Positions 1 through 64,000 of a DNA stretch of 64,000 nt are shown piece after piece. Under the pieces are notes generated by a model. That model was not told the origin of the DNA. It was given only the letters and a program-made list of their open reading frames with translations, and searched no databases. Each line of letters starts with the position of its first letter. Position 1 is the stretch's first letter. Origin of the DNA: Dehalococcoidia bacterium (GTDB taxonomy: Bacteria > Chloroflexota > Dehalococcoidia > Lucifugimonadales > Australimonadaceae); contig OZ241751.1 of NCBI GenBank assembly GCA_965201135.1, forward strand, positions 86,706 through 150,705. Reading direction: 5' to 3'. The translations under genes and the position numbers were made by a program.

Positions 1-1535
1 TCACGCCGATGGAGATCGGCGGCGGATTCGGCGGCAAAATCCAACTCTACCTGGAGCCGCTCGCCGCCCTCCTCTCCAAGAAAGCCGCTCGCCCCGTCAA
101 AATGACGATGGACCGCAAAGCCGTGTTCGACGCGACCGGCCCCGGCCCCGGCGGCCGGGTGACCGTCAAGATGGGCGTGAACGCCGCCGGCGAAATCGTC
201 GCCGCGGCCGCCGACATCCGCTATATGGCCGGCGCCTACCCCGGCTCCTCCATCAGCGCCGCGTCCGTCGGCGTGTTCGCCTGCTACAAAGTCCCCAACC
301 TCCGCATAGACGCCTACGACGTCGTCATCAATATGTCCAAAACCGCCGCCTACCGCGCGCCCGGAACCCCGCAGGCCGCCTTCGCCAGCGAGTCCCTCGT
401 CTCCGAACTCTGCGAAATGATCGGCATGCCCTCGATGGACTTCCACCTCCTCAACGCCGCTGAAGAGGGGACGCGCAGGCCCGACGGCCCCGTCTTCCCC
501 CGCGTCGGCAACAAAGCCTGCATGGAGGCCGTCCGCGACTCCGACCACTTCCAAAGCGACCTCCAACGCGAAGGCCCGGACGGCAAACTCCGCGGGCGCG
601 GCATGGCCAGCGGCTTCTGGAACGGCATCGGCAACCGCTCCTCCGTAACCATCAACGTCAACGACGATGGCGTCGTCTCCCTCGTCGAGGGCAACCCCGA
701 CATCGGCGGAACGCGCGCCACCATCGCAATGCAGGCCGCCGAAATCCTCGGCCTCCCCGCCGAAGACGTCCATCCCGCCGTCGTCGACACCGACGCCATC
801 GGCTACAACGACCTCACCGCAGGCTCCCGCACCACCTACGCCAGCGGACAGGCCGCCATAGAGGCCGCCCGCCTCGTCGTCGAAGAGATGAAGAAGCGCA
901 TGGCCCTCGTCTGGGAGACGGAGCCCGACAACGTCGAATTCGAGAGCGGCGTCTTCCGCAACAAACTCGCCCCCGACCAGACGCTCGCCTTCAAGCAGGC
1001 CGCAGGCAAACTCGGCCAGACGGGCGGCCCCGTCGCCAAGACCGGCACGGTCAACGTGCGCGGCTCCGGCGGCGGCAGTTTCGCGACCCACCTCGCCGAC
1101 GTCGAGATCGACCCGGAGACGGGCAAGACGCAGGTCATCCGCTACACCGCCGCGCAAGACGCCGGCAAAGCCGTCCATCCCTCCTACGTCGAAGGCCAGT
1201 TCCAGGGCGGCGCCGCGCAAGGCATCGGCTGGGCGCTCAACGAGGAGTACTACACCAGCGGCGACGGCGTGATGCTCAACTCCTCCTTCCTCGACTACCG
1301 CATGCCCACCGCGCTCGACCTCCCGATGCTGGATGCGATCATCGTCGAGACGCCCAACGCCAACCACCCGTTCGGCGTGCGCGGCATCGGCGAGACGAGC
1401 ATCGTCCCCCCCGCGCCCGCCGTCGCCAACGCCATCGCCGACGCCATTGGCGTCAGGCTCTACCAAACGCCGATGAACCCCGCCCGCGTAATGGAGGCCC
1501 TCTCCGCCAAACGCAACGCCGCAAACGGGGGTTAG
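1..1535 (+). CDS. Molybdopterin-binding large subunit of a xanthine dehydrogenase / aldehyde oxidase / CoxL-like enzyme, C-terminal part (5' end outside window)
   Basis: ORF 9..1535 is open to the window edge. Blocks GGGFGGK, AYRAPG, GSGGGSFATH..EIDPETG, AQDAGKAVHP, QGGAAQGIGWAL, LDYRMPT and GVRGIGE are typical of the MoCo-binding domains of this family. Confidence 0.85.
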   Translation, partial: TPMEIGGGFGGKIQLYLEPLAALLSKKAARPVKMTMDRKAVFDATGPGPGGRVTVKMGVNAAGEIVAAAADIRYMAGAYPGSSISAASVGVFACYKVPNLRIDAYDVVINMSKTAAYRAPGTPQAAFASESLVSELCEMIGMPSMDFHLLNAAEEGTRRPDGPVFPRVGNKACMEAVRDSDHFQSDLQREGPDGKLRGRGMASGFWNGIGNRSSVTINVNDDGVVSLVEGNPDIGGTRATIAMQAAEILGLPAEDVHPAVVDTDAIGYNDLTAGSRTTYASGQAAIEAARLVVEEMKKRMALVWETEPDNVEFESGVFRNKLAPDQTLAFKQAAGKLGQTGGPVAKTGTVNVRGSGGGSFATHLADVEIDPETGKTQVIRYTAAQDAGKAVHPSYVEGQFQGGAAQGIGWALNEEYYTSGDGVMLNSSFLDYRMPTALDLPMLDAIIVETPNANHPFGVRGIGETSIVPPAPAVANAIADAIGVRLYQTPMNPARVMEALSAKRNAANGG

Positions 1536-1627
1536 GGACGAGAGAGGTCGCCGCGAAGCGGCGGAAGCCGGTACTGCGGCTGCGGACGCCGCGCCGAACG
1601 GCAACGGCGCCACGCTTCCCCCTTGCC

Positions 1628-1652
1628 GTCATTCCCGCGTAGGCGGGAATCT
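1628..1652. repeat. R1 hairpin repeat (GTCATTCCCGCG-TAG-GCGGGAAT)
   Basis: Palindromic TTCCCGC/GCGGGAA stem. The same unit recurs about 40 times in the window. Confidence 0.85.
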
Positions 1653-1687
1653 CGGCCCTTTGAGCGCGCAACGCGCCCGCATCCCTC

Positions 1688-2231
1688 TACGCGCGCCGGC
1701 GAGTTGGGCCATCTTGACTGCCATTACCTCGGCAAGGACCAGATCGTTGGGAGCAAGAGCCGCCGCTACCTCGTGTCCGTGGTGGACGCCTGCACGCGGC
1801 TGGTTTGGGCGGAGGCGGCGGACGACCTGAAGAGCCTGAGCGTGATGTTCGCGGCGCTCAAGAGCCTCAACCTGCTGAACGCGGAGTACGGGATTCGGTT
1901 CGAGGCCGTGTTGACGGACAACGGGGCGGAGGTGGCCTCGCGGGGGAACGTTGAGGGGCATCCGGTGGAGCGGCTGCTGGGGGAGTTGGGGATCAAGCAT
2001 CGCTACACGCGGCCGTACCGGCCGCAGACGAACGGGAAGGTGGAGCGGTTCTGGCGGACGCTGAACGAGGAGTTGCTGGAGGGGACGACGTTCGAGACGG
2101 CGGAGGAGTTGCGTGAGGAGTTGGCGCTCTACCTGCTGTACTACAACACGGCGCGTCCGCATCAGGGTTTGGGGGGCAAGACGCCCCTCCAGGCCCTGCA
2201 GGATCTGTCAACGAATTACTTGACATCTACA
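1688..2231 (+). mobile_element. 5'-truncated IS481-family copy (integrase-core half only)
   Basis: ORF 1623..2243 matches the C-terminal rve/DDE half of the full copy at 62654..63696 (GELGHLDC..RPYRPQTNGKVERF..ARPHQGLGG). It ends in the same terminal IR, TGTCAACGAATTACTTGACATCTACA (2206..2231). The N-terminal HTH part is absent, and the first residues of the ORF are a read-through of an R1 repeat. Confidence 0.8.
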
Positions 2232-2530
2232 ATTCCCGCGTAAGCGGGAACCTACCCCCAAGCGCCCCGTCATTCCCGCGTAAGCGGGAACCTACCCCCA
2301 AGCGCCCCGTCATTCCCGCGTAAGCGGGAACCTACCCCCAAGCGCCCCGTCATTCCCGCGTAAGCGGGAACCTACCCCCAAGCGCCCCGTCATTCCCGCG
2401 AAAGCGGGAACCTACCTCCACTGCCGTCATTCCCGCGAAGGCGGGAACCTACCTCCACTGCCGTCATTCCCGCGAAGGCGGGAACCTACCCCCTCTACCG
2501 TCATTCCGCGAAAGCGAGACCCTACCCCAC
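2232..2530. repeat. Tandem array of about 8 R1 hairpin units (5 x 40-bp period, then 37-38-bp variants)
   Basis: ATTCCCGCGTAAGCGGGAACCTACCCCCAAGCGCCCCGTC recurs at 2232, 2272, 2312, 2352 and 2392. Variant units with a GAAAG/GAAGG loop follow to about 2530. Confidence 0.9.
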
Positions 2531-2532
2531 CT

Positions 2533-2760
2533 GCGACAAACGCCCCTTGCGCCGCCGCCCCCTCTATCCCTTACGATGGATCACGCCGCGATCAGGCGGC
2601 GCAGGCGGACGCGGACGAGGCAGGCGAGAGGGGGCGCCTCATTCTGCATCATTTCCGCCTCAAATAGCCCCAAACCAGCCCCAAAACCGACTCAAAGGCG
2701 CCTCACGGCGAACCCGGCGCTAGGAGTAAATGAGTCAAAATGATGCAAAATGATGCAGCC
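2533..2760 (+). repeat. R5 repeat family (about 220 bp), copy A, divergent arms
   Basis: Shares GCGACAAACGCCCCTTGCGCCG.. at its start and ..ACCCGGCGCTAGGAGTAAAT near its end with the copies at 35930 and 60284. Its arms carry TGCATCATTT / AAATGATGCA instead of GGCACCATTT / AAATGGTGCC. Confidence 0.6.
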
Positions 2761-2779
2761 CTTAAGCAAAGCGCGGCCG

Positions 2780-2888
2780 GACGGGGCGCCTGCCCCGTCT
2801 CCCTCAATCCCCAGGCGCCTCGTCATTCCCGCGAAAGCGAGAACCTACCGGAGTGCGCGCCCCGTCCGCGAAAGCGGGAACCTACCGG
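2780..2888. repeat. Hairpin-repeat cluster (R4 GACGGGGC-N4-GCCCCGTC, one R1, one partial R1)
   Basis: Direct reading. R4 lies at 2780..2799, R1 at 2822..2848 and a partial R1 at 2866..2888. Confidence 0.7.
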
Positions 2889-2987
2889 AGCCGCCCGCGC
2901 CGTCGTGGTATGCTTCGCCGCGTATGGCACGCCTGCTCGAATTCGCAGATTCGCGCGACGCCGCGAACGGCCGCTAGGACGCGTGAG

Positions 2988-3263
2988 GTGGCGGTCGTCT
3001 ACATCCCCCTCCCCCTGCGCGCCTACGCCGGCGGCGAGGCCAAACTGGAGGCCCCCGGCGCGACGCTCCGCGCCCTCGTCCGCAACCTCGACGACCGCTG
3101 CCCAGGCCTCCGCGAGCGCGTCGTCCATCCCGACGACCCCGACCGCCTGATGCCGGGCCTCGCCGCCGTCGTGGACGGCGAGCCTACGAATATGGGCATG
3201 CTCACGCCGCTCGCCCCGGACTCCGAGGTCCACTTCCTGCCCGCCATCGCCGGAGGCGCCTAA
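2988..3263 (+). CDS. MoaD/ThiS/CysO-family ubiquitin-like sulfur-carrier protein (about 91 aa)
   Basis: The in-frame GTG at 2988 gives MAVVYIPLPLRAYAGGEAKLEAPGATLRALV..LDDRCPGLRERV..EVHFLPAIAGGA. Length, beta-grasp pattern and near-C-terminal GG fit the family. The longer track ORF from 2853 runs through repeats. Confidence 0.65.
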   Translation: MAVVYIPLPLRAYAGGEAKLEAPGATLRALVRNLDDRCPGLRERVVHPDDPDRLMPGLAAVVDGEPTNMGMLTPLAPDSEVHFLPAIAGGA

Positions 3264-4426
3264 TGCGCCTCGCATCCCGAATGGCGCTCCTCGGCACCGA
3301 AACCGCGTTCGAGGCGCTCGCCCGCGCCAAAGCCCTCGAGGCCCAGGGGCGCGACATCGTTTTCCTCGGCATCGGCGAGCCCGACTACGACACGCCTCCC
3401 CACATCGTCGATGCCGCCAAGGACGCGCTCGACGACGGCCACACCCACTACGTCCCCTCGCCGGGCCTCCCCGAAGCCCGCGAGGCCGTCGCCGCCGCCG
3501 TCGGGCGCAGGCTAAACTGCGAAATCCCCGCCTCCCGCGTCGTCATCACGCCCGGCGGCAAGCCCGTTATGTTCTTCGCCATCCTCGCGCTCGCCCAGGA
3601 AGGCGACGAGGTCGTCTACCCCAACCCCGGCTTCCCCATCTACGAGTCAATGATCCGGTTCGCGGGCGCGACCCCCGTGCCGATGCGCCTCCGCGAGGAA
3701 CTCGGCTACAACCCCGACCCCGACGAACTCGCATCCCTCGTGACCCCGCGAACGCGCCTCATCATCGTCAACTCCCCCAACAACCCCTGCGGAAGCGTGA
3801 TGCCCGCCGAGACGCTCCGCCGCGTCGCCGAACTCGCCGTCGAAGCGGACGCCGCCGTCCTCTCCGACGAAATCTACAAAGACTTCCATTACGACGGCGC
3901 GCATCTCTCCATCACGAGTTTCCCCGGCCTGTGGGAGCGAACCATCCTGCTGGACGGCCTCTCCAAAAGTTACGCGATGACCGGCTGGCGCATCGGCTAC
4001 GGCGTGCTCCCGGAGTCCCTCGTCGAGCCCGTCTCTCGCCTGATCACCAACAGCGTCTCCTGCACCGCGGCCTTCGGGCAGGTCGCCGCGATGACCGCGC
4101 TGCGAGCGCCGCAGGACTCCGTCCGCGAAATGGTCGCCGAGTTCGCAAAGCGCCGCGTCCTCCTCGTGGACGGCCTCAACCGGCTTCCCGGCGTCTCCTG
4201 CCCTATGCCCGGCGGCGCCTTCTACGCCTTCCCCAACGTCGCGGGCACGGGAATGACCAGCGCCGAATTCGAGCGCGGCGCGCTGGACGAGGCCGGCGTC
4301 TCCCTTCTCGCCGGAACCTCCTTCGGCGCCTACGGCGAGGGCTACGCTCGCATCTCCTTCGCCAACTCCCAAGCCAACATCCGCGAAGCCCTCGACCGCC
4401 TCGCCCGCTGGCTCGCCGCCCGCTAA
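3263..4426 (+). CDS. Class I/II PLP-dependent aminotransferase (aspartate/aromatic type)
   Basis: 387 aa with NPGFPIY, NSPNNPCG and SKSYAMTGWRIGY (PLP-lysine motif). Its ATG overlaps the upstream stop (TAATG). Confidence 0.85.
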   Translation: MRLASRMALLGTETAFEALARAKALEAQGRDIVFLGIGEPDYDTPPHIVDAAKDALDDGHTHYVPSPGLPEAREAVAAAVGRRLNCEIPASRVVITPGGKPVMFFAILALAQEGDEVVYPNPGFPIYESMIRFAGATPVPMRLREELGYNPDPDELASLVTPRTRLIIVNSPNNPCGSVMPAETLRRVAELAVEADAAVLSDEIYKDFHYDGAHLSITSFPGLWERTILLDGLSKSYAMTGWRIGYGVLPESLVEPVSRLITNSVSCTAAFGQVAAMTALRAPQDSVREMVAEFAKRRVLLVDGLNRLPGVSCPMPGGAFYAFPNVAGTGMTSAEFERGALDEAGVSLLAGTSFGAYGEGYARISFANSQANIREALDRLARWLAAR

Positions 4427-4484
4427 TTGCCTGCGGCGGCAAGTTGCGCCGCGCCCCTCCCCCCGTCAATCCCGCCCCTCCTCC

Positions 4485-4621
4485 GTCATTCCCGGCGAAA
4501 GCGGGAACCTACCCCGCGTCCCCGTCCCGCCCCCCGAACGGCGCTGCGTCCCCTTTGCCGTCATTCCGGCGTAGGCCGGAATCCAGAGGCGCGCAAGCGC
4601 CTAGCCCCCCCTCTCCCTATA
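4485..4621. repeat. Mosaic of hairpin repeats (R1, R1 variant, R3 GGCGCGCAAGCGCC, left half of R2)
   Basis: R1 lies at 4485..4513 and an R1 variant (GTCATTCCGGCGTAGGCCGGAATCC) at 4560..4584, followed by R3. The R2 left half CCCCCCTCTCCCTATA ends at 4621, where the IS5 element begins. Confidence 0.8.
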
Positions 4622-5827
4622 GAGACCTTTGCATAACCTTCCGCAATCGCGCACAATGACCGCAACCCGCAACCGCGAGGAGACTGCTATGCATCTCGAA
4701 GCCAGCGACCCCTCCTTCATCGACGCCTTCCTCCCTTTCAACGCAGGCCGCAACGACCGGCTCGACCGCATCGACCGCCTCATCGATTGGCCCAAAGTCG
4801 CAGCCCTACTCGACGATGTCCACGCCGCGCCCGAAGGACGGCCCGCCTACCGCCCGATCACGATGGTCAAGATCATCGTCCTCCAGCAGTGGTACGACTC
4901 CTCCGACGTCGGCATGGAGGAGGCGCTCCAAGACCGGCTGTCGTTCCGCCGCTTCGCGGAGCTCACGCTGACGGACGCGGTTCCCGACCACTCGACGATC
5001 AGCCGGTTTCGGAAGAAGATCACGGAGCGGGGGCTGGCGCGGGCGCTGTTCGCGGAAGTGAATCGGCAGTTGGAGGCGAAGGGCATGCTGGTGAAGCGCG
5101 GAACGCTGATCGACGCGACGATCATCGAGGCGCAGGCGCGGCGCCCGCATTCGGAGGCTGGAGCGCGGAGCGGAACGGACCCCGACGCCGCGTGGACGAA
5201 GAAGGGGAAGAAGTCGCATTTCGGCTACAAGATGCACATAGGGATGGACGCGGGGTCAGGGCTGGTGCGCGGGGTTGAGTTCACGCCTGCGAACGTTGCG
5301 GACACGGATGTTGCGGACGCGCTGATCATGGGGGACGAAGAGGCGGTGTACGCGGACAAGGCGTATGAGTCGAAGGAGCGTCGTGAGCGTCTGCGGGCGC
5401 AGGGCGTGAAGGATCGGATCATGCATCGGGGGCATAAGCATCAGACGGAGCTGCCGCATTGGCAGCGGCGGCGGAACGGGCTGCTGTCGAAGGTTCGGGC
5501 GCCGGTGGAGCAGGTGTTTGGGACGCTGAAGCGCAGCTATGGGTACTGGCGGGTTCGGTACATGGGGCTAATGAGGAACGAGGCGGAGGCGTTGTTCAAG
5601 GCGCTGGCGTACAACCTGCGGCGCGCGGACGGGTTGAGAGAGGGTTGCGCTGTGCATGGGTAGGGGCGTATTGCGCCCGTTGGGGGTACGAGGCCCTGCG
5701 AAGCCCCTAAATTGGGGGCGAGCAGGGGAGGTGGAGGCCGTTATCGGGGGATTTGGGCGGTTGAATGGCTGATTCCGGGGGCGCGGAACTGCCGATCGCG
5801 CTGATGCGAGGGTTATGCAAAGGACTC
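4622..5827 (+). mobile_element. Complete IS5-family insertion sequence (1206 bp)
   Basis: The TIRs GAGACCTTTGCATAACC (4622..4638) and GGTTATGCAAAGGACTC (5811..5827) match at 16 of 17 positions. Flanking 5-bp direct repeats CTATA lie at 4617..4621 and 5828..5832. The interior encodes a DDE transposase. Confidence 0.9.
4689..5663 (+). CDS. IS5-family DDE transposase (InsH-like N-terminal domain + DDE_Tnp_1)
   Basis: RPAYRPITMVKIIVLQQWY..LSFRRF, LIDATIIEA, HFGYKMHIGMD, AVYADKAY and VEQVFGTLKRSYGYWRVRYMGL. The ATG at 4689 follows GAGGAG; the track ORF starts at a TTG at 4629, inside the TIR. Confidence 0.9.
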   Translation: MHLEASDPSFIDAFLPFNAGRNDRLDRIDRLIDWPKVAALLDDVHAAPEGRPAYRPITMVKIIVLQQWYDSSDVGMEEALQDRLSFRRFAELTLTDAVPDHSTISRFRKKITERGLARALFAEVNRQLEAKGMLVKRGTLIDATIIEAQARRPHSEAGARSGTDPDAAWTKKGKKSHFGYKMHIGMDAGSGLVRGVEFTPANVADTDVADALIMGDEEAVYADKAYESKERRERLRAQGVKDRIMHRGHKHQTELPHWQRRRNGLLSKVRAPVEQVFGTLKRSYGYWRVRYMGLMRNEAEALFKALAYNLRRADGLREGCAVHG

Positions 5828-5932
5828 CTATAAGGGGAGAGGACGCCGCGAACGCGGCGGGAGAGGGTACTGCGTAGACGAGGCGCAGCCTCGTCTACGG
5901 GGGCGGGATTCCCGCCTACGCGGGAATGACGG
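5828..5932. repeat. Right half of the IS-split R2 repeat, a GTAGACGAGG/CCTCGTCTAC hairpin, and R1 (reverse)
   Basis: CTATAAGGGGAGAGGACGCCGCGAACGCGGCGGGAGAGGGTACTG lies at 5828..5872 and GGGATTCCCGCCTACGCGGGAATGACGG at 5905..5932. Confidence 0.8.
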
Positions 5933-6002
5933 GATGGGGCGCGGCGCGGAGAGCGAATGGCGGCGGGCGCGGAGAGAGGGGTAAGATTGCAACGGGGCGG
6001 CG

Positions 6003-6031
6003 TTGACAATATGCGCGGGCGCTGATAGAAA
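6003..6031 (+). promoter_or_regulatory. Putative sigma70-type promoter of surface-protein paralog 1
   Basis: TTGACA (6003..6008), 17 nt, TAGAAA (6026..6031), with TG one nt upstream of the -10. The identical arrangement and flanks recur at 15349..15377 upstream of paralog 3. Confidence 0.5.
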
Positions 6032-6186
6032 GGGGGTGCGCGCTAGACGCGGGGAGGCGAGGTTTGGCCGGAACTGCCCATCGCACCCTATTGCATAATG
6101 GGGCGGAGAGGTTGGACAATAGCGTCTCCTGCCGCGCCTTGCGCCCCGTGCATAGCGGGCAGGCGGTGTGATATAGTAGGGCGAGC

Positions 6187-6446
6187 GTGCGCCGAAACAG
6201 GGGCGCGGGCGCAGGATCAGAGGAACAGCGTCCGGGTAAGCCGGGCGCAAAGGACAACGAGACAGGCGCCGCGTCCAGGGTAAGCCGGGCGCGGAGGGAC
6301 AACGAGACAGGTGCCGCGTCCGGGGCAGCCGGGCGCGGAGGACAACGAGACAGGCGCCGCGTCCGGGGCAGCCGGGCGCGGAGGACAACGAGACAGGCGC
6401 CGCATCCGGGGCAGCCGGGCGCGGAGAACGGCGAGACAGACACCGG
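6187..6446. repeat. Tandem repeat of about 43 bp, 5-6 copies, each with a GC-rich hairpin
   Basis: Units start at 6230, 6273, 6318, 6361 and 6404, with a degenerate copy before 6230. The unit is GTCCGGGGCAGCCGGGCGCGGAGGACAACGAGACAGGCGCCGC, and CCGCGTCCGG..CCGGGCGCGG can pair. Confidence 0.85.
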
Positions 6447-6501
6447 CTCTCGGTGAGAGCGCCAAACCCATAGAGACTACGGCTCCACAAGGGGGGTAGA
6501 A

Positions 6502-9500
6502 GTGAGATTCACGAGGATTCCGCTCATAGCGACACTGCTGGCAGGGGCGCTCTCGCTGCTCGTCGTATTGCCCGCGATTGCCCAGAGCACGCTGGGCGAG
6601 GAGACCGACGGTCGGCTGAACGTGGCCGGCGCGTTAGAGGTTCAGGTCTACCAGAACATCGCGGACATCAGAGCGCGAGGCGTCGCCGCAGCGGACGCGG
6701 ACAGCTCCATCACGGAAGATGACGCGACTTCGCCTAACCCGGACGCTACGCCCCGCACCGCGGTGGAAGGCCCGACCACGACCACCATCGCCCGCGGCGA
6801 CCAGGCGCTGGGCCTGAGGGACAGCAGCGGCGACAACGCTTTCGACTACTCCCGCGTTCCCGACCCCCGGAACACCTACTTCAACCAGAATCTGTACGTC
6901 TCCAACGATGACGACGCGTACAACACGATTCTCATCACCGCTCAGGTCGCCGACTCCCGCGACAACAGCGCCTTGAGGAGACACGACGACGACCCTGACG
7001 GAGTGCCGGGGAACGACGACGACCACGTTGACGACCTGACCACGACGGAAGTGGACGAATCCAACGACGGGTGGGACGACCCCTTGACCGGCGCGGACTA
7101 TGACTGCGTCATTGCGGAGGCGAAGAACACGCGCTCCGGCAGAAAGGCGGAAGTGACGCTCCTCGCGGTGGGAGGCGCGGGCGACAGCGCCGTCCCTGCG
7201 AACTCCGCCGTCTACCAGGGCATTTTGACGGTCTGGGACCGGTCGACGGACCGGGTCGAGGAGCGCAATTCCCGTTGCGACAAGAGGCCGCTCGCCGACC
7301 CCGAGATCCAGCCTGACCCCGACAACCCTATCCCCTGGCGGACGGCCGGCGCCTCCGGCACCCAGCCTGCGGCGGTCGTCGCGGCGCGTGACGGAGACAC
7401 GATCGAGATCACGGTCGAAGGCATCCGGGGCCGGCTGCTGCTCACGGTTGACGGCGACGCCCCCACGGTGACCGGCCTGTCGCCGGAGGACGGCGGCACG
7501 ACGAACAGCGACCGCGTGACGCTCGGCCTCACGGTGAGCGACGACGGCGCCGGCCTGCGCTTCGACAGCGAGGACGGCTCCAGCGGGGACGGCGACTCCA
7601 GCCCCGCCAACGGCGACAACGACCAGAGGTTCAACGAGCCTCTGACCATCGCGGACAGCGACCCGGGCACGGCGGGATGGCAGGCGCCGTCCGGCGCAAC
7701 CTCGACGATCCAAGGCGCGACCGAGGACATTCAGATCTATTACGCGGACGACATCACGGACGGCACGATCGACGACCCCGCCGATGGCCAGGAGCACACG
7801 CTTGGGCATCAGCCGAACGTCCCCGCTCAGGAGTTCTCCGGCTACGGCACCAGCGGCTGGACGCAGGTCGACTTCGGGCGGTCGTACCGCCTCAGCATGG
7901 TCTTGAACAGCCAGGCGTTCGACTCGTATGAGTGGATGGTGGTCGCCCGGGACCGCGTGGGGAACTCCTTCACGACGGACGGCGACGACGACGAGAGCGG
8001 CCCGCAGCCGTTCACGTTCACCTTGGACGACGAGGACCCGACGGTCAACAACGTCCGGACGGGCGTGAAGTTCGACGCGAGCAGTTCCCCTCCGAAGGAG
8101 AAGGCGGACCGCTCGTGGCTTGCGCTGACGGTCGTGAACGAGGAGACCACGGGCACGGCGGACCGGGTTGACCGGTCGTCCGTCGAGGCTTCGGACTTCA
8201 CGGTGTCCGGCGCCACGGTGGTGGAGGCGGTCGTCCCGACGACCAAGAGGGTTTGCAAGACGCAGGACGAGGGCACGGAAGCGGACGAAACCGCGAAGAA
8301 CGTCCTCAACCTAGCCGGCGACTGCTTCTACCCGCGCGCGACGATCTACCTGCGGCTCTCCGAGGAGCTCGAGGCGGACGAGAAGCCGACGGTGCAGATG
8401 CTGGGTGGCGTGTTCAGAGACGTCGCGGGCAATCCGAACGAAGTGAAGCAACTGTCCGGGGCCAGCGTGGAGGACAAGATCGCCCCGCGCGTGTCCATCA
8501 CGGTCACGGCGAGCGGGGAGGCGACGAACCGCCCGGCGACGAACAGCAAGGGCGAGTTCACCATCCGCGTGACCTCCGACGAGGACTTGCGGCGATTCCC
8601 GACGGTCTACTTCGCGGAGATAGACGGGGTGGCCGACGCCGACGACGCAACCGTGGCCACGGGCCTGCAAGTGGACGCCGGCGTTCAGTCCATCACGCCC
8701 ACCGAGTTGGAGCGCAACGTTTGGGAGCGGAAAATCAAAGCCGACTCCGACGACCTTCCCGGCGCCGGTTCGCGGCTGATCGCGGTTCTCGTGGCCGCCG
8801 AGGACGAGGACCAGAACAGGGGCAACAGCGCCGGATGGACGCCGCATGCGACTCTGGGAACCGCGCCCGAAGGCACGAACTTGGACTTCAAGAAACTGGC
8901 GGACGGCGGCTACCTGATCGAGATTGACAACGCGCTGGCGGTCCCCGCCTCGGCGAACGTCACGGTGCAGCCGGCCGTCGAAGGCGAGTCGAAGGTCACG
9001 GAGAGCCTGACGCCCTACGTGGAGATCAAGTTCGAGGGAGAGAAGAACGAGTACGGCATCGCCGCCCGCGCTGGAGACGGACCCTTCTACAAGGCCGACG
9101 CCGGCGACGACGAGGACCCGATCAAGACGGACTCCCACGAGGGCGTAACGCTCACGAAACTGACCGTGGACGGCGAGGACCGCCTGGCCGACGTCCGGCG
9201 CGTGGGCTCCGAAAAGGGCCGGTTCATCCTGGCCTTCGTCGAGGGCTTGTCCCTCGGCAAGCACACGGTCGTCTACGCGGCGAAGGACGACGTCGGCAAC
9301 GAGTTCTCCGCGAACTCCGCCGGCGCGAAGGAGCGCAGTTTCTCCTTCACGGTTCGGGCGCGCGCCGGCTACAAAGTGAACATCCGGCCGGGCTGGAACC
9401 TGATCTCGCTGCCCGGCACGCCGACCAACCCCGCGGTTTCGGCGGTGCTGGAAGGCTTGCAGGCGAACACGGCCCTGTCCTACCAGAACGGCGAATGGCT

Positions 9501-9900
9501 GAGTGCCCTTCGCGGAGAAGACGGCGAGTGGCAGGGCACGCTCGAGCAGATCGCGGGCGGCTACGGCTACTGGATTCAGACCACCGCCGCCGAGACGATC
9601 ACCACGGTGATTCCGCCCACGCTGCCGAACCAGGTGCTGCCCACCGTGCCGATCACGTCGGGCTGGAACCTGGTGGGCGTGATTGACGCCGGGCAGAGGA
9701 GCGCAGGCACGACGCAAGACCCGGACAGGTACTTCGTCAACGTGAGTTGGCGGGTCGCCTACGGGTTCGACACGGCGGGCAGCCGCTGGACGAAGATCCT
9801 GCCGGCGCCTTCGACCGACGACAACCTCAACGACTCCGCCATCGCCAACGGCAAGGGCTACTGGCTCTGGAGCACGGAGCCCGGGACGCTGGTCCCGTAA
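6502..9900 (+). CDS. Giant secreted acidic surface protein, paralog 1 (S-layer-like; Ig-like repeats; conserved C-terminal domain)
   Basis: GTG start after AAGGGGGGTAGAA. Signal peptide MRFTRIPLIATLLAGALSLLVVLPAIAQ. SbsA-type Ig motifs are present (FRDVAGNPNE, ARDRVGNSF, AKDDVGNEF). The C-terminal blocks are PGWNLISLPG, YQNGEW, GGYGYWIQT, GWNLVGVID and NGKGYWLW..PGTLVP. Confidence 0.8.
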   Translation: MRFTRIPLIATLLAGALSLLVVLPAIAQSTLGEETDGRLNVAGALEVQVYQNIADIRARGVAAADADSSITEDDATSPNPDATPRTAVEGPTTTTIARGDQALGLRDSSGDNAFDYSRVPDPRNTYFNQNLYVSNDDDAYNTILITAQVADSRDNSALRRHDDDPDGVPGNDDDHVDDLTTTEVDESNDGWDDPLTGADYDCVIAEAKNTRSGRKAEVTLLAVGGAGDSAVPANSAVYQGILTVWDRSTDRVEERNSRCDKRPLADPEIQPDPDNPIPWRTAGASGTQPAAVVAARDGDTIEITVEGIRGRLLLTVDGDAPTVTGLSPEDGGTTNSDRVTLGLTVSDDGAGLRFDSEDGSSGDGDSSPANGDNDQRFNEPLTIADSDPGTAGWQAPSGATSTIQGATEDIQIYYADDITDGTIDDPADGQEHTLGHQPNVPAQEFSGYGTSGWTQVDFGRSYRLSMVLNSQAFDSYEWMVVARDRVGNSFTTDGDDDESGPQPFTFTLDDEDPTVNNVRTGVKFDASSSPPKEKADRSWLALTVVNEETTGTADRVDRSSVEASDFTVSGATVVEAVVPTTKRVCKTQDEGTEADETAKNVLNLAGDCFYPRATIYLRLSEELEADEKPTVQMLGGVFRDVAGNPNEVKQLSGASVEDKIAPRVSITVTASGEATNRPATNSKGEFTIRVTSDEDLRRFPTVYFAEIDGVADADDATVATGLQVDAGVQSITPTELERNVWERKIKADSDDLPGAGSRLIAVLVAAEDEDQNRGNSAGWTPHATLGTAPEGTNLDFKKLADGGYLIEIDNALAVPASANVTVQPAVEGESKVTESLTPYVEIKFEGEKNEYGIAARAGDGPFYKADAGDDEDPIKTDSHEGVTLTKLTVDGEDRLADVRRVGSEKGRFILAFVEGLSLGKHTVVYAAKDDVGNEFSANSAGAKERSFSFTVRARAGYKVNIRPGWNLISLPGTPTNPAVSAVLEGLQANTALSYQNGEWLSALRGEDGEWQGTLEQIAGGYGYWIQTTAAETITTVIPPTLPNQVLPTVPITSGWNLVGVIDAGQRSAGTTQDPDRYFVNVSWRVAYGFDTAGSRWTKILPAPSTDDNLNDSAIANGKGYWLWSTEPGTLVP

Positions 9901-9922
9901 GACCGGGGAACGAAAGAACGAC

Positions 9923-9949
9923 GCGCCCCCTCCCGCGCGGAGGGGGCGC
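9923..9949 (+). terminator. GC-rich hairpin after paralog 1 (no U-tract)
   Basis: GCGCCCCCTCC-CGCGC-GGAGGGGGCGC, 23 nt after the stop codon. Confidence 0.4.
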
Positions 9950-10038
9950 GGAAAGCGCAGAGAGACGCGCCAACTACCGGCTCTCAAACGCGAGAGCGCC
10001 AAAACTTAGAGCCTACAGCTCCATCAAGGGGGGTAGAA

Positions 10039-12945
10039 GTGAGATTCACGAAGGTTCCGCTGATAGCGACACTGGCGGCAGGGGCGCTCTCGCTGCTCGT
10101 CGTCTTGCCCGCGCTCGCGCAGAACGACACGCGAGGGCGGATCATCGACGGCAACAACTTCATGGTGGAGGTGTTCAAGACGCGCGCGGACGCCACGGAC
10201 TCGACCGACCCCGTGGCCGCCCCGTCGACGACGTACTTCAACGGCGTCCTCTACGCCTCGAACGCCAACGGCGTCGAACGCGACCCCGACGAGAACTCGG
10301 ACGCCGAAGCCGACCTCTCGGAGATCGCCAACCTGCTCAAGGTCACGGTCAACGTCGCCGAAGACGACCAAGAAGACTTGACCGACCCGGACGGCAACGA
10401 GGTTAAGTGCGTCGAAGTGATAGTGACGAACCGGCGGAGCGGACAGAAGAGCACGGCGCGCGCCCCGATCACGGACGACGGGTCCACCACCTTTTTGGAC
10501 GAGCGCTTTGCGCTGTTCGAGGTGATCCCCTACGGCCAGGAGAACAGGAACTCGGCCGGCTGCTGGTCGGCGGCCACCACCCCCGCTTCCGGCACCGTGG
10601 ACAAGGCGGTGGCGCAGATCACGGCGCGCGACGGCGACGTTCTGCGCGTTACGGCGACGGGAGCCATCGGCTCCGCCGACCTCACGGTCGACGGCGAGGG
10701 CCCCGTGTTCACCGAGATATCCCCCGCCCACAAGTCCTACAGCAGTTCCACCTCCTCCCGCTTCCAGTTCACCGTCACCGACAGCGGCTCCGGCCTCCGG
10801 CACGACGGCGAGTTCACGTATGGGGAAGGGGACCTTGACCCCGAGAACGAGGACAAGGACAGGGACGGCATCCGGGGCAACGAGCCGCTCTCGAGGGACC
10901 GCGACTCCGGCTCGCTGGGAGAAGCCGCGGACATTGCGTTGGAGTTGCCGGTCGGCGACGCCAACAACCAACTCAACTTGGGAACGAACCGCTGGCGCCG
11001 GATCGAGGTCGGCAGGTCGTACTCGATGGACGTGAGCCTCGCGTTGACGGAAGGCGCCAACGAGTGGAAGTTGGAGGCGACCGACCGCGTCGGAAACACC
11101 ACGGAGACCAGGGACCAGAACTCGGACGCGAGCGGCTACCAGGGCTACAGAATCACCGTGGACACCGGCAAGCCGGTCCTCTCCGACGCCCGGACGGGCA
11201 TCGCCTTCAGCGAAAGCAAGAAGAAGGAAGTGGTGGACCGCTCGTCCGTCGCCGTCACGCTTCAGGACGGGCAGGCGGGCGGCGACGAGAGTCTGAGCGC
11301 GGTCGACCACAACGACTTCCGCGTCGCCGGCCACGCGGTCACGGGCGCCAGCCTGATCAGCCTGTCCGCCGACTGCGACGACGACACCCCCACGCCGACC
11401 GACTTGGGCGGAACCTGCATCGAGAACCCGAAGGCGCGCGTCTACCTGCAACTGGCCGACGAACTCGAGCCGGACGAAACCCCCGAAGTGCAGATCCTCG
11501 GCGGAGCGGTCATCGACCTCGCCGGGAACTCCAACGACCCCGGCAAGTTCGTGTCGGCCGACAAGATCGCCCCGAGTCTGACCGTGACGATCAACCCCGG
11601 CTCGGAAGCCTCCGGCCGGCCGGCCATCCGCAAGACGGGCGAGGTCGCCATTCGCGTGGTTTCGGACGAGGACCTGCGCCGCCGCCCGTCGGTCTACTTC
11701 GCCACGATGAAGAACATCGCAACCAAGACTGCGGCGGACATCAGGATCGAACTCGCCCGCGCGGGCGGAAACATCACCGCGCAGACCGCCGCGAACACGT
11801 GGGAGCGCGTCTACCGCGCCAACGCGCAAGGACTCTCCGGAACGGACGGCCTCGTCGCGGTCGTCGTGTTCGGCCAAGACGACGCCGGCAACACCGGCTC
11901 CTCCGACGGCGTAACGCTCGGGTCGGACGGCGTCCCCACCGTCGACGACAAACTCAAACTCGACGACCTCGTCGCGGGCGCCCTCCTCATCGAGGTGGAC
12001 GACAACCTCCCGAACCCGACCTTCGCGCTCTCCCCCTACCTCGACAGCGACAACCAGACCAAGACGGAGAGTTCGCGCCCGTTCATCACGATAGAGTTTG
12101 CGGAAGCGAACGAAGCCGTCTACGACGTGGGCGCCACGGACGCCGACTCGGACGAGAACGTCACGAAGGTTCGCCTCTCCGACGACGACGACGACATTGA
12201 GTTGGACTCCCACAAGGGCGTCCGGATCACGTCGGTGACGCTGGACGGCGAGAACGTCTCGGACGACCTCTCCGCGATCAGTTCCCGCAAGTACACCCTG
12301 GCCACCAGCGGACTCTCCGTCGGCAGGCACACGCTGCGCGTGACGGCCGCGGACGACGCGGGGAACGTCAACGCGAAGAAGGACTTCAACTTCGACGTGC
12401 AGGCGCGGCGCCCCTACGAGTTGAAACTCACGCCGGGCTGGAACCTCGTCTCGCTGCCCGGCACGCCGACGGACTCGACCGTCGGCGCCGTGACCAGCGG
12501 CGTCCCGCAGGCCAAGATCGTGCTGTCCTACCAAAACGACGCGTGGACCACCGCGGTCCGCGTCGAGGACGGCGGCTGGCAGGGCACGCTCACCGACATC
12601 GTCGGCGGCTACGGCTACTGGATCCAGACCACCGCCTTCGAGACGCTCAGGACCTCCATCCCGGAGACGGACACATCCTCGGTGCTCCCGACGGCGCAAG
12701 TCTCGACGGGCTGGAACCTGCTCGGCGTCGTGGACGTCGAACAGGCCAAGGCCGGAAACGCCCCGAACGGCGGCGGCGACGCCGACGACTACTTCTCCAA
12801 CATCCGCTGGAGCGTCGCCTACTCCTACGACACCCGCCAGAACGACTGGACGCGCATCCTGCCGAGCGGCGCCAACAGCGACGCCATCTCGAACGGCAAG
12901 GGCTACTGGGTCTGGGCCACCGCCCCCGGCACGCTCGTCCCGTAA
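10039..12945 (+). CDS. Giant secreted acidic surface protein, paralog 2
   Basis: Same RBS, GTG start and signal peptide (MRFTKVPLIATLAAGALSLLVVLPALAQ). Motifs TDSGSGLRHDGEF, ATDRVGNTT, VIDLAGNSND and AADDAGNVN. The C-terminal domain (PGWNLVSLPG .. GGYGYWIQT .. GWNLLGVVD .. NGKGYWVW..PGTLVP) matches paralogs 1 and 3. Confidence 0.8.
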   Translation: MRFTKVPLIATLAAGALSLLVVLPALAQNDTRGRIIDGNNFMVEVFKTRADATDSTDPVAAPSTTYFNGVLYASNANGVERDPDENSDAEADLSEIANLLKVTVNVAEDDQEDLTDPDGNEVKCVEVIVTNRRSGQKSTARAPITDDGSTTFLDERFALFEVIPYGQENRNSAGCWSAATTPASGTVDKAVAQITARDGDVLRVTATGAIGSADLTVDGEGPVFTEISPAHKSYSSSTSSRFQFTVTDSGSGLRHDGEFTYGEGDLDPENEDKDRDGIRGNEPLSRDRDSGSLGEAADIALELPVGDANNQLNLGTNRWRRIEVGRSYSMDVSLALTEGANEWKLEATDRVGNTTETRDQNSDASGYQGYRITVDTGKPVLSDARTGIAFSESKKKEVVDRSSVAVTLQDGQAGGDESLSAVDHNDFRVAGHAVTGASLISLSADCDDDTPTPTDLGGTCIENPKARVYLQLADELEPDETPEVQILGGAVIDLAGNSNDPGKFVSADKIAPSLTVTINPGSEASGRPAIRKTGEVAIRVVSDEDLRRRPSVYFATMKNIATKTAADIRIELARAGGNITAQTAANTWERVYRANAQGLSGTDGLVAVVVFGQDDAGNTGSSDGVTLGSDGVPTVDDKLKLDDLVAGALLIEVDDNLPNPTFALSPYLDSDNQTKTESSRPFITIEFAEANEAVYDVGATDADSDENVTKVRLSDDDDDIELDSHKGVRITSVTLDGENVSDDLSAISSRKYTLATSGLSVGRHTLRVTAADDAGNVNAKKDFNFDVQARRPYELKLTPGWNLVSLPGTPTDSTVGAVTSGVPQAKIVLSYQNDAWTTAVRVEDGGWQGTLTDIVGGYGYWIQTTAFETLRTSIPETDTSSVLPTAQVSTGWNLLGVVDVEQAKAGNAPNGGGDADDYFSNIRWSVAYSYDTRQNDWTRILPSGANSDAISNGKGYWVWATAPGTLVP

Positions 12946-13016
12946 GCTCCGCGCAGCCTCCCCGCGCAGCCCCCAACGCGGGACTGCCGCAGCCCTCGAC
13001 GGACTGCGAAAAGGAA

Positions 13017-13040
13017 GCCCCCGCCGACATCGGCGGGGGC
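13017..13040 (+). terminator. Rho-independent-type terminator after paralog 2
   Basis: GCCCCCGCCG-ACAT-CGGCGGGGGC followed by TTTCCCTTT. An identical hairpin follows paralog 3. Confidence 0.65.
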
Positions 13041-13075
13041 TTTCCCTTTGAGGCGCGGCGAGCGCGCCCCATACA

Positions 13076-13198
13076 GGCGCGCAAGCGCCGAATCCCCCCT
13101 CTCCCTATAAGGGGAGAGGACGCCGCGAACGCGGCGGGAGAGGGTACTGGGAGCGCCTCGCCCACCATGGCCGTCATTCCCGCGTAGGCAGGAATCCC
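13076..13198. repeat. Repeat mosaic R3-R2-R1, left flank of darTG
   Basis: GGCGCGCAAGCGCC lies at 13076..13089. R2 (CCCCTCTCCCTATAAGGGGAGAGGACGCCGCGAACGCGGCGGGAGAGGGTACTG) lies at about 13095..13149. R1 lies at 13173..13198. Confidence 0.85.
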
Positions 13199-13232
13199 GC
13201 CCCTGATAACCTAGAACCAGAGAGGAGACGCT

Positions 13233-13874
13233 ATGCCCGTTCCGGCCAACCCGAAGATCTACCACATCGTTCACATAGACCGGCTGCCGTCCATCATCGC
13301 GGACGGCTTCTTGTGGAGCGATGCCGAGGCGACCCGGCGCGGCGCGCCCGGCACGACGATTGGCATGGACAAAATCAAGCGGCGGCGCCTGAACGAATTG
13401 CAGTTGGAGAGCCACGCAGGGTTGCACGTGGGCGAATGCGCCCCGTTCTACTTCTGTCCGCGCTCCGTGATGCTCCACCGAATCCATATGGGGAACGACT
13501 CTGAACTGGCCTACCAAGGCGGGCAGGGCCCAATCGTTCATCTGCAGGCCGACCTTCGCCAAGCCGTTGCTTGGGCGGACTCAAAGGGTCGCCGATGGGC
13601 GTTCACAGCCTCCAGTGCCGCCTCCTATCGCTTTAAGGATTACTGCGATTTGTCTCAATTGGACAAGGTTGACTGGAACGTGGTGGGGGCTCGCTTCTGG
13701 CAAGGCTTCCGCGATGCGAAGCAAGCGGAATTCTTGATGGAGCGTTCCTTCCCGTGGGAACTTGTCGAGTTCATCGGCGTCCTCTCGCCGGAGATCCGTG
13801 ATAGAGTGCGGGCGGCGATGCTAGGAGCGGGACATCAGCCCGTTGCGGCGATAATGCCGGGCTGGTACTACTAA
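13233..13874 (+). CDS. darT: DarT toxin (DUF4433 family; ssDNA thymidine ADP-ribosyltransferase)
   Basis: 213 aa with IYHIVHIDRLPSI, APFYFCPRSVMLH, AKQAEFLMERSFPWELV (catalytic Glu context) and C-terminal PGWYY. SD GAGAGGAG lies upstream. Confidence 0.85.
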   Translation: MPVPANPKIYHIVHIDRLPSIIADGFLWSDAEATRRGAPGTTIGMDKIKRRRLNELQLESHAGLHVGECAPFYFCPRSVMLHRIHMGNDSELAYQGGQGPIVHLQADLRQAVAWADSKGRRWAFTASSAASYRFKDYCDLSQLDKVDWNVVGARFWQGFRDAKQAEFLMERSFPWELVEFIGVLSPEIRDRVRAAMLGAGHQPVAAIMPGWYY

Positions 13875-13889
13875 GGAGAGGCTGCGCCG

Positions 13890-14945
13890 ATGATCGAATA
13901 CAAGACAGGCGACATCACGGGCGAGGACGCCGAGGCGCTCGTCAACACGGTCAACTGCGTCGGCGCGATGGGCAGAGGCGTCGCCTTGAGATTCAAGGAA
14001 GCCTTTCCCGACAACGCGCGGGCGTATGCGCGGGCTTGCGAACGCAAGGAGGTCGAGCCCGGGCGCATGTTCGTCTTCGAGACGAAGTCGCTCGCCAACC
14101 CGCGCTACATCATCAACTTCCCCACCAAACGCCACTGGCGCGGCAAGAGCCGTATGGAGGACATCGAGTCCGGCCTCGCGGCGCTCGCCGAAGAAGCGCG
14201 AAGCCGGGAGATACGCTCCCTCGCCCTTCCGCCGCTCGGCAGCGGGCTCGGCGGACTGGACTGGCGCGAAGTGCGCCCCCGCATCGAGAAAACCCTCGCC
14301 GCGATGGAGGGCGTCAGAGCCGTCGTCTACGAGCCGAACGGACAGGAGCAGCCGTTCGCTCCCAGAGCCCAAGCGCCGGCGATGACGCTAGGCCGCGCCG
14401 CAGTCGTCGCGCTGATCGACCGCTACCTCGCCGGCCTGCTCGATCCGTTCGTGACGCTGCTGGAGATCCACAAACTGATGTACTTTATGCAAGAGGCGGG
14501 CGAGCCGCTGAAACTGAACTTCCAACCGGATCGCTATGGCCCCTACGCCGGCAACCTGCGCCACCTCCTGAAAGCGATTGAAGGCCATCTCACATCGGGC
14601 TACGCCGGCCGCGACGCGCCGGACGAGACCATCGACCTCGTGCCCGGCGCAGTCGCGGACGCCAACGCCTTCCTAGAAGAGCGCCCAGAGACCTGCGTGC
14701 GGTTCGCCCGCGTGAGCGACCTCGTCGACGGCTTTGAGTCGCCGTTGGGCTTGGAACTCCTCGCGACGACGCACTGGGTCGCCTCGCGCTCCGCCCCGAG
14801 GCCCGCGTCGACCGAAGAGATCATTGCCGGCGTCTACGCTTGGGGCGAGCGCAAGCGGCAGTTCTCCGAGAGAGAAATCCGCATCGCCTTGGAGTTTCTC
14901 GAAAAGAAAGGCTGGCTTCCCTCCCCCGCCTCGCCCTCCCCGTGA
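13890..14945 (+). CDS. darG: DarG antitoxin (N-terminal macrodomain + C-terminal DarT-binding domain)
   Basis: 351 aa with GDITGEDAEALVNTVNCVGAMGRGVALRFKEAFP, INFPTKRHWRGKS and LPPLGSGLGGLDW. It lies immediately downstream of darT, with SD AAGGAGAG. Confidence 0.85.
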   Translation: MIEYKTGDITGEDAEALVNTVNCVGAMGRGVALRFKEAFPDNARAYARACERKEVEPGRMFVFETKSLANPRYIINFPTKRHWRGKSRMEDIESGLAALAEEARSREIRSLALPPLGSGLGGLDWREVRPRIEKTLAAMEGVRAVVYEPNGQEQPFAPRAQAPAMTLGRAAVVALIDRYLAGLLDPFVTLLEIHKLMYFMQEAGEPLKLNFQPDRYGPYAGNLRHLLKAIEGHLTSGYAGRDAPDETIDLVPGAVADANAFLEERPETCVRFARVSDLVDGFESPLGLELLATTHWVASRSAPRPASTEEIIAGVYAWGERKRQFSEREIRIALEFLEKKGWLPSPASPSP

Positions 14946-14947
14946 CC

Positions 14948-15105
14948 GTCATTCCCGCGTAGGCGGGAATCCCGCCCCCATTGAGTCGCCCGCCCAATTG
15001 GAGGCGCGCAAGCGCCCAGATCCCCCTCTCCCTATAAGGGGAGAGGACGCCGCGAACGCGGCGGGAGAGGGTACTGCGGTCGGGGCGCAACGCGCCCCGT
15101 CTCCA
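14948..15105. repeat. Repeat mosaic R1-R3-R2-R4, right flank of darTG
   Basis: R1 at 14948..14973, R3 at 15003..15016, R2 at 15022..15077 and an R4-like hairpin at 15081..15099. Confidence 0.85.
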
Positions 15106-15123
15106 TGTATCCCCCGGGGCCTC

Positions 15124-15273
15124 GTCATTCCCGCGAAAGCGGGAACCTACCCATCCCCCGCCCTCCCCGCCCGCCCCCATGACCGTCATTCCCGCGAAAG
15201 CGGGAACCTACCCATCCCCCGCCCTCCCCGCCCGCCCCCATGACCGTCATTCCCGCGAAAGCGGGAACCTACC
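15124..15273. repeat. Tandem repeat, 61-bp period, about 2.5 copies, each containing an R1 hairpin
   Basis: GACCGTCATTCCCGCGAAAGCGGGAACCTACCCATCCCCCGCCCTCCCCGCCCGCCCCCAT repeats, with R1 units at 15124, 15185 and 15246. Confidence 0.85.
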
Positions 15274-15348
15274 CCCAAGCGCCGCGCCCGCCGATAGCGT
15301 AGAATCTCCCCCGCGCCCCAGCCGCGCGAGGTTGCAGGGCGCAAGGCG

Positions 15349-15377
15349 TTGACACGGACGCCAATTGCTGATAGAAA
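15349..15377 (+). promoter_or_regulatory. Putative sigma70-type promoter of surface-protein paralog 3
   Basis: TTGACA-17 nt-TAGAAA with TG one nt upstream of the -10. It is followed by about 100 nt conserved with the paralog 1 leader (GGTTTGGCCGGAACTGCCCATCGCACCCTATTGCATAATG..GACAATAGCGTCTCCTGCCGCG). Confidence 0.5.
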
Positions 15378-15587
15378 GGGGTTGCGCGTTTGCGCGGGAG
15401 GGCGCGGTTTGGCCGGAACTGCCCATCGCACCCTATTGCATAATGCGGGCGTTAGGTTAGACAATAGCGTCTCCTGCCGCGTTCGGCGTCCGCCCAACGC
15501 GCGCGCAAGTTGGAGAAACACGAAGGAACCTTGCTCCCCAGGCGGGAGCGCGCAGCCTAGAACCACAGCTCCGTAAGGGGGGTAGAA

Positions 15588-18500
15588 GTGAGATTCACGA
15601 AGATTCCGCTCATAGCGACACTGCTGGCAGGGGCGCTCTCGCTGCTCTTCCTGTTGCCCGCGTTCGGCCAAACCTCCGGCGAGATCGAACGAACGGAAGG
15701 CAGGGTGACCTCAGGCGACCTCCAAGTCGGCGTCTACGAGAACCTCGCGGACGCCAAGGTGGCGAAACTGGTGGAGGACACCTATCCCCCCTCCGCCAGC
15801 AAGGGCGACGCTGGCAGCAGAACGTTCTACCGCCCCCCCACCACAGCCACTGAGGCCACGGGAGGGCTTTCGGGCGTCAACGTCGGCAGTGAGATTGTCT
15901 CAGGTCTGGTCGCCGGCGCGATGAGGACCGCGGACCCCGCTTACGGGATCAGCCCGTACACCGCCACGCGCAACACCTTCTTCGACTCGTCGCTCTACAT
16001 CGGCGGCGGGAAGACCGGCAGTTACAACACGGCGCTCATCACGCTCCGCACCGACCTGGTCGCCGACGCTTGCGACGCCGGCACGGACGACCCCGATACT
16101 GCAGTAGACGAGTCCACGCTTCCCGATGCCGCCGCGGACTACCCGGTCGCCAAGGTCACCAACCCCAGCCGCGGCTACGACATTGACGTTCCGCTGGCTC
16201 CCGCCGCCTTCCCGGAGGACTCCACCCCGTTTATTTCAGGCCAGACCGGATACGGAACCTCGCCCACCGAGACCTACGTTCAGGCGTTCTTCAATGTCGT
16301 GGACGACACGGACGACTCCTTGTCCCGCGCGGACAAGATGGTGGACGGCCCCAACTGCTTCTACTACGCGAGGGCGAACGGGAGCATGGAGTTCGGCCAG
16401 ATCGGGGCGCGCCACGGCGACCGCCTGACTGTCCGCATCACCGGCCAGGCCAGCAACATCAGCCTCATCGTCGACGCCGAAGGCCCCGAGATCAACCTGA
16501 TTAGCCCGGTCGACACGAGCGTCGTCAAGTCGAGCAACCTCTCCTTCCGCTTCGACGTCCGCGACCCCGACTCCGGCCTCCGCCACGACGGCGAGTACAC
16601 GCTGAGCAACGACGGCGACCCCACCTCCGTCAACCCCGACCGCGACGCCAACCGCGGCTCCGAGCCCCGCTCCGAGTCGGCGCCTAGCCTCTTCGGCGTC
16701 GGCAACGGCAAAGCCGCCGACATCCAAGCCGTCTACTGGAGCATCGAGAACACCCAAACCTCCGACGTCAGCGACCGCCTCACCGACTCCGTCCGCGACA
16801 CCCAAGCGGGCGGCATCGACATCACCGACCAGGGCAGGTGGGCCATCATCGGCGGTCGCGCCGGAGTCGGCTACTCCTTCTCGGCGACGGGCAACAACTT
16901 CGACTCCGCCAAGAACGCGCTGCAGTTCACCGCGACGGACCGCGTCGGGAATATGACCACCTCGGACGCGGACCTGGAGCGGACCGGGAACCAGCCCTAC
17001 ATCTTCGAAGTGGACGACAATAAGCCCACCATCGAAAACATCGACGTTCGCACGGGCATCTCCTACGACAACTCCGACAGCGAGGAGGAGGTGAACCGCT
17101 CCGCCATCGCCCTCAAGTTCAGCGAGCCGATCAAGTCCGGCGACATCGCGGTCAGCCGCATCACGGTCGCGGGCAACAGCGTCACGGGCGTCATTCAGCC
17201 TAACGGCGCGCCGATCGTCTACCGCGCGCAGTCGGGCGACGCGGATCCCGCCGACTGCACGCTCGACGAGCGCGTGTCGCAAGACCACGACGACAATCCT
17301 GACACCCCCAACGTCATGGTCGCCAACCCGAACAAGTGCCCCGGCACGGACATTCAGGACGAGAAGATCGCCGACACGCGCAGCCTCGTGTTCCTGCAGT
17401 TGGAGGACGCCCTCGAGGCGGACGAGGATCCTGCGGTGACGCTGCTTTCCGGCGCCGTCCAAGACCTCGCCGGCAACTCCGTGAACACCACCTCGCTGGA
17501 GTCGGAAGACTGGATCGCGCCCACGCTCACGGTCTCCGTGACCGGAACCAAGGGCGACCGCCCGGTCGCCAACGATGACGGCGCGTTCGTGATCGCAGTG
17601 ACTTCGGACGAAGACCTGAGCGGGCGCCCCCGCGTGGTGTTCGCGGAGATCAGGGCGACGGCCAACGCCGCCGATGCCGACAACCCATACTCGTACTCCG
17701 TCGGGCCCGACATCTCCAACGAAAGAGACTGCAACCTCACGCCAGATGAGACCGACCGCTCTTGGAGCCGCTCCTGCGGAGTGGGCGAGCAGATCGTGGA
17801 CGGCATAACCGGAATGGTCGGCGTGTTCGTTTTGGCGAAGGACGAGGACGACAACCTCGCCGTCGTGCCCACGCGGTGGACCCCCCAAGGCGATCCGCCC
17901 CCGAACACCCCCGGCCACCGCGCGGCGGGCTCGCCGCCGAAGCCGATTGATGGCAACGCGGTTGACGTCCAGGAACTCCAGGACGCCGGCCTGCTGATAG
18001 AGATCGACAACATCTTCAACTCGGACGGCGAAGACGCGCCCGCGCAGCAAGACCCGACCGAGAGCGTCACGCCGCAGAGCGGCGACGACGCGAAGAAGAC
18101 GGAGAGCCCCAACCCGTTCATCCACATCGACTTCGAGGGCGAGGCGTCCGAATACGACCGAGGGGACTTCAAGGACTCCCACGGCACGGTGACGATCACC
18201 GAGATCAAGTTGGGCGACGACGACGCGACGGACCGCCTGAGCCGCGTGGACAGGGACGAGTTCTCCATAGTGCTCCGCGACCTCGCGGTCGGCAAGTACA
18301 CGCTGACCTACAAGGCCGAGGACGACGCGGGGAACGAGTACAACAACGGCGAGTTCAAGTTCGAGGTGCTCGCGCGCAAGCCCTACAAGGTGAACGTCAA
18401 GCCGGGCTGGAACCTGATCTCGCTGCCGGGCGCTCCCGAAAACTCCGGCATCGCGGACGTGCTCTCCAGCACAGAATTCCTCACCCCCGTGCTCGCCTAC

Positions 18501-18965
18501 CAGAACGGCGACTGGCTGACGGCCCGCCGAACGGACGACGGCTGGGACGGAAGCCTGACGGACATCGAGGCCGGCTACGGCTACTGGGTGCACGCCCAGA
18601 CCTTCGAGACGATCTCGACGCTCCTGACGGAGATCGACCCGGCGTCCGTCCCGCCGACGGTGCCGGTCACCCGAGGCTGGAACCTGCTCGGCGTCATAGA
18701 CGTCGACCAAAGCAGCGCCGGCAGTGCGCCCGGAACCGGCGACAACGCCGACGAAGCCGACAACTACTTCGGCAGCATCCCGTGGAAGGTCGCCTACTCC
18801 TACAACACGCAGATGAGCACCTGGCAGCGGTACACCCCGAAGACGGAGATCGGCTGCGTGACGTCCGGCACAGGCGAGGACGCGGTGGAGACCTGCGCCG
18901 CGGAAATCCTGAACGGCCAGGGCTACTGGGTCTGGTCCGAGCGGCCCAGCACGCTCGTCCCGTAA
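15588..18965 (+). CDS. Giant secreted acidic surface protein, paralog 3
   Basis: Same RBS and GTG start. Signal peptide MRFTKIPLIATLLAGALSLLFLLPAFGQ. Motifs RDPDSGLRHDGEY, ATDRVGNMT, VQDLAGNSVN and AEDDAGNEY. The C-terminal domain is PGWNLISLPG .. AGYGYWVHA .. GWNLLGVID .. NGQGYWVW..PSTLVP. Confidence 0.8.
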   Translation: MRFTKIPLIATLLAGALSLLFLLPAFGQTSGEIERTEGRVTSGDLQVGVYENLADAKVAKLVEDTYPPSASKGDAGSRTFYRPPTTATEATGGLSGVNVGSEIVSGLVAGAMRTADPAYGISPYTATRNTFFDSSLYIGGGKTGSYNTALITLRTDLVADACDAGTDDPDTAVDESTLPDAAADYPVAKVTNPSRGYDIDVPLAPAAFPEDSTPFISGQTGYGTSPTETYVQAFFNVVDDTDDSLSRADKMVDGPNCFYYARANGSMEFGQIGARHGDRLTVRITGQASNISLIVDAEGPEINLISPVDTSVVKSSNLSFRFDVRDPDSGLRHDGEYTLSNDGDPTSVNPDRDANRGSEPRSESAPSLFGVGNGKAADIQAVYWSIENTQTSDVSDRLTDSVRDTQAGGIDITDQGRWAIIGGRAGVGYSFSATGNNFDSAKNALQFTATDRVGNMTTSDADLERTGNQPYIFEVDDNKPTIENIDVRTGISYDNSDSEEEVNRSAIALKFSEPIKSGDIAVSRITVAGNSVTGVIQPNGAPIVYRAQSGDADPADCTLDERVSQDHDDNPDTPNVMVANPNKCPGTDIQDEKIADTRSLVFLQLEDALEADEDPAVTLLSGAVQDLAGNSVNTTSLESEDWIAPTLTVSVTGTKGDRPVANDDGAFVIAVTSDEDLSGRPRVVFAEIRATANAADADNPYSYSVGPDISNERDCNLTPDETDRSWSRSCGVGEQIVDGITGMVGVFVLAKDEDDNLAVVPTRWTPQGDPPPNTPGHRAAGSPPKPIDGNAVDVQELQDAGLLIEIDNIFNSDGEDAPAQQDPTESVTPQSGDDAKKTESPNPFIHIDFEGEASEYDRGDFKDSHGTVTITEIKLGDDDATDRLSRVDRDEFSIVLRDLAVGKYTLTYKAEDDAGNEYNNGEFKFEVLARKPYKVNVKPGWNLISLPGAPENSGIADVLSSTEFLTPVLAYQNGDWLTARRTDDGWDGSLTDIEAGYGYWVHAQTFETISTLLTEIDPASVPPTVPVTRGWNLLGVIDVDQSSAGSAPGTGDNADEADNYFGSIPWKVAYSYNTQMSTWQRYTPKTEIGCVTSGTGEDAVETCAAEILNGQGYWVWSERPSTLVP

Positions 18966-18999
18966 GCGCCGAGCGCGCAAACGCGAAAGCGAAAGAGAA

Positions 19000-19023
19000 G
19001 CCCCCGCCGACATCGGCGGGGGC
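19000..19023 (+). terminator. Rho-independent-type terminator after paralog 3
   Basis: GCCCCCGCCG-ACAT-CGGCGGGGGC followed by TTTCTCTTC. Same hairpin as 13017..13040. Confidence 0.65.
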
Positions 19024-19091
19024 TTTCTCTTCGCCCCCCGCGCGGCGCTTGCGCCCCTCGCCACAAGCGCCCGCGCCCGCGGGCGTCGGAT

Positions 19092-19312
19092 CCCCCTCTC
19101 CCTATAAGGGGAGAGGACGCCGCGAATGCGGCGGGAGAGGGTACTGGCGGACGGGCGCTCGCGGCGCTTGCGCGCCTCAATGGGGCGAGATTCCCGCCTA
19201 CGCGGGAATGACGATTAGGGGAGGAATGGAGATCAGCGAGCGCCGCGAGCTCCGGACCCCCTCTCCCTACAAGGGGAGAGGACGCCGCGAATGCGGCGGG
19301 AGAGGGTACTGC
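19092..19312. repeat. Repeat mosaic (R2, R1 reverse, R2)
   Basis: R2 copies at about 19092..19146 and 19257..19312. R1 (GAGATTCCCGCCTACGCGGGAATGACG) at 19187..19213. Confidence 0.8.
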
Positions 19313-19371
19313 GGACGGGGCGCTCGCCGAGCGCCGCGACTCTCTCGGACCGCCTCCTCCGCGCGCCCTAT

Positions 19372-19377
19372 GTATAA
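19372..19377 (+). promoter_or_regulatory. Possible -10 box (TATAAT) upstream of the O-antigen-ligase-like gene
   Basis: Perfect TATAAT preceded by TG, about 33 nt upstream of GTG 19410. No good -35 was seen. Confidence 0.3.
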
Positions 19378-19409
19378 TCTCCGGCGAACGCTTGGGAGGG
19401 CCGCGAACT

Positions 19410-21485
19410 GTGCGTAGAGCCGTCAGCGGGCGCGGCCCGGCCTCGAGGGCGCCCCGAACGCAATCTCCGTCCGCCGCGCCCTCGACTGCGGACGCGGGCC
19501 TGCTGTGGGGCGTTCGCGCCGCCCTCCTCGCCGTTCTCTTCATCCCCCTCCTCGTAACCACGAACAGCATGTTTCCCTACGTCGTGGGGAAGGCGCTGTT
19601 CGCCCGCGCCGCCATCGAGGTCGCGTTCGCGCTCTGGCTCATTCTGCTGATCCGCAATCCCGCCTATCGCCCCGCGAAGTCGTGGGTCGTCATTGCGTTC
19701 GCGGGATGGCTGCTCGTCTCGCTTGCGGCGTCGTTCACGGGCGTCAGCGTCACGCGCAGCCTCTGGTCGAGTTACGAGCGAATGCAGGGCGTCGTGGACT
19801 TGGCGCACTGGTTCGCGTTCGCGCTCGCGGCGGCGTCGGCGTTCCGAACGATCGCGGACTGGCGGCTGCTCTTCACGGTCAACGCGGGCGTGTGCAGCGT
19901 CGCGTCTGCGGTGGGGCTCGCGAGGTACTACGGGCTCACGGACTGGGCGCTGGCGACGGTGCGCGAGGGGCGGATCGAGTCGCTGCTCGGCAACGCGACG
20001 TTCTTGGGCGCGTACACCGTCGTGAGTCTGCTGCTCGCGCTGGGGATGCTTCTGCAGTCCGTGGGGCGCGGGCGGACGGCCTCCGCGCCGCAGGATGCGG
20101 GCAACAGAGAGTCGCGCCGGGCACGGCGAGCGCGCAACAGGGCGGCGGACGCCGGAGTCGGATTCGACGCGGAGCCGTGGCTGCGGGCGCTATGGGGGAT
20201 GTCGGCGGCGCTCTCGTTCTGGGCGATGTGGTTCACCGGATCGCGGGGCGCGATGGCGGGGCTTATGGCGGGCGCGGCGGTCTTCGTCGTCGGCTACGCG
20301 CTCTGGGGAGCGTCGCGCCGCGCGAGGCGCGTAATCCTGGCCGGAGGCGCGGCGGCGCTGGCGGCGGGCGGACTGGCGGCGGGCGTATTGCTCACGAGCG
20401 GCGTTCCGTCGTTCCTGCAACCGGCGCTGGACGCGACCCCGACGCTGCAGCGGCTCGCGTCGTTCAGCACGCGGGAGACGAGCATCCTGGGGCGAATTGA
20501 GGCGTTCGAGACGGCGTCGGACGCTTTCCTGGCGCGGCCGCTGCTGGGCTGGGGCCCCGAGAACTATCTCGTCGCGTGGGGTTTGCACTCCACGTTTGAC
20601 GAGGCGATTGAGATCTATGATCAAGCGCACAACAAGGCGCTGGAGGCGCTCGTCACGACGGGCGGCGTCGGGCTGTTGGCGCACCTAGCGCTGTGGGGGG
20701 CGATGGGGTGGGCGCTGCTGCGCGCCGCGCGGCGCGGAGAGGGCGGCGACCGCATGCTCGCGCTAGGGGTCGCCGGCGCCGCCGCCGCCTACTTCACGCA
20801 GAATATGTTTCTCTTCGACAGCCCGGTCACCGTGATGTTGTTCGCTATGCTCGCGGCGTTCGCGGCGTGGGAGGAGGGGCAGGCGCGCGCGGCGCGGGGA
20901 GATCCGCGTCTGGCGGAGCGCGGGGGCGGCGTCGCGCCGTTGGGGGCCGCCGGACGCTTGCTGAGCGCGTCCGCAGGGCGAACGCTGCTCATCGGCCTCG
21001 TCGTCGCGCTGACGGCGTTTCTCGCGCTCTTCTCCGCGTTCCGGCCCTACGCGGCGGCGGCGGACACGGCCAGCGCCGACTTTGCGGACTCGTGGAGCGA
21101 GTCCGAGGCGTACTTCGAGCGCGCCATCGCGGGGTTTCCGCCGCTCGCCAACTATCCCCGCGTCTATATGACGCGCCGCGCGACGTCGAGCATCGAAACG
21201 CTCACGGACGCCGAGTACGCCCGCGTCGTCGACCTCGTGACGTCGGAGGGGGAGCGGGCGCTCGAGTTGGAGCCGCGGAATTGGTGGATTCACGCGAACT
21301 TGGCGCAGTTCCATCAGGCTGCCTCGCTGCGGGACGCTCGGCGCCTCGCCTCGGCGCGGACGCACGTCGACGAGTTGCTCCGCCTCGCTCCGCAGACGAA
21401 CTTCGCCGCCGACGTCGCGGCTCAGCAGGAGCGTATGGAGGAGGCGCTTGCGCGTCAGTTGGGCGCGCCGGGGGCCGGGGGCTAG
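19410..21485 (+). CDS. O-antigen ligase (Wzy_C)-family polytopic membrane protein with C-terminal TPR-like soluble domain
   Basis: Multiple TM segments. FTGSRGAMAGLMAG and YDQAHNKALEALVTTGGVGLL are typical of the O-antigen ligase/WaaL family. The start is set at GTG 19410, 9 nt after GGGAGGG; the track ORF starts at TTG 19392. Confidence 0.7.
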   Translation: MRRAVSGRGPASRAPRTQSPSAAPSTADAGLLWGVRAALLAVLFIPLLVTTNSMFPYVVGKALFARAAIEVAFALWLILLIRNPAYRPAKSWVVIAFAGWLLVSLAASFTGVSVTRSLWSSYERMQGVVDLAHWFAFALAAASAFRTIADWRLLFTVNAGVCSVASAVGLARYYGLTDWALATVREGRIESLLGNATFLGAYTVVSLLLALGMLLQSVGRGRTASAPQDAGNRESRRARRARNRAADAGVGFDAEPWLRALWGMSAALSFWAMWFTGSRGAMAGLMAGAAVFVVGYALWGASRRARRVILAGGAAALAAGGLAAGVLLTSGVPSFLQPALDATPTLQRLASFSTRETSILGRIEAFETASDAFLARPLLGWGPENYLVAWGLHSTFDEAIEIYDQAHNKALEALVTTGGVGLLAHLALWGAMGWALLRAARRGEGGDRMLALGVAGAAAAYFTQNMFLFDSPVTVMLFAMLAAFAAWEEGQARAARGDPRLAERGGGVAPLGAAGRLLSASAGRTLLIGLVVALTAFLALFSAFRPYAAAADTASADFADSWSESEAYFERAIAGFPPLANYPRVYMTRRATSSIETLTDAEYARVVDLVTSEGERALELEPRNWWIHANLAQFHQAASLRDARRLASARTHVDELLRLAPQTNFAADVAAQQERMEEALARQLGAPGAGG

Positions 21486-23410
21486 GGCGCGTCCTCGACG
21501 ACGCGAACGAGAATCCAATCGTCCGCCTCCACGATGACGGGGAAAGAGAAGGAGTCGCCGTGGAGAACGGCGTACTGGAACCCGTACTGCGCTTGGAGCG
21601 CGAGCAACTCATCCTTCGTTATGTCGTAAGGATAGCCCGCGCCTTCGTTAGGATCGTAGATGGCGAGGTAACGCCTACGCCACTCCTTCAGGGCGTTCCT
21701 ATTGAATGGATTGCCCTTCCTGTCCACTACAATGGCTCGTTCGGCGAAGATGCGCCAAGTGCGCCACTCCCACGGAATGAGAAACACTACGTCAAGTTCC
21801 GTCGCTTGTTTCGCGGCCAACGCCAATTGCGTTGATGGACGCCCGGCTTCTCTGTTCGCGTATTCGTCAATCGTGAGCGCTGGCTGAATGAAGCGAACAT
21901 AAGCGGAAACCCGGGGTATTTGGGGCAGCGCGCCGGAGCGGTCCAGCGCGAATACGGCGATGGCGAACAAGAGCGCGCATAGGAGAGCGCCAAGCGCAGC
22001 CCGCATGAGACGGGGACGCAGCGCGGCGACGGAGGCGACCCCAAAGGCCAATCCTATTTGCCACACGTCGTGCAGAAGGGTAGAGCGATTGGGAGTCGCC
22101 AAGTCCAGTACGACGACCACCGCCAGCGCCACTACGCCAAAGAATACCGGCGAACGCATCGCGGATCCTCTTCGGATGCGGGACGCGGTGAAAATGGACG
22201 CCGTGCAGATGAGCAAGGCAGGCGCGGCTGCGGCGCTGGCCAGCGTCAACGTCGACCATCGCCAATCTTTACGAACGAGCATGTCCGCAATGCTCCACGC
22301 GATGAGCATCCATCCAAGCCAAGCGACGATCCGAACCAAACGAAAAACTTGCGCTATGACGCCCAACTGCGTAGGCGCAACGTCAACGAGGATCCATCCC
22401 GCGAACAGCGCGGCGATGGCGGCGGCGAGCGCGACCGTCAGGGTTATTCCTTCAGCCTTGCGTTCATTGCTCGATCGCCCGTCGTCGTGGAAGGGGCCGG
22501 GTCGTATGAACCCGACGAGCGCGAAGAAAACGGCGAACAAGAATGCACCGCTAACGAGGAAGTCGCTGATGGGCCAAGTGCTCGGCGTCAAGTGGTGCGA
22601 ATTCCGGAAATGCGCTGAAATATGAAAGTATTCTTGATCCGACAGCGCGTACGCCCCAACCGAAAGAGTCGGAATAATCCAAAAGATGGCGACCGACCCT
22701 GAGAGAATGAGCGCCGCGCTGGATAACTTGCCCCCCCTTATGCCTTTAATGGCGCCCTTGCGTTTTGACAAGAGCATGCGTCTCGCTCCTGCGGTAAGCA
22801 AGGCAATTACGCCCACTTCCGCTCCAAAGACGGGGTGCATCAGAATTGCCGGAACCGATGCCGCTGATGCTTGCAAGGCTTCTCCTTTCATGCCGCGCCA
22901 AAGCGCGATCAGCGCGAAAGGCATCGCCAGAGATATAGGAATTGGGTAAATCGCCACCGTAGCGACGGTCCCCAAGTTGAAAGGCTGCAGCGACGCGGCC
23001 AAGCCTGCGGCGATTACGCCGACGACTGCGGAGCCCGTGATGTCCCTGGCTGCGAATGCAGTGACGGCGGTGACCGCAACGTATATCGCAAGGTGGAGAC
23101 TAGCGAACAACAGAGGGATGGGGATGAATTCGCCGAATGCGGCGAGCAGCCGGTCGTAGTAAAACCTGATGCCGAAACCAGTCTCGGCGGTTACGTAGAA
23201 ATCGTTGATAAGGTAATTGGAGTCCATTGCCCGGAAGAGGGTTGGGAGTTGGATGCTGAGACTCTCCGTTCCGAAGATGTAACCGCTGAGCGTCGCCGCC
23301 AAGAGGCCGAACAGCAGCGAGAACAAAGCCAGCATGAGCCGGTCGTCAAAGGGCTTGGCAAGCGGCGGCGCCGCCTCGGGACCCGGCGCAATGCGAGGCG
23401 GCGCGTTCAT
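21482..23410 (-). CDS. Large polytopic membrane protein, possible GT-C-type glycosyltransferase (function unknown)
   Basis: 642 aa with more than 10 predicted hydrophobic helices and a soluble C-terminal segment. The region looks visibly less GC-rich than its neighbours. No diagnostic motif was recognised. Confidence 0.45.
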   Translation of the reverse strand: MNAPPRIAPGPEAAPPLAKPFDDRLMLALFSLLFGLLAATLSGYIFGTESLSIQLPTLFRAMDSNYLINDFYVTAETGFGIRFYYDRLLAAFGEFIPIPLLFASLHLAIYVAVTAVTAFAARDITGSAVVGVIAAGLAASLQPFNLGTVATVAIYPIPISLAMPFALIALWRGMKGEALQASAASVPAILMHPVFGAEVGVIALLTAGARRMLLSKRKGAIKGIRGGKLSSAALILSGSVAIFWIIPTLSVGAYALSDQEYFHISAHFRNSHHLTPSTWPISDFLVSGAFLFAVFFALVGFIRPGPFHDDGRSSNERKAEGITLTVALAAAIAALFAGWILVDVAPTQLGVIAQVFRLVRIVAWLGWMLIAWSIADMLVRKDWRWSTLTLASAAAAPALLICTASIFTASRIRRGSAMRSPVFFGVVALAVVVVLDLATPNRSTLLHDVWQIGLAFGVASVAALRPRLMRAALGALLCALLFAIAVFALDRSGALPQIPRVSAYVRFIQPALTIDEYANREAGRPSTQLALAAKQATELDVVFLIPWEWRTWRIFAERAIVVDRKGNPFNRNALKEWRRRYLAIYDPNEGAGYPYDITKDELLALQAQYGFQYAVLHGDSFSFPVIVEADDWILVRVVEDAP

Positions 23411-23447
23411 GGGAATGAGTCCGCTGCGGATGGCTAGGGCGAGCGCG

Positions 23448-25961
23448 CTACTTCGCAGCGGCCACGGCTTTGCGCCGGCGCGGGGCGGGCGGCTCCGGGG
23501 CGTCGTCGACCGGGTCGGGCGCGATGCGGACGGAGAGTTTGCCGCCGTCCTCGTGCAGGTCGACGCGGACGGTCTGCCCCGGCTCGTAGCGGCCGGCGAT
23601 GACCTCTTCGGAGAGAGGGTCTTCCAGTTCGCGCTCGATGAGCCGGCGGAGGGGGCGCGCGCCGAAGAGCGGGTCGAACCCCTTCTCGCCCATCCACTCC
23701 TTCGCGGCGGACGCGACCTCTAGGCTGAGGCCTTTTTCGAGGAGCGGCTTGCGGACGTCGTTCAGCATCAGATCAACGATGCTCACGATGTGCTCTTTGT
23801 TGAGGGCGTGAAAGACGATTTGGCCGTCCACGCGGTTGAGGAACTCGGGGCGGAAGAAGCGCTTGACCTCCTCCTCGACCTTGCTCTTCATTTTGCCGTA
23901 GGCGTTCTCCTCCATCTTGGCCTGGTTGGCGGTCGTGAAGCCGAGCGAGGAGTCGCGCCGGATCAGGTCGGAGCCGATGTTGGAGGTCATCACGATGATC
24001 GTGTTGCGGAAGTCGACCCTGTGCCCCTTGGCGTCGGTGAGGTGGCCGTCGTCGAAGAGTTGGAGGAGGATGTTGAACACCTCGGGATGGGCCTTCTCGA
24101 TCTCGTCGAGTAGGATGCAGGTATAGGAGCGGCGGCGGACGGCGTTCGTCAACTGGCCGCCCTCGTCGGAGCCGATGTAGCCCGGGGGAGAGCCGATGAG
24201 GCGGGCGACGGTGTGGCGCTCCGCGAACTCGGACATATCGAGGCGCACCATCGCGTCCTCGGAGCCGAACATAAACTCCGCGAGCGCCTTGACGAGTTCC
24301 GTCTTGCCGACGCCGGTGGGGCCGAGGAAGAGGAAACTGCCGATGGGGCGGCGCGGGTCTTTGAGCCCGGCGCGGGCGCGGCGGACGGCTTTGGCGATGG
24401 CGATGATCGCCTCTTCCTGGCCGACAATGCGCCGGTGGATGTTCTCCTCCATATGCAGGAGGCGCTCGATCTCCTCGACCGCCATGTGGGTTACGGGAAT
24501 GCCCGTCCACATACTGACGACCTCGGCGATCTCCTCCTCCGTCACGGAGGCGCGGTCTTCTTCGGACGCGCTCTCCATTTCGGACTGCAACTGGCGGAGT
24601 TTGTCGGCGAGTTTGACCTCGCGGTCGCGGAGTTCGGCGGCGTACTCGTACTGCTGCTGGGCGATGGCCTCGTCCTTCTCGCGGCGGACGGTCTCCAGCC
24701 CTTTCATCGACTCCTTGACGGAGAGCGGCGCGCCGCTCATCCGTATGCGGACGCGGGAGCCGGCCTCGTCCATCAGGTCGATCGCCTTGTCGGGGAGGTG
24801 CCTGTCGGCGATGTAGCGCGAGGCGAGGCTCGCGGCGGCCTGGAGGGCTTCGTCGCTGATCTGAACGCCGTGGTACTCGGCGAACTTGGGGCGGATGCCC
24901 TTGAGAATTTCTATGGTCTCCTCAACGGATGGCTCGTCGACGGCGACGGGCTGGAACCTGCGCTCGAGGGCGGGGTCGCGCTCGACGTACTTGCGGTAGT
25001 CGTCGAGCGTGGTGGCGCCGATGCATTGGAGTTCGCCGCGCGCGAGGGAGGGCTTGAGGATGTTGGCGGCGTCCACGGCGCCCTCGGCGGCGCCCGCCCC
25101 GACCATCGTGTGCATCTCGTCTATGAAGAGGATGCAGTTGGCGGAGGACTTGATCTCGTCCACGATCTTCTTGAGGCGCTCCTCGAATTCGCCGCGGTAC
25201 TTGGTGCCCGCGACGAGCGCGCCCATATCCAGGGTTATGACGCGACGGCCGTTGAGGTGATCGGGGGCCTCGCCGGAGGTGATCTGCTGGGCGAGCGCCT
25301 CCACGATGGCGGTCTTCCCCACGCCGGGGGGGCCGACCAGCACGGGGTTGTTCTTGCGCCGACGGCTCAGCACCTGCACGACGCGCGAGATCTCCCGGCT
25401 GCGCCCCACGACGCTGTCGAGTTTGCCGTCGCGGGCGTAGGCGGTGAGGTCTATGCCGAACTGGTCGAGCACCGGAGTGCGGCGCCCGGAGCGGCTTTGC
25501 CCCTGGCTCTGCGAGACGCTCTGATTCAGGATGCGGGTGGTCTCGGCCCTGGACTTTTCGAGCGTCACGCCGAGGCTTTCGAGAACGCCGGCGGCGACGC
25601 CCTCCCCCTCGCGCATAATGCCGATGAGGATGTGCTCCGTGCCGATGTAGTGGTGGGAGAGGCGCCGGGCCTCGTCCACGGCGAGTTCGATGACCTTTTT
25701 CGCGCGCGGCGTCAGCCCCATGTCGCCGGGGGAGGGGCGCTCGCCGCGCCCGATGATGAATTCGACGGCGGAGCGCACCTTCGGCAGTTCCACGTTCAGG
25801 CTGTTGAGGACGCGGGCGGCGACGCCGTCGGTTTCCCGGACCAAGCCCAGCAGGATGTGCTCCGTCCCGATGTAGTTGTGGTTGAACCGCTGCGCCTCTT
25901 CCTGCGCGAGCGACAGCACCCGGCGGGCTCGTTCCGAGAACTTTTCGAATCTGCTGGCCAT
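23448..25961 (-). CDS. clpC: ATP-dependent Clp protease ATP-binding subunit ClpC
   Basis: 837 aa. It has N-terminal Clp_N repeats ([33 protein letters not shown]) and two AAA+ modules (GPPGVGKT and GPTGVGKTE Walker A). A UVR-like linker and the ClpB_D2-small end are also present. Confidence 0.92.
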
Positions 25962-25996
25962 GTCGCCTCCCGCCCCCTAGTAAATCACAACCCGGC

Positions 25997-27178
25997 TCAT
26001 TCCGCGAGCCCGCCCTCTTGGCCGAAGTCCATAAAGGAGCGGGGCTCCACCGGATCGCGGTGCTCGGTCGGCGTCTCGGTCTCTTCGACGCGCCTGAGGC
26101 TGAGGCCCAAGCGGTGGCGCTCCGGGTCGATGCTCACGACCTGCAGCGTCATCGTAGCGCCGATGCTCACGACTTCGCGCGGATGCCGAACGTGCGAATC
26201 GGAGAGTTCGGAAACGTGAATGAGCCCCTCGATGCCGTCCTCCACGCGGGCGAACGCCCCGAAGTCCGCGAAGTTGGTGATGGTGCCCGTGACCAGTTGG
26301 CCGACGCGGAGGTTGCGCGCCGCGGACTCCCACGGAGTCGGAACGAGGCGCCGGATGCTGAGCGCGATGCGCCTGTTCTCGCGGTCCACGCGCAGCACTT
26401 GCACGTCCACTTCCTGCCCCACGCTGAGGACGTCCGCCACGTTGCTGACGGGCGACCATGAGACCTCGGACACGTGCACGAGGCCGTCCGCCCCGCCGAT
26501 GTCCACGAAAGCGCCGAAGTTGGATATGCCGGAGACGCGCCCGCTCCGGACGTCGCCCTCCTGCAGCGTGTCCAGCAACTGATCCTTCAGCCCTTCGCGC
26601 TGCTCTTTGAGCGCGCCGCGCTCCGAGAGAACGACGCGGTTCCGCTTGCGGTTCACCTCGACGATCTTGAGGCGCACCTCCTCTCCGACGCGGTTGGCGA
26701 GGGCCGACGCGGGGTCGGAGCCCGGCGGGATGACCACTTGAGAGAGCGGAACGAAGCCCTGCAGGCCGTCCAAGTCCACGACGGCGCCGCCTTTGTTGTG
26801 CCCGGATATTTTCGCCGTGATGAATCCCTCGCCCTGCTCCGCCTCTTCGAGTTGCGTCCACGCGCCGTAGGCGCGGGCGCGGTCGACCGAGAGACGCGCC
26901 TGCCCCTCGGACCCTGATGCGTCCATCACGTAGACGTGGATGGCGTCGCCGACGCCGTAGTGCGCCGTCGGGTCGGGCGCGAGCGTCCGCATCTCGCGGG
27001 CGGGAACGATGCCCTCCGACTTGTAGCCCACGGAGACGAGGATGCCGTCGTGGTCGATCCCCATCACCTGGCCCTGAACGATGTCGCCGCGCCGAAGTTC
27101 CTGGGGGAGGGTCTCCTCCTGCAGGAGTTCGGCCATTGTGATTTCGCCGGGGCTGCCGGCGCCGGTCTGCTCGGTCAC
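25997..27178 (-). CDS. rpsA: 30S ribosomal protein S1-like (four S1 RNA-binding domains)
   Basis: 393 aa with repeated S1 OB-fold blocks: GDIVQGQVMGID..GILVSVG, ITAKISGHNKGGAVVDL, GRVSGISNFGAFVDIGG..GLVHVSE and VTGTITNFADFGAFARVE..GLIHVSE. Confidence 0.85.
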   Translation of the reverse strand: MTEQTGAGSPGEITMAELLQEETLPQELRRGDIVQGQVMGIDHDGILVSVGYKSEGIVPAREMRTLAPDPTAHYGVGDAIHVYVMDASGSEGQARLSVDRARAYGAWTQLEEAEQGEGFITAKISGHNKGGAVVDLDGLQGFVPLSQVVIPPGSDPASALANRVGEEVRLKIVEVNRKRNRVVLSERGALKEQREGLKDQLLDTLQEGDVRSGRVSGISNFGAFVDIGGADGLVHVSEVSWSPVSNVADVLSVGQEVDVQVLRVDRENRRIALSIRRLVPTPWESAARNLRVGQLVTGTITNFADFGAFARVEDGIEGLIHVSELSDSHVRHPREVVSIGATMTLQVVSIDPERHRLGLSLRRVEETETPTEHRDPVEPRSFMDFGQEGGLAE

Positions 27179-27357
27179 GATAACTCCGATGGATGCGAAC
27201 GCTCCAATAATAGCATTGTACGGAAGCGCGGCGGCGTTTGCCTACCCCCATCGGCGGCGTATTCATGCGTCAAACGGCGCGGCGTCCTCAATCAGCGCGC
27301 TCCAGCGCCGCTCGCCTCCGCCTCATGCCGGTTTCCAAACTATTCGCGGCGCCGCCC

Positions 27358-28155
27358 TTACCTCCCCGGGAACTGCGGCGCGCGTCTCTCGCGGAAAGCG
27401 CGAACGCCCTCGAGGAAGTCCGCGCTCGCGTCCGCTTCGTCCAGAGCGGCGAGACGCTCCGGCGGGACTTGCGCCGCCGCCCCGAACTCCAGTAAGTCGC
27501 GCAGAACCTGCTTATGCATCCGGTGCGACGTCGGCGAGAGCGACGCGACCTCATCCGCCAGTTCGCGTGCGCGGCCCGCCAACTCTTCAGGCTTCACGAC
27601 CATGTTGATCAGCCCGATTTCGGCGGCCCGCCTCGCCGGAATCGCCTGGCCGCTCAGCAGAAGGAGCGCCGTCTCCCCCGGCCCGGCGATCCGCAGCAAT
27701 CGGTCGACGTGGGCGTGAGAGATCGCAATGCCGCGCCGCGCGGCGGGAAGCCCGAACGAGGCGTCGATCGACGCGACGCGGATGTCGGCGCAGAGCGCCA
27801 GTTCCAACCCTCCCCCCAGACAGACCCCGCCCACGACGGCGATCGTCGGCTTGGAGAGACTCGCCAGCGCGTCGCACGCCGCGTGAACCGCCCGCCGGTA
27901 CTCCCTGGCGCGCTCCGGAGAACTCCGCGTCTCTTCGAAATCCGCGATGTCCGCCCCTGCGGAAAACGCCTGCGCGCCCGCCCCCGTCACGAGCGCGACG
28001 CGAACGGCGCCGTCCGCGTCCAACTGCGCCAGCAACTCAGGGAGCCGCAGCCACATTGCGTAGGATATGGCGTTGCGCTTCTCCGGGCGGTTGAGCGTGA
28101 GCGTTCCCACTGCGCCGTCGCGCTCCGTCAATAGCGCGTCTCGTCCATCGTTCAT
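27358..28155 (-). CDS. Enoyl-CoA hydratase/isomerase (crotonase) family protein
   Basis: 265 aa with GTLTLNRPEKRNAIS, TGAGAQAFSAGADI and VGGVCLGGGLELALCADIRVA. Confidence 0.85.
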   Translation of the reverse strand: MNDGRDALLTERDGAVGTLTLNRPEKRNAISYAMWLRLPELLAQLDADGAVRVALVTGAGAQAFSAGADIADFEETRSSPERAREYRRAVHAACDALASLSKPTIAVVGGVCLGGGLELALCADIRVASIDASFGLPAARRGIAISHAHVDRLLRIAGPGETALLLLSGQAIPARRAAEIGLINMVVKPEELAGRARELADEVASLSPTSHRMHKQVLRDLLEFGAAAQVPPERLAALDEADASADFLEGVRAFRERRAPQFPGR

Positions 28156-28205
28156 GCGCGCACTATATCAGCGTTCCGTCTCGCCCTTCGCGTGCAGGCG
28201 GTTGA

Positions 28206-29636
28206 TCACGCGCCGCCTCCGGATGCGCGACGCTCTCCTCGCAGCAGCGGAAGGAGCGCGCCGACGTCCGGCAAATCATCGAGGCTCTCCACTGCGGCGA
28301 TGACCTCGCCAATTGCCCGGTCGTCGAGGGGAGTTCCGGCGTGGAGGGCGCAATCGCGGAATTTTTGACGGCGCTGGCCGTCGGCGAGCGGGTTGTCGCG
28401 GTGGCCTCGCGGGGCGTCCACGCGCGCGCTGAACGTCTCGCCGCTCTCCAGCGTGACCTCCACCACGCCGGACTTGCCCAGGGACTCGTCCACTTCGTAC
28501 TCGGTTCGGTTGGCGACGCGGAGCGCGGACTCATCGAACAGCCCTTGCGCGGTGGGCTGAAGGTCGGCGAGCGTGACGCCGCCGGCGATGAGGGCGCGCG
28601 CGGTTGCGAAGATGACGGAGTCCTCCGCCTCGACGGGCGACCGGGGGTTGCGGCGAACCTGCAGCGGCTCGCAGAACGTTCGAATATGCGGCTCGCCGCG
28701 CACAAGCACGCGCGCGACGACGGACGGCGGCGGCGAATGGGCGGCCCGAATGTTCGCGGCGGCTTCGATGAAGACGTGCGCGACCCCGGTCGTGGGCCAC
28801 GGCTTCAGCCCTGTGTTCAGCAGAAGCCACTCGCCGCCGAGTCCGTCGCTCATCACGGGGCGATGGAACGCGCCGCCGTAGTAGGTGGGGAAGAAGCCCG
28901 CCTTGCCCTCGAAGGCGTCGCAGTCTCCCAGCAGCCCCTCGCGCGCCAGCAGCGCGCTCAACATCCCGGCGTGGCAGGAGAATGCGGCGTAGACCGCCTT
29001 GGCGGGACGCCCCTCGAGCACGGGCTGGCGTCCGCCGGACGCTTGCATAAAGGCGAGGCCGAGCGCCGAATGCGTCTCTTGGGGCGTGAAGCCCAGCGCG
29101 CGGGACGCGCTCATCGCGGCGGCGAAACAGCCCGGCATCTGCGTAGGCTGCGGTTTGGATTCGGTGAACGCGCTCCCCGCCGCAGCCAGCGACGCCCCGA
29201 TGCGCGCCATCAACTCCATCCCCACGGCAAGCGCCGCCATAAACTCCTTGCCGGACACGCCGCCCCGCAACTCGGCGGCGGCGAGCGCGGTCGGGAGCGT
29301 GACGGGCCCGAGGTGGCCGGAGCCGACGGCAGTCGTGTCGTCGAAGTTGAGCGCGTGCGCCATCCCGCCGTTGACCATCGCCGCGGATGCCGCCGGCAGC
29401 GCGTCCGGCAGGCCGATGAGCGAGGCTTGGGGCGCGCCCCCCGCCGTCCGAGCCCACGCAAGCAACTGAGGGACGCCCACTCCGAGCGTGTTGGCGGCGA
29501 GCGCGACGCCCAGCGTGTCGAGCGTCAGGTCGCGGACGGTTCGGCGCGCCTGCTCCGGCAGGTCGTCGTAGGTCAGTTCCGCGCCGAATCGCGCCCAAAG
29601 CGAAGCCAGTTCTTCCGCGCCTCCGCGCCGCGCCAT
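28206..29636 (-). CDS. MmgE/PrpD-family protein (2-methylcitrate dehydratase-like)
   Basis: 476 aa with N-terminal DLPEQARRTVRDLTLDTLGVALA and NGGMAHALNFDD. Size and layout fit the family. Confidence 0.8.
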   Translation of the reverse strand: MARRGGAEELASLWARFGAELTYDDLPEQARRTVRDLTLDTLGVALAANTLGVGVPQLLAWARTAGGAPQASLIGLPDALPAASAAMVNGGMAHALNFDDTTAVGSGHLGPVTLPTALAAAELRGGVSGKEFMAALAVGMELMARIGASLAAAGSAFTESKPQPTQMPGCFAAAMSASRALGFTPQETHSALGLAFMQASGGRQPVLEGRPAKAVYAAFSCHAGMLSALLAREGLLGDCDAFEGKAGFFPTYYGGAFHRPVMSDGLGGEWLLLNTGLKPWPTTGVAHVFIEAAANIRAAHSPPPSVVARVLVRGEPHIRTFCEPLQVRRNPRSPVEAEDSVIFATARALIAGGVTLADLQPTAQGLFDESALRVANRTEYEVDESLGKSGVVEVTLESGETFSARVDAPRGHRDNPLADGQRRQKFRDCALHAGTPLDDRAIGEVIAAVESLDDLPDVGALLPLLRGERRASGGGA

Positions 29637-29664
29637 ACAGATTCTCCTCGCATGCGCTCTCAGA

Positions 29665-30696
29665 TCACCGATCGTAGGCCGGAACGGTGTCGATCCACAG
29701 CCCCCCGGTTTCCGCGATGTAGGCGATCTTCTTTACGTCGGCTATGTCCATGCCGTAAGGGATTGCCCTGTAGATTGCGAACTGCTCCCTGTCGGAGTCG
29801 CTGACGTCGCGGCGGTTGTAACTGCTGTAGCGCGCCATCAGGCTCGGCCCCGTCACGTGCCCCATCGCCGTCAGCGCGTGCACCAGTTCGTGCGTGATCG
29901 TCGCGTTCAGGTTGCTGCTTTGCCCCGCCACGACGATGCGCGCGACCGCGAACTTGTGCCGGTAGCGCCACCACTCCGCGTACCCCAGCCGGTCGCTGCC
30001 TAAGAGGTCGTCGTCTCTGAACTCCACGAGGATGGCGTTGTCGCCGAGAACCTCGTTGTAGTTGTCGCGATCGGCCTTGCTCATATCGCTCGCGTCGATC
30101 ACGTTGAACTCGTAGCCAAGCAATTCGCCCAACTGCTCCAGCGCGTTGTCCAGCCTGTTCCTGAAGCCCACCTCCGTGTAGAAGTGAACGTCAATCGTCC
30201 CGGGCCATTTCAGCACGACGTCGAAACGCCAACCGCACGCGCCGTCCGACCCGTCCTCCGGCCTGTCGAAGAAGCAGTTCCACGCCTTCTTCGTCGCGTA
30301 GATCGGCATCGGCGTCGGGGTAGGCGACGGCGTAGGCGTGAAGGTTGGCGTCGCCGTCGGCGTCGGCGTGAGCGTAGGAGTCGGCGACGGCGTAGGCGTA
30401 ATCGTAGGCGTCGCCGTCGGGGTAGGCGTGAGCGTTGGGGTCGGCGACGGCGTGGGCGTGAGCGTTGGCGTCGGGGTAAGCGTCGGCGTGGAGGTGGGAG
30501 TCGCCGTCGGCGTAGGCGTGGGGATTGGCGACGGCGTCGGGGTAAGCGTCGGGGTCGGCGTGAGCGTGAGCGTTGGGGACGGCGCAGGCGCGATCGTGGC
30601 GGTCGGGGGCGGCGTCGGCGTGGGAGCGCTTTGGCAGGCCGCGAGCGCGGCGGCGAGGGAGAGAACGCAGGCGGGAAGGAGGGCGGCGCGGCGCAT
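29665..30696 (-). CDS. Lipoprotein with a long Pro/Thr-rich linker and a C-terminal HExxH putative zinc-metallopeptidase domain
   Basis: Signal + lipobox [21 protein letters not shown]. About 110 aa of PTPT/PSPT repeats, then [14 protein letters not shown]. Confidence 0.6.
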
Positions 30697-30746
30697 AACG
30701 CGAGTCTAGCATAGCTCCGGGTCGCCTCTGCTAGACTGCGCCCGCA

Positions 30747-31886
30747 ATGACTCGCCCCGGCGGCAAAGCGGCCTACGTCTACGCCGACGCGCTTTCGCGC
30801 CACGTCCTGCGCGACGACCATCCGATGCGCCCCGTCCGCCTGCGCCATACGCACGCGCTCCTCGAATCCTACGGCGCGTTCGAGGACGAGCGCGCAATGC
30901 TCGTTCCGCCGCGCCCCGCGACCGTTGAGGAGTTGACGACGTTCCATACGGAGGAGTACGTCGAGGCGGTCAGACGTCTCAGCGGCGGCGAGAACGACCC
31001 GGAGGCGGCGGAGCGGCACGGCTTCTCGGCGGAGGGCGACAACCCCGTCTACGCAGGAATGTACGAGGCGGCGCTGCTCTCGACCGGCGCGTCCGTTCAG
31101 GCGGCGGAGTTGATCGCCGACGGCGCGGCGCAAGCGGCGTTCGCCCCGGCCGGCGGCCTGCACCACGCGATGCGCGGCTGGGCGTCCGGCTTCTGCGTCT
31201 TCAACGACCCGGTCGTCGCCATTAACGCGCTCCGCAAACGCGGCCTCCGCGTCGCCTACGTGGACATTGACGCGCACCATGGCGACGGCGTGCAAGCCGC
31301 CTTCTACCGCGACGCAGACGTTCTCACGATCTCCGTGCACGAGGGCGGGCGGTGGCTCTTCCCCGGCACGGGCGCGGTCGCGGAGACCGGCGCGGGCGAA
31401 GGCGCGGGCTTCTCCGTCAATCTCCCGCTCTTCCCCTACACCGGAGACGACGCGTACCTCGAGGCGTTCGACGCGGTCGTTCCGCCGCTGATCGAGGCGT
31501 TCGCGCCGGACGTTCTCGCCGCGCAACTTGGCGCCGACGCATACGTGAACGATCCGCTGACGCATCTCGCGCTCAGCGCGCAGGGATACGCGGCGGTCGT
31601 GGAGCGCTTGGGCGCGACGGGGCTGCCGTTGCTCGCGTTCGGCGGAGGCGGATACGACCTCGACGCTACGCCGCGCTGCTGGACGCTCGCCTACGGCGTT
31701 ATGCTGGACCGCCATTGGCCGGACGAATTGCCGGAAGGGGCGGACGCCTTTCTGCGGAGCCCGCGCCTGCGGGACGCCGACCCGCCGGCGCTTGACCCGG
31801 CGACGCAGGAGAAGGCGCGGGACTACGCGATGCGGCAAGTCGCCGAGTTGCGGCGGCTCGTCTTTCCCGCGCATGGGCTCGCCTGA
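30747..31886 (+). CDS. Histone deacetylase-superfamily enzyme (AcuC / acetoin-utilisation-type deacetylase)
   Basis: 379 aa with PAGGLHHA, SGFCVFND and VDIDAHHGDGVQAAFY. Confidence 0.85.
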   Translation: MTRPGGKAAYVYADALSRHVLRDDHPMRPVRLRHTHALLESYGAFEDERAMLVPPRPATVEELTTFHTEEYVEAVRRLSGGENDPEAAERHGFSAEGDNPVYAGMYEAALLSTGASVQAAELIADGAAQAAFAPAGGLHHAMRGWASGFCVFNDPVVAINALRKRGLRVAYVDIDAHHGDGVQAAFYRDADVLTISVHEGGRWLFPGTGAVAETGAGEGAGFSVNLPLFPYTGDDAYLEAFDAVVPPLIEAFAPDVLAAQLGADAYVNDPLTHLALSAQGYAAVVERLGATGLPLLAFGGGGYDLDATPRCWTLAYGVMLDRHWPDELPEGADAFLRSPRLRDADPPALDPATQEKARDYAMRQVAELRRLVFPAHGLA

Positions 31887-31926
31887 CCCGCTCAGACGGC
31901 AGGCGAAAGCGGTAGAATCGGGCGCC

Positions 31927-32277
31927 GTGAAGGTGGGCGACGCGATAAAGAAGCCGTGGGGCGGCGAGGTCATCCTCGACCTCTGCGCCGCCTATTGCGT
32001 CAAGCATCTGCGCGTCCGGCGAGGCCATCGCCTCAGCCTGCAGTACCACGAGCGCAAGCGCGAGACGCTGACGCTCATCAGCGGCGAGGCCATGCTTACG
32101 CTCGTCGTGGACGGCGTCCGCCGGGAGATTCCGATGCGGCGCGGCGAGTCCTGCGTCATCGAGCCGGGCGTCGTCCACCGTGTCGCGGGCGTCTCCGAAG
32201 AGGACGCCGTCATTCTCGAGGTCAGCACGACGGAGTTGGACGACGTCGTGCGCCTCGAGGACGACTACGGACGATAG
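31927..32277 (+). CDS. Cupin-domain protein (mannose-6-phosphate isomerase type II C-terminal-like)
   Basis: KKPWGGEVIL..VKHLRVRRGHRLSLQYHERKRETLTLISGEA..VHRV..ILEVSTTELDDVVRLEDDYGR. The start is set at the in-frame GTG at 31927, after the upstream gene ends. The track ORF from 31792 overlaps that gene. Confidence 0.7.
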   Translation: MKVGDAIKKPWGGEVILDLCAAYCVKHLRVRRGHRLSLQYHERKRETLTLISGEAMLTLVVDGVRREIPMRRGESCVIEPGVVHRVAGVSEEDAVILEVSTTELDDVVRLEDDYGR

Positions 32278-32309
32278 GCGGCGCGGCTAGCCCGACCGCA
32301 GGGACTCGG

Positions 32310-34229
<1,920 letters not shown>

Positions 34230-34258
34230 TGCTCGATGCGCTCCTTGCGTTCCGAATG

Positions 34259-34807
34259 TTAGGTATTGTCGTTGTTCGCGCCGCCGCTTGCGGGGTCCGG
34301 GGCGCCGCCGGAGACGACGACCTGGGCGGCGCGCAGCACGCGGTCGGCGCCGCTGTAGCCCGGGCTGACGGTTTCGAGGACGGCGCCCGCCGGATGCTCC
34401 GCGCTGGGGCGGGACGCGACGGCCTCCTGCCGCGCCGGATCGAACGGGTCGCCGGGCGCGGGCTCGTAGGGCGTCACGCCTTCCGACTCCAGCAGCGCGA
34501 GCGCGTTCTGCCGGATGAGGCGGGCGCCGGCGGCCCACTCGCCGGGCGCGTCCGGCGGGAGGGCGTCCACGGCGCGGCGGAGGTCGTCCACGATGGGCAG
34601 CAGTTTGGCGATGACGACGCGGGAGGCGCTGCGCGCCAGCGCCCATCGCTCCTCCTCCGTTCTGCGCTTGTAGTTCACGAGGTCGGCTTGGGCGCGCTGA
34701 GCGACCGCTTTCATCTCGTCGCGCTCGCGCTCCGCTCGGGCCAGGGGGTCTTCAGGGGCCGCGCCGCCGTCCTCGCCGTGCTGGGTCTGCTCTTCTTGCG
34801 TAGTCAT
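34259..34807 (-). CDS. grpE: Nucleotide exchange factor GrpE
   Basis: 182 aa with [18 protein letters not shown] and [11 protein letters not shown]. It lies immediately upstream of dnaK. Confidence 0.9.
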
Positions 34808-35346
34808 TCGCTTCGCCCGTCGTCCCCCGCGCCGGGCCGCTTGACCGCGCCCGCTCCGAGGAACATCTCGATAATGTCTTGCATCGCCTGCTCGAAGGGG
34901 AGCGCGCCGCGCTGGGGCGAGGAGCGCCGGGCGGGGGCGCGGGCGGCCTCCGCCGCCTCCGCGAGCCGGTCGAACACGGCCATCGCCATCTCCACGCCCG
35001 CGAGGTTCAGGCGGGCGTTGTCCACGAGGTGCTTGATCATCCGCAGTTTGGCGATGTCGCGCTCCGAGTAGAGGCGGAGCATTCCGATGGTTCGCGTGGG
35101 ACGGATGAGTCCGGCGCGCTCGTACTTGCGGAGCGTTTGGGGGTGCATCCGCAGGATGCGGGCGGCGACGCTGATGATGTAGAGGCCCTCTTCCGGCGCA
35201 TCCGCGGCTTCGGGGCGCGGCGCGGCGCCGGGGGGCGCTTGAGGCGTCCGCCTCGCCGGGGGAGCGGCGCGCTCTCCTTCGCCGAAGGTTACGCGAAAGA
35301 CGGGCGCGACGCGCTCCGCGCTCGTAGGTCTGCGTCTCTCCTGCAT
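34804..35346 (-). CDS. hspR: MerR-family heat-shock repressor HspR
   Basis: LYIISVAARILRMHPQTLRKYERAGLIRPTRTIGMLRLYSERDIAKLRMIKHL. Its stop overlaps the grpE start (ATGA). The ATG at 35346 is preferred, because the longer ORF to 35412 runs through a degenerate R1 repeat. Confidence 0.8.
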   Translation of the reverse strand: MQERRRPTSAERVAPVFRVTFGEGERAAPPARRTPQAPPGAAPRPEAADAPEEGLYIISVAARILRMHPQTLRKYERAGLIRPTRTIGMLRLYSERDIAKLRMIKHLVDNARLNLAGVEMAMAVFDRLAEAAEAARAPARRSSPQRGALPFEQAMQDIIEMFLGAGAVKRPGAGDDGRSE

Positions 35347-35469
35347 TGCCGTCCTCTCGGAATCGGAGCGTCCGAGGCGCCCTTGCGCCGTCCGCCGGAT
35401 TCCCGCCCGCACGGGAACGACGATTCTAGGCCGCGCGAGGGCTCTTCGTGAATTCGCGGGACAACTCGT

Positions 35470-35508
35470 ATGCTACACGTTGACATAGCGCGTGTCAAGC
35501 CTTATCAT
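35470..35508. promoter_or_regulatory. Palindromic divergent promoter pair with a HAIR-like HspR operator
   Basis: TTGACA-TAGCGCG-TGTCAA lies at 35480..35498. On the minus strand it reads CTTGACA-N7-TGTCAAC, compared with the HAIR consensus CTTGAGT-N7-ACTCAAG. Plus strand: TTGACA-17 nt-TATCAT (35503..35508). Minus strand: TTGACA-17 nt-TAGCAT (35475..35470). Confidence 0.55.
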
Positions 35509-35612
35509 ACGCAATGAGCGACGCGGGCGAGCCTTCGTCTGACCGGGAAATCCAAACCGCCCGCCGGAGCGTAATTGCCGTCACAAGGATCAGACGAGGG
35601 AGGAGGTAGGCG

Positions 35613-35810
35613 ATGATGGTCTATATGAAAGCGTGCCAGCGGTGCCGGGGCGACCTGCGGAAGTCCGGCGATATGTACGGCCCGTACCTGCAGTGCGTGC
35701 AGTGCGGCCGCATCGTCGACCTCCCGGACGACCGGCTCGCCAAGACCGCCGCGGCCAAGTCCCTGGTTCGGCTGCACAGCGGCGCCGCCTCCAAGAGGCC
35801 CGCCGCCTAG
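35613..35810 (+). CDS. Small zinc-ribbon protein (65 aa), function unknown
   Basis: Strong SD GGGAGGAGG lies 6 nt before the ATG. CQRCRG..(17 aa)..CVQCG forms a CxxC-CxxC pair. Confidence 0.6.
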   Translation: MMVYMKACQRCRGDLRKSGDMYGPYLQCVQCGRIVDLPDDRLAKTAAAKSLVRLHSGAASKRPAA

Positions 35811-35862
35811 CCGGGCCGCCGCGACGGCTGCGTGCCCTTCACCCTCCGCTTCGTGGCGTAGA

Positions 35863-35900
35863 GAGAGGCGGATCCGGCGCCTGCGCGCCATCCGCCTCTC
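35863..35900 (+). terminator. Long perfect hairpin downstream of the zinc-ribbon ORF
   Basis: GAGAGGCGGAT..(inner GGCGC-CTGC-GCGCC)..ATCCGCCTCTC. There is no U-tract. Confidence 0.35.
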
Positions 35901-35929
35901 GCCTACGCGGGAACCTGCCCAAGCCCAAT

Positions 35930-36145
35930 GCGACATCCGCCCCTTGCGCCGTCCGCCCCGCCTCCTCTACGCTGGCTCTATGACCCCGCGCTCGAACCCA
36001 ACGACGGACGGACGCCCCCTGACGGCGGGTGGCACCATTTGGCCCCATTTCCGCTCCAAACGCCCCCATTTCCGCCCCAAAACGGCCCCAAACAGGCCCT
36101 CCAGCGGACCCGGCGCTAGGAGTAAATGGTGCCAAATGGAGCCAC
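35930..36145 (+). repeat. R5 repeat family (about 220 bp), copy B
   Basis: Starts GCGACATCCGCCCCTTGCGCCGTCCGCC. The inner element is bounded by 22-nt inverted arms: GTGGCACCATTTGGCCCCATTT (36029..36050) and AAATGGTGCCAAATGGAGCCAC (36124..36145). Confidence 0.7.
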
Positions 36146-36280
36146 AATTAAGGCAGAGTGTCCCCCTTGCCCCGCTCCCCCCCCAGCCCCACGCCGCCCC
36201 TTGCGCCGCCCGCCCATACTCCGTACACTAGGGCGCGGCCCGACAAGACCGGCGCTTGGCGCGCCAGGAGTTGCAATCCG

Positions 36281-36481
36281 ATGAACGCCCGATCTCTGCT
36301 GACGATGGCCGCCATCTGGCTGTTCCTCGTCGTCGTCCCCTACCTGCTCGGCCCGGTTTGGCTCGGCGGAAGCCTCGACGGCAGTTTCGTCGTCGCCTAT
36401 ATGATCTGGTTCGTCATCGCCGCCACGCTCACCGCCGCGGCCTACGCGATGCACGTTAGGGAGTCGCAACGCCGCGAGTAG
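36281..36481 (+). CDS. Small membrane protein (66 aa, two predicted TM helices)
   Basis: ATG 10 nt after AGGAG. MNARSLLTMAAIWLFLVVVPYLLGPVWLGG..FVVAYMIWFVIAATLTAAAYAM. The track ORF from 36158 runs through repeat R5. Confidence 0.5.
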   Translation: MNARSLLTMAAIWLFLVVVPYLLGPVWLGGSLDGSFVVAYMIWFVIAATLTAAAYAMHVRESQRRE

Positions 36482-36612
36482 CGAGCGCGCCCGGCGCAGG
36501 GGCAAGCGGCGCGAGTAGCGAGCGCGCCCGGCGCAGGGGCAAGCGGCGCGAGTAGCGAGCGCGCCCGGCGCATAGGCAAGCAGCGCGAGCCGCGTCCGGC
36601 GCATAGGAAGGG
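36475..36612. repeat. Tandem repeat, 37-bp period, about 3.7 copies
   Basis: GCGAGTAGCGAGCGCGCCCGGCGCAGGGGCAAGCGGC starts at 36475, 36512 and 36549, with a partial copy at 36586. Confidence 0.85.
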
Positions 36613-36620
36613 AGGCCGCC

Positions 36621-37907
36621 ATGCTCACGCAGGAGATGAACGACAGGCTTACCCGCGTCGGCCCCGGCTCGCCGATGGGCGACCTGATGCGCCGCTACTG
36701 GCACCCCGTCGCCGGCGGCGCCCAACTCGACGCCGACAATCCCACCCGCGAGATCCGACTCCTCGGCGAAGACCTCGTCCTCTACCGCGACGCATCAGGA
36801 ACGCTCGGCCTCGTCGAGCCCTCCTGCGCCCACCGCAAGGCCAGCCTCGCCTACGGCGTCCCCGAACCCAACGGCATACGCTGCGCCTACCACGGCTGGG
36901 TCTTCGACGCGCAAGGCCAGTGCGTAGATCAGCCGTCCGAGCCGGAAGGATCCAAGTTCAAGGACAAAGTTCGCATCAAGGCGTACCCCGTGCAGGAGTA
37001 CGCGGGCGCGGTTTGGGCGTACCTCGGCCCGCAGCCCGCGCCGCTCCTCCCGCGATGGGACGTCCTCGAGTGGGATGGGCGCAAGGAGTGGCAGTCACAC
37101 GCGCTCCCCTGCAACTGGCTGCAGTGCCAGGAAAACTCGCTCGACCCCCTGCACTTCCAGTGGCTGCACCGCTACTTCGGCGGTTGGATGATGAACCGCG
37201 GCAAGCCCCCCGAAGAGCGCGACGCTTGGAACGCCACCACCGGCGCCAAAGGCCGCGAGCACAAAAAGATCGGCTTCGACGTCACCGACTACGGCGTCAT
37301 CAAGCGCCGCCTCGTCGGCGACGAAACCGAAGACAGCGAGTTCTGGCGCATCGGCCACCCCGTGCTCTTTCCCAACATCCTCCGCGTCGCGCACGGCATG
37401 CAGTTCCGAACGCCCGTCGACGACACGCACACGCTGCACGTCTCGATGACCTTCCGCCCTCTGCGCGACGGCGAGGCGCCCCAGACCGAAATCCCCTACG
37501 TCGAGGAGCCCCTCTACGACGCCGACGGACGCATCCGCTACGACTACGTGCTCGCGCAAGACCAACTCGCGTGGGTCATTCAGGGGCCCATCTCCGACAG
37601 AACCACCGAGCGGCTCGGCGTCACCGACGTCGGCGTCATTATGTACCGGCGCTTGCTCGACGAGCAGGCCCGCGTCGTCGAGGACGGCGGCGAGCCGATG
37701 AACGTCCGCCGCGGCGAGGACGAAATCGTCGTCCTCCCCTGCGAATACTTCCAATACCCCGGCTACGAAGGCACCGGCGGCCCCTTCAAAGACGCCAAGC
37801 CCGCCCCCGCCGAGGTCGAGGCGGTCCTCTCCGGCGAGGGCGCCGCCCGCGAGGAATGGGCCGGCGTCCGAACCCTCACCGGCCAAGAGCGCTACGCCTT
37901 CCGCTAA
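36621..37907 (+). CDS. Rieske [2Fe-2S] non-heme-iron oxygenase, alpha-subunit type
   Basis: 428 aa with the Rieske motif CAHRKASL..(17 aa)..CAYHGWVF, and NWLQCQENSLDPLHFQWLH in the catalytic domain. Confidence 0.85.
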   Translation: MLTQEMNDRLTRVGPGSPMGDLMRRYWHPVAGGAQLDADNPTREIRLLGEDLVLYRDASGTLGLVEPSCAHRKASLAYGVPEPNGIRCAYHGWVFDAQGQCVDQPSEPEGSKFKDKVRIKAYPVQEYAGAVWAYLGPQPAPLLPRWDVLEWDGRKEWQSHALPCNWLQCQENSLDPLHFQWLHRYFGGWMMNRGKPPEERDAWNATTGAKGREHKKIGFDVTDYGVIKRRLVGDETEDSEFWRIGHPVLFPNILRVAHGMQFRTPVDDTHTLHVSMTFRPLRDGEAPQTEIPYVEEPLYDADGRIRYDYVLAQDQLAWVIQGPISDRTTERLGVTDVGVIMYRRLLDEQARVVEDGGEPMNVRRGEDEIVVLPCEYFQYPGYEGTGGPFKDAKPAPAEVEAVLSGEGAAREEWAGVRTLTGQERYAFR

Positions 37908-37913
37908 GAAATC

Positions 37914-38140
37914 GTCATTCCCGCGTAGGCGGGAATCTCGTATCCACCTCTCTCCAGAGAGGCCGTCGCATAATCTACCGTCATTCCGGCGTAGGCCGGA
38001 ATCCAGAGGCGCGCAAGCGCCGTATTCACCTCTCCCTATAAGGGGAGAGGACGCCGCGTAAGCGGCGGGAGAGGGTACTGGGAACGGCAGCCGAGAGGTT
38101 GCGCAAGGTCTCCCATCGGAGGCAGTTGCATAACCTGCAG
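37914..38140. repeat. Repeat mosaic (R1, CCTCTC/GAGAGG hairpin, R1 variant, R3, R2, degenerate IS5-TIR-like pieces, R1)
   Basis: R1 at 37914..37938, R1 variant + R3 + R2 at 37980..38080, GTTGCGCAAGGTCTCC and GCAGTTGCATAACC at about 38098..38135, then an R1 beginning at 38139. Confidence 0.8.
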
Positions 38141-38237
38141 TCATTCCCGCGTAGGCGGGAACCTCGCCCCCATCGGACGGGGGCGCGTCGCGCCCCGTCC
38201 CCACTACTCCCATCGCCTCCCGCGCGACGCGCCCCGG

Positions 38238-38266
38238 TTGACGGCGCGGCGCCTAATGGTTAGCCT
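38238..38266 (+). promoter_or_regulatory. Possible promoter of brnTA (would give a near-leaderless mRNA)
   Basis: TTGACG-17 nt-TAGCCT ends 6 nt before the brnT ATG at 38273. No SD was seen. Confidence 0.3.
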
Positions 38267-38272
38267 AGCCCT

Positions 38273-38533
38273 ATGCCTTACGAGTGGGACGAGGCCAAGC
38301 GGCGCGGCAACATCGCCAAGCACGGCATAGACTTCTCTGCGATCGAGCGCTTCCAATGGAGCGCCGCGCTCATCGAGCCGGACGACCGGCATAGCGAACC
38401 GCGATTCCGCGCGTTCGGCTACATAGAACTCCGTTTGCACACGGTCGTGTACACTGAACGCATGGGGAACACCCGGATCATCAGCATCCGCAAATCCAAC
38501 GCGAAGGAGATGGAACGCTATGCCGCCCCTTAA
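38273..38533 (+). CDS. brnT: BrnT-family (DUF497) type II toxin
   Basis: 86 aa with YEWDEAKRRGNIAKHGIDF..DDRHSEPRFRAFG..RLHTVVYTER..RIISIRKSNAKE. Confidence 0.8.
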   Translation: MPYEWDEAKRRGNIAKHGIDFSAIERFQWSAALIEPDDRHSEPRFRAFGYIELRLHTVVYTERMGNTRIISIRKSNAKEMERYAAP

Positions 38534-38825
38534 GCCCGGAACGATATGGCCTACGCCTGAGGAAGACGCGGCGATCAACGCAGGCATCGCCCTCGACCCC
38601 GACAACCCGGAGTTGACGGAGGAGGATTTCGCTCGGATGCGCCCCGCGATGGAGTTCGCGCACGCGCGGCGGCTGGAGGCGGAGCGCCTGGCGCGGGAGG
38701 CCGCCGGCAAGACGCGCGTGACGATCCGCCTTGACTCCGATGTCGTGTCCCGCCTGCGCGAGGACGGCCCCGGCTGGCAGGCGCGGGCGAACTCGGCGCT
38801 CCGGCAGGCCGTGCTCGGGGCGTGA
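38520..38825 (+). CDS. brnA: BrnA-family antitoxin
   Basis: 101 aa; overlaps brnT by 14 nt, with SD GAAGGAGA. The C-terminal KTRVTIRLDSDVVSRLREDGPGWQARANSALRQAV is typical of BrnA. Confidence 0.75.
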   Translation: MPPLKPGTIWPTPEEDAAINAGIALDPDNPELTEEDFARMRPAMEFAHARRLEAERLAREAAGKTRVTIRLDSDVVSRLREDGPGWQARANSALRQAVLGA

Positions 38826-38832
38826 TGCCTTC

Positions 38833-38945
38833 GTCATTCCCGCCTACGCGGGAATCTTGCCCCCACCTCTCCCTATAAGCGGAGAGGTCGCCGGCGAAGC
38901 CGGCGTGCGCGGGTACTGCGGACGGCAGCCGAGAGGTTGCGGCAA
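38833..38945. repeat. Repeat mosaic (R1, R2 variant, CGGCAGCCGAGAGGTTGCG module)
   Basis: GTCATTCCCGCCTACGCGGGAATC at 38833..38856 and an R2 variant at 38866..38918. The trailing module is shared with 38085..38105. Confidence 0.75.
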
Positions 38946-38977
38946 GGTAAGATAGAAGCGAACGAAAGGAGTAGACA

Positions 38978-40267
38978 GTGCCGGAGAACGAACTGGGCAG
39001 GCCGATGCCGGAATTGGGGAAGATCGAGCAGGTGGACATGCGCCTCATCTGGCCTCACGAGGCGCACGACTTCACGCCGTGGCTCGCGAACCGCCTGGAC
39101 TTGCTCGGCGACTCGCTTGGGATGGAGTTGGAAATTGTGCAGAGAGAGGCGGACATCGGCGGCTTCTCTCTCGACATTCTCGCGCAGAAGCGCGACACGG
39201 GTGAACTGGTCGCGATAGAGAATCAGTTGGAGTGGGCTGACCACCCCCACTTGGGGAAGCTCTTGACCTACGCGGCCGCCCTCGACGCTCGCGTCGTGAT
39301 ATGGGTGGCATCCTCATTCAGAGGCGAGCACCGCGCGACCATAGACTGGCTCAATGACTGGACGCCTGAAGAAATCAACTTCTACGGCGTGGAGGTGAGC
39401 GCAATCAGGATTGGCGAGTCGCTGCCCGCCCCCGTTTTTCGTCCGGTGGCGTTCCCCAACGATTGGTCGAAACAAAAAGTGGTTAGCGCGGATTCCCGGT
39501 ACAACGAGGGCCGGATTCGGTTCTACCAGCCTCTCGTTGACGCCTTGATAAAGCAAGGATTCCAAATGCAGCGAGAGGCGCATCCCTGGGTTAACAAAGT
39601 GCGGACAGCGTTCAACGGATTGTACTACTATCCTCACATCCCGAAGTCGCCAAAGTTATGGGGATCCGATTGGATGTGGGAAGTGTCGGTGAAACTCGCC
39701 ATTGACACCACTAGTAGGGAGCGTAACGTTCGAATTTTTAACGCGCTCAAACAAGAGCAAAACCAGATTCACAAAGAGTGCTACCCGGAGCCCGGAGTGG
39801 TCAAATGGGATGAGGGGAGGCACCGATCATGCACGGTGGAAGCAGGGGGGCTACACGTTAATGTATCTGATAACCTGCGTCGGCGCATGTCAATAGATGA
39901 GACGCTGGAACATTCGCCGAGGATCCGTGAGGCTATGCTAGCGGGCCTGCTGCGATTCATCGCTATCCTCACCCCCCGACTGGAGCGAATCATGGGCGAA
40001 TTGCAAGACGAGGAAGCGGAGCCTGATGCGTACCCCCGGCCTGCTGAAGCGGATGCCCGAAATCATCGAGCATCTGCAGCGGAAGGAGACCTAATGAGCC
40101 TGTCCGCTTACTGCGTAAAGTGCCGGGAGAAGCGGGACATGGCGAACGCGCGTGACGAGACGACCAAGAACGGCAAGCCCATCATCAAGGGCGCGTGCGC
40201 GATTTGCGGAACCGGCATAAACATCATCGGCAAGACGATGGCCAACATGAAGGAGAGCCATGAGTAA
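38978..40267 (+). CDS. NucS/PD-(D/E)XK-like nuclease-fold protein (DUF4268-like) with an in-frame C-terminal zinc ribbon (DUF5679-like)
   Basis: GTG 7 nt after AAAGGAG. The N-terminal WPHEAHDFTPWL..FSLDILAQKRDTGELVAIENQLEWADHPHLGKLLTYAA..VIWVA..EHRATIDWLN matches my recollection of this family. The C-terminal CVKCREKRDM..NGKPIIKGACAICGTGINIIGK is a CxxC..CxxC ribbon. Confidence 0.6.
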   Translation: MPENELGRPMPELGKIEQVDMRLIWPHEAHDFTPWLANRLDLLGDSLGMELEIVQREADIGGFSLDILAQKRDTGELVAIENQLEWADHPHLGKLLTYAAALDARVVIWVASSFRGEHRATIDWLNDWTPEEINFYGVEVSAIRIGESLPAPVFRPVAFPNDWSKQKVVSADSRYNEGRIRFYQPLVDALIKQGFQMQREAHPWVNKVRTAFNGLYYYPHIPKSPKLWGSDWMWEVSVKLAIDTTSRERNVRIFNALKQEQNQIHKECYPEPGVVKWDEGRHRSCTVEAGGLHVNVSDNLRRRMSIDETLEHSPRIREAMLAGLLRFIAILTPRLERIMGELQDEEAEPDAYPRPAEADARNHRASAAEGDLMSLSAYCVKCREKRDMANARDETTKNGKPIIKGACAICGTGINIIGKTMANMKESHE

Positions 40268-40925
40268 GTCCGATGGCCCGCAGCCCCGCGAGCATCCCTA
40301 CATCTGGGTCACGTGGATGCCGCGCCTCCTCTCCGGCAATCACCATTGCGAGTGGGCGTCGTGGTTCAAGACGCGGCACGACGGCAAGACGTGGCGGCGC
40401 GCCGTCCGCGATTTCGAGCCGACGTTGTGGGCGCTCAATCACAAAGCCCTCCTGCGGGAGGAGCGGAAGCGGCTGGAGGCGGACGGCGCGACCGTGAAGG
40501 TCGAGCGGCAAAACCAGTTCCGCTTGCGCGGCTGGAGCGCCGCGCTGGCCGGAATGCCCGACCTCGTGTCGCTCAAGGACGGGCAAGCGGTTATCCACGA
40601 CCTCAAGTCCGGCGAGCCCCACGAATACCACGCCATTCAGGTGATGCTCTATATGTGGGCGTTCCCGCTCGCGCGGCGCGAGTACGGCGGCCTGCCGCTT
40701 TCGGGGCGCGTCGTCTACCCCGACCACGCGGTGGACGTGCCGGGGTCGGCGATAGACCAGGCGTTCGTCGAGAGGGCGGTTGACCTGATCAAAACGCTCG
40801 CGGGCGAGGAGCCGCCGCCCCGGACGCCGAGCGCGTCCGAATGCTCCTTCTGCGACATCACCGCCGACGACTGCCCTGAGCGCGTAGAGGACGCGCCCGC
40901 CGAAGAGGAGACGGATCTGTTCTAG
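40260..40925 (+). CDS. Cas4/RecB-like PD-(D/E)XK nuclease with a 4-Cys (Fe-S) signature
   Basis: 221 aa; overlaps the upstream gene by 8 nt. It has PDLV..(10 aa)..HDLKSGE (D..DxK), QVMLY (QxxxY), one N-terminal Cys (HHCEW) and a C-terminal CSFCDITADDC. Confidence 0.65.
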   Translation: MSKSDGPQPREHPYIWVTWMPRLLSGNHHCEWASWFKTRHDGKTWRRAVRDFEPTLWALNHKALLREERKRLEADGATVKVERQNQFRLRGWSAALAGMPDLVSLKDGQAVIHDLKSGEPHEYHAIQVMLYMWAFPLARREYGGLPLSGRVVYPDHAVDVPGSAIDQAFVERAVDLIKTLAGEEPPPRTPSASECSFCDITADDCPERVEDAPAEEETDLF

Positions 40926-40954
40926 GTCGCCCCGGCAAGCGCCGCGTCTTCCGT

Positions 40955-42121
40955 TCAGTCCAAATGGAAGAACCGCTCCATATTGCCGCCGAGGATGTCG
41001 CGCTTCGCCTCTTCGCTCAAGCCATCCATCGTCTCGATGCCGGCGGCGGTGTTGGGGAACGTGGACGGCGGATGCGGGTAGTCGCTGCCCACGATGAAGT
41101 TGCGGCTGCCGATCGTCCGGACGGCGCCGACGATCGCCTGCTCGTCCGGCTCGACGGCGACGAGGCAACTCCGCGCGATCAGTTCGCTCGGCGGCTCGTC
41201 GCACCTCGCGCACTGCGGCTCGATCTGATAGACGCGGTCGAGCGTGTACATCGCCCACGGCAGCCAGGAGCCGCCCGACTCGAAGAACGCGAACCGCAGA
41301 TTCGGAAACTCCCGCAGAACGCCGCCGAGCGTCAGGCTCGCCATCGCCACGATGTACTCGAACGCGAAGCCGAGGTAGTTGCTGATGTGCAGGCGGCGCA
41401 TCCGCTCCCAGCCGAGCGTGTAATTCGTGGGCGCGTGGTCGTTCACCTGGCACTGAAACGGGTTGCCGTGCACGTAAAGCGGAGCGTCCAACTCCGCGGC
41501 GGCCCTCCAGAACGGATAGAGGTCTATGGCGTCCCAGTTGCGCCCGCGCCAGTTGCTGTTGATCGTGATGGCGCGGAGCCCCAACTCGACGACGGCGCGG
41601 CGCGCCTCCGCCGCGCACGCCTCGACGCTCTCCGTTCCGAACGGGACGACGCCCGTTCCGATGAACTCGCCGGGGCGGCGCCGCTGCGCCTCGGCGGTCG
41701 CGTTGTTGTAGCCCATGCAGAGCGCGAGGCGCAGCCCCGGATCCCAGTCGCGCTCGTTCGGCGCCCCGAACGGGTTGCCGTAGATGCCGTCCGGGATGAG
41801 GACTTGCATATCGAACCCCGTCTCCGGCAGCAGCCGCGCGCGCTGATTGACGGCGCCGTGCCCGACCGGCCCCGCGCCTTGCCCGGTCGTCGCGGCGGTG
41901 GGGTTGACCGCCCCGGCGCGCTTTCCGGCGGCGGATGCGCGGAACCCGCCACGGCGCGCCTCGCGGTCGGAGAAGAACGCCGCGTCGCGCAGCAGCATAT
42001 CCAGCGCCTCGTCCGAGACGCCTATGGCTTCCCCAACGCCGGTGAAGTCCGGCGGCGGGAAGAAGTGGCTGTCGCCGTCTATCTTGCGGAACGTCGCCGC
42101 CTGCGTCGCGGACTCGGCCAT
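40955..42121 (-). CDS. Amidohydrolase-2 family metal-dependent hydrolase/decarboxylase (ACMSD-like)
   Basis: 388 aa with IDGDSHFFPP at the N-terminus and the HGNPF and GSDYPHP motifs. Confidence 0.75.
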   Translation of the reverse strand: MAESATQAATFRKIDGDSHFFPPPDFTGVGEAIGVSDEALDMLLRDAAFFSDREARRGGFRASAAGKRAGAVNPTAATTGQGAGPVGHGAVNQRARLLPETGFDMQVLIPDGIYGNPFGAPNERDWDPGLRLALCMGYNNATAEAQRRRPGEFIGTGVVPFGTESVEACAAEARRAVVELGLRAITINSNWRGRNWDAIDLYPFWRAAAELDAPLYVHGNPFQCQVNDHAPTNYTLGWERMRRLHISNYLGFAFEYIVAMASLTLGGVLREFPNLRFAFFESGGSWLPWAMYTLDRVYQIEPQCARCDEPPSELIARSCLVAVEPDEQAIVGAVRTIGSRNFIVGSDYPHPPSTFPNTAAGIETMDGLSEEAKRDILGGNMERFFHLD

Positions 42122-42248
42122 CGCGCTCCCTCCTCGTTGATCCGAATGTTGCGGAACGCGCGCTATGTTACGCCGTCGGCGCGGTCAGCGTGGCGTGGCG
42201 GAGGCCGGTCGGCGGGCGATGAGGCTAACCCGCGTCGACGCGCCTCCT

Positions 42249-43743
42249 TCACGGCGTTTCGTAAGTACGAACGCCCGCGCCGTTCCTGTTCATGGTCACG
42301 ATGCCATCCCATCCATCATAGAAAGCAATCCGCGAACTATCCGGCGACCAGGCGGCTCTCATATATGAGAAATCCGCCTTAAGGGGCAATTCTAGGCGCC
42401 GCAGGCCGCTTCCATCCGGCCGAATGACACGGGCGGCGTCAGCAATGAACAGGATCTCTTCGCCGTCGGGCGACCATGTCACCTGAGAGATTGGCCTCGC
42501 GCTGTCGCCTTCCCATATCACCCGATCATTCGTTCCGTCTCGGCTGATTAAATGAACGCTCACGCTATCGTAGTCGCTGCTTCCGAATGCAAGGTCGCGG
42601 CCATCAGGCGACCACGACGGCCCGCCGAAAGTAATGGAATTGAGCCTAGTTTTACGTGGGACTCCGGAAGTCTCATAAGAGGTCGCGGATGCAATTTGCA
42701 AGGGTTCGATTTTATCAATTCCCGTGAGAAACACGCCTATTTCAACAACCTCTCCATAACCGGCGTCAGAATCGACGTTTATCGCATTGATAAACGCGAA
42801 TTCTTCGCTATTGGGCGACCAGGCAACCGGATAGAGCAATGCGCCGCGGCTCGAGGTTCTCAACTCGCCTTTCGCATTCGCCACGTTGATAACGACGCTG
42901 TTAGATGCGAAATTCCAAAGGCTTCCCCCTCTAACGCCAAGCCAAGAAAGGAATACGATATGCTTTCCGTCGCGTGACCACACAGGGAAAAAGTCATACG
43001 ATGCGTTGTCCGTCAGCCTTATTCGATTCGAGCGTAGTCCAATCGACTATCGCAATTTCCGGATCATGGTTTGACCTATAATTCGTCACGAATTCGCATG
43101 AAGTGTACGCAATAAGCGGTTCGGAAGGAGAGGGATCCAAATGCAAAGAGAATCTCCAACGATAAGGGCTTGCATTGATAATTGTCTCAACGATTTCCGT
43201 ATCCAACGAGAGTTTGCCTATCGAATCCGAAGCATTCCAGCCGATGCGGTTTTGTTGATAATCGAATACTAAATAGTCTCCTACTTCCGTGGTGATCCAA
43301 TGAACGAAACGCTCGGGATGAGGGAATCCTGGAGGTATAAGAGGGTGAAACCAACAGGCGGTAGGCTCTCCGTCGGGCACAGGGGTTTCCGGGGGCGGCG
43401 GCGGCCACGGAGTGGGCCATTGGGCAGGCGCGAGCGTTGCCGTGGGCCTAGGCGAGGCGGCAAAAGTGGGCGCTGGAGTGAGCGTAGGCGTGAACGTAGG
43501 CGTGAACGTAGGGGTTGGAGTAGGGGTAGGAATGGGCGTGAAAGTGGGCGTTGGGGTGAGCGTAGGCGTGAACGTAGGGGTTGGCGTAGGCATAGGGCTG
43601 GGCGTGAAAGCGGGGGTTGGGGTGAGGATAGGCGCAGGAGCAACAGTGGGCGTGGGCGCGGGCGACGCGCACGCGACCGCCGCAAGCGCCAAGAGCGCCC
43701 CCGTCGCCAAAACGCGCAGCCGCAAGACGATGATTGCGCTCAT
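42249..43743 (-). pseudogene. TolB-like beta-propeller lipoprotein with PT-rich linker, interrupted by a frameshift (or assembly error)
   Basis: ORF 42994..43743 (signal MSAIIVLRLRVLATGALLALAAVAC plus a PTPT linker) stops at 42994. The PD40 repeats (PVWSRDGKHIVF, WSPNSEEFAF, WSPDGRDLAF, WSPDGEEILF, WSPDSSRIAF) continue in another frame. That frame is open from about 43045. Confidence 0.6.
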
Positions 43744-44993
43744 TGGGGAACCTCCGTCCACTCGAAGGGTCCGAAGCCGGCAGGCGCTGGTTGGCCTTGC
43801 GCCGCTATCAGTCGGTTCGATCTATCATCCCATCTTACCAAAACGCGCAGGTCTGATCCGTCGGAGTTAACCGTGAAAAGTTTGACTCCACTGGCGCTAT
43901 CGGGGAGGAGCGCTGCAATCCGCGAACCATCCGGAGACCACGTAGCGTATGCGCCGGGCCCCGCGTCCGTTGTTTTTACGCTTGATCCATCAGCATCGAC
44001 TAACAAGAAAGGGCTTTTTTGGAAGAGAATTTGAGAGCCGTCAGGCGACCAAGAGATCCATCTACCCCGCGCATCGCCTGATGAAAGGTTTGAAGTTCCC
44101 ATTTGAGGAACAGTTGCTATATTCATCATATCGGTCCCGTTAGGGCGAACAGTCACAAGAGTTTCCAGGTCTTGCTGACTACGAACGAAGGCTATTCGGG
44201 CGCCATCAGGCGACCAAGTCGGCAGGCTTTCTGATTTGGATAAACGAAATGCTTCAGGATCATTAATATCCAATACGTAGAGGAAACCTGTTGGCATAGG
44301 TATGGAATTCCCGTCAATTTCCCCATCGGGCCGAACTACTACTTTAGCCCATTCGTTTCCAAAAAACACGATTCGTTGGCTATTAGGAGACCACGCAATA
44401 GGGTGAGCGTCGGCTCCGACAGTTGGAGCCAATCTCCGAATTTCAGTTTCACCTCTATGGGCTAGAAACAAGCCATCCCCTTGAGTTTCTGGAACAGGAC
44501 TATCGTCATAAGATCTGAATACGATGAGCGAGCCATCGGGAGACAGAGCAGGGTAAAACGGCGGATACGAACGATCTTCCGCGAAACGTTCACTATCGGA
44601 AGTGTCGAAAGACGACGTTTCTATGGTATATTCTCTATCGCGCCAGCCTACTCTACATGCAAATCTGCCGAAGCCAATCAATTCGTTGGAAGAAACGCTT
44701 ATTGCATGTTCGAGGCCAAGTTCGCCTCTGGCATGGGGGAGCGCATTTAAACTCGCGCCATCGCTAGCGGCGACATATACCCGCCTGTCCGCGTTAAATA
44801 CAATATGGCCTTCGGTCGACCACATAGGAGGCATGGGGTATTGAGCATGCCTGCCCTCGAGGTCGCCTTGATAGCCTCGCGGCGAACATCCGCAAGCAAT
44901 GGGCGTGAGCATGAAAGCGAGCAGCAAGAGCGTCAGCAGCGCCCCCGCGAGCGCTCCCAGCAGCGCGGAGACGTTTGCGGTTCGCTTTCGCAT
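43740..44993 (-). CDS. TolB-like beta-propeller (PD40 repeat) protein with an N-terminal membrane anchor
   Basis: The ATG at 44993 gives MRKRTANVSALLGALAGALLTLLLLAF. Repeats are LSPDGSLIVF, WSPNSQRIVF, WSPDGARIAF, WSPDGSQILF and WSPDGSRIAA. The track ORF to 45200 runs through repeats. Its stop overlaps the downstream ATG (ATGA). Confidence 0.7.
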   Translation of the reverse strand: MRKRTANVSALLGALAGALLTLLLLAFMLTPIACGCSPRGYQGDLEGRHAQYPMPPMWSTEGHIVFNADRRVYVAASDGASLNALPHARGELGLEHAISVSSNELIGFGRFACRVGWRDREYTIETSSFDTSDSERFAEDRSYPPFYPALSPDGSLIVFRSYDDSPVPETQGDGLFLAHRGETEIRRLAPTVGADAHPIAWSPNSQRIVFFGNEWAKVVVRPDGEIDGNSIPMPTGFLYVLDINDPEAFRLSKSESLPTWSPDGARIAFVRSQQDLETLVTVRPNGTDMMNIATVPQMGTSNLSSGDARGRWISWSPDGSQILFQKSPFLLVDADGSSVKTTDAGPGAYATWSPDGSRIAALLPDSASGVKLFTVNSDGSDLRVLVRWDDRSNRLIAAQGQPAPAGFGPFEWTEVPQ

Positions 44994-45074
44994 AGCGCAA
45001 GCGTATGCGGCGCGGCGGGGCAAGTCAAGCGCGACGGCGAGAGGGAGACGGGGCGCCATTGCGCCCTCGTCTGC

Positions 45075-45388
45075 AGCACCCTCTCCCGCCGCATTCGCGG
45101 CGTCCTCTCCCCTTCTAGGGAGAGGCGGAATGGGCGCTTGCGCGCCGCAGGGGGCGGGATTCCCGCCTACGCGGGAATGACGGTTGAGGGCAGGCGGCAA
45201 GGGGGTAGGTTCCCGCTTTCGCGGGAATGACGTGGCGCCTGGGGAACAAGGGAGACAGGACGCGACGCGCCCCGTCTATGGCGCTGTCGCGCCGAATGGA
45301 TTCCTGCCTACGCAGGAATGACGGTTGAGGGGCGCGTTGCGCCCGACCGCAGTACCCTCTCCCGCCGCGTTCGCGGCGTCCTCTCCGG
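45075..45388. repeat. Repeat mosaic (R2 reverse, R3, three R1 reverse, R4, truncated R2 reverse)
   Basis: R2 at 45075..45127. R1 copies at 45155..45182, 45204..45231 and 45296..45323. R4 at about 45251..45280, and truncated R2 at 45349..45388. Confidence 0.8.
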
Positions 45389-45470
45389 CCCGCGCGGCGA
45401 CGAAGGACTAAGTATGAGGAGCGCGAAGTTATGACGGCGGGCAAGTCGCCGCTTCGCGGACGTCCCCCGC

Positions 45471-45500
45471 TGGACGCCGCCCGCCGGTTGGCGCTATACT
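45471..45500 (+). promoter_or_regulatory. Possible tRNA-Pro promoter
   Basis: TGGACG-18 nt-TATACT ends 11 nt before the tRNA 5' end. Confidence 0.4.
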
Positions 45501-45511
45501 GCAGGCAGTGT

Positions 45512-45588
45512 CGGGGTGTGGCGCAGCCCGGAAGCGCACCTGCATGGGGTGCAGGGGGTCGTTGGTTCAAATCCAATCACCCCGACCA
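45512..45588 (+). tRNA. tRNA-Pro (anticodon GGG), CCA encoded
   Basis: Manual cloverleaf: acceptor CGGGGTG/CACCCCG, D arm GCGC-AGCCCGGAA-GCGC, anticodon arm CCTGC-AT GGG GT-GCAGG, T arm GTTGG-TTCAAAT-CCAAT, then ACCA. Confidence 0.9.
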
Positions 45589-45624
45589 GTTCTCTCATTC
45601 CTCATCTCGGATTAGGAGCGGCGA

Positions 45625-46050
45625 ATGACGACCTCAGGCGGAGCCCGCCCGTGGGTGCGGGAGCACTTGGAGCGCTACCTGCAAACCGACGGCGAGGACG
45701 GCCACATCTGGCGCGGCGTTCCGACGCTCCTGCTTACGACGACGGGGCGCAAGTCCGGCGAGCCGTACACGACGCCGCTCATCTACGGCGAGGACGCGGG
45801 CCGCTACGTGGTCGTCGCCTCGCGGGGCGGCGCTCCGACGCATCCGCAGTGGCACCTCAACCTCACCGCGAATCCGTCCGTCGGCGTGCAAGTCGCCGCC
45901 GACAAGTTTCAGGCGACGGCGCGAACCGCGTCTTCGGACGAGAAGCCCGCGCTATGGGCGCTGATGACCGGCATCTACCCGCCCTACGACGAGTATCAGG
46001 CGGCCACGGAGCGCGAGATTCCCGTCGTCATTCTCGAGCGCGCGGAGTAA
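45625..46050 (+). CDS. Deazaflavin (F420)-dependent nitroreductase-family protein (DUF385 type)
   Basis: 141 aa with LLLTTTGRKSGEPYTTPLIY..YVVVASRGGAPTHPQWHLNLTANP and EREIPVVILER. Confidence 0.8.
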   Translation: MTTSGGARPWVREHLERYLQTDGEDGHIWRGVPTLLLTTTGRKSGEPYTTPLIYGEDAGRYVVVASRGGAPTHPQWHLNLTANPSVGVQVAADKFQATARTASSDEKPALWALMTGIYPPYDEYQAATEREIPVVILERAE

Positions 46051-46096
46051 TCGCTTCGCCGACCAGGAGCGCCGCCCGCCGCGCAAGGAGACGCCG

Positions 46097-47044
46097 ATGA
46101 CCGACCGCCGACTCCCGACCGAAGAGGAAGTCCTCGGCTATTTCCAATCCCTCAGCAACTGGGGGCGATGGGGCGGCGACGACCAACTCGGCACGCTCAA
46201 CCTCATCACGCCGGAGAAGCGCAGGCAGGCCGCGGCCCTCGTGCGCGACGGCGTCAGCGTCGGATGCGCCCGCCCCGTCAGCACGCTGCACGCCGTCGAC
46301 CAGCCCATCACTCCCGTCCACGTGATGGTCGAGAGCGGCGAGGTCTACTGCCTTGACGACGGCCGCGAGTGGACCACGCAGCACTCGATGGACTACTTCG
46401 GCATGGCCATCCACGGCCCGGGGCAGACCCACCTCGACGCGCTCTGCCATCAGTTCTGGGGCGGCAAGATGTACAACGGACGCCCCGCGAGCGTCGTCTC
46501 ATCCGCCGGCAAAGCCGGGTTCGGCGCGGTCGACGGCATGAAGGACGGCGTCGTCACCAAAGGCGTTCTCCTCGACCTCGCCCGGATCCGCGGCGTGGAC
46601 TGGCACGAGCCCGGCGAGGCCGCCTACCCGGACGACCTCGAGGCCGCCGAGCGCGCCCACGGCGTCCGCGTCGAAGAGGGCGACGCCATCCTGCTGCGCT
46701 TCGGCTGGACGGCGCGGCGCAACGCGCTAGGCCCCGTCCCCCGCGACGGCGGGCGCGCCGGACTGCACGCCTCCTGCCTCCCGTGGCTTCACGAGCGGGG
46801 CGTTTCGGTTCTCGCCTGCGACAGCGCGCAGGAGGTCCGCCCCACCGGCTACGACCGGCTCTTCGGCCCCATTCACTCCGTCGGCCAGGTTGCGATGGGG
46901 CTCTGGCTGGTGGACAACGCCGATTTCGAGGCGCTTGGCGAAGCCTGCGCCGCCGCCGGGCGCTACGAATTCCTCTTCGCGCTCGCTCCGATGAACTTTC
47001 CGCTCGCCACTGGCTCTCCGCTGAACCCCATCGCGGTTCTCTGA
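46097..47044 (+). CDS. Cyclase-family protein (kynurenine-formamidase-like fold)
   Basis: 315 aa with NWGRWGGDDQLGTLNLITPE and HGPGQTHLDALCH. Confidence 0.75.
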   Translation: MTDRRLPTEEEVLGYFQSLSNWGRWGGDDQLGTLNLITPEKRRQAAALVRDGVSVGCARPVSTLHAVDQPITPVHVMVESGEVYCLDDGREWTTQHSMDYFGMAIHGPGQTHLDALCHQFWGGKMYNGRPASVVSSAGKAGFGAVDGMKDGVVTKGVLLDLARIRGVDWHEPGEAAYPDDLEAAERAHGVRVEEGDAILLRFGWTARRNALGPVPRDGGRAGLHASCLPWLHERGVSVLACDSAQEVRPTGYDRLFGPIHSVGQVAMGLWLVDNADFEALGEACAAAGRYEFLFALAPMNFPLATGSPLNPIAVL

Positions 47045-47093
47045 AACTTGGGGCATCCATAGCCTATCCACTGACTGACGCAGGCGTGAATCC

Positions 47094-47167
47094 GGCGGCG
47101 CGTAAGCGCCACATCCCCCTCTCCCTATAAGGGGAGAGGACGCCGCGAAGCGGCGGGTGAGGGTACT
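47094..47167. repeat. R3-like + R2 repeat
   Basis: GGCGGCGCGTAAGCGCC, then CCCCCTCTCCCTATAAGGGGAGAGGACGCCGCGAAGCGGCGGGTGAGGGTACTG. Confidence 0.8.
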
Positions 47168-47221
47168 GGAGACAGGAGCAGAGTGGCGCTGCGGACAATC
47201 AACTTGGCGGAAGCCTAGCCG

Positions 47222-49243
47222 ATGGCCGCCGTCGCCGAAGCGCTCGGCTACCTCGCGCAGCCGCTCTATTGGGGCGTCTTACTGAGCGTCGTCGCGCTCG
47301 CCGCCCTGGCAAGCGCCATCCCCGGCGTGAATTCCTTCCTCGTGATGGCCCTCGCGTTCCCGTTCATTCTCTTCCGCGTGGAGGAGCCGGCCATCGGCCT
47401 CGTCGCGCTCGCCACAATCAGCGGCGTCAGCAACACGCTCGACTCCGCCCCGGCCGTCCTCATCGGGCAGCCCAGCGCCGCGACGCAGGTCACGTTCCTG
47501 GAGGGGCACCAACTCGCCCGGCGCGGGCGCGCCGCGCATACGCTCGGCGCCATCTACGCCGTCTCCGCTCTCGGCGGGGTCGTCGGCGCGGCGATTCTGC
47601 TCGTCGTCATTCCGGTCGCCCGCCCGTTCGTGCTGCGCTTCAGTTTCTCGGAAATCGCCGCGACGGGGACGCTGGGCATCGCAATGGTCGTCGTGCTGAG
47701 CCGCGGCGCAATGGTGCGGGGCCTCGTCTCCGCGCTCGTCGGGATGCTGCTCGGCATCATCGGCTCGCTGGGGGGCAGGCTCACCGTCGACCCGTTCGTC
47801 CCGATGCCGCTCGTGCCGTTCATTTTGGGTCTGTTCGCGCTGCCGGAACTCGTCGATCTCATGATCAGCCGGAAGCCGGTCGCCGCCGGGGGCGCGAGCC
47901 TCGGGGCGGGCGAGGTTCTGCGCGGCGCCCGCTACGGATTCTCCCGGTGGCCGATGGTCGTCCGCCAATCCGCCTTCGGCGTCTTCCTCGGCGCGATCCC
48001 GGGCGTCGGCTCGTCGGTCGTGGACTGGCTGAGTTACGCCTTCGGCGTGATCCTCACGAAAGACCGCTCGCAGTTCGGCAAAGGATCGCTCGACGGCGCG
48101 CTGTTCGCGGAGTCCGCGCAGAACGCGAAAGAGGCCGGCGCGGGGCTGCCGACGCTCGCGCTCGGCGTTCCCGGCGCGCCCACCTGGGCGCTCGTCATAA
48201 CCGCGATGATTCCCTACGGCGTCGCGCCGGGCGCCCAAATGCTCGGACGCGACGCGCACATCACTATCCTGCTCGTCCTCACGCTCGGCCTGGCGAACCT
48301 CATAATGTCCGCCGTCGGCATCGGCGTCACCGGCTTCCTCGCGCGCCTCACCACCGTTCCCTATCCCATCATCGGCGCAATCGTCATTCCCATCCTCCTC
48401 CTCTCCGCGTTCGTGGACACCACAAGTTGGCGCGGCGTTCAGATCGCGCTCGGCGTCGGGGCGATGGGCTACGCGATGAAACGCTGGCGCTGGCCGCGTC
48501 CGCCGATGATCCTCGGCTTCATCCTGGTCGAGATCATCGAACTCAACCACTTCAACGCGGTCGCCATCCACGGCTACCGCGGCGCGCTCAGCCGGCCGCT
48601 CACCATCGCCATTCTCGCCGTCGCGCTCCTCATCGCCGTCACGCTCTTCCGCGCCGTCCGGCGCATGGAGCGCGCCGCGCCCCCCGACCAACTGCGCGGA
48701 GCGAACGCCCCGGCCCGCCGCCGCGTCCCGTGGACCGCCCGGCTCGGACGCGCCGACGTCCTCATTCCCCTCATCGTTATGGCCGGCGTCGGGCTGCTGC
48801 TCTCCGACCACCTCCTCAACCCCGTGCGCGACTCATGGCGCTTCACGACCTACCCCTTCTATCTATCGCTGCTTGCGCTTGCGCTCCTTGCGTTCGAACT
48901 ATGGCGCGGGCTCCGGGGGCGTCCGTCGCCGGCCACGCTGATGGACCTAGGGCTGATCAGCGGCGGGGACGCCGGCGCGCGCGCCGCGGCGGTCAAGACC
49001 GTCGGGCTGTTCGCGCTGTTTCTCCTCGTGGGCGTTACCGTTGGCCTCAAGTGGGGCGCGCTCGCGTTCGCCCTCGCCGCGCCGCCCGCGCTTCTGCGCG
49101 GCCCCGCGAGGTGGCCCGTCGCCCTCCTGACCGCCGCCATCGTCTGGATATTCATCTACGTCTTTCTCGACAACGTCCTCTACGTCCTCTACCCCGAGCC
49201 GTTCCTGCGCGGCCTCATCGCCGACGCGTTCGGGCGCTCGTGA
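47222..49243 (+). CDS. Tripartite tricarboxylate transporter TctA-family permease with extra C-terminal TM helices
   Basis: 673 aa and highly hydrophobic. FLEGHQLARRGRAAHTLGAIYAVSALGG and GAIPGVGSSVVDWLSYA resemble TctA signatures. About 170 additional C-terminal residues carry about 4 TM segments. Confidence 0.7.
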   Translation: MAAVAEALGYLAQPLYWGVLLSVVALAALASAIPGVNSFLVMALAFPFILFRVEEPAIGLVALATISGVSNTLDSAPAVLIGQPSAATQVTFLEGHQLARRGRAAHTLGAIYAVSALGGVVGAAILLVVIPVARPFVLRFSFSEIAATGTLGIAMVVVLSRGAMVRGLVSALVGMLLGIIGSLGGRLTVDPFVPMPLVPFILGLFALPELVDLMISRKPVAAGGASLGAGEVLRGARYGFSRWPMVVRQSAFGVFLGAIPGVGSSVVDWLSYAFGVILTKDRSQFGKGSLDGALFAESAQNAKEAGAGLPTLALGVPGAPTWALVITAMIPYGVAPGAQMLGRDAHITILLVLTLGLANLIMSAVGIGVTGFLARLTTVPYPIIGAIVIPILLLSAFVDTTSWRGVQIALGVGAMGYAMKRWRWPRPPMILGFILVEIIELNHFNAVAIHGYRGALSRPLTIAILAVALLIAVTLFRAVRRMERAAPPDQLRGANAPARRRVPWTARLGRADVLIPLIVMAGVGLLLSDHLLNPVRDSWRFTTYPFYLSLLALALLAFELWRGLRGRPSPATLMDLGLISGGDAGARAAAVKTVGLFALFLLVGVTVGLKWGALAFALAAPPALLRGPARWPVALLTAAIVWIFIYVFLDNVLYVLYPEPFLRGLIADAFGRS

Positions 49244-49310
49244 GCGGCGCGGGCGCGATGGGCGTATGATGGGCGCGTCCCCAAGACGAGATAGACGAGG
49301 AGGAGCGGCG

Positions 49311-49742
49311 ATGAGCGCAGCGCGAGAGGCCGTCGGGCAAATGGAGGTCGTCCGGTACGAGACGCCCGGGCTGGACGGCTTGCCGAAGAGGAATACCCAT
49401 GTCGCGGACAGCGGCCTGATCAGCGTGAACGTCCAACTCGTGAGCCGTGAGGGCGGCGAGACGAACCTGCACGCGCACTCCGGGCAGGACGCGGTGTGGT
49501 TCGTGCTGGCGGGGCGCGCCAAGTTCTACGGGAAGGACGGCGAGTCGGTCGAGTTGGGACCGAAGGACGCGCTCTTAATTCCGAAGGGCGTTCCCTACTG
49601 GTTCGAGTCGGTCAGCGACGAGCCGCTGGAGATTATGCGGAACGCCGCGACCGACCCGAACGTCCGCAACCAGCGGATCAACTACGAGGAGTTGCGCGAC
49701 CGCCAAAAGGACGGGCGCCACGCCGGCAGCGTGTACGTTTAG
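49311..49742 (+). CDS. Cupin-domain protein
   Basis: ATG after GAGGAGGAG. GETNLHAHSGQDAVWFVLAGRAKFYG..LLIPKGVPYWFES. Confidence 0.65.
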   Translation: MSAAREAVGQMEVVRYETPGLDGLPKRNTHVADSGLISVNVQLVSREGGETNLHAHSGQDAVWFVLAGRAKFYGKDGESVELGPKDALLIPKGVPYWFESVSDEPLEIMRNAATDPNVRNQRINYEELRDRQKDGRHAGSVYV

Positions 49743-49805
49743 GAGTCTCCCTGGCCGGCGCCGGCGGCGCCGGCGAACCCCGTCCCCGCGCGAAGGAGGA
49801 GAGCC

Positions 49806-50663
49806 ACGAGCATCCATACGCAGCGTTCGCGCGGCGTCGCCCTCGTCACCCTCGACCACCCGACGACGCGCAACGCCCTCAGCCCCGAAATGGCCGCCGA
49901 ACTCTACGCCGAACTCGACAGGTTCGAGGCCGACCCCGACGACCGCGCGCTCGTCCTCACCGGACGCGATCCCTCCTTCTGCTCAGGCGCCAACGTCAGG
50001 CGGTTCGACGAGACCATCGAGCGCCTCGAGCGCGAGCAGGCCGCGGGCGCGGACGCGCCCTCCCTGCCCTGGGGCGGAATGGAGGCGCGGCTGGCGCGGC
50101 GCGACGCGGACAAAGCGGAAGCCGGGTTCGGCTCCGTCTCCAATGTCCCCCTCCGCGTCAACCAAGTTCAGAAGCCGACCATCGCGGCGGTCAACGGCCA
50201 CGCCATAGGCGTCGGGCTCGGCCTCGCGCTCTCCTGCGACATCCGGCTCGCCTCCGAGCGCGCCGAATTCGCCGAGGCGTTCACCCGCATGGGCCTCGTC
50301 CCCGGCGACGGCTCCTGCTGGCAGTTGCCGCGCCTCATCGGCCTCAGCAACACGTACTATATGCAGTACACGGGCGACCGCGTCGGGGCTGACGACGCCC
50401 TTAGGATGGGCCTCGTCAGCAAAACGGCGCCCCACGCCGACCTCCTGCCCGCCGCGATGGAACTCGCGGAGCGGCTGGCGAGCGGCGCGACCTACGCGAT
50501 GTCGCTCACGAAATACCTCGTCCAGCAATCGTTCGGCATGGGGTTCGAGGAGAGTCTGCGCCTCGCGCAGACCGCCCAGGAACTGGCGCGGCGCTCCGCC
50601 GACCACAAGGAAGCCGCCCGGGCCTTTCTGGAGAAGCGAAAGCCCGAATTCAAAGGAAGGTGA
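49806..50663 (+). CDS. Enoyl-CoA hydratase/isomerase family protein (start codon uncertain, probably non-canonical)
   Basis: The frame is open from 49743. The conserved crotonase N-terminus GVALVTLDHPTTRNALS lies upstream of the first ATG (49890). SD GAAGGAGGAG (49792..49801) precedes ACG 49806 and ATC 49812. Downstream motifs are FCSGANV and VNGHAIGVGLGLALSCDIRLA. Confidence 0.7.
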   Translation, partial: TSIHTQRSRGVALVTLDHPTTRNALSPEMAAELYAELDRFEADPDDRALVLTGRDPSFCSGANVRRFDETIERLEREQAAGADAPSLPWGGMEARLARRDADKAEAGFGSVSNVPLRVNQVQKPTIAAVNGHAIGVGLGLALSCDIRLASERAEFAEAFTRMGLVPGDGSCWQLPRLIGLSNTYYMQYTGDRVGADDALRMGLVSKTAPHADLLPAAMELAERLASGATYAMSLTKYLVQQSFGMGFEESLRLAQTAQELARRSADHKEAARAFLEKRKPEFKGR

Positions 50664-50667
50664 CGCG

Positions 50668-51540
50668 ATGAAGATCGGCGTGGGGCTCCCGTTCAAAATG
50701 CCGACGGAGAGTTGGGGCTATATCTCGGAACTGGCGCGCCGCGCCGACGCCGGGCCGTACTCCTCATTCGCCGCGCTCGACCGGCTCGCCTACGACAACT
50801 ACGAGGCGATGGCGGAACTCGCGGCGGTCGCCGCCGTCACGCAACGGCTGCGCCTCGTCACCACGATCCTCCTCGCGCCCCTCCGCAACGCCGGCGTCCT
50901 CGCCAAGCAGGCCGCCACCATAGACGCCATATCCAACGGCAGGCTCTCGCTCGGCCTCGCCGTCGGCGGACGCGAGGACGACGCCGTCGTCGCTCCCGCG
51001 GACTTCCGCGGCAGGGGCCGCCGCTTCGAGGAGCAACTGACGATGATGCGCCGCATCTGGGCCGGCGAGATCCTCGAAGGCGCCCAGCGCCCCGTCGGGC
51101 CCGCGCCCGTCCAGCCTGGCGGCCCCGAGATCCTCATCGGCGGCACGCACCCCAAAGCCATCGACCGCGTCGGCAAGTTCGCGAGCGGCTACGTGATGGG
51201 CGGACGCGCCCTCGAGGCGGAGTGGGCGAAAGGCGTGATGACGCAAGTCGAGGAGTCGTGGGCGGCGCATGAGCGCGAGGGCAGGCCCCGCGTCGTCGTG
51301 ACGCTCCCCTGCGCGCTCGGCCCCGACGCGGAAGACGCCGTCGCCGGAGCGCTCGCCGACTACTACGGAGGCGACGGAAGGCCGGGCGCGTCGAGGCAAG
51401 GCCGGGGGCAGCCGACATCCCCGGAAATCATCCGCAACGCCGTCCGGATGCACGAGGACTTGGGCTCCGACGAAATCATCTTCCGCCCCGTTACGCCGGA
51501 CTTGGAGCAACTCGACCGCCTGACCGACGCGATAGCGTAG
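50668..51540 (+). CDS. Luciferase-like monooxygenase (LLM-class, F420/flavin-dependent) oxidoreductase
   Basis: 290 aa with LRLVTTILLAPLRN, ATIDAISNGRLSLGLAVGG and a TIM-barrel LLM pattern. Confidence 0.75.
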   Translation: MKIGVGLPFKMPTESWGYISELARRADAGPYSSFAALDRLAYDNYEAMAELAAVAAVTQRLRLVTTILLAPLRNAGVLAKQAATIDAISNGRLSLGLAVGGREDDAVVAPADFRGRGRRFEEQLTMMRRIWAGEILEGAQRPVGPAPVQPGGPEILIGGTHPKAIDRVGKFASGYVMGGRALEAEWAKGVMTQVEESWAAHEREGRPRVVVTLPCALGPDAEDAVAGALADYYGGDGRPGASRQGRGQPTSPEIIRNAVRMHEDLGSDEIIFRPVTPDLEQLDRLTDAIA

Positions 51541-51544
51541 CCCA

Positions 51545-52801
51545 ATGGCGGACGGCGGGCAGGGGCGGGCGGGAGGCTGGCGCGGCAACGAGGCGCTCCT
51601 CTCGCTGATGCTCCCCGCGTTCCTGCTGGGGCTTGGGCGCGGCTTCGCCGTCCCCGTTCTCCCCCTCCTGGCGATGCGGTTCGGCGCCGACGCTTCCCAG
51701 GCCGGCCTCACCGTCTTCGTTCCGATGCTGGGCGCCGTCTGCTCCACGCTGCCCGCCGGCTACCTGATGGACCGCATCGGGCGCCGCAAACTGCTCATCT
51801 CCAGCACCATTCTGATGTCCGCCTCCGCGCTCCTCGTCCTCCGCGCCGCCAGTTACGGCGAAATGCTCGCCTACCTCGGCGTCAGCGGCGCGGCGCAGCA
51901 GGTATGGCAAATGACGAGGCTCGCCGTCATCGCCGACTCCGGCGCGCAGAATCAGCGCGGACGCATGATCACGGGCATGGCCGGCGTGAACCGGGGCGGC
52001 ATTATGGCCGGGCCCGTGCTCGGCGGCGTTGTCGCCGAGTTCTTCGGCTTGCGCGCCCCGTTCCTCCTCTTCGGGATCGCCGCGTTCCTCGCAACGATTC
52101 CCGCCTACTTCCTCGTGCGCGAGACCGCCCCCGCCGTGCTCGCCAAGCGCGCCGGATCGAACGCCCCGACCGTGGACGTCTCATGGCGGCGGCTCATCAC
52201 GCGCTCCGCCGTCACGCTCTTCGCGGCGCAATTTATGGCGAACGTCGGGCGCGGAGGCGCGCAAGGACAGGGCGGCATCTACGTCATCTTCGCCGCCTAC
52301 GCCTACGGGCTGGGCGCCGGCGCGCTCGGCGGCGTCTCCTCCGCGATGGGCGTCGTCAGCATTCCCGTCACCCTCGTCGCCGGCCAAGTGATGGACCGGT
52401 TCGGGCGCAAGCGCACCGTCGTCCCCGCGAGCGCGCTGCTCGCCGTCGGCCTCTGGTGCATGGCCGGCGTCGCCTGGGGCGGTTTCGGCCTGCCTTTCTT
52501 CATCGGCGGATTCATCGTCATCAACCTCGCCGTGTCGTTTATGGCCGGCTCGATGCAGACGCTCGGCGCCGACGTCGCTCCTCCGGAGGCGCGGGGCAAG
52601 TTCTTCGGCGTCAACCGCCTCGTCGCGGAGGCGGGATCGATGGGCAACCCGGGCGTGTTCATCATCGCGACGGGCGCCGTCGCGGGCGCGGGCGGATTCG
52701 CCGCCGCGTTCGGAACGATGGGCGGTTTCGCGCTCGCCGGATCGCTGACGGTCGCGCTTCTTCTGCGCGAGACGCTCCGCCGCGACCGCCCCCCGGACTA
52801 G
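51545..52801 (+). CDS. MFS transporter
   Basis: 418 aa with about 12 hydrophobic segments and the loop motif GYLMDRIGRRK. Confidence 0.8.
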   Translation: MADGGQGRAGGWRGNEALLSLMLPAFLLGLGRGFAVPVLPLLAMRFGADASQAGLTVFVPMLGAVCSTLPAGYLMDRIGRRKLLISSTILMSASALLVLRAASYGEMLAYLGVSGAAQQVWQMTRLAVIADSGAQNQRGRMITGMAGVNRGGIMAGPVLGGVVAEFFGLRAPFLLFGIAAFLATIPAYFLVRETAPAVLAKRAGSNAPTVDVSWRRLITRSAVTLFAAQFMANVGRGGAQGQGGIYVIFAAYAYGLGAGALGGVSSAMGVVSIPVTLVAGQVMDRFGRKRTVVPASALLAVGLWCMAGVAWGGFGLPFFIGGFIVINLAVSFMAGSMQTLGADVAPPEARGKFFGVNRLVAEAGSMGNPGVFIIATGAVAGAGGFAAAFGTMGGFALAGSLTVALLLRETLRRDRPPD

Positions 52802-54027
52802 CGCGCGGCGACCGCCGGGAGGAGCGGCGCAGAAGCCGGCGGCCCCGCGCGCGGCGGCGCGATGGACCCGCCCTCCAAGTTCTCCACCGACATCGCGCTC
52901 GCCCCGTAAATGACCGACTCCTGCCCCGTTTGGAACCACTCGCCCCGGATCATTCCCGACAGCAATTGCGCCGCCCCGCGCCCCACCCTGCCGATGGGAA
53001 TCGTCACGAAGGTGAAGGGGCGCCGGTCAAGCCGCGGAACGAACTGCCGGTTCCCCAGCGAAACGATGCTCAACTCCTCCGGCCAGCGCAGACCCGCCGC
53101 GAAGCACGCCCGCGCTATCGTCGGCAAGTGCGACGGGGGCGTGAACACCGCCGTCGCTCCCGCGAGCGCGTCCGCGACCTCTTCCGGCGTCTCCCCGTCC
53201 TCCGCCCATATCACCGACTCCTCGTCGAACGGCAGCCCCAAGTTCGCCCACGCCTTGTCCAGCCCGCGATAGCGCCCGCCGAAGCCCGCGCCCGATCCCG
53301 CCAAGACCGCGCGCACGCGCCTATGCCCCGCGTCCAGCAGCAGTCCGCACGCCCGCTCGACCGCCGCCTGCGAGTCCCATCCGATGCTGCCCACGCCCTC
53401 GGGCATCGCCACCGACGCCCCCGTCCACGGCTTGAGCAGCGCGACCGGAACGCCCCCTGCGACCGCCGGCCGCAGCGAGGAGAACAGATCGTCGTCCGGG
53501 TCCGGCGCCTCGCCCGGCACGCCGCACAGCAGTAGACCGTCCGCCCCCGATGAGACCGCCCACGCGACGTAGGCGCGCCGGAGGCGGTGCTCCGCTCCGC
53601 AGTCCATAACGACGCACTGAAAGCCCGCGCCCTCCAGCGCCGCGCGCGCCACCTGCGAGATAGGCCCGAACAAACTGGGGCTCATCAGATTCCACGTCAC
53701 CAGCATCACGACGGGCTGCGCGCCCCGCGCCTTCCGGGCGAACCGCTCTTCCCGAAGCCCGCGCCGCTCCAACTCCCGCGCCGTCATCTGCGCCAGCGCG
53801 TCCGGCGGCGCCCCGAACTCCTCCAGCGCGTCGCACAGCGCCCCAAGGCGCTCCAGGGGAATGGGAACGCGCGCGCTGCACCAGTTGTGCACCGTCTGCG
53901 TCGAGACCCCCAAGCGGTGCGCGAGGCTCGCCCGCGAGATATGCCGCTCCTTCAGAATCGCTCCCAGCATCGCCGCTTCTCTCCACGTAGGGCTCGCCGC
54001 CGTCATTCCTAAATAAATGTTACGCAA
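52798..54027 (-). CDS. Transcriptional regulator: N-terminal HTH + LacI/periplasmic-binding-protein-type ligand domain
   Basis: The HTH is LKERHISRASLAHRLGVSTQTVHNWCS, followed by a PBP-like two-lobe region. The start may be an internal Met (53970). Confidence 0.6.
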   Translation of the reverse strand: MRNIYLGMTAASPTWREAAMLGAILKERHISRASLAHRLGVSTQTVHNWCSARVPIPLERLGALCDALEEFGAPPDALAQMTARELERRGLREERFARKARGAQPVVMLVTWNLMSPSLFGPISQVARAALEGAGFQCVVMDCGAEHRLRRAYVAWAVSSGADGLLLCGVPGEAPDPDDDLFSSLRPAVAGGVPVALLKPWTGASVAMPEGVGSIGWDSQAAVERACGLLLDAGHRRVRAVLAGSGAGFGGRYRGLDKAWANLGLPFDEESVIWAEDGETPEEVADALAGATAVFTPPSHLPTIARACFAAGLRWPEELSIVSLGNRQFVPRLDRRPFTFVTIPIGRVGRGAAQLLSGMIRGEWFQTGQESVIYGASAMSVENLEGGSIAPPRAGPPASAPLLPAVAAR

Positions 54028-54097
54028 TTCGTTGGATGAATCGGCCGAGGCTGTAGGCGGGCTCGGACGAAGAGGTAAGACGACCGCAGCGCGCCCG

Positions 54098-55435
54098 CTA
54101 AGGTCCGGCGTAGACGGTTGTCTCAGGCTTGAAGGCGGCCCACGCGAACCAGAAGTGGTCTTGCGCCTCGAGACGGGGCAACTGCGCTCCAGCGAGAGGG
54201 CCGCTGACCGCCGCGCCGAGGATGCTCCAGCCGCTGCCGGTTTCGGCGTCCACGAACGGGGGGCCGCCCTCCGCCGGATTCGGGGCGAACGTCAGCGCGC
54301 GTCCGTCGAGCAATGGACGAAATACGCCGGTCGCGCCGACGTCGGCGGCCTGCGCGATGGACGCCGCCCCAAGCGCCGACGCCGCGCCGAACTGAAAGAG
54401 GATGACGACCGGCTCGTCGCCGACCTCGGCGTGGACGACGCGCTCCTCCGCGAGGCGCGAGTAGGGGAAGGCGGCGGCCTCCCCGTTGATCTCGACCGCC
54501 GCGACGCGCTCCTTCGGCGGGAGGCGCGGGTCGGTCGGGAACGGATAGAGGAACGGCTGCGAATCGAGCGCGTCGTAGCCGACGTAGGGGTTGGAGCCGT
54601 AGCGTCCGCTCGCGTTGGGGCGGTCAAGGACGAGGCCGTCCGGGTAGGCTTCGGCGAAAACGCTCCACGGAACGATTTGGGCGGGAACGACGCGCAGTTG
54701 GGCGCCCGCGAGTTCCCCGGCGATGGCTTGCCCCGTGAGTTGCTGCCACCACGATTGCGTTTGCCTGTCCCACATAATGAGGTCGCTGTTGCGGAGATTG
54801 CCGGAGACGCCGAAATCGTAGAGCGCGCCGTCGAGCGTCCGCTCGAAGACGAGGGCGGAGTTGCAGAGCGGGCAGTAGGTCGCGGCGATGGGCAGCCCGG
54901 CGATGTCGTCGTTGACGATCTCGTGCCAGGTGAGGATTTGGAGGGGGTAGGCTTTGGCCTCGCCGCCGGCCTCGAGCGCGATGACGGGCTCCGCGTCCGC
55001 GAGCTGCTCGCCCGCCGCCGCGACGGAGACGAAAGACGGCTCGTCAATTGGAGGAATGCCGTCGCGCCCGACGCCGCCGGACAGAATCTCGCCGTAGGGA
55101 ACGAGGTGAAAGCGGAAGTCGGTCTCCCAGACGGCGGTTCTTACGCGGGATGCGGCGAGCGCTTCTTCGTAGTCGGGGTCGGCGGGGACGCCGTAAGCGT
55201 TGCGCTCCGCGCCCTGATCGTCCGGCGCGTCGGGTGGCGGCGTTGGGGATGCGGCGGGCGTCCGGGGAGCGAGCGTCGGCGCCGCACCCGGCGATGGGGT
55301 TCCGACGGCGGCTGGCGCCGGGGGAGGGGACGGCGTTTGCGGGGCGAGCTCCGTCGCGGGCGTATCGGCGCTGCAGGCGGCGAACGCCGCGAGGAGCGCG
55401 GCGAGGGCGAAAATCTGGACGGCGTGGTGGCGCAT
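54098..55435 (-). CDS. Secreted DUF3179-family protein
   Basis: Signal peptide plus a Pro/Ala-rich linker. GRDGIPPIDEPSF, WHEIVND..TYCPLCNSALVFER and FGVSGNLRNSDLIMWDRQTQSWWQQ. Confidence 0.75.
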   Translation of the reverse strand: MRHHAVQIFALAALLAAFAACSADTPATELAPQTPSPPPAPAAVGTPSPGAAPTLAPRTPAASPTPPPDAPDDQGAERNAYGVPADPDYEEALAASRVRTAVWETDFRFHLVPYGEILSGGVGRDGIPPIDEPSFVSVAAAGEQLADAEPVIALEAGGEAKAYPLQILTWHEIVNDDIAGLPIAATYCPLCNSALVFERTLDGALYDFGVSGNLRNSDLIMWDRQTQSWWQQLTGQAIAGELAGAQLRVVPAQIVPWSVFAEAYPDGLVLDRPNASGRYGSNPYVGYDALDSQPFLYPFPTDPRLPPKERVAAVEINGEAAAFPYSRLAEERVVHAEVGDEPVVILFQFGAASALGAASIAQAADVGATGVFRPLLDGRALTFAPNPAEGGPPFVDAETGSGWSILGAAVSGPLAGAQLPRLEAQDHFWFAWAAFKPETTVYAGP

Positions 55436-55439
55436 CGGC

Positions 55440-55904
55440 TTAGCGCGCTTGCGCGGGGCGGTCCGCCGTCGGCCTTGGGTTGCGGAACGTGACGCCGGAG
55501 GTGACGTAGGCGCCCTCCTCGTCCGCGCCCGCGACGTCGCGCAGAATATGCGTGATTTTCGCGTCCATCACGGCGAAATGCGGAGACGCCCCGGCGAGAT
55601 GCGCCGGCACCTCTTTCGTTCGCCCTTTCACGTAGTACGTCATTCGCTCGTCCACGAAGGCGAGCGTGATCTTGCCGTTCTCGCGCATATTGCGCGTCGT
55701 CGTGGAGCCCGCGTAGGTGACGACGCGAATCGTCTCGCGGTCGCGGGCGGCGACCTCCCTGAAGGACAGCAGCGCGGGATGCGGCCAGCCGTCGGCGTCG
55801 GCGGTGAGGATGAGGATGGCGCGCCCGCGCTCCGCGCTCACGTCCTCGCTCCACAGCGCGTCAAAGAGATCGTCCGGAAGTTCCTTGCCGACGTCGTCGG
55901 ACAT
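55440..55904 (-). CDS. Pyridoxamine 5'-phosphate oxidase-family (FMN-binding split-barrel) protein
   Basis: 154 aa. RGRAILILTADADGWPHPALLSF and the overall pattern fit the family. Assignment by resemblance only. Confidence 0.55.
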   Translation of the reverse strand: MSDDVGKELPDDLFDALWSEDVSAERGRAILILTADADGWPHPALLSFREVAARDRETIRVVTYAGSTTTRNMRENGKITLAFVDERMTYYVKGRTKEVPAHLAGASPHFAVMDAKITHILRDVAGADEEGAYVTSGVTFRNPRPTADRPAQAR

Positions 55905-55925
55905 AGCGCGCCCGCCCTCTCCCCG

Positions 55926-56507
55926 CTATTCGGCGGAAGGGTCCTTGCCCTCCCAGCGGCGGAACTTGTCGTTCTCCACGCCGAGGAGGTCGAGAATCTT
56001 GCCGACCGTGTGGTTGATGACGTCGTCAATCGTCTGCGGGCCGGAGTAGAAGCCGGGGATGGGGGGCAGGATCACGCCGCCCATATCGGTGACCGAGAGC
56101 ATATTGAGGAGGTGCCCGCGGTGCAGGGGCGTTTCACGCGCGACGACGATCAGCCGGCGGCGCTCCTTGAGGCACACGTCGGCGGCGCGGGTGATCAGGT
56201 CGTTGTTGTAGGAGTTGGCGATGCCCGCGAGCGTTTTCATCGAGCAGGGAACGACGGCCATGCCGTCCGTCTTAAATGAGCCGCTGGAGACGCTCGCCGC
56301 CATATTGCGCGGATCGTGAACGACGTCGGCCATCGCCTTGATCGCGTCCACCGTCCAGTCCGGCGCCTCGTACTTGATGGAGAGATGCGCCCCTTCCGAC
56401 AGTATGAGGTGCGTCTCGACGTCGGGCGCGTCGCGGAGGGCGCGGAGCGCGTAGACGCCGTAGAGCGGGGCGGACGACCCGGTGATGCCGACGATGATCC
56501 GGCGCAT
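55926..56507 (-). CDS. ubiX: Flavin prenyltransferase UbiX
   Basis: 193 aa with MRRIIVGITGSSAPLYG, PCSMKTLAGIANSYNNDLITRAADVCLKERRRL and PGFY. Confidence 0.88.
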   Translation of the reverse strand: MRRIIVGITGSSAPLYGVYALRALRDAPDVETHLILSEGAHLSIKYEAPDWTVDAIKAMADVVHDPRNMAASVSSGSFKTDGMAVVPCSMKTLAGIANSYNNDLITRAADVCLKERRRLIVVARETPLHRGHLLNMLSVTDMGGVILPPIPGFYSGPQTIDDVINHTVGKILDLLGVENDKFRRWEGKDPSAE

Positions 56508-56729
56508 ATCGCGGATTATACCCGCGCCGCCCTTACCTTGCGTAACTCCTGCCGCCCGCTTTGCGGCGACCTCTCCCGTTCTAGGGCGAGATGGATTCGG
56601 CGTTTGCGCGCAGATAGATTCCCGCGCGGTGTGGGAATGGCGATAGGGTTATGCTAAGGTCTCCGAATCGCCGCGAAACGGGGGGAGGGCGCTGCGGACA
56701 GGAGCCGAGGTTATGCGGAGGTTCTTCCC

Positions 56730-57551
56730 TCAGCCGCCGACGGGGCCGTCGTGGCGTTGCTGGGCGAGCCGGTTGTAGGTTACGGGCGTCGTCGTCAGCA
56801 GGCCGGCGTCGACGGGAAGCGTGACGCCGGTGACCCAGCGCGCCTCGTCGCTGGCGAGGTAGACCGCCGCCCAGGCGACGTCCCACGCCGTGCCCTCCGT
56901 GCCGAGCGGCGCCGCTTCCATGCGGACGCGCCGCAGATCGTCGTCCATTCGAGGCGCGACCATCGGCGTGTAGACGAGGCCGGGCGCGATGCAGTTCACG
57001 CGAATCCCGTCGCGCCCGTGATCGCCCGCCATTGACTTGGTGAGGCCGATGACCGCCGCTTTGGAGGTCGTGTAGGGGGCGCTGCTGTTGGCGCGCAGCC
57101 CCGCGATGGACGAGACGTTGATGATCGCGCCGCCCCCGCTCTTCTTCATCTCGGGAATGGCGCAGCGGGACGCGAGGACGATGCTCTTGACGTTCACGGC
57201 CATAATGTGGTCCCACTGCTCCTCCGTCACTTCGGTGACGTCGGCGCGGGTGGAGACTCCCACGTTGTTGTGGAGGACGTCGAGCCGTCCGTAGCGCTCC
57301 GCCGCGGCGCGCACCATCGCCTCGCAGTCGGCGGCGTTGGCGACGTCGGCGGCGATAGCGAAGGCTTCGCCTCCCTCCTCTTCGATGAGGGCGAGCGTTT
57401 CGTTGGCGCGGTCGAGGTCGCGGTCGGCGAGGAGAACGCGGGCGCCCTCGCGGGCGAAGAGGATCGCGGCGGCTTTGCCGTTGCCGACGCCCTCGCCGCT
57501 CGACCCCGCCCCGGTCACGATGGCCGTCTTGCCCGCCAGCCTGTCCGTCAC
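56730..57551 (-). CDS. Short-chain dehydrogenase/reductase (SDR)
   Basis: 273 aa with TGAGSSGEGVGNG (cofactor-binding), NNVG and SSIAG..YTTSKAAV (catalytic YxxxK). GTG start overlaps the upstream stop. Confidence 0.85.
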   Translation of the reverse strand: MTDRLAGKTAIVTGAGSSGEGVGNGKAAAILFAREGARVLLADRDLDRANETLALIEEEGGEAFAIAADVANAADCEAMVRAAAERYGRLDVLHNNVGVSTRADVTEVTEEQWDHIMAVNVKSIVLASRCAIPEMKKSGGGAIINVSSIAGLRANSSAPYTTSKAAVIGLTKSMAGDHGRDGIRVNCIAPGLVYTPMVAPRMDDDLRRVRMEAAPLGTEGTAWDVAWAAVYLASDEARWVTGVTLPVDAGLLTTTPVTYNRLAQQRHDGPVGG

Positions 57552-57772
57552 GACGATTCCTCCTGCGCCTCCTCGCCGTCGTCGGCGTCCGCGTTTGGAA
57601 CGGCGCGCCCGGCCAAGAGGTCGGACAGTTCGGTCACGCGCCCCTCGAACACCTGGCCTTCGTAGGCGGACTCGATTCGGGCGCGCCAGCCGTCGCTGAG
57701 TTTGGAGAGGTTGATGGTGAGATGGCCGTCCCTAACGACAATCTCGTCCGCCGCTTCGGGCCATTGCGTCAT
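57548..57772 (-). CDS. Small acidic hypothetical protein (about 74 aa)
   Basis: ORF translationally coupled (GTGA overlap) to the SDR gene. No recognisable motif. Confidence 0.35.
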   Translation of the reverse strand: MTQWPEAADEIVVRDGHLTINLSKLSDGWRARIESAYEGQVFEGRVTELSDLLAGRAVPNADADDGEEAQEESS

Positions 57773-58014
57773 TGCGCCCTCCGTTCGCGGGCAATCTTCT
57801 CCCATCGGAGGGCGGAGCGCAAGGGCGTGTACTCGTTCGGGGCGTCGCGCAAGCCCCGAATCAGCCTACGGGCATTGCCCGCAAGGTAGTCGTAAGGGCT
57901 CGCGAGCGCTCCAAGCGCCGCCGCGCCCTCTTGCCCTTCCTGCCGGGGGCGAGTTCTTCGCCGAACGTCAAGAGCGCTTGCGCGTTGGCGCAGTGATAGG
58001 ATTTCCACTATCCG

Positions 58015-58254
58015 CAGTACCCTCTCCCGCCGCGTTCGCGGCGTCCTCTCCCCTTGTAGGAGACCTTTGCATAACTCAGTTCTAGCCCGCAATTCCTCTT
58101 GGTGTTAGGAGTGAATTGGGGCGCCCCGGCCCTGCGGCAGGGGGTTATGCAAAGGACTCTGTAGGGAGAGGGGACGCGGGATTCCCGCCTACGCGGGAAT
58201 CCCGGTAGGAGGGGCGCTGGCGCGCCTCTGGATTCCGGCCTACGCCGGAATGAC
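58015..58254. repeat. Repeat mosaic (R2 reverse split by MITE-1, R1 reverse, R3, R1 variant reverse)
   Basis: The R2 reverse halves lie at 58015..58059 and 58160..58170. R1 copies lie at 58178..58202 and 58229..58254. Confidence 0.8.
58060..58159. mobile_element. MITE-1 (100 bp) with IS5-element TIRs
   Basis: GAGACCTTTGCATAAC .. GTTATGCAAAGGACTC. The flanking 5-bp direct repeat is TGTAG (58055..58059 and 58160..58164). No ORF. Confidence 0.85.
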
Positions 58255-58266
58255 GGCACAGGGCGC

Positions 58267-59640
58267 TTACGCTCCGGCGGGCGCGGGGCGCTCGCCGAGC
58301 GCGGCGATGAGTTCGGCGGTGTGCAGGACGCCGAGCCGGAAGTAGTCGAGGCGAATGTTCTCGTTCGGCGCGTGGATGCGGTTGCCGGGATAGTCAATGC
58401 CGCAGGAGGAGACGGGGACGCCGAGTATATGCTGCACGGGATGCTGCGGCCCGGTGCCGGTCATGCTCGGCATAAAGTAGGCGTCGCTTCCGTAGACGCT
58501 GCGGGCAGTCTCCGCGACGAGCGCGACGAACGGGTCGTCGAGCGGCGTGCGCGAGGGGCGCTCCGCGCTGAGGACGGAGACCTCGACGTCGCTGAAGCCG
58601 TGGGCGTCGAGATGCTTGCGGAGGCTCGCCGTAATCTCGTCGGGGTCTTGGTTGGGGACGAGGCGGAAGTCCATCTTCGCCGTCGCCGTAGCGGGCGTGA
58701 CCGTCTTGGCGCCCGCGCCGGTGTAGCCGGAGCCGAATCCCGCGATGTTGGCGGTGGGCTCCATAATGAGGCGGCGGCGGAATTCGTAGCCCGACGCCTC
58801 GCCGACGGCCATCTCGACGCCCAAGTCGTGCAGGAACTCGCGGGAGGTGTCGGGCAGGCCGGCGATGGCCTCGATCTCGCGCTCGAGGGCGGGGCGGACG
58901 CTGTCGTAGAAGCCGGGCACCGCGACGCGCTCGGCCGGGTCTTTGAGCGTGTTGAGCGCCCACACGAGGCGCCACGCCGGATTCGGCACGACGGGCGCGT
59001 AGGAGGAGTGCGAGTCGGTCGCGGCGGAGCGGCACGTCAACTCCACGTAGAGCAGCCCCTTGACGCCGAGCGTGATGAGCGGGCGCCCGTCCCAGTTGAC
59101 GCCGCCGCCTTCCCAAACGCAGGCGTCTGCCCGCAGGCGGTCGGCGTTCGCCTCGACGAAGTCGTGGAAGCCCGGGCTGCCGATCTCCTCCGCGCCCTCC
59201 ATGCACCAGCGAATCGTCACCGGCAGTTCGCCGACGGTCTCGCGGACGGCGCGGACGGCGGCGAGGCGCGCGATGATGGGGCCTTTGTCGTCCGAGACGC
59301 CGCGCCCGTAGAGATAGCCGCCGCGCTCCGTCGGCTCGAACGGGGGCGTTTCCCACTCGTCGAGCGGGTCGGGCGGCTGAACGTCGTAGTGGTTGTAGAA
59401 GAGGAGCGTCTTGTCGGAGGCGCCCTTCAGTTCGGCGATGATGCCGGGGTAGTCCGGGTCGGCGGTGGGGACGAGTTCGGCGTCGAAGCCGGCGTCGCGC
59501 AGCATATCGACCGTCATTTCGCCGCACTCGCGGACGCCGACGCGCTGCGCGCTCACGCTCGGCTGGCGCGTGAGCGTCTTGAGGCGCTCGATCGTCTCCG
59601 GAAGATGGGCGTCTATGTGGTCGGCGACGGCCTGTCGCAT
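58267..59640 (-). CDS. M20-family metallopeptidase (dipeptidase/deacylase type)
   Basis: The ATG at 59640 gives MRQAVADHIDAHLPETIERLKTL. Motifs are LLFYNHYDVQP, GRGVSDDKG and MEGAEEIGS. The track ORF to 59901 is an Arg-rich spurious extension. Confidence 0.85.
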   Translation of the reverse strand: MRQAVADHIDAHLPETIERLKTLTRQPSVSAQRVGVRECGEMTVDMLRDAGFDAELVPTADPDYPGIIAELKGASDKTLLFYNHYDVQPPDPLDEWETPPFEPTERGGYLYGRGVSDDKGPIIARLAAVRAVRETVGELPVTIRWCMEGAEEIGSPGFHDFVEANADRLRADACVWEGGGVNWDGRPLITLGVKGLLYVELTCRSAATDSHSSYAPVVPNPAWRLVWALNTLKDPAERVAVPGFYDSVRPALEREIEAIAGLPDTSREFLHDLGVEMAVGEASGYEFRRRLIMEPTANIAGFGSGYTGAGAKTVTPATATAKMDFRLVPNQDPDEITASLRKHLDAHGFSDVEVSVLSAERPSRTPLDDPFVALVAETARSVYGSDAYFMPSMTGTGPQHPVQHILGVPVSSCGIDYPGNRIHAPNENIRLDYFRLGVLHTAELIAALGERPAPAGA

Positions 59641-59666
59641 CGTGTCGCTCCTTTGCGGCGGGGCGC

Positions 59667-60176
59667 CTACGCCTTGCCGCGCCGCTGCCTGCGCCGTTCG
59701 GCGCGCGTCTCGTGAATAATGGGCCAAACGGACTCCGCCTCGCACTCCTCGCCCTCGCCGGCGTCGCGCAAGTCGGTCAGATAGACCTCGCGGGCGGGGT
59801 CGCCGGAGGCTTGGACGTCGTTGGCGTGCATCCACGAATGGACGGCGCGGTGGGCTTGGGCGATCTCCTCGTGCGGGCCGCGGTATCTGGCGACGGCGCA
59901 CTTGCCGCCGGGAATCGCGCCCGGCGCCACGCGCCCGTTGCCCTCGACGTCGGCCTCGACCGGGTAGCCGACTTCGAAGTCCACGAGGAAGGCGCCGACT
60001 TCGTAGTAGACGCCGACGCCGGGCCCGGCGGGGCGCGCGCCCACGGAGTCCAGGTACTCCGCCGCCTCGCGCAGGAGTTGCGCGACCTTCGGAGTCACCT
60101 TGTTAATGGTGGTCTTGGCGCGAATCGCCGCGATCTTCTGCGGCTTGCAGTCGCGTATTTCGATGCCGAAGTCCAC
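59667..60176 (-). CDS. GyrI-like small-molecule-binding domain protein
   Basis: 169 aa with a two-repeat beta-alpha-beta-beta pattern (IRDCKPQKIAAIR..; GKCAVARYRGPHEEIAQAHRAVHSWM). Confidence 0.6.
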   Translation of the reverse strand: MDFGIEIRDCKPQKIAAIRAKTTINKVTPKVAQLLREAAEYLDSVGARPAGPGVGVYYEVGAFLVDFEVGYPVEADVEGNGRVAPGAIPGGKCAVARYRGPHEEIAQAHRAVHSWMHANDVQASGDPAREVYLTDLRDAGEGEECEAESVWPIIHETRAERRRQRRGKA

Positions 60177-60283
60177 GCCGTCCGTCCCTCCTACGGAGCC
60201 TTGCGCCGTCTATTGTACTCTTCCGGCGAGCGGCGGGCGGGGCGGACAGAGCGAGCGGACGGCGCGCGCCTTTAACTTTAAAA

Positions 60284-60508
60284 GTGGCACCATTTGGCAC
60301 TATTTGGCACCATTTACTCCTACGCCCCGGCGGGCGATGGGGCCAGATTGAGGCGTTTTGGGGACGAAACAAGGCCGGCATGAGGCCGAAATGGGGCCAA
60401 ATGGAGCCACCACGTCAGGGGGCATCCAATCCGCCGCCGGGTTCAAGCGCTGGGTCATAAGGACAGCGTAGGGGAGAGGCGGCGGACGGCGCAAGGGGTG
60501 TTTGTCGC
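60284..60508 (-). repeat. R5 repeat family (about 220 bp), copy C (inverted relative to A and B)
   Basis: The arms are GTGGCACCATTTGGCACTATTTGGCACCATTT (60284..60315) and AAATGGGGCCAAATGGAGCCAC (60389..60410). ATTTACTCCTACGCC is the reverse of GGCG.TAGGAGTAAAT. The far end, GGGGTGTTTGTCGC, is the reverse of GCGACAAACACCCC. Confidence 0.7.
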
Positions 60509-60519
60509 GGTTGGGGTAG

Positions 60520-60792
60520 GGTAGGTTCCCGCTTTCGCGGGAATGGCGTGGCCCGGGGGTTATGGGGAGACGGGGCTAATGCCCCGTCTGTGGCGCTTGC
60601 GCGCCGAATGGATTTCTGCCTACGGAGACCTTTGCATAACTTCCTGCCGCAGGGCCGGGGCACCCCAATTCACTCCTAACAGCAGGAGGAATTGCAGGCT
60701 GGAACTGAGTTATGCAAAGGTCTCCTACGCAGGAATGACGGCACAGTGGGCGCTACGCGATGGGGGTAGGTTCCTGCCTACGCGGGAATGAC
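60520..60792. repeat. Repeat mosaic (R1 reverse, R4, R1 split by MITE-2, R1 reverse)
   Basis: R1 at 60520..60547 and R4 at about 60565..60590. The split R1 lies at 60610..60624 plus 60725..60741. A further R1 lies at 60764..60792. Confidence 0.8.
60625..60724. mobile_element. MITE-2 (100 bp), inverted relative to MITE-1
   Basis: GAGACCTTTGCATAAC .. GTTATGCAAAGGTCTC. The flanking direct repeat is CTACG (60620..60624 and 60725..60729). The interior is the reverse complement of the MITE-1 interior with a few substitutions. Confidence 0.85.
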
Positions 60793-60850
60793 GGTGAGGG
60801 GCGCAAAGGTCTTATGCAGGCGTTGGCGGTTGCGTTATGTCGCAAGGCGG

Positions 60851-61645
60851 CTAGTCGCGCGCAACCAGCGCACGGACGAACGCCTCCGCGCGCGGCGCGG
60901 CCTCGCCGGGCGGGGCGGCGCCTATCGCGTCAATGAGCGCGCTGCCGACGGCCGCCGCGTCGGCGATTTCCCCCACACGCTCCACGTGCCGGCGCTCCGA
61001 AACGCCGAAACCGACGGCGACGGGGAGGCTCGTATGCCGCCGAACGCGCTCGACGAAGCCGGGGAGGTCGTCCGGCAGGTCGCTCCGCGCTCCGGTGACG
61101 CCGGCGACGCTGACGCAGTAGACGAAGCCGTCGGAGGCGGCGCAGCCGAGCGCGACGCGGTCGTCGGTGCTCGTGGGTGCGAGCATGCTCACGAGCCCCA
61201 AGCCTCGCTTATGGAGGGCGTCCCGCAGTTCGCCGGCCTCGTCGGGCGGCAAGTCGGGGACGAGGAGAGCGTCCACGCCGGCCTCCGCGCAATCGGCGGC
61301 GTAGTCGGCGGGGCCGTAGCGGAGAATGGGGTTGTAGTAGCCCATAAAGACGAGGGGGGCGGCGACGCCGGCCCGCCTGAGCGCGCGGACGGCGTCGAGG
61401 CAGCCTCGCGCGGTCATTCCGCCTTGCAGGGCGCGATGGCTCGCCGCCTGGATCGTCGGGCCGTCCGCGAGCGGGTCGCTGTACGGAACGCCGAGTTCGA
61501 TGGCGTCGGCGCCCGCCCGCTCAATGGCGGGGACGACGGCGAGCGTGTCCTCGATCGTGGGGAACCCGATGGCGACGTAGGGAATGACGGCGGTTCGCCG
61601 TTCCTGCCGCGCGGCGGCCAGTGCGTGTTCGAGGCGGTCGAGCAT
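60851..61645 (-). CDS. trpA: Tryptophan synthase alpha chain
   Basis: 264 aa with IPYVAIGFP, GADAIELGVPYSDPLADGPTIQ and VGFGVS. Confidence 0.9.
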   Translation of the reverse strand: MLDRLEHALAAARQERRTAVIPYVAIGFPTIEDTLAVVPAIERAGADAIELGVPYSDPLADGPTIQAASHRALQGGMTARGCLDAVRALRRAGVAAPLVFMGYYNPILRYGPADYAADCAEAGVDALLVPDLPPDEAGELRDALHKRGLGLVSMLAPTSTDDRVALGCAASDGFVYCVSVAGVTGARSDLPDDLPGFVERVRRHTSLPVAVGFGVSERRHVERVGEIADAAAVGSALIDAIGAAPPGEAAPRAEAFVRALVARD

Positions 61646-61691
61646 AGGCGTAGTCTACTCTGTCGGGGGCGCGACGTGGGGGGATAGGGGC

Positions 61692-61796
61692 GAGGTTCCC
61701 GCTTTCGCGGGCGGGCGGCACAGGGGTAGGTTCCCGCTTTCGCGGGAATGACGCGGACCCGTGGATTCATGGAGACGGGGCGCGAGCCCCGTCTAT
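61692..61796. repeat. Repeat cluster (partial R1, R1 reverse, R4)
   Basis: GGTTCCCGCTTTCGCGGG at about 61692..61712, GTAGGTTCCCGCTTTCGCGGGAATGACG at 61725..61752 and GGAGACGGGGCGCGAGCCCCGTCT at about 61770..61794. Confidence 0.75.
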
Positions 61797-62203
61797 GGCG
61801 CTGGTGCTGCACCTGACTTGGGCGGCCTCCGCCGCTTTGGAGAGCGAGGGGCTGAGACGATGTAGGGGAAACCCCGCAACAGCGACGATAAGGGCCGTTG
61901 ACCCGGTCGATTCAGGAATGGGAGGCTCGTTCCTCTACAGGAATCGGCGTCAGTCGCTTAGCTGGTTGAGTCCGGTGGAGTACCTTGCGCTGCAGCGCCT
62001 GAAGGAGGCCTCCTACCCTTCGCTGTCTCAATATGCGCCGAACGAGCGCAACCCCTTGCCAAGCCTCAACGCTTAGGGTATAGTTGCGCCTGGCAGCCGC
62101 ATTGCGGGTTCGTCAGGCGCGATGGCGTTTGAAGTAGGCGTGGCGCGGCAAAGCCAATATCGCATCGGTTCGCGCCGCAGGCAGTTCGGAGGTCTCGGAG
62201 ACA

Positions 62204-62473
62204 GTGGCAGAAGACGTCAATCGCTTGTTTGTGGGAAACATCCCGTTCAGGATGACGCAGGACGAACTCTACGACCTGTTCGCCCAGGCCGGAGGCGTCG
62301 CCTCCGTGCACATCCCGACGGACAGGGAGACCGGCCGCCCGAGGGGGTTCGGTTTCGTTCAGATGGAGGACGAGGTCGGCAAGGACCAGGCCGTGCAGAT
62401 GTTCAACGGCTACTCGGTCGGCGGGAGGGCGCTCGTGGTGAACGAGGCGCGCCCCCGCGAGCCCCGGTTCTAG
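62204..62473 (+). CDS. RRM-type (RNP-1/RNP-2) RNA-binding protein
   Basis: 89 aa, GTG start. LFVGNIPF (RNP-2) and RGFGFVQM (RNP-1). Confidence 0.85.
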   Translation: MAEDVNRLFVGNIPFRMTQDELYDLFAQAGGVASVHIPTDRETGRPRGFGFVQMEDEVGKDQAVQMFNGYSVGGRALVVNEARPREPRF

Positions 62474-62596
62474 CCGCGCAAATCCCGCCGCCCGCGCCGG
62501 ATAAGGCGCTCCGCTCCGTCGCTCCGTCTCTCGCGTTGAGAGACGAGCGGCGTGGGCGCGTCCGCCGCTTCGTGCTAACGGGAACGCGACGCCTAC

Positions 62597-63633
62597 CTAT
62601 CGTCGTGAGCGCGCCTCCCTTCTCCGCCAACGGAGAGTGGCAGGCGTCATTCCTGTAGATGTCAAGTAATTCGTTGACAGATCCTGCAGGGCCTGGACGG
62701 GCGTCTTGCCCCCCAATCCCTGATGCGGACGCGCCGTGTCGGAGTACAGCAGGTAGAGCCCCAACTCCTCACGCAACTCCTCCGCCGTCTCGAACGTCGT
62801 CCCCTCCAGCAACTCCTCGTTCAGCGTCCGCCAGAACCGCTCCGCCTTCCCGTTCGTCCGCCGACGGTACGGCCGCGTGTACCTGTGCTTGATTCCCAAC
62901 TCCCCCAGCAACCGCTCCATCGGATGCCCCGCCAAGTTCCCCCGCGAGGCCGCCTCCGCCCCGTTGTCAGTCAGCGCCGCCTCGAACCGAATCCCGTACT
63001 CCGCGTTCAGCAGGTTGAGGCTCTTGAGCGCCGCGAACATCACGCTCAGACTCTTCAGGTCGTCCACCACCTCCGCCCACGCCAGCCGCGCGCGGGCGTC
63101 GAGCATGTCGACGAGGCAGCGGCGGCTCTTGCTTCCCACGATCTGGTCCTTGCCGAGGTAGCGGCAGTCGAGATGGCCCAACTCGCCGGCGCGCGTCTTG
63201 ATGATCTTGCGCTTGGACTGCTGCATCGGGGTCAGCCGGTTCATGCCGTGGCGTTGGCGGATGGCGTAGATGGCGGGGGCTTCGGGGCGCGGGCGCCCAG
63301 TTTGGGGAGGAGGATAGCGTAGGTCTCGTAGCGGTTGACGCCCTTGCGGCGCTGTTCGAGGACGAGCTGTTCGATGAAGGGAGGAGTCCGGCGGGACTTC
63401 CAGCGTGGGCCGCGCTTGGCGGGGAGGAGTGCGTTGGCGTCGCCGGACTCGCGGTGGCGGTTGTAGTACTTGGCGAAGGTCTGGCGGCTGACGCCGTGGA
63501 AGGGGTGGAAGTCCTGGACGAAGCGGAACTTGGGGCGCTCTTGGCCTTGACGAGTTGGTATTCGGCGATGAGGAATCGCCGCTTCTGGGTGTAGTTGCGC
63601 TCGATGGTGCGGGTCGTTGCGGTTGTCCTTCAT
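62597..63633 (-). pseudogene. IS481-family transposase, split by a frameshift at a homopolymer; the ORF reads through the terminal IR
   Basis: The HTH part (ORF 63241..63633: FHGVSRQTFAKYYNRH..) and the rve part (IYAIRQRHGMNRL..GELGHLDC..TNGKAERF..) are in different frames. They switch near the G5/C5 run at 63275..63279. The stop codon (62597) lies outside the IS in flanking DNA. Confidence 0.7.
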
Positions 63634-63696
63634 GGTTCGTCTCCAGATGGCCTGTCGCCTCGGCCAATTCTGTCAACGAATTACCTAACATCTACA
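62654..63696 (-). mobile_element. Full-length IS481-family insertion sequence (1043 bp)
   Basis: The terminal IRs TGTAGATGTCAAGTAATTCGTTGACA (62654..62679) and TGTCAACGAATTACCTAACATCTACA (63671..63696) match at 24 of 26 positions. The flanking 5-bp direct repeat is ATTCC (62649..62653 and 63697..63701), inside an R1 hairpin. Confidence 0.88.
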
Positions 63697-63748
63697 ATTC
63701 CCACGTAGGCGGGAATGACGGGGAAGGGGTAGGTTCCCGCTTTCGCGG
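63697..63748. repeat. R1 (right part of the IS481 target) and a second R1 reverse
   Basis: ATTCCCACGTAGGCGGGAATGACG at 63697..63720 and GGTAGGTTCCCGCTTTCGCGG at 63727..63748. Confidence 0.8.
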
Positions 63749-63813
63749 CCAGTGCAGGCGTCGGTCGGGCGCGAGGGGACAGGCGCCGCGTACTTCGCCC
63801 TGCCTCGCGGCGA

Positions 63814-64000
63814 TCAGAGCGGAGAGACGACGTCCAAGTACTTCTGGCCGGCGCCGGTGCAGAGAAGCAGCGTCTCCGTCTCGGGAGCGAGGAAGCCTGA
63901 GGCGCGCAGTTTCCGGTAGGCCGCGAGCGTGGCGGCCGCTTCCGGCGCGGCCCAGATGCCCTCCGTCTCCGCCAACTCGCGCATCGCGGCGAGAATCTCC
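63814..64000 (-). CDS. C-terminal end of a PLP-dependent beta-family enzyme (threonine-synthase-like); 5' part outside window
   Basis: The reverse translation EILAAMRELAETEGIWAAPEAAATLAAYRKLRASGFL..LLLCTGAGQKYLDVVSPL* resembles the C-terminus of threonine synthase and related enzymes. It is not in the ORF track because its start lies off-window. Confidence 0.5.
   Translation of the reverse strand, partial: EILAAMRELAETEGIWAAPEAAATLAAYRKLRASGFLAPETETLLLCTGAGQKYLDVVSPL

Follow-up and report, generated by a model that had tools for sequence, protein, structure and literature searches.

The window analysed here, a stretch of 64,000 nucleotides from a Dehalococcoidia bacterium (contig OZ241751.1), contains an insertion sequence (IS) lodged inside a hairpin repeat, called R2, which recurs intact elsewhere in the same DNA, and the question that this locus raises is whether the repeat serves as the target of the element. 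An earlier note had placed an IS5-family element at 4617-5832, in the loop of an R2 unit and between two copies of a 5-bp CTATA duplication. The duplication can be read directly in the sequence (4617-4621 and 5828-5832) and the element is there, but the range given includes both copies of CTATA, and the IS proper occupies 4622-5827 (Table 1). Its ends also coincide with the points where the homology to other copies and to MITEs stops, the flanks being unrelated beyond them. The ATG of the transposase gene is preceded by GAGGAG with a spacer of 6 nt. The IS and the repeats are located in long non-coding stretches, e.g., 4427-6501.

Table 1. Features of the insertion sequence, the related MITEs and the R2 repeats in the window (positions are those of the window), and other copies of the IS with their target-site duplications.
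Feature	Position	Strand	Details
Complete IS5-family insertion sequence	4622..5827	+	1206 bp; ends set by inverted repeats
Left TIR	4622..4638	+	GAGACCTTTGCATAACC, 17 bp
Right TIR	5811..5827	-	GAGTCCTTTGCATAACC as reverse complement; 16/17 match to left TIR
Transposase gene	4689..5663	+	324 aa; DUF772 and DDE domain
Left target-site duplication copy	4617..4621		CTATA, 5 bp
Right target-site duplication copy	5828..5832		CTATA, 5 bp
Left arm of split R2 hairpin	4610..4617	+	CCTCTCCC
Remainder of split R2 unit	5833..5872	+	AG, right arm GGGAGAGG (5835-5842), then small hairpin ACGCCGCGAACGCGGCG, then GGAGAGGGTACTG
Intact unoccupied R2 core	13098..13119	+	others at 15025, 19095, 19260, 38029, 38866, 45104(-), 47118
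MITE with IS-type TIRs	58060..58159	+	100 bp; flanks TGTAG (58055-58059, 58160-58164); in R2 unit of opposite orientation
MITE, second copy	60625..60724	-	92% identical, opposite orientation; flanks CTACG (60620-60624, 60725-60729)
IS copies L117-L121	R2 loop		duplications TGTAG, TGTAG, TATAG, CTATA, CTATAA
IS copy L122	R2 loop		duplication CTAGA
IS copy L123	R2 loop		
IS copy L126	R2 loop		duplication CTATAAG
IS copies L128-L134	R2 loop		duplications TATAG; CTATA in three copies; TATAA; TTATA; CTATAA

A comparison of the transposase with Pfam revealed the DDE_Tnp_1 domain (PF01609, E = 1.4e-32, profile positions 4-200 of 200) and, N-terminal to it, DUF772 (PF05598, E = 1.1e-25), and the NCBIfam model NF033581, 'IS5 family transposase', gave 317 bits, above its cut-off of 140, which together back the family label of the earlier note; the IS1182 model reached 185 bits, under its cut-off of 270, and the remaining IS5 sub-models of NCBIfam were all under theirs. 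The size and layout (1206 bp, one ORF of 324 aa, 17-bp TIRs matching at 16 of 17 positions) are those of the IS5 group, whose members have about 1.0-1.5 kb, one gene and short TIRs, but the duplication is 5 bp long, and not the 4-bp YTAR of IS5, which is typical of the type element and does not define the family. The TIRs agree with GAGACC(T/A)TTGCA, the pattern of a lineage with the tip GAGACCTTTGCA, given for the IS5-family elements ISPg1, ISPg9 and ISNme1 (PMC4596501 Table 2). The IS3 family is characterised by two overlapping frameshifted ORFs and an rve-type domain, whereas a single ORF and only DDE_Tnp_1-type domains are found here; the IS110/IS1111 elements have a DEDD enzyme, no TIRs and RNA-guided targeting, whereas the window IS has DDE_Tnp_1, clear TIRs and duplications, and no IS110 model was among the NCBIfam matches of its transposase. 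Exact-sequence look-ups of the transposase (with two start codons), the adjoining aminotransferase and the cluster member P0124 gave no match. The protein P0001 is 98% identical to the window transposase, and identical transposases are encoded at five and at seven separate loci of related contigs. The window IS is an intact and probably recently active member of the IS5 family, IS5 group, from the lineage with ends beginning GAGACCTTTGCA.

The empty site can be reconstructed exactly, as the earlier note had claimed. Joining 4545-4621 to 5833-5900, i.e., removing the IS and one CTATA, gives ...CCCCTCTCCCTATAAGGGGAGAGGACGCCGCGAACGCGGCGGGAGAGGGTACTG, which equals the R2 unit of about 52 nt, of which the window has five intact and identical copies; the 22-nt R2 core, CCTCTCCCTATAAGGGGAGAGG, is found exactly at 13098, 15025, 19095, 38029 and 47118 and, allowing a single mismatch, also at 19260, 38866 and 45104(-), compared with 0 matches in shuffled sequence. 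The units noted earlier at 13095, 15022 and 19092 are the same as the first three of these, with the start counted three bases further upstream. The rejoined unit, folded as single-stranded DNA, has an energy of -19.3 kcal/mol (z = -2.9). The R2 hairpin, CCTCTCCC-TATAAG-GGGAGAGG, is indeed split there, but the duplication does not just coincide with the loop, since CTATA comprises the last C of the left arm (CCTCTCC/C) and TATA, and lies 1.5 nt off the dyad.

Two copies of a MITE with the ends of the IS are also present in the window. It is 100 bp long, has no gene and shares with the IS a TIR identity of 16-18 bp and nothing else; both copies are flanked by 5-bp duplications, and the MITE is presumably moved in trans by the transposase of the window IS. 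The empty site of the first copy reads, as the reverse complement, CCTCTCCCTACAAGGGGAGAGG, while the second occupies the loop of a CGTC-tagged REP hairpin, ATTTCTGC-CTAC-GCAGGAAT. The hairpins of the latter type (R1) correspond to the CGTC-1 REP family (dRS3 type), defined by a CGTC tag that stays unpaired, a stem of 8 bp that starts with AT and a loop of 4 nt (Di Nocera 2013, PMC3733652): the tag is present on 27 of 30, the stem is ATTCCCGC, and the loop is GTAG, CTAC, GAAA or GTAA. No IS is present in eight intact R2 units and some 30 REPs of the window. All three elements of the window lie in R1 or R2 loops, compared with about 26 of its 723 CTA sites, so chance is excluded.

Other copies of the IS were found in the same repeat and not in unrelated targets. 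All 16 complete copies found, comprising the window IS or its 86-98% relatives on contigs of at least four genomes or strains, lie in the R2 loop; they face either way with respect to R2 and adjoin different genes. Of three copies for which a single junction could be read, two lie there as well. One end of L126 (position 508), a close copy, adjoins non-R2 DNA, and L127 has R2 at one side only. The split halves at both junctions of the complete copies, together with the single junctions, make this a 'type 1' REP association in the sense of Tobes and Pareja (2006). The R2 flanks are 85-98% alike between the loci, and in L131 the segment bounded by the TIRs contains R2 and R1 units internally. 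The duplications of this lineage nearly all start with CTA or are the complement of such a sequence (CTATA, CTACA, CTAGA, CTACG), and R2 is targeted far more often than the more numerous CGTC REPs with a CTAC loop. The preference for a repeat family, suggested by the earlier note from one insertion, is supported and extended by these copies, by the MITEs and by more distant relatives.

The latter came from a scan of a public genome collection with the TIR tip, which yielded mostly Chloroflexota MAGs and did not reach close relatives of the window IS. Among the matches listed, 41 of 60 elements lie in hairpin loops, compared with 4.85% of 5-mers taken at random from these loci, a control that was not restricted to intergenic DNA and therefore overstates the fold-enrichment, leaving the exact centring unaffected. 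The proportion is 36/39 at the listed loci with a G+C content of at least 0.6, while in A+T-rich genomes the same TIR class is mostly found at non-hairpin sites, with only 1 of the 14 listed insertions in a loop, and thus the hairpin is not required. The arms are of at least four unrelated sequences, CCTCTCCC, ATTCCCGC, GTCCCCGC and ATTCCCGT, which counts against recognition of one sequence; the arms CCTCTCC and GGAGAGG adjoin many TIR pairs in several genomes. Outside the window lineage, 23 of 31 insertions among the matches listed are placed exactly on the dyad, and the length of the duplication follows the parity of the loop, odd loops giving 5 bp (15:1) and even loops 6 bp (11:1; Fisher p = 6e-6, among the matches listed), a relation also seen within single MITE families in single genomes. 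The 5-bp duplication is typical of this TIR class, with 40/59 of the TIR pairs listed, followed by 6 bp with 15/59. A metagenome scan with a longer left-end pattern gave one match only, in an unrelated contig of 45% G+C.

Three further ideas concerning the targets were set aside. The arms as a mimic of the joined IS ends (CCTCTC against GGTCTC at the junction) were dropped, since the ATTCCCGC and GTCCCCGC arms show no resemblance; separate transposase sub-lineages for 5- and 6-bp duplications were rejected, as both lengths occur within single MITE families in single genomes; and a 4-bp duplication bordered on either side by one more base of the IS is a disfavoured reading of the 6-bp cases, because the additional pair varies with the closing pair of the target (G..C or A..T).

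The best explanation, with a probability of roughly 85%, is that an intact IS5-family IS has a strong preference for the centre of short G+C-rich inverted repeats, in which capture of the dyad is combined with a preference for CTA. The DDE transposase would join both IS ends to the target by staggered attack, with a stagger of 5 bp, occasionally 6 or 7, in this lineage, and repair of the gaps would leave the flanking duplication. The transposition complex would favour the few central bases of such repeats, those of the R2 unit in the case of the window IS, with the cut usually falling just 5' of CTA; the same enzyme would bring the gene-less 100-bp MITE, which has the same ends, into R2 loops and CGTC-REP loops, and in the wider relatives the insertion would be centred on the dyad axis of any hairpin used. 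Most likely, a complex with two-fold symmetry takes hold of a deformable centre that is clamped by rigid G+C-rich arms, so that symmetry or deformability rather than base sequence would be recognised, and a short sequence preference (CTA in the window lineage) would be added on top. Landing in intergenic repeats would make the insertions harmless and allow the copies to accumulate. A sequence component is clearly present in the window lineage, because the duplication lies off the dyad, nearly always begins with CTA and is found in R2 over the CGTC REPs, and it could be the main determinant there.

An extreme form of the latter is pure recognition of a short motif, e.g., C/CTAnn, a 5-bp version of the YTAR of IS5, with the hairpin being irrelevant. 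The CTA start, the off-centre cut in R2 and the preference of IS5 itself for CTAG or CTAA (PMC5493358) all speak for it, but it appears unlikely when set against the loop positions of all three window elements among 723 CTA sites, the duplications TATAA in L130 and TTATA in L131, those of 6-7 bp in L121, L133 and L126, and the CTA-free loops CAGAG, TTCTG, CGAAAG and TTTTCA used by relatives. It is very improbable that insertion is random and that selection keeps the copies found in harmless intergenic repeats: every copy is intergenic and the repeats lie in long non-coding stretches (4427-6501), but selection could not put at least 16 independent copies in the same 5-7 nt of a 52-nt unit or centre 23 of the 31 listed relatives exactly on the dyad, when about 2 kb of positions that are just as neutral are available in the host intergenic region alone. 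That the IS passed from one R2 unit to another by gene conversion or homologous recombination in the R2 flanks, whose likeness does offer some homology, can hardly be reconciled with the presence of both orientations relative to R2, with duplications whose sequence, register and length (5, 6 or 7 bp) vary and which agree with the R2 variant at each site, with an unrelated MITE in R2 and in another hairpin, or with relatives in other hairpins. Finally, the view that the half-sites are extended ends travelling with the element, suggested by the arms adjoining so many TIR pairs and by the R2 and R1 units inside L131, is scarcely credible given the intact R2 units and REPs without an IS, flanks that rejoin to a normal unit with exactly one duplication, arms that differ among insertions of one MITE family, and insertions in A+T-rich genomes without arms.

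IS elements that insert into palindromic repeats have been described before, the well-documented precise cases being those of the IS3, IS110 and IS4 families, and for IS5 only a loose association has been reported so far. In work by Clement, Wilde, Bachellier et al., IS1397 and ISKpn1 are said to be located in palindrome loops, with all or nearly all copies in the repeat and the specificity set by the transposase itself. Both are IS3-family elements inserted in the palindromic units of REP/BIME repeats in enterobacteria (PMC1525189). The analogy with IS1397 drawn in the earlier note is valid for the way of working, with insertion at a constant point within the middle part of an extragenic palindrome that recurs in the genome, but not as kinship: the IS3 transposase is encoded by two frameshifted ORFs and has an rve-type DDE domain, unlike the single DDE_Tnp_1 ORF of the window IS, the duplication length differs, and the window lineage has companion MITEs and several unrelated hairpin families. 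ISRm22 of Sinorhizobium meliloti, an IS4-family element with a 'type 1' REP association (Tobes and Pareja 2006, PMC1525189), is also an IS4/IS5-type DDE element with every copy in a REP and the insertion point on the palindrome axis; it belongs to another family and host, and loop-dependent duplication length and MITE partners are unreported for it. According to two sources (PMC11208160, PMC11187229), the IS110/IS1111 elements ISPpu9, ISPpu10 and IS621 also insert with high specificity into REPs, using a DEDD recombinase and a bridge/seek RNA guide, but are described there as having neither TIRs nor a typical duplication, in contrast to the TIRs, DDE enzyme and duplications of the window IS.

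IS5 of E. coli is of the same family and group (NF033581), and resembles the window element in size, in having one gene and in its TIRs of 16-17 bp; the window transposase is about 41% identical to the proteins of enterobacterial IS5-family genes, and E. coli IS5 is not known to prefer hairpin loops. The latter is thought to need a short TA-containing motif and an easily deformed context and duplicates 4 bp, YTAR (PMC5493358), compared with 5 bp, sometimes 6-7, in the window element. IS1106/ISNme1 of Neisseria and ISPg1 (IS1126), ISPg4 and ISPg9 of Porphyromonas gingivalis belong to the IS5 family and have the TIR tip GAGACCTTTGCA (PMC4596501 Table 2), a likeness of the TIRs, and the ATR, BrickBuilt and MITEPgRS MITEs of these systems likewise have only the TIRs in common with an IS. 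IS1106 was found near dRS3 (CGTC-1) REPs (PMC1525189; PMC3733652), but this is a loose 'type 2' association with junctions that show no split REP, whereas the window IS splits the repeat precisely. The P. gingivalis MITE paper was the only one that a literature search with the TIR string brought up, and further searches found no earlier description of hairpin-loop targeting by the IS5 family, nor any of these MITEs from Chloroflexota or from sponge symbionts. The duplication of IS1126 is probably 5 bp long; no paper giving the length for ISPg1 was found in the literature searches.

The elements described here make up a widespread IS5-group lineage which, together with its MITEs, splits hairpin repeats at the centre. 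They offer a natural data set of many independent insertions in several hairpin types, with the duplication length tracking loop parity, and open the question of how a classical DDE transposase selects a structured or symmetric target. The elements and mosaic repeats occupy long intergenic regions and break assemblies in repeat-rich, G+C-rich metagenome genomes, and their recognition is of practical use for the annotation of such genomes. If the complex does recognise symmetry or deformability, the pairing of the arms would count, and not CCCTATAA itself. Perhaps, although we regard this as doubtful, the lineage reads only DNA shape and not sequence: the complex would dock on the dyad of a G+C-clamped palindrome, possibly extruded or transiently unpaired, the loop would set the stagger and with it the 5-, 6- and 7-bp duplications, and MITEs of the L131 type would seed new landing sites. 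If so, and if such hairpin-carrying MITEs do act in this way, the transposon and its target repeat would spread together through genomes.

The insertion sequence of the IS5 family (the IS) is a classical DDE element bounded by terminal inverted repeats (TIRs), with duplications of 5 bp (up to 7 bp). The ATG of the transposase gene follows GAGGAG with a 6-nt spacer between them. A domain search showed full-length coverage of both DUF772 and DDE_Tnp_1, and the NCBI IS5-family model NF033581 was matched with 317 bits (cut-off 140); the scores on IS1182 and other IS5 sub-models were under those models' cut-offs. By its domains and anatomy, the IS is not a member of the IS3 or IS110 families. The closest proteins annotated on plasmids are those of Rhizobium IS5-family genes (48% identity) and enterobacterial ones (41.5%), and identities as low as these indicate, at the level of protein sequence, that the IS is a distinct lineage within the IS5 group. 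Its TIR tip, GAGACCTTTGCA, is common to ISPg1 and ISPg9 of Porphyromonas, ISNme1 of Neisseria and their MITEs (short gene-less miniature elements), for which it has been tabulated (PMC4596501).

Positions of the IS, the related MITEs and the repeats in the window
Feature	Position	Size	Remarks
IS5-family element	4622-5827	1206 bp	bounded by TIRs
Left TIR	4622-4638		GAGACCTTTGCATAACC, read from the sequence
Right TIR	5811-5827		inverted copy of the left TIR, 16/17 match
Transposase gene	4689-5663	324 aa	sole long reading frame of the IS
Target-site duplication	4617-4621; 5828-5832		CTATA, both sides of the IS
Intact R2 units	13098; 15025; 19095; 38029; 47118	~52 nt	equal to the rejoined empty site
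One-base R2 variants	19260; 38866; 45104
MITE 1	58060-58159	100 bp	flanks TGTAG, within an R2 unit
MITE 2	60625-60724	100 bp	opposite orientation to MITE 1; flanks CTACG
R1 example sites	1631-1650; 4563-4582; 13176-13195; 37917-37936; 45159-45178
Tandem array 1	2232-2528	40-bp unit x 7.7	one CGTC-REP hairpin per unit
Tandem array 2	6228-6439	43-bp unit x 4.9	shares its 2-kb intergenic region with the IS

Deletion of the IS and one CTATA gives the empty site ...CCCCTCTCCCTATAAGGGGAGAGGACGCCGCGAACGCGGCGGGAGAGGGTACTG, which is a complete unit of the hairpin repeat R2, for which no matches in the window are expected by chance; the exact empty-site reconstruction proposed in the earlier note thus holds. 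Folding of the R2 unit as single-stranded DNA yields two adjacent hairpins. The earlier note placed the target in the hairpin loop, and this stands for the TATA taken from the six-base loop TATAAG, but the duplication also includes the final C of the left arm and is offset by 1.5 nt from the R2 dyad. The arm is present in triplicate (CCCTCTCC, GGGGAGAGG and GGAGAGGG) at window 5833-5872 and in every intact unit, so CCCTCTCC can pair either with GGGGAGAGG, forming a short hairpin, or with GGAGAGGG, forming a longer one around ACGCCGCGAACGCGGCG.

The two MITEs of the window are 92% alike and, according to the TIR search, have only 16-18 terminal bases in common with the IS. The empty site of MITE 1, reverse-complemented, is CCTCTCCCTACAAGGGGAGAGG; MITE 2 lies in the hairpin ATTTCTGC-CTAC-GCAGGAAT, a member of the other repeat family of the window, R1 (30 copies). 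All three elements of the window are therefore in hairpin loops, although only about 26 of the 723 CTA sites are within R1 or R2 loops, so recognition of a CTA motif by itself is insufficient; this explanation also fails for relatives that use loops without CTA. Random insertion with survival in neutral DNA cannot explain the sites either, offering no route to nucleotide-level precision.

Two further traces of TIRs were found in the window. Degenerate right-end-like and left-end-like TIRs face outward across 6 bp at 38101-38137 (GGTTGCGCAAGGTCTC CCATCG GAGGCAGTTGCATAACC), which looks like a tandem-element junction or a circle-junction relic; part of the left flank is repeated near 38920, and clean junctions of tandem MITEs, with 9-bp spacers, are present at another locus (L052). 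Another TIR-like end stands alone beside degenerate hairpins, with no partner within reach (GAGACCTTAGCATAACC, with one mismatch; 56647-56663, minus strand), and probably represents what is left of a decayed MITE or IS.

An exact-sequence look-up found no proteins identical to those of the window; a transposase 98% identical (P0001) is encoded at five loci of one 2.96-Mb metagenomic contig, all in R2 loops and all with different neighbouring genes. The duplications are TGTAG, TGTAG and TATAG, where R2 is in the opposite orientation, and CTATA and CTATAA. The loci of a second set of identical proteins, P0121, are likewise in R2 loops (7/7; TATAG, CTATA three times, TATAA, TTATA and CTATAA), as are a copy on a separate contig (L126; CTATAAG) and, in R2-type loops, relatives of 93% (L122) and 86% (L123) identity. 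In total, 16 of 16 complete copies found in relatives are inside the R2 loop, which bears out the proposed targeting of a repeat family; the centre of a hairpin repeat is the near-exclusive place of insertion. Where a single junction was readable, two of three copies were in R2; one IS end (L126 position 508) borders on DNA unrelated to R2, and L127 has R2 at the left side only, probably due to rearrangement. Spread by recombination via R2 homology is excluded, since the copies occur in both orientations relative to R2 and their duplications vary in register and length; judging by these junctions, they are independent transposition events.

A genome scan with GAGWCCTTTGCATAAC, one genome per species, returned at least 116 stretches, those listed being mostly from Chloroflexota/Dehalococcoidia MAGs and otherwise from taxa including Desulfobacterota, Nitrospinota and Gammaproteobacteria; as a sample of relatives, they are biased. 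When ends were paired and only pairs flanked by direct repeats of 4 bp or more were accepted, the matches listed and loci added later gave 60 distinct elements, mostly MITEs of 120-160 bp. About 40 of them have flanking repeats of 5 bp, and about 15 have repeats of 6 bp. A hairpin loop (stem of at least 7 bp) holds 41 of these 60, against 4.85% of random 5-mers from the same loci, at positions not limited to intergenic DNA; the proportion is 36/39 at G+C of at least 60% and 1/14 below 50%. The target arms (CCTCTCCC, ATTCCCGC, ATTCCTGC, GTCCCCGC, ATTCCCGT) are unrelated to each other. The arms cannot belong to the mobile element, given that many R2 and REP units are unoccupied and that insertions in A+T-rich genomes have no arms.

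Among the matches listed, insertions outside the lineage of the window are centred exactly on the dyad in 23 of 31 cases, and the duplication follows the loop parity, with 5 bp where the loop is odd (15:1) and 6 bp where it is even (11:1; Fisher p = 6e-6). Different enzymes are ruled out as the cause, because the rule is kept inside single MITE families of single genomes, e.g., a 132-bp family of CBDCOP010000007.1 and a 122-bp family of OY759972.1, the latter using both CCTCTCCC and ATTCCCGC hairpins. In 6-bp cases, the extra base pair varies with the closing pair of the target and hence comes from the target, not the element.

The Dehalococcoidia MAG CBDCOP010000007.1 (L083 2392-2523, L055 7324-7455) has the R2-type hairpin CCTCTCCC-CTTGTA-GGGAGAGG, as in the window. 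In this MAG, the duplication made by a different MITE family is symmetric and covers the entire 6-nt loop, whereas the IS lineage of the window makes an off-centre 5-bp duplication in that hairpin. At L131 (1234-2723), a TIR-bounded segment with an interior of mosaic hairpin repeats, both CGTC REPs and R2 units, is itself in an R2 loop (flanks CTATA/CTAGA), and its internal R2 has received a full IS (duplication TTATA). Elements that end in these TIRs may thus take the hairpins they target along with them and disseminate them.

The R1 hairpin, ATTCCCGC-N4-GCGGGAAT, has, in 27 of 30 copies, a CGTC tag, an 8-bp stem beginning with AT and a 4-nt loop; these are the sequence features of CGTC-1 REPs, a class that includes Neisseria dRS3 and whose listing in the defining survey lacks Chloroflexi (PMC3733652). 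The array of 40-bp units is similar to the NIME arrays of Neisseria. Rfam gave a single match in the window, one tRNA gene (45512-45585), which lies amid a REP/R2 cluster (45104-45386). For the window aminotransferase, the closest plasmid-record protein is from Thermomicrobium roseum (62%), so a Chloroflexota origin of the window is possible.

Target capture would prefer a short deformable centre between two G+C-rich symmetric arms, which would match the two-fold symmetry of the transposition complex; the MITEs of the window would be mobilised in trans by the IS transposase. A short lineage-specific sequence preference may be added to this, in the lineage of the window presumably for cutting 5' of CTA, which would account for the off-centre register and the strong bias to R2 over the commoner CTAC-loop REPs. 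It recalls the YTAR target of E. coli IS5, which is likewise thought to require a short motif and easily deformed surroundings (PMC5493358). The target may be bent duplex DNA or an extruded hairpin; with a stagger of 5-6 bp spanning a single duplex, ordinary strand transfer is a better fit than an attack on two cruciform tips lying apart.

Insertion into extragenic palindromes is established for IS1397 and ISKpn1 (IS3 family), ISPpu9, ISPpu10 and ISRm19 (IS110 family) and, on the axis, ISRm22 (IS4 family), the only IS5-family case surveyed being IS1106, merely 'near' REPs (PMC1525189). The IS acts like these precise inserters but belongs to the IS5 family. A search of an incomplete literature collection found no papers on loop targeting or the parity rule in this lineage. 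The insertion finding is real, and its first interpretation, targeted insertion into a repeat family, is upheld overall; the feature that merits experiment is dyad-centred insertion with a duplication length that follows the loop.

What the first reader, a model, noticed from the sequence alone, without database searches (positions are those of the whole stretch)
6003..6501. Conserved promoter plus structured leader shared by paralogs 1 and 3 but absent from paralog 2
- Both upstream regions carry TTGACA-17 nt-TAGAAA at 6003..6031 and 15349..15377.
- About 100 nt of near-identical sequence follows. It begins with a GC hairpin near the predicted 5' end.
- The conserved sequence is GGTTTGGCCGGAACTGCCCATCGCACCCTATTGCATAATG .. 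GACAATAGCGTCTCCTGCCGCG, in which CTATTG and CAATAG can pair around a variable loop.
- The predicted 5' UTRs are long: about 460 nt for paralog 1 and about 205 nt for paralog 3.
- Long, stable, structured leaders are a known property of S-layer mRNAs.
- Conservation of the leader while the coding regions diverged suggests a cis-regulatory RNA or a protein-binding site. I cannot match it to a known riboswitch.
- Paralog 2 has only the shared roughly 45 nt around the RBS, so it may depend on read-through past the hairpin at 9923..9949.
Basis: partly seen in the sequence, partly recalled or inferred. Interest (0 to 1): 0.55.

Follow-up and report, generated by a model that had tools for sequence, protein, structure and literature searches.

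The report
Conserved promoter-leader of envelope-protein genes
A conserved promoter and roughly 100-nt transcribed leader sit in front of large secreted surface-protein genes in uncultured SAR202-type Dehalococcoidia; the element is real, specific to this gene family and absent from Rfam 15, but it is an ordinary kind of thing, an expression-control region for probable S-layer genes.

Summary
TTGACA-17-TAGAAA, with a TGn extended -10, lies at 6003-6031 and 15349-15377. It is followed by a block about 89% identical, although the two downstream proteins share only 33% of residues.

It is not a dispersed repeat. A scan of 185,579 species genomes found the core only in Dehalococcoidia/SAR202/Chloroflexi MAGs, at 1-3 copies per chromosome. 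Every hit with enough flanking DNA lies 169-431 nt upstream of the GTG start of a member of this protein family.

All 30 distinct leaders keep the promoter hexamers while the spacer sequence varies freely. Between clades the core is 89% identical. Linkers, loops and the P3 hairpin are only 23-29% identical.

Compensatory changes support three hairpins: the 5'-terminal hairpin P1, a small hairpin presenting CCUGCC, and a hairpin upstream of the RBS (P4).

Paralog 2 and eight analogous genes elsewhere lack the module. Each lies 128-190 nt behind another family gene, so they are operon-internal.

Best reading: a sigma-70-type promoter plus a 5' UTR with a protective 5' hairpin, an invariant core read by an unknown factor or fold, and a shared translation-initiation module. 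There is no Rfam match. This is a new member of a known kind, of moderate interest.

The parts
6003..6031 (+). Promoter of paralog 1: -35 TTGACA (6003-6008), 17-nt spacer, extended -10 TGa-TAGAAA (6023-6031).
   Evidence: Read directly. The same architecture, with a spacer of 17 or 18 nt and free spacer sequence, is present in 30/30 distinct leaders located only through CCTATTGCA. The tool's own scanner rejects it because position 6 of the -10 hexamer is A rather than T.
6037..6052 (+). P1: GC hairpin at or within about 3 nt of the predicted 5' end of the paralog-1 transcript (GCG C ... G CGC).
   Evidence: The helix is kept in 27/27 leaders. One pair changes on both sides (U-A 19, C-G 5, U-G 3) and several change on one side between U-A and U-G.
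6061..6137 (+). Invariant core of the paralog-1 leader.
- GGTTTGGCCGGAACTGCCCATCGCACCCTATTGCA (6061-6095).
- A variable loop that always contains GGGC.
- GGTTGGACAATAG (6110-6122).
- A small hairpin, GCGT/GCGC, presenting CTCCTGCC (6122-6137).
   Evidence: 26 of 35 core columns are invariant across three clades. Identity between clades A and B is 89% for the core, against 23-29% for linker, loop and P3. The small hairpin has two pairs changed on both sides (A-U/G-C, U-A/C-G).
6138..6439 (+). Segment of the leader specific to paralog-1-type genes. It includes a TGaTATAGT motif resembling an extended -10 (6169-6177) and a 43-nt hairpin unit repeated 4.9 times (6228-6439).
   Evidence: Tandem repeat. 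Orthologous leaders carry two units (L004) or one (L015). This segment is similar only among paralog-1 orthologs: 48-73%, against 25-50% to paralog-3 types (region B).
6440..6558 (+). Translation-initiation module of paralog 1.
- P4 hairpin GCTCTC-GGT-GAGAGC (6446-6460).
- GCTCC (6482-6486).
- SD AAGGGGGG (6489-6496).
- GTG start (6502).
- Codons 2-19.
   Evidence: All family genes share it, including the leaderless ones. P4 covaries (GCUCUC/GAGAGC, GCUCCC/GGGAGC, GCCCCC/GGGGGC) and its loop varies freely. Codons 2-19 are almost invariant at synonymous sites and use rare codons.
9923..9949 (+). Hairpin GCGCCCCCTCC-CGCGC-GGAGGGGGCGC between paralog 1 and paralog 2, with no U tract after it on the + strand.
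   Evidence: A hairpin in the same place but with an unrelated sequence (CCCCGCGGAGG/CCTCCGCGGGG) separates gene 1 from gene 2 in clade B loci.
9970..10095 (+). Translation-initiation module of paralog 2. There is no promoter and no core.
- P4 at 9980-9997.
- SD at 10026-10033.
- GTG start at 10039.
- Codons 2-19.
15349..15377 (+). Promoter of paralog 3: -35 TTGACA (15349-15354), 17-nt spacer, extended -10 TGa-TAGAAA (15369-15377).
15382..15397 (+). P1: 5'-terminal hairpin of the paralog-3 leader (TTGCGC-GTTT-GCGCGG).
15406..15482 (+). Invariant core of the paralog-3 leader.
- GGTTTGG...CCTATTGCA (15406-15440).
- Variable loop.
- GGTTAGACAATAG (15455-15467).
- CCUGCC hairpin (15467-15482).
   Evidence: The covariance model scores this copy at 117 bits.
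15483..15644 (+). Remainder of the paralog-3 leader.
- Variable hairpin P3.
- AAGGAAC.
- P4 GCTCCC-CAGGC-GGGAGC (15533-15549).
- SD (15575-15582).
- GTG start (15588).
- Codons 2-19.
13016..13050 (+). Terminator-like hairpin after paralog 2: AAGCCCCCGCCG-ACAT-CGGCGGGGGCTT, then TCCCTTT.
   Evidence: A near-identical element follows paralog 3 at 18998-19032 ([I4] and 66). Nothing equivalent follows paralog 1.
18998..19032 (+). Terminator-like hairpin after paralog 3.
   Evidence: (I4).

Best explanation
The element is the expression-control module of each transcription unit of a lineage-specific family of secreted surface proteins. These proteins are about 1000-1200 aa, built from multiple beta-sandwich domains, and are probably the S-layer or envelope proteins of SAR202-type Dehalococcoidia that lack peptidoglycan.

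The module has three parts.
1. **Promoter.** A sigma-70-type promoter, TTGACA-17/18-TGnTAGAAA.
2. **5' leader of about 100 nt.** It starts with a GC hairpin (P1) at the very 5' end. By analogy with other 5'-terminal stem-loops, P1 protects the mRNA from 5'-end-dependent decay. An almost invariant core of about 75 nt follows. Its sequence, rather than just its pairing, is under selection. I infer that the core is read as RNA by a dedicated trans-acting factor or folds into a specific tertiary structure, for example a CUAUUG/CAAUAG plus GCCC/GGGC pseudoknot with a CCUGCC loop. Either way it would set mRNA stability or translation.
3. **Translation-initiation module, about -80 to +57.** It comprises the P4 hairpin, GCUCC, a strong AAGGGGGG Shine-Dalgarno, a GTG start and 19 codons frozen at synonymous sites. 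Every family gene carries it.

Paralog 2 lacks parts 1 and 2 because it is co-transcribed with paralog 1 through a hairpin that has no U tract.

**Shown:** conservation, family specificity, promoter architecture, and covariation in P1, P4 and the CCUGCC hairpin.
**Inferred:** transcription start, stabilising role, the partner of the core, and S-layer identity.
For: - **Family specificity.** All 20 core matches in GTDB species genomes are in Dehalococcoidia/SAR202/Chloroflexi MAGs, at 1-3 per chromosome. Each lies 169-431 nt upstream of a VRFT[KR]IP.. family start codon; one more is cut by a contig end.
- **Covariance model.** It hits 29 leaders and nothing else in 321 kb of loci. In the window it hits the two leaders and nothing else.
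- **Promoter.** Both hexamers and the TGn are kept in 30/30 leaders. The spacer is 17 nt in 22 and 18 nt in 8, and its sequence varies freely.
- **Mosaic conservation.** Identity between clades is 89% for the core and 23-29% for linker, loop and P3.
- **Conservation against background.** The 131-nt module is 80-99% identical among clade A leaders. The 120 nt upstream are 37-61% identical and the CDS 51-70%. The paralogous proteins are 33-35% identical.
- **RNA-level signals on the + strand.** Compensatory and G-U-tolerant changes occur in P1, the CCUGCC hairpin and P4. 98.5% of cells are paired, against 19-60% when partners are slid.
- **Operon logic.** 9/9 leaderless family genes follow another family gene. 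The intergenic hairpin has no U tract. T-rich terminator-like hairpins follow only paralogs 2 and 3.
- **Constraint reaching into the CDS.** Codons 2-19 are invariant at synonymous sites and use rare codons: AGA 4%, ATA 8%, ACA 2%, GCA 4%, in a genome with GC3 of 0.88.
- **Protein context.**
  - The proteins have a signal peptide.
  - The AlphaFold2 model is a chain of beta-sandwich domains. Its Foldseek hits include the S-layer proteins 8c8r, 4uj6 and 4aq1.
  - SAR202 lack peptidoglycan and show an S-layer-like coat (PMC10444878).
  - Long stabilising 5' UTRs are documented for Lactobacillus slp genes (PMC3666127).
Against: - No transcription data exist, so the start site and the leader are predictions.
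- The -10 hexamer TAGAAA lacks the usually essential T at position 6, and the consensus scanner does not call the promoter.
- The paralog-3 leader is not thermodynamically unusual (z = +0.15).
- The central CTATTG/CAATAG stem has no covariation and about 0 predicted probability.
- The compensatory changes amount to only about 4-6 independent events, mostly differences between clades.
- Invariance of the core fits recognition of DNA as well as of RNA.
- 20 of the loci were retrieved with a pattern taken from the core, which inflates its apparent invariance. Against this, 12 independently retrieved leaders (L001-L005, L027, L032, L034-L036) also carry the core.
- Foldseek TM-scores are low (0.1-0.16) and hit generic multi-Ig proteins as well, so the S-layer identity is unproven.
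Confidence: 0.6

Rival explanations
1. The paralog-1/paralog-3 similarity is mainly a by-product of recombination. The shared 5' region (promoter, leader, signal peptide) would be a homology block kept uniform by gene conversion. It could serve as the substrate for shuffling or switching surface-protein genes, as the conserved 5' regions do in Campylobacter fetus sap and Lactobacillus acidophilus slpA/slpB.
For: - Paralog leaders in the same genome share derived states in the 5' module.
  - Window paralogs 1 and 3, and the close relative L001, have GCACCC where all others have GCATCC.
  - L003 and L004, from one 3.16-Mb chromosome, share GGGTGGA and GCGCCTCC.
  - L015 and L024, from one chromosome, share TCTCTTGCC and the P1 variant GCGTGTTTGAC.
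- L015 paralog 1 is 91% identical to L024 paralog 3 but only 86-87% to other paralog-1 leaders.
- Downstream of the core the leaders sort by paralog type (region B), so homogenisation would be confined to the 131-nt module.
- Multiple S-layer paralogs with silent or alternative expression are common (PMC3666127).
Against: - Gene conversion within a genome cannot explain 89% identity of the core between clades whose linkers and loops are saturated at 23-29%.
- It also cannot explain the covariation in the hairpins.
- Each unit has its own complete promoter, so no promoter sharing or silent cassette is involved.
- All three window genes are in the same orientation, with no invertible segment.
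- Window paralog 1 is not closer to window paralog 3 (83%) than to other paralog-1 leaders (85-86%).
Confidence: 0.15
2. The invariant core acts as DNA. It would be an operator downstream of the start site, bound by a dedicated transcription factor that represses or activates the surface-protein genes. The RNA hairpins would be incidental.
For: - The core is conserved as sequence, not as covarying pairs: 26 of 35 columns are invariant.
- It contains an inverted repeat, CTATTG...CAATAG, and two direct CTGCC motifs.
- Thermodynamic folding does not favour the proposed central stem.
Against: - The half-sites are 30 bp apart centre to centre, which is unusual for a dimeric regulator.
- The only natural variant of the repeat (L003, CAATAG to TAATGG) changes two of six bases. 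Both changes keep RNA pairing through G-U and would break DNA symmetry.
- The flanking hairpins show G-U-tolerant changes specific to the + strand.
- Sequence-level constraint continues into the 5' UTR and the first 19 codons, which points to function in the mRNA.
Confidence: 0.15
3. The core is the aptamer of an undescribed riboswitch, or some other ligand- or temperature-sensing RNA, that couples synthesis of the surface protein to a metabolite. The P4/GCUCC/SD region would be a translational expression platform.
For: - A highly conserved core flanked by variable helices, in a 5' UTR, is the typical appearance of a riboswitch.
- The SD can alternatively pair with GCUCC, with the 5' arm of P4 (CUGCUCUC/GGGGGUAG), or with the core CUGCCC.
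- Predicted SD accessibility is low, about 0.27-0.3.
Against: - There is no Rfam match even at E up to 10.
- There is no terminator in the leader.
- No alternative pairing is supported by covariation.
- The downstream genes encode structural proteins, with no obvious metabolite logic.
- The leaderless second genes use the same SD module without any aptamer.
Confidence: 0.07
4. The block is one more of the dispersed intergenic repeats (REP- or MITE-like) that litter this genome, and sits upstream of two paralogs by chance.
For: The surrounding intergenic DNA is full of dispersed and tandem repeats.
Against: - There are only two copies in 64 kb and 1-3 per complete chromosome.
- The copies are always at a fixed distance and orientation upstream of this gene family.
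- There are no terminal inverted repeats or target duplications.
Confidence: 0.02

Closest known systems
Long stabilising 5' UTRs of S-layer genes, such as Lactobacillus acidophilus slpA and L. crispatus slpB (reviewed in PMC3666127). Aeromonas vapA and Thermus slpA leaders are cited from my own knowledge.
   Same: - A strong promoter is followed by a long 5' UTR.
- The UTR begins with a stem-loop in front of a very large secreted envelope protein gene.
- Several paralogs occur per genome.
   Different: - There is no sequence or Rfam relationship.
- Here the leader contains a core of about 75 nt that is nearly invariant across clades. That points to specific recognition rather than generic stabilisation.
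- The overall fold of the paralog-3 leader is not unusually stable (z = +0.15).
- mRNA half-life and S-layer identity are untested.
Conserved 5' regions shared by S-layer paralogs in antigenic-variation systems: Campylobacter fetus sapA homologs (from my own knowledge) and L. acidophilus slpA/slpB inversion (PMC3666127).
   Same: - Divergent surface-protein paralogs share a conserved upstream and N-terminal block.
- There are signs of homogenisation between copies within a genome.
   Different: - Each transcription unit has its own promoter.
- There is no invertible element and there are no silent cassettes.
- The genes are in direct orientation.
5'-terminal stem-loop mRNA stabilisers, such as E. 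coli ompA hp1 and B. subtilis aprE and ermC leaders (from my own knowledge).
   Same: A GC hairpin starts within about 0-3 nt of the predicted 5' end and is maintained by compensatory changes.
   Different: Neither the 5' end nor the decay pathway is known in this uncultured lineage.
Orphan cis-regulatory leader motifs and riboswitch candidates in Rfam.
   Same: - It lies in a 5' UTR.
- A conserved core is flanked by variable helices.
- It is restricted to one gene family.
   Different: - It matches none of the 4227 Rfam 15 models.
- The core helices lack covariation.
- The controlled genes are structural, not metabolic.

Membership tests
Sigma-70-type bacterial promoter (extended -10 class) | -35 hexamer close to TTGACA | tested here: met
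   TTGACA is exact in 30/30 leaders.
Sigma-70-type bacterial promoter (extended -10 class) | Spacer of 17 +/- 1 nt | tested here: met
   The spacer is 17 nt in 22 leaders and 18 nt in 8. Its sequence is not conserved.
Sigma-70-type bacterial promoter (extended -10 class) | -10 hexamer TATAAT-like, with A at position 2 and T at position 6 | tested here: not met
   TAGAAA matches 4 of 6 positions and has A rather than T at position 6. The consensus scanner therefore reports no promoter.
Sigma-70-type bacterial promoter (extended -10 class) | TGn immediately upstream of the -10 hexamer | tested here: met
   cTGa/cTGg precedes TAGAAA in 30/30 leaders.
Sigma-70-type bacterial promoter (extended -10 class) | Mapped transcription start 6-8 nt downstream | not testable with these tools
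   No transcriptome data are available.
Stabilising 5' UTR of an S-layer gene | The downstream gene encodes the S-layer protein | tested here: inconclusive
   - The proteins have a signal peptide, and the model is a chain of beta-sandwich domains.
- Foldseek hits include the S-layer proteins 8c8r, 4uj6 and 4aq1, but with TM-scores of 0.1-0.16 and among generic Ig proteins.
- There is no clear Pfam, NCBIfam or PDB sequence match.
- A Wzy_C gene lies next to paralog 3.
Stabilising 5' UTR of an S-layer gene | Long 5' UTR with a stem-loop at the 5' end | tested here: met
   The predicted UTRs are about 204 and about 464 nt. P1 begins at the predicted +1 to +3 and covaries.
Stabilising 5' UTR of an S-layer gene | Unusually long mRNA half-life that depends on the UTR | not testable with these tools
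   This needs an experiment.
Riboswitch or other known Rfam cis-regulatory family | Match to a curated covariance model | tested here: not met
   Nothing reaches the gathering threshold, and only noise appears at E up to 10.
Riboswitch or other known Rfam cis-regulatory family | Conserved core held by covarying helices | tested here: inconclusive
   The flanking hairpins covary. The helices inside the core are invariant, so they are uninformative.
Riboswitch or other known Rfam cis-regulatory family | Expression platform: a terminator, or a helix that sequesters the SD and alternates with the aptamer | tested here: inconclusive
   There is no terminator in the leader. Several possible pairings with the SD exist, but none is supported by covariation.
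Dispersed intergenic repeat (REP/MITE) | Many copies at unrelated loci | tested here: not met
   There are 1-3 copies per chromosome, always upstream of this gene family.
S-layer antigenic-variation cassette system | Paralogs share a conserved 5' block | tested here: met
S-layer antigenic-variation cassette system | A single promoter or expression site, with promoterless silent cassettes or an invertible segment | tested here: not met
   Every unit has its own promoter. The only promoterless genes are operon-internal, and the genes are co-oriented.

The most novel reading that the evidence does not exclude
The nearly invariant core of about 75 nt (GGUUUGGCCGGAACUGCCC-U-GCAYCCUAUUGCA ... GUUGGACAAUAG-hairpin[CCUGCC]) would be a new class of cis-regulatory RNA. 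It would be either the operator of a dedicated RNA-binding regulator, possibly the envelope protein or its secretion/assembly machinery acting in feedback, or a pseudoknotted sensor. It would set S-layer output in Dehalococcoidia that lack peptidoglycan, and gene conversion would keep the copies uniform within a genome.
Probability: 0.25. Interest if true: 0.65.

Novelty: new member of a known kind. Interest (0 to 1): 0.45.

Why it matters
SAR202-type Dehalococcoidia are abundant in the deep ocean and in sponges, are barely cultivated, and lack peptidoglycan. Their protein coat is therefore their cell wall.

- This module marks the genes that are probably the major envelope proteins.
- It gives a concrete promoter and 5' UTR for a phylum in which almost no expression signals have been characterised. 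It could be tested or used as an expression tool.
- It offers a compact, sharply bounded RNA/DNA element whose trans-acting partner can now be sought.

It does not overturn anything. Long structured leaders and multiple paralogs are expected for S-layer genes.

Tried and rejected
1. **Third copy at 5785-5799.** The covariance model finds nothing there. A similar string forms the 3' end of an unrelated gene in other loci.
2. **Sigma-54 promoter in GGTTTGGCCGGAACTGCC.** The GG-to-GC spacing is two bases too short (read by eye; inference).
3. **Leader peptide or antisense ORF.**
   - The ATG in the paralog-1 loop is absent or quickly stopped in other leaders.
   - Indels that are not multiples of three occur inside the block.
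   - The minus-strand ORFs 5828-6490 and 15186-15671 are treated as high-GC artefacts.
4. **Long-range pairing of GGUUUGGC with GCCAAACC upstream of the SD.** It is present in paralog-1 and clade B leaders but absent from clade A paralog-3 leaders.
5. **Core CUGCCC pairing with SD GGGUAG.** RNAalifold chose it, but it is invariant and has about 0 probability in single-sequence ensembles. It stays a speculation.
6. **Attenuator or terminator in the leader.** None was found.
7. **Exact-product look-up of paralog 1.** It is not on record.
8. **JGI metagenome scan with the RBS 24-mer.** Only 6 hits, which added little diversity.
9. **Sequence-based annotation of the proteins (Pfam, NCBIfam, PDB).** Essentially empty.
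Full report
**1. Observation**

- TTGACA-17 nt-TAGAAA lies at 6003-6031 and at 15349-15377.
- Both copies also carry TG one base upstream of the -10 hexamer. This is the extended -10 signature.
- The following block, 6048-6136 versus 15393-15481, is 90% identical without gaps (family D18). blastn extends the similarity to 6021-6136 at 88.8%.
- The 31-nt core occurs exactly twice in the 64-kb window, against 0.00 expected.
- The downstream genes are 6502-9900 (1132 aa), 10039-12945 (968 aa) and 15588-18965 (1125 aa). As proteins they are only 33-35% identical.
- Paralog 2 shares only the block next to the start codon.

**2. Who carries it**

The proteins have no informative Pfam, NCBIfam or PDB sequence match. 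They do have about 180 homologs, all in Chloroflexi/Dehalococcoidia metagenome assemblies.

I scanned one genome per species (185,579 species) for the pattern GAACTGCCCNTNGCANCCTATTGCA.
- There were 20 hits, all in Dehalococcoidia, SAR202 or 'Chloroflexi bacterium' MAGs.
- Each complete chromosome has 1-3 copies.
- Every hit with enough flanking DNA lies 169-431 nt upstream of a GTG start that opens VRFT[KR]IP[LI]IATL..., which is a member of this family.

A covariance model built from 27 leaders (R1) finds the two window copies at 117 and 115 bits, with the next hit at 13.7 bits. In 321 kb of related loci it finds 29 leaders and nothing else.

The element is specific to this gene family.

**3. 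Promoter**

I located 30 distinct leaders using CCTATTGCA alone.
- All 30 have TTGACA, a spacer of 17 nt (22 leaders) or 18 nt (8 leaders) whose sequence varies freely, then cTG[a/g]TAGAAA.
- Conserved hexamers with a free spacer at fixed length is the pattern expected of a real sigma-70-type promoter.
- The caveat is that TAGAAA lacks the T at position 6, so the consensus scanner reports nothing.
- The TGn motif is the likely compensation. This is an inference from what is known of extended -10 promoters.

**4. Anatomy of the leader**

Three clades of leader are available.
- Clade A: the window, L001-L004, L015 and L024.
- Clade B: most other loci.
- Clade C: L032 and L033.

Conservation is a sharp mosaic.

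| Region | Identity between clades A and B |
|---|---|
| P1 | 74% |
| Linker | 23% |
| Core GGTTTGG..CCTATTGCA | 89% (26 of 35 columns invariant) |
| Loop | 29% |
| GTTGGACAATAG plus CCTGCC hairpin | 78% |
| P3 hairpin | 29% |

Within clade A, the 131-nt stretch from promoter to CCTGCC is 80-99% identical whatever the paralog type. The 120 nt upstream are 37-61% identical. The CDS is 51-54% identical between paralogs and 61-70% between orthologs.

One caveat on ascertainment: 20 loci were fetched with a pattern taken from the core. However, 12 leaders fetched through proteins or through the RBS also contain it (L001-L005, L027, L032, L034-L036). L009b shows a natural variant, CCT for CCC.

**5. 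Structure**

Three hairpins are supported by compensatory change.
- **P1**, at the predicted 5' end. One pair occurs as U-A in 19 leaders, C-G in 5 and U-G in 3. Several others switch between U-A and U-G.
- **A 4-bp hairpin presenting CCUGCC.** It switches between A-U and G-C, and among U-A, U-G and C-G.
- **P4**, about 45 nt upstream of the start. It occurs as GCUCUC/GAGAGC, GCUCCC/GGGAGC and GCCCCC/GGGGGC, with loops that vary freely in length and sequence.

Overall, 98.5% of cells are paired, against 19-60% when the partners are slid. The G-U-tolerant changes fit the + strand only.

The number of independent events is small, roughly 4-6. The evidence is therefore real but modest.

- It is invariant except in L003, where TAATGG keeps pairing through two wobbles.
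- An alternative extension of the stem fits the data equally well.
- RNAalifold does not select it.
- Partition functions give it a probability of about 0.

Every otherwise variable loop keeps GGGC, which could pair with the invariant GCCC of the core. Together with CUAUUG/CAAUAG this would form an H-type pseudoknot. That is an idea, not a finding.

The paralog-3 leader is not unusually stable (z = +0.15). The paralog-1 leader is (z = -2.89), because of a 43-nt hairpin unit repeated 4.9 times. That unit is present twice in L004 and once in L015.

**6. The shared 3' module and paralog 2**

All 39 distinct family starts share a module that runs from about -80 to +57.
- It contains P4, GCUCC, the SD AAGGGGGG and a GTG start.
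- Codons 2-19 are almost invariant at synonymous sites, whereas from codon 20 synonymous sites vary freely.
- The frozen codons include rare ones: AGA (4% of Arg codons), ATA (8% of Ile), ACA (2% of Thr) and GCA (4% of Ala). Genome GC3 is 0.88.

Nine family genes lack the promoter and the core. Each sits 128-190 nt behind another family gene.

The spacer contains a strong hairpin with no U tract on the + strand: 9923-9949 in the window. In clade B an unrelated sequence forms the equivalent hairpin.

T-rich terminator-like hairpins, nearly identical to each other, follow paralog 2 (13016-13050) and paralog 3 (18998-19032), but not paralog 1.

**7. Gene conversion**

Paralog leaders within the same genome share derived states in the 5' module.
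- Window paralogs 1 and 3 share one.
- L003 and L004, which lie on one chromosome, share others.
- L015 and L024, which lie on one chromosome, share others.

Downstream of the core the leaders sort by paralog type.

Some concerted evolution of the 131-nt module is therefore likely, and it contributes to the paralog-1/paralog-3 similarity. It cannot explain the invariance between clades.

**8. Protein context**

An AlphaFold2 model of paralog 3 has a mean pLDDT of 68. It is a chain of beta-sandwich domains.

Foldseek hits multi-Ig proteins. These include the S-layer proteins of Nitrosopumilus (8c8r) and Geobacillus (4uj6, 4aq1), but TM-scores are low.

A Wzy_C (O-antigen-ligase-like) gene follows paralog 3.

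Cultivated SAR202 lack peptidoglycan genes and show an S-layer-like coat (PMC10444878).

An S-layer or envelope role is plausible, not shown.

**9. Comparison with known systems**

No Rfam 15 family matches, even at E up to 10.

The closest known system is the long, 5'-hairpin-stabilised UTR of S-layer genes. In L. acidophilus slpA and L. crispatus slpB the long UTR underlies mRNA half-lives of about 15 min (PMC3666127).

The resemblance to antigenic-variation cassettes is limited to the shared 5' block. Here every unit has its own promoter and nothing is invertible.

**10. Verdict**

It is a new member of a known kind.

The unexplained and most interesting part is the nearly invariant core of about 75 nt. 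It implies a specific partner or fold that these tools cannot identify.

Noticed in passing
window 6228-6439: A 43-nt GC-hairpin unit is repeated 4.9 times inside the paralog-1 5' UTR. Orthologous leaders carry two units (L004) or one (L015). It is a variable-number tandem repeat within a leader, and it accounts for the extra stability of the paralog-1 leader (z = -2.89).
   Followed up: partly
window 6169-6177: The motif TGaTATAGT resembles an extended -10. It is conserved in the three paralog-1-type leaders (L004 TGGTATAGT, L015 TGATATAGT). It may be a second, downstream promoter, as is often seen for S-layer genes.
   Followed up: no
window 6505-6558, 10042-10095, 15591-15644: Codons 2-19 of all 39 distinct family genes are nearly invariant at synonymous sites. 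They use rare A/T-ending codons (AGA, ATT, ATA, ACA, GCA) in a genome with GC3 of 0.88. From codon 20 onward synonymous sites vary freely.
   Followed up: yes
window 13233-14945: A darT (ssDNA ADP-ribosyltransferase) gene and a macro-domain darG gene, forming a toxin-antitoxin pair, lie between paralog 2 and paralog 3. The same pair is in the syntenic locus L001.
   Followed up: no
window 2232-2528, 15123-15274, 5900-5931, 13168-13203, 14940-14978, 19182-19213: REP-like palindromic repeats (GTCATTCCCGCG-nnn-GCGGGAAyC) occur singly and in tandem arrays: 40 nt x 7.7 and 61 nt x 2.5. They fill the intergenic DNA here and in all related genomes.
   Followed up: no
window 5798-5872, 13075-13149, 15002-15076, 19072-19146, 19237-19311: A second dispersed repeat, CCCTATAAGGGGAGAGGACGCCGCGAACGCGGCGGGAGAGGGTACTG, is itself a hairpin. 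It flanks the paralog genes in five copies.
   Followed up: no
window 1623-2243 and 4629-5663: An integrase-core (rve) fragment and a DDE_Tnp_1 transposase lie just upstream of paralog 1. The paralog-1 ortholog in L004 has a different upstream neighbour, so this side of the locus has been rearranged.
   Followed up: no
window 13016-13050 and 18998-19032: Nearly identical terminator-like hairpins (AAGCCCCCGCCG-ACAT-CGGCGGGGGCTT plus a T-rich tail) follow paralog 2 and paralog 3. So the 3' ends of the two transcription units are also a shared module.
   Followed up: partly
window 9923-9949; L034 5887-5917; L035 4890-4918; L031 7795-7822: The hairpin between the first and second family genes is conserved in position and strength. 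Its sequence in clade B is unrelated, and no copy has a U tract. It may be a processing, stabilising or partial-termination site that sets the ratio of the two proteins.
   Followed up: partly
window 19392-21485: A 697-aa Wzy_C (O-antigen-ligase-like) membrane protein lies directly downstream of paralog 3, and also in L001. It is a candidate glycosyltransferase for the surface protein.
   Followed up: no
window 5785-5799: The string GGAACTGCCGATCGC mimics part of the core, 285 nt upstream of the real one. The covariance model does not support it as a copy. A similar string ends an unrelated neighbouring gene in clade B loci.
   Followed up: yes
window 30305-30558 and 43477-43657: Long imperfect tandem repeats of GCGT(N)GGCGT-type units, with periods of 18, 30, 60 and 66 nt. 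I did not examine them.
   Followed up: no

Follow-up and report, generated by a model that had tools for sequence, protein, structure and literature searches.

A DarTG2 toxin-antitoxin module lies between two putative surface-protein paralogs of this Dehalococcoidia bacterium, and it very likely represents an old, lineage-specific insertion with recombining alleles that sits amid genome-wide, REP-like repeats. In the window (the whole 64-kb stretch of DNA that was analyzed), ORF calls gave the gene order par1, par2, darT, darG, par3 on the plus strand, on which the features of the slot described below also lie. The first paralog, par1 (6502-9900), encodes a putative secreted multi-Ig-like protein of 1132 aa, and the slot is bordered on the left by par2 (10039-12945, 968 aa) and on the right by par3 (15588-18965, 1125 aa). 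The gap between par1 and par2 is only 138 bp, whereas par2 and par3 are 2,642 bp apart, and the original prediction that the wider gap holds a darTG pair was borne out. Here, darT (13233-13874, 213 aa), predicted to encode an ssDNA ADP-ribosyltransferase toxin, is followed by darG (13890-14945, 351 aa), whose predicted product is an antitoxin that joins an ADP-ribosylglycohydrolase macrodomain to a C-terminal DarT-binding domain.

Family matches and structure-sequence alignments agree on both genes. The darT product matched the Pfam DarT family (DUF4433, PF14487) with an E value of 1.3e-56, residues 10-213 covering positions 1-201 of the 201-residue profile, as well as PADLOC DarT (1.6e-60) and the NCBIfam toxin_DarT equivalog (217.8 bits, cut-off 150). 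In the alignment to Thermus DarT (7OMV, E 4.4e-26), the catalytic Glu (Thermus E160) is in place, with KQAEFL of the query, which belongs to the AKQAEFL motif noticed earlier, over KQAAFL of the 7OMV chain; the crystallized protein is the E160A mutant. The Arg51 equivalent is also present, RRR of the query lying over E-R51-R52 of the chain. DarG matched Pfam Macro (2.3e-25), PADLOC DarG (3.1e-128) and the NCBIfam antitoxin_DarG equivalog (431.9 bits, cut-off 250, profile 1-336 of 338). Its macrodomain aligned to Thermus DarG (5M31, E 4e-51) with the catalytic Lys80 equivalent in place (NFPTKRHWR over NFPTKKHWR), and its residues 165-335 aligned to the C-terminal domain of Mycobacterium tuberculosis DarG that was co-crystallized with DarT (7YK3_B, E 1.6e-24). 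An intergenic stretch of 15 bp separates the darT stop (13874) from the darG start (13890), the two genes share a strand, and each has a Shine-Dalgarno sequence, that of darG (GGAGAGG) lying between the two genes and that of darT in a leader at 13204-13232 (…TGATAACCTAGAAC…GAGGAG…ATG) that is conserved in the cassette alignment. A search upstream of darT gave no consensus promoter; the two genes are probably co-transcribed as one operon. Judged by these features, the pair is a macrodomain-type DarTG2 system as defined in PMC11825919, canonical as had been predicted, and it forms a complete, probably functional two-gene module.

The original prediction had also taken the 2.6-kb gap for an insertion, to be checked in related genomes. 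Relative to more distant Dehalococcoidia this is borne out: in L004, L007, L010, L011, L013 and L023 the par2 and par3 orthologues are adjacent, and in the five of these genomes whose junction was read (all but L011) the gap is 132-190 bp and contains the terminator and leader only. The compact junctions resemble the par1-par2 junction of the window (leader alignment with L013), and neither repeat scars nor darTG remnants were seen in the five that were read. Among 42 reference loci with par homologues, none had DarT or DarG within 10 kb of the homologue. Within the window's own clade, no empty site was found among the informative close relatives, of which L046, L079, L043/L044 and L061 carry DarTG in the same par2-par3 slot and L048 carries darG alone. 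Direction of change, i.e., one gain versus multiple losses, was decided by outgroup parsimony. As the distant genomes are compact and all close relatives are occupied, the gap is, on this comparison, an insertion into an ancestral compact junction that is derived but old, being neither recent nor sporadic.

DarTG is widespread in Dehalococcoidia. The genome of L013 has a DarTG (68% identity) elsewhere, between luciferase-like and isochorismatase genes, the same site being occupied in L050 and L051, and in a sister lineage (OZ251500.1) a DarTG with 81% identity belongs to a restriction-modification/PLD-helicase island that is some 22 kb away from the par1-par2 pair.

Comparison of the close relatives indicates, at the level of sequence, that darTG alleles have been exchanged between strains by recombination. 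Between the window and the near-identical genomes of L046 and L048, dS is 0.028-0.034 for par2 and par3 but 0.345 for darT and 0.24-0.29 for darG, so that the synonymous divergence of the cassette is about ten times that of its flanks. The drop in identity has sharp limits, at about 13065, just past the par2 terminator, and at about 15275-15300, just past a tandem array of 61-nt units, with flanks that are 95-100% identical to conspecific genomes. In genomes of another species, whose par2 reaches about 63% identity, the darG alleles match those of the window's clade at 92-99%. Against L043, par2 has a dS of 0.57 versus 0.15 for darG, and the block of similarity that the window shares with L043/L044 (13076-15076) coincides exactly with the outer limits of the two flanking copies of a 75-nt repeat. 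L046 and L061 are 62% identical in par2, 99% in DarG and 92% in DarT (96% between the DarT of L061 and that of L079), and their common segment already begins inside par2, about 55 bp short of its stop codon, with 98-100% identity over roughly 150 bp at its onset. It is the low flank dS set against the high cassette dS, together with the likeness of darG across species, that argues for allele exchange. The key alleles are identical to no other recovered allele, and the breakpoints can be narrowed down only to the repeat arrays, the conserved gene ends or their immediate surroundings. The dN/dS values of darT and darG (0.27-0.47) imply that both are still under constraint. In L048, darT has been deleted at a repeat junction, where an R1 repeat is found, and an intact darG is kept (85% identical, dN/dS 0.35).

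The repeats around the cassette, which had been thought to bracket it, proved to be part of a larger population. Downstream of par2, a hairpin terminator at 13015-13051 (GCCCCCGCCGA-CA-TCGGCGGGGGC then TTTCCCTTT; -34.3 kcal/mol, z -4.0) is identical in L046 and L048. It is followed by a 75-nt block at 13075-13149 (the R3-R2 block, or unit A; repeat family D4) that recurs as a direct repeat at 15002-15076 with 95% identity, and by an R1 hairpin repeat (…GTCATTCCCGCGTAGGCAGGAA…; repeat family D3) at 13165-13203 that recurs, also directly, at 14940-14978 with 92% identity. Three tandem 61-nt R1-containing units (repeat family D2) occupy 15123-15305. By fold energy, the repeat hairpins have z values of -2.1 to -4.5, the lowest being that of unit A, which consists of three hairpins. 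Seven full copies of unit A are present in the window, the flanking pair being the most similar (other pairs 81-92%). Across the 64 kb, the repeat motifs matched 39 times (R1), 8 and 9 times, against 0.01, 0 and 0 expected, which shows that the repeats are dispersed and not tied to the darTG cassette. Most of the window's long intergenic regions contain them, and by inspection their copies fall between gene-like ORFs, with the darG stop codon as one exception. Repeat number and order differ among near-identical strains (window, L046 and L048), and a comparison with Rfam gave no match to any known family. The mosaics on either side of darTG are drawn from REP-like hairpin repeat families that populate intergenic regions genome-wide. 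Of the proposed bracketing, the blocks and their direct orientation are real, but they are not defined ends of the cassette, as the families are dispersed and the arrays vary between strains.

The R1 repeats are in close contact with the cassette on both sides. R1 lies directly before the conserved darT leader in four of the five slot-resident cassettes, L043 having R1 downstream only. The leader itself is shared by the window, L046, L079, L043 and L061 and is not conserved in the two defence-island copies (L047 and L062). At the other end, the last ~9 codons of darG and its stop codon come from the flanking R1 repeat: the TGA lies inside the R1 unit CxTGACCGTCATTCC in the window, L046, L048, L079 and L061, and in L043 the darG frame continues to a TAG in the R1 loop.

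The predicted contrast in base composition with the flanking genes is a weak signal, with the GC3 of darT (0.76) falling below that of 33 of 39 genes but that of darG (0.84) within the normal range. The immediate neighbours are par genes, Wzy_C, DUF6798 and an IS5 transposase. None of the immediate neighbours of darTG has a PADLOC match and the nearest candidate, PDC-S11 (38978-40267), is about 24 kb away, which places the cassette outside any defence island. The cassettes of L047 and L062 do sit in defence or toxin-antitoxin islands, and they have inverted upstream R1 copies, no 75-nt unit and an additional PaREP1 gene. No close relatives of darTG were found on known mobile elements, identities being 57-64% for viral contigs and at most 69% for known plasmids and phages.

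The genes that border the slot are true paralogs, 38-43% identical (43% for par1 and par2), with a signal peptide and a C-terminal domain in common; their ends share stretches of about 110-150 nt that are 86-89% identical. The par2 family is confined to the lineage (142 homologues, none with a name), and the par proteins belong to no sequence family in Pfam, NCBIfam or PDB. An AF2 model of par2 (pLDDT 79) is all-beta and multi-domain, and its Foldseek matches are multi-Ig surface, S-layer and adhesin proteins (Sap and SbsC, plus generic Ig-domain proteins) with low TM-scores. Going by this model, the par products resemble secreted surface proteins with multiple Ig-like domains. For SAR202, a group without peptidoglycan genes, an S-layer has been proposed (10.1101/328013). 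Within species, the par genes have a high dN/dS. Upstream of par3, a block at 15346-15481 is an 89% identical copy of the block before par1 (6000-6135), has TTGACA and TGCATAAT motifs, and may act as the par3 promoter. The par3 leader that follows (15500-15587), with a hairpin plus AAGGGGGGTAGAAGTG, is common to all paralogs when the leaders of par1, par2 and par3 are aligned with the L013 empty-site junction.

Could the cassette be a discrete mobile element, ended by R1 or by R3R2 plus R1, moved as a unit, for instance by a REP-associated or IS-type transposase, and placed here through transposition instead of homologous recombination? The directly oriented R1 copies that adjoin the cargo on each side in four of the five slot-resident cassettes, the closer likeness of the flanking 75-nt pair than of any other copies, the exact fit of the window-L043/L044 block to the outer edges of that pair, and an IS5-like transposase 7.5 kb upstream of the cassette would all agree with it. 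We nevertheless regard it as distinctly unlikely, because the same repeats are found in most of the window's long intergenic regions and vary in near-identical strains, and because the segment common to L046 and L061 runs beyond them into the par2 terminator and coding end. Furthermore, the repeats are directly oriented but mirrored in order, match no Rfam or known family and show no evident target-site duplication, a cassette with the same flanks was never seen at a second site, and L047 and L062 combine an inverted upstream R1 with a PaREP1 gene. An element bounded by terminal repeats is not supported by these findings, namely genome-wide families, variable arrays, L047 and L062 without the units, and no target duplication. 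It is most improbable that DarTG was ancestral between par2 and par3 and was cleanly lost in other lineages, without any insertion. Such a history would fit the occupied slots of all close relatives and the wide distribution of DarTG in Dehalococcoidia, but several species share one compact junction, like par1-par2 of the window and free of scars or remnants, and DarTG occupies another conserved site in the compact-junction genome L013 and in L050/L051. In addition, the promoter-like block of par1 is duplicated at par3, as expected if an insertion uncoupled par3 from par2.

Chimeric metagenome assembly across repeats or conserved gene ends might also mimic allele exchange, given that L043, L044, L061 and L079 are short-read metagenome scaffolds, that contigs often break at repeats (L077 ends 182 bp after par2), and that L046 and L061 are nearly identical just where their similarity begins. 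This explanation is very unlikely, since the contrast between the window and L046/L048 comes from long contigs (420 kb and 2.96 Mb), three separate assemblies (L043, L044 and L045) have identical darTG linked to the same species' par2 and par3, and the DarT of L061, differing from those of both L046 and L079, is no copy of a co-assembled strain. As to function, DarTG may conceivably be a chromosomal addiction or stabilisation module that guards the paralog array from recombination loss and has no role in phage defence, although we think this unlikely. The similar paralog ends make deletions by recombination plausible, DarTG or darG is kept in the slot in all close relatives, and there are no defence genes alongside, which would be just as expected of a plain chromosomal toxin-antitoxin module. 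However, L048 is without darT yet keeps par3 and darG, which implies that the toxin is dispensable for the array, and deep allele divergence with cross-species sharing is expected of defence genes under fluctuating selection. The sister-lineage cassette lies in a restriction-modification/helicase defence island, and DarTG2 is experimentally anti-phage in other bacteria (PMC11825919).

The preferred reading is thus an old DarTG2 insertion with recombining alleles. By analogy with characterized DarTG2 systems, DarT would block replication by ADP-ribosylating thymidines in single-stranded DNA, the DarG macrodomain would reverse the modification and its C-terminal domain would also bind DarT, abortive-infection-type anti-phage defence being the most likely role of the module. 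In an ancestor of the lineage, the module would have inserted into a compact par2-par3 junction (~130-190 bp) and remained in this slot ever since, the promoter-like block of par1 now being duplicated in front of par3. Divergent darTG alleles would have been swapped between strains and related species via homologous recombination, with the conserved par2 3' end, the conserved par3 5' region and the shared hairpin repeats as plausible substrates, and the toxin gene could be deleted with darG surviving. The repeats build up and rearrange in long intergenic regions, probably acting as recombination substrates and possibly as terminator or stabiliser hairpins, rather than as ends of a dedicated mobile element.

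A more far-reaching proposal is that par2-par3 is a dedicated, lineage-specific immunity slot within the main surface (phage-receptor) genes, in which recombination through conserved paralog ends and REP-like hairpins moves DarTG alleles, as well as darG without its toxin, among strains and species, receptor and defence alleles are both inherited and exchanged as one linked unit, and the R1 stop-codon hairpin tunes antitoxin expression; we consider it distinctly improbable. The linked receptor-variation and defence locus that had been suggested originally is speculative. Speaking for such a link are the surface-like architecture of the par proteins and their high within-species dN/dS; against it, nothing ties par function to DarTG, and the DarTG of the sister lineage sits in an ordinary defence island. 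If the linkage with surface proteins were functional, it would bear on the co-evolution of receptor variation and intracellular immunity, the data showing co-location only. For annotation, the locus warns against reading repeat brackets in these genomes as mobile-element ends, since such repeats occur throughout the intergenic regions.

Like the DarTG2 systems of Thermus aquaticus, M. tuberculosis and E. coli, the module has the order darT then darG, a full-length DarT with the catalytic Glu and Arg, and a DarG with the macrodomain Lys and the C-terminal DarT-binding domain. It differs from the known cases in its host, an uncultured Dehalococcoidia, in its position between putative surface-protein paralogs instead of a defence island or mobile element, and in the repeat-derived end of its darG. 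The repeats resemble REP/BIME and REPIN-like clusters in being short, GC-rich hairpin units of high copy number, intergenic and strain-variable, that occur singly, in tandem or in mosaics with other units; unlike REP/BIME elements, they are unrelated in sequence to enterobacterial REPs and one unit overlaps a stop codon. The L048 darG, intact after the deletion of darT, is reminiscent of orphan DarG-like antitoxins, although those of PMC11825919 are phage-borne and the L048 gene is chromosomal, a state of the relative and not of the window. As in core defence hotspots of Pseudomonas aeruginosa (PMC10250203) and HGT hotspots (PMC5635113), a fixed slot has content that diverges much faster than its conserved flanks and is exchanged through them by recombination; unlike these hotspots, the par2-par3 slot holds only DarTG alleles or darG alone. 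As the close relatives showed neither other defence systems nor an empty site in the slot, par2-par3 swaps alleles of one system and is not a hotspot for several. The darTG pair described here is a new example of a known system and not a new kind, which adds a well-supported DarTG2 module for an uncultured, peptidoglycan-less Dehalococcoidia lineage and provides a clean natural case in which a slot stays fixed in the chromosome while the alleles of its defence genes turn over.

The window has a GC content of 67%, and a reference-genome scan with par2 placed its closest relatives among metagenome-assembled Dehalococcoidia labelled SAR202 or Chloroflexota. Three genes for secreted-protein paralogs lie on its + strand, par1 (6502-9900, 1132 aa), par2 (10039-12945, 968 aa) and par3 (15588-18965, 1125 aa), with 138 bp between par1 and par2 versus 2,642 bp between par2 and par3. 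The par2-par3 gap holds darT (13233-13874, + strand, 213 aa) and darG (13890-14945, + strand, 351 aa), which starts 15 bp past darT, together with the flanking repeats that the original prediction had described: left and right direct copies of a 75-nt block (13075-13149 and 15002-15076, 95% identical) and of the R1 hairpin unit (13165-13203 and 14940-14978, 92% identical), as well as three tandem 61-nt R1-containing units (15123-15305). Scanning for consensus promoters and terminators gave no credible promoter upstream of darT; the terminator scan overlooked the par2 hairpin, whose loop falls below the length that the tool requires.

Profile and structure matches bore out the assignment of a canonical DarT-DarG pair. 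DarT matched the entire Pfam DarT profile (E 1.3e-56), PADLOC DarT (E 1.6e-60) and the NCBIfam equivalog toxin_DarT (217.8 bits, cut-off 150), and in alignment with Thermus DarT 7OMV (E 4.4e-26) the KQAEFL glutamate and the Arg51 equivalent are retained. DarG matched PADLOC DarG (E 3.1e-128) and NCBIfam antitoxin_DarG (431.9 bits, cut-off 250); over residues 1-150 it aligns with 5M31, the macrodomain of Thermus DarG (E 4e-51), and keeps the catalytic lysine (in PTKRHW); over residues 165-335 it aligns with the C-terminal domain of Mycobacterium tuberculosis DarG co-crystallised with DarT (7YK3_B, E 1.6e-24). In the DarTG2 type, by definition, the antitoxin combines a macrodomain with a second domain that binds the toxin; the toxin modifies ssDNA by ADP-ribosylation of thymidine, and the system has been shown to protect E. 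coli from phages (PMC11825919). The window pair has all the sequence-level features of DarTG2 and on these grounds counts as a true toxin-antitoxin and defence module of the DarTG2 type, probably a functional one, for which we infer ADP-ribosylation activity and anti-phage defence. An exact-sequence look-up found no record of the window DarG. Viral contigs yielded no close relative of the cassette, their best DarG match being only 64% identical, and neither did known plasmids and phages, where blastn with the cassette gave at most 69% identity and identified no donor mobile element.

The original prediction read the par2-par3 gap as an insertion. A par2 scan of 185,579 reference genomes returned 42 loci (L handles denote par- or DarTG-bearing loci in other genomes), and in none of the 42 is a par homologue accompanied by DarT or DarG within 10 kb. 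Six genomes (L004, L007, L010, L011, L013 and L023), with par2 42-43% identical to that of the window, keep the par1 … par2-par3 order with par2 and par3 adjacent. Their empty junctions, read in all but L011, measure 132-190 bp and contain a terminator hairpin and the leader common to all paralogs, nothing else, a compact layout also seen at the window's par1-par2 junction. The source genome of L013 carries a DarTG (68% identical) between luciferase-like and isochorismatase genes, an arrangement repeated in L050 and L051 (71%). In a nearer lineage, the sister-lineage contig OZ251500.1 (par2 67-70%) and L081 have only par1-par2, followed by amt-glnB; the DarTG of OZ251500.1 (81%) belongs to a type IIG restriction-modification/PaREP1/PLD-helicase island ~22 kb from its par1-par2 pair, and L062 DarTG has a similar, toxin-antitoxin-rich context. 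All close relatives examined carry the cassette in the slot, namely L046 and L079 (whose par proteins match those of the window at 95-99% identity), L048 of the same clade, which holds darG only, and a second species group comprising L043/L044 and L061 (par2 62-64% identical). No conspecific empty site was found in a JGI metagenome scan with par2, whose matches were all from distant relatives and did not exceed 52% identity. The compact empty junctions in distant genomes and the cassette in all close relatives together indicate that the gap is a derived, lineage-specific insertion into a compact paralog junction; it is common to two related clades and cannot be a recent event. The insertion reading thus stands relative to the compact outgroup junction and fails as regards a recent event; constant presence with no empty site, originally named as a sign against it, is seen inside the clade and not outside.

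Composition as a sign of foreign origin was weak and was set aside: the GC3 of darT (0.76, z -0.9) lies below that of 33 of 39 genes, and that of darG (0.84, z 0.0) is unremarkable. A 135-nt upstream block is common to par1 and par3 (window 6000-6135 and 15346-15481, 89% identical) and carries promoter-like TTGACA and TGCATAAT motifs; the copy at par3 fits an insertion that uncoupled par3 from par2. All paralogs, distant genomes included, have in common a ~70-nt leader (window 6420-6501, 9901-10038 and 15500-15587) with a GCTCTCG/CGAGAGC hairpin and AAGGGGGGTAGAAGTG at the GTG start codon.

The most interesting thing about the cassette is that its alleles turn over while the slot stays fixed, with a dS about 10 times that of the flanks, sharing across species and loss of the toxin in one strain. 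Against the 420-kb contig of L046, par1, par2, par3, Wzy and ClpC are 95-100% identical, whereas identity is only 67-94% from ~13065 to ~15275, exactly the repeats plus darTG. The dS of par2 and par3 between the window and L046/L048 was 0.028-0.034, compared with 0.345 for darT and 0.29 for darG (L046) and 0.24 for darG (L048); as dN/dS of darT and darG is 0.27-0.47, the genes are still constrained. Between species, darTG divergence was instead in deficit. The window and L043 differ by a dS of 0.57 in par2 versus 0.15 in darG, with DarG 92% identical as protein and 92-97% nucleotide identity over 13888-14787. L046 and L061 are 62% identical in par2, yet 99% in DarG and 92% in DarT, and their near-identical stretch starts within par2, ~55 bp short of its stop codon, and spans the terminator, repeats, darT, darG and downstream repeats. 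The conspecific L048 has lost darT: repeat units replace window 13196-13795, a remnant of ~25 codons begins at the equivalent of 13799, directly 3' of an R1 unit (L048 9780-10000), and the intact darG that remains is a chromosomal orphan antitoxin.

Altogether, the within-species excess and between-species deficit of darTG divergence and the L048 darT loss indicate allele replacement within the slot, in which divergent darTG alleles circulate among these lineages and replace each other by homologous recombination, never leaving the slot. Chimeric assembly joins are conceivable as a source of the cross-species sharing, given that L043, L044, L061 and L079 are short-read scaffolds; however, long contigs underlie the within-species contrast, L043/L044/L045 come from three assemblies made independently, and none of the darTG alleles exactly copies another. 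A 90.4% BLAST HSP over ClpC prompted the converse reading, with the par genes (a recent sweep in a diverged background) as the anomaly rather than the cassette; it was dropped when global alignment put ClpC and Wzy at 95-99%, the diverged parts being darTG and 5' DUF6798 only. Allele turnover in the slot is what population genetics would lead one to expect of defence genes, not a new mechanism.

The DUF6798 membrane-protein gene (window 21482-23410, - strand), which adjoins the Wzy_C (O-antigen-ligase-like) gene, has a low GC of 0.595 and encodes a protein 71% identical to that of L046. Its N-terminal part, especially 22366-23241, has only 55-66% nucleotide identity to the conspecific L046 between flanks at 95-99%, which makes this envelope locus the site of a second hypervariable island.

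The par proteins are pairwise 38-43% identical, and all three have a signal peptide and the same conserved C-terminal domain. The family is lineage-restricted: a search of 5.8 billion proteins gave 142 matches (E <= 1e-10), every one of them unnamed or "hypothetical". Sequence searches with par2 against PDB, Pfam and NCBIfam gave nothing significant, only weak Big_13 matches. An AlphaFold model of par2 (61 sequences, pLDDT 79) shows a signal peptide followed by a chain of beta-sandwich domains, for which Foldseek returned multi-Ig extracellular proteins, including S-layer proteins Sap and SbsC and adhesins SiiE and PrgB, all with low TM-scores and generic. An S-layer has been proposed for SAR202-type Chloroflexi, which are without peptidoglycan genes (10.1101/328013). 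It is a reasonable inference that the par proteins are secreted surface proteins, possibly S-layer. Their within-species dN/dS is high (0.31-0.86, the upper value for par3 against L046 at a dS of ~0.03), which suggests diversifying or relaxed selection. The original proposal of a linked receptor and defence locus stays speculative, because only adjacency ties par to DarTG and the sister lineage has its DarTG in an ordinary defence island.

Other genes also lie near or between the paralogs. An IS5-type DDE transposase gene (DDE_Tnp_1 and DUF772) occupies window 4629-5663, just upstream of par1, and a 61% identical homologue lies between two par paralogs in L020 (13545-14549), indicating that inter-paralog gaps repeatedly take up mobile genes. 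A conserved terminase large subunit-like gene (phrog_2, E 8e-36; no Pfam match) lies between par1 and par2 in a distant clade (L004, L007, L009, L010, L011, L013, L023 and L030; e.g., L009 7977-9539), often broken by repeat-encoded insertions, with GIY-YIG, DUF559 and IS110 genes alongside in some genomes. The par1-par2-darTG-par3 module has a protein identity of at least 95% across L046, L048, L077, L079 and the window, and its outer neighbours differ: downstream are Wzy_C, DUF6798 and ClpC in the window and L046, abhydrolase and MFS genes in L048 and a Mg-chelatase/ComM-like gene in L079, and upstream in L077 is CTP synthase. These differences imply either rearrangement of the genomes at the repeat-rich borders or movement of the module as a whole.

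Elsewhere in the window, a low-GC gene (38978-40267, GC 0.58; DUF4268 and DUF5679) matches the PADLOC candidate defence system PDC-S11 (E 5.8e-79) and overlaps the start of a Cas4-like PD-(D/E)XK nuclease gene (40260-40925), with R1 and 75-nt repeat copies just upstream (37914-38890). A cluster of PD40/WD40-like beta-propeller genes (42249-45200, - strand; GC 0.54-0.58, GC3 0.51-0.59), adjoining a tRNA gene (45512-45585) and repeat copies (45076-45380), looks like an acquired island. Seven R1-containing units of ~40 nt form a tandem array at 2229-2484, and a repeat-rich tandem array upstream of par1 (6137-6470) contains many overlapping spurious ORFs.

That darTG is a repeat-bounded mobile element is a reading of low probability. 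In four of the five slot-resident cassettes compared, the cargo has R1 directly against both of its ends (in L043 downstream only), and the two 75-nt copies flanking it resemble each other more closely than any other pair among the window's seven (95% versus 81-92%). However, the repeat families spread over all 64 kb, with 39 matches to R1 (GTCATTCCCGCGnAnGCGGGAA) against 0.01 expected, eight to the CTCTCCC-TATAA-GGGAGAG hairpin and nine to the GACGCCGCGAACGCGGCGGGAGAGGGTAC unit, and the arrays around darTG vary in number and order among the near-identical genomes of the window, L046 and L048. R1 also supplies the darG stop codon, a TGA within CxTGACCGTCATTCC in five genomes, and in L043 the frame continues to a TAG in the R1 loop. 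The R1 abutment with its supply of the stop codon, the R1 unit at the L048 darT deletion junction and the similarity of the 75-nt pair point to an involvement of the repeats in local rearrangement. The predicted folds are three hairpins for the 75-nt block (z -4.5) and one for R1, an Rfam scan of the whole window returned tRNA only and no family for the repeats, and more distant genomes have sparser repeat families. The repeats are probably recombination substrates, and perhaps also terminator or stabiliser hairpins; they behave like REP/BIME-type extragenic repeats and unlike the ends of a specific element.
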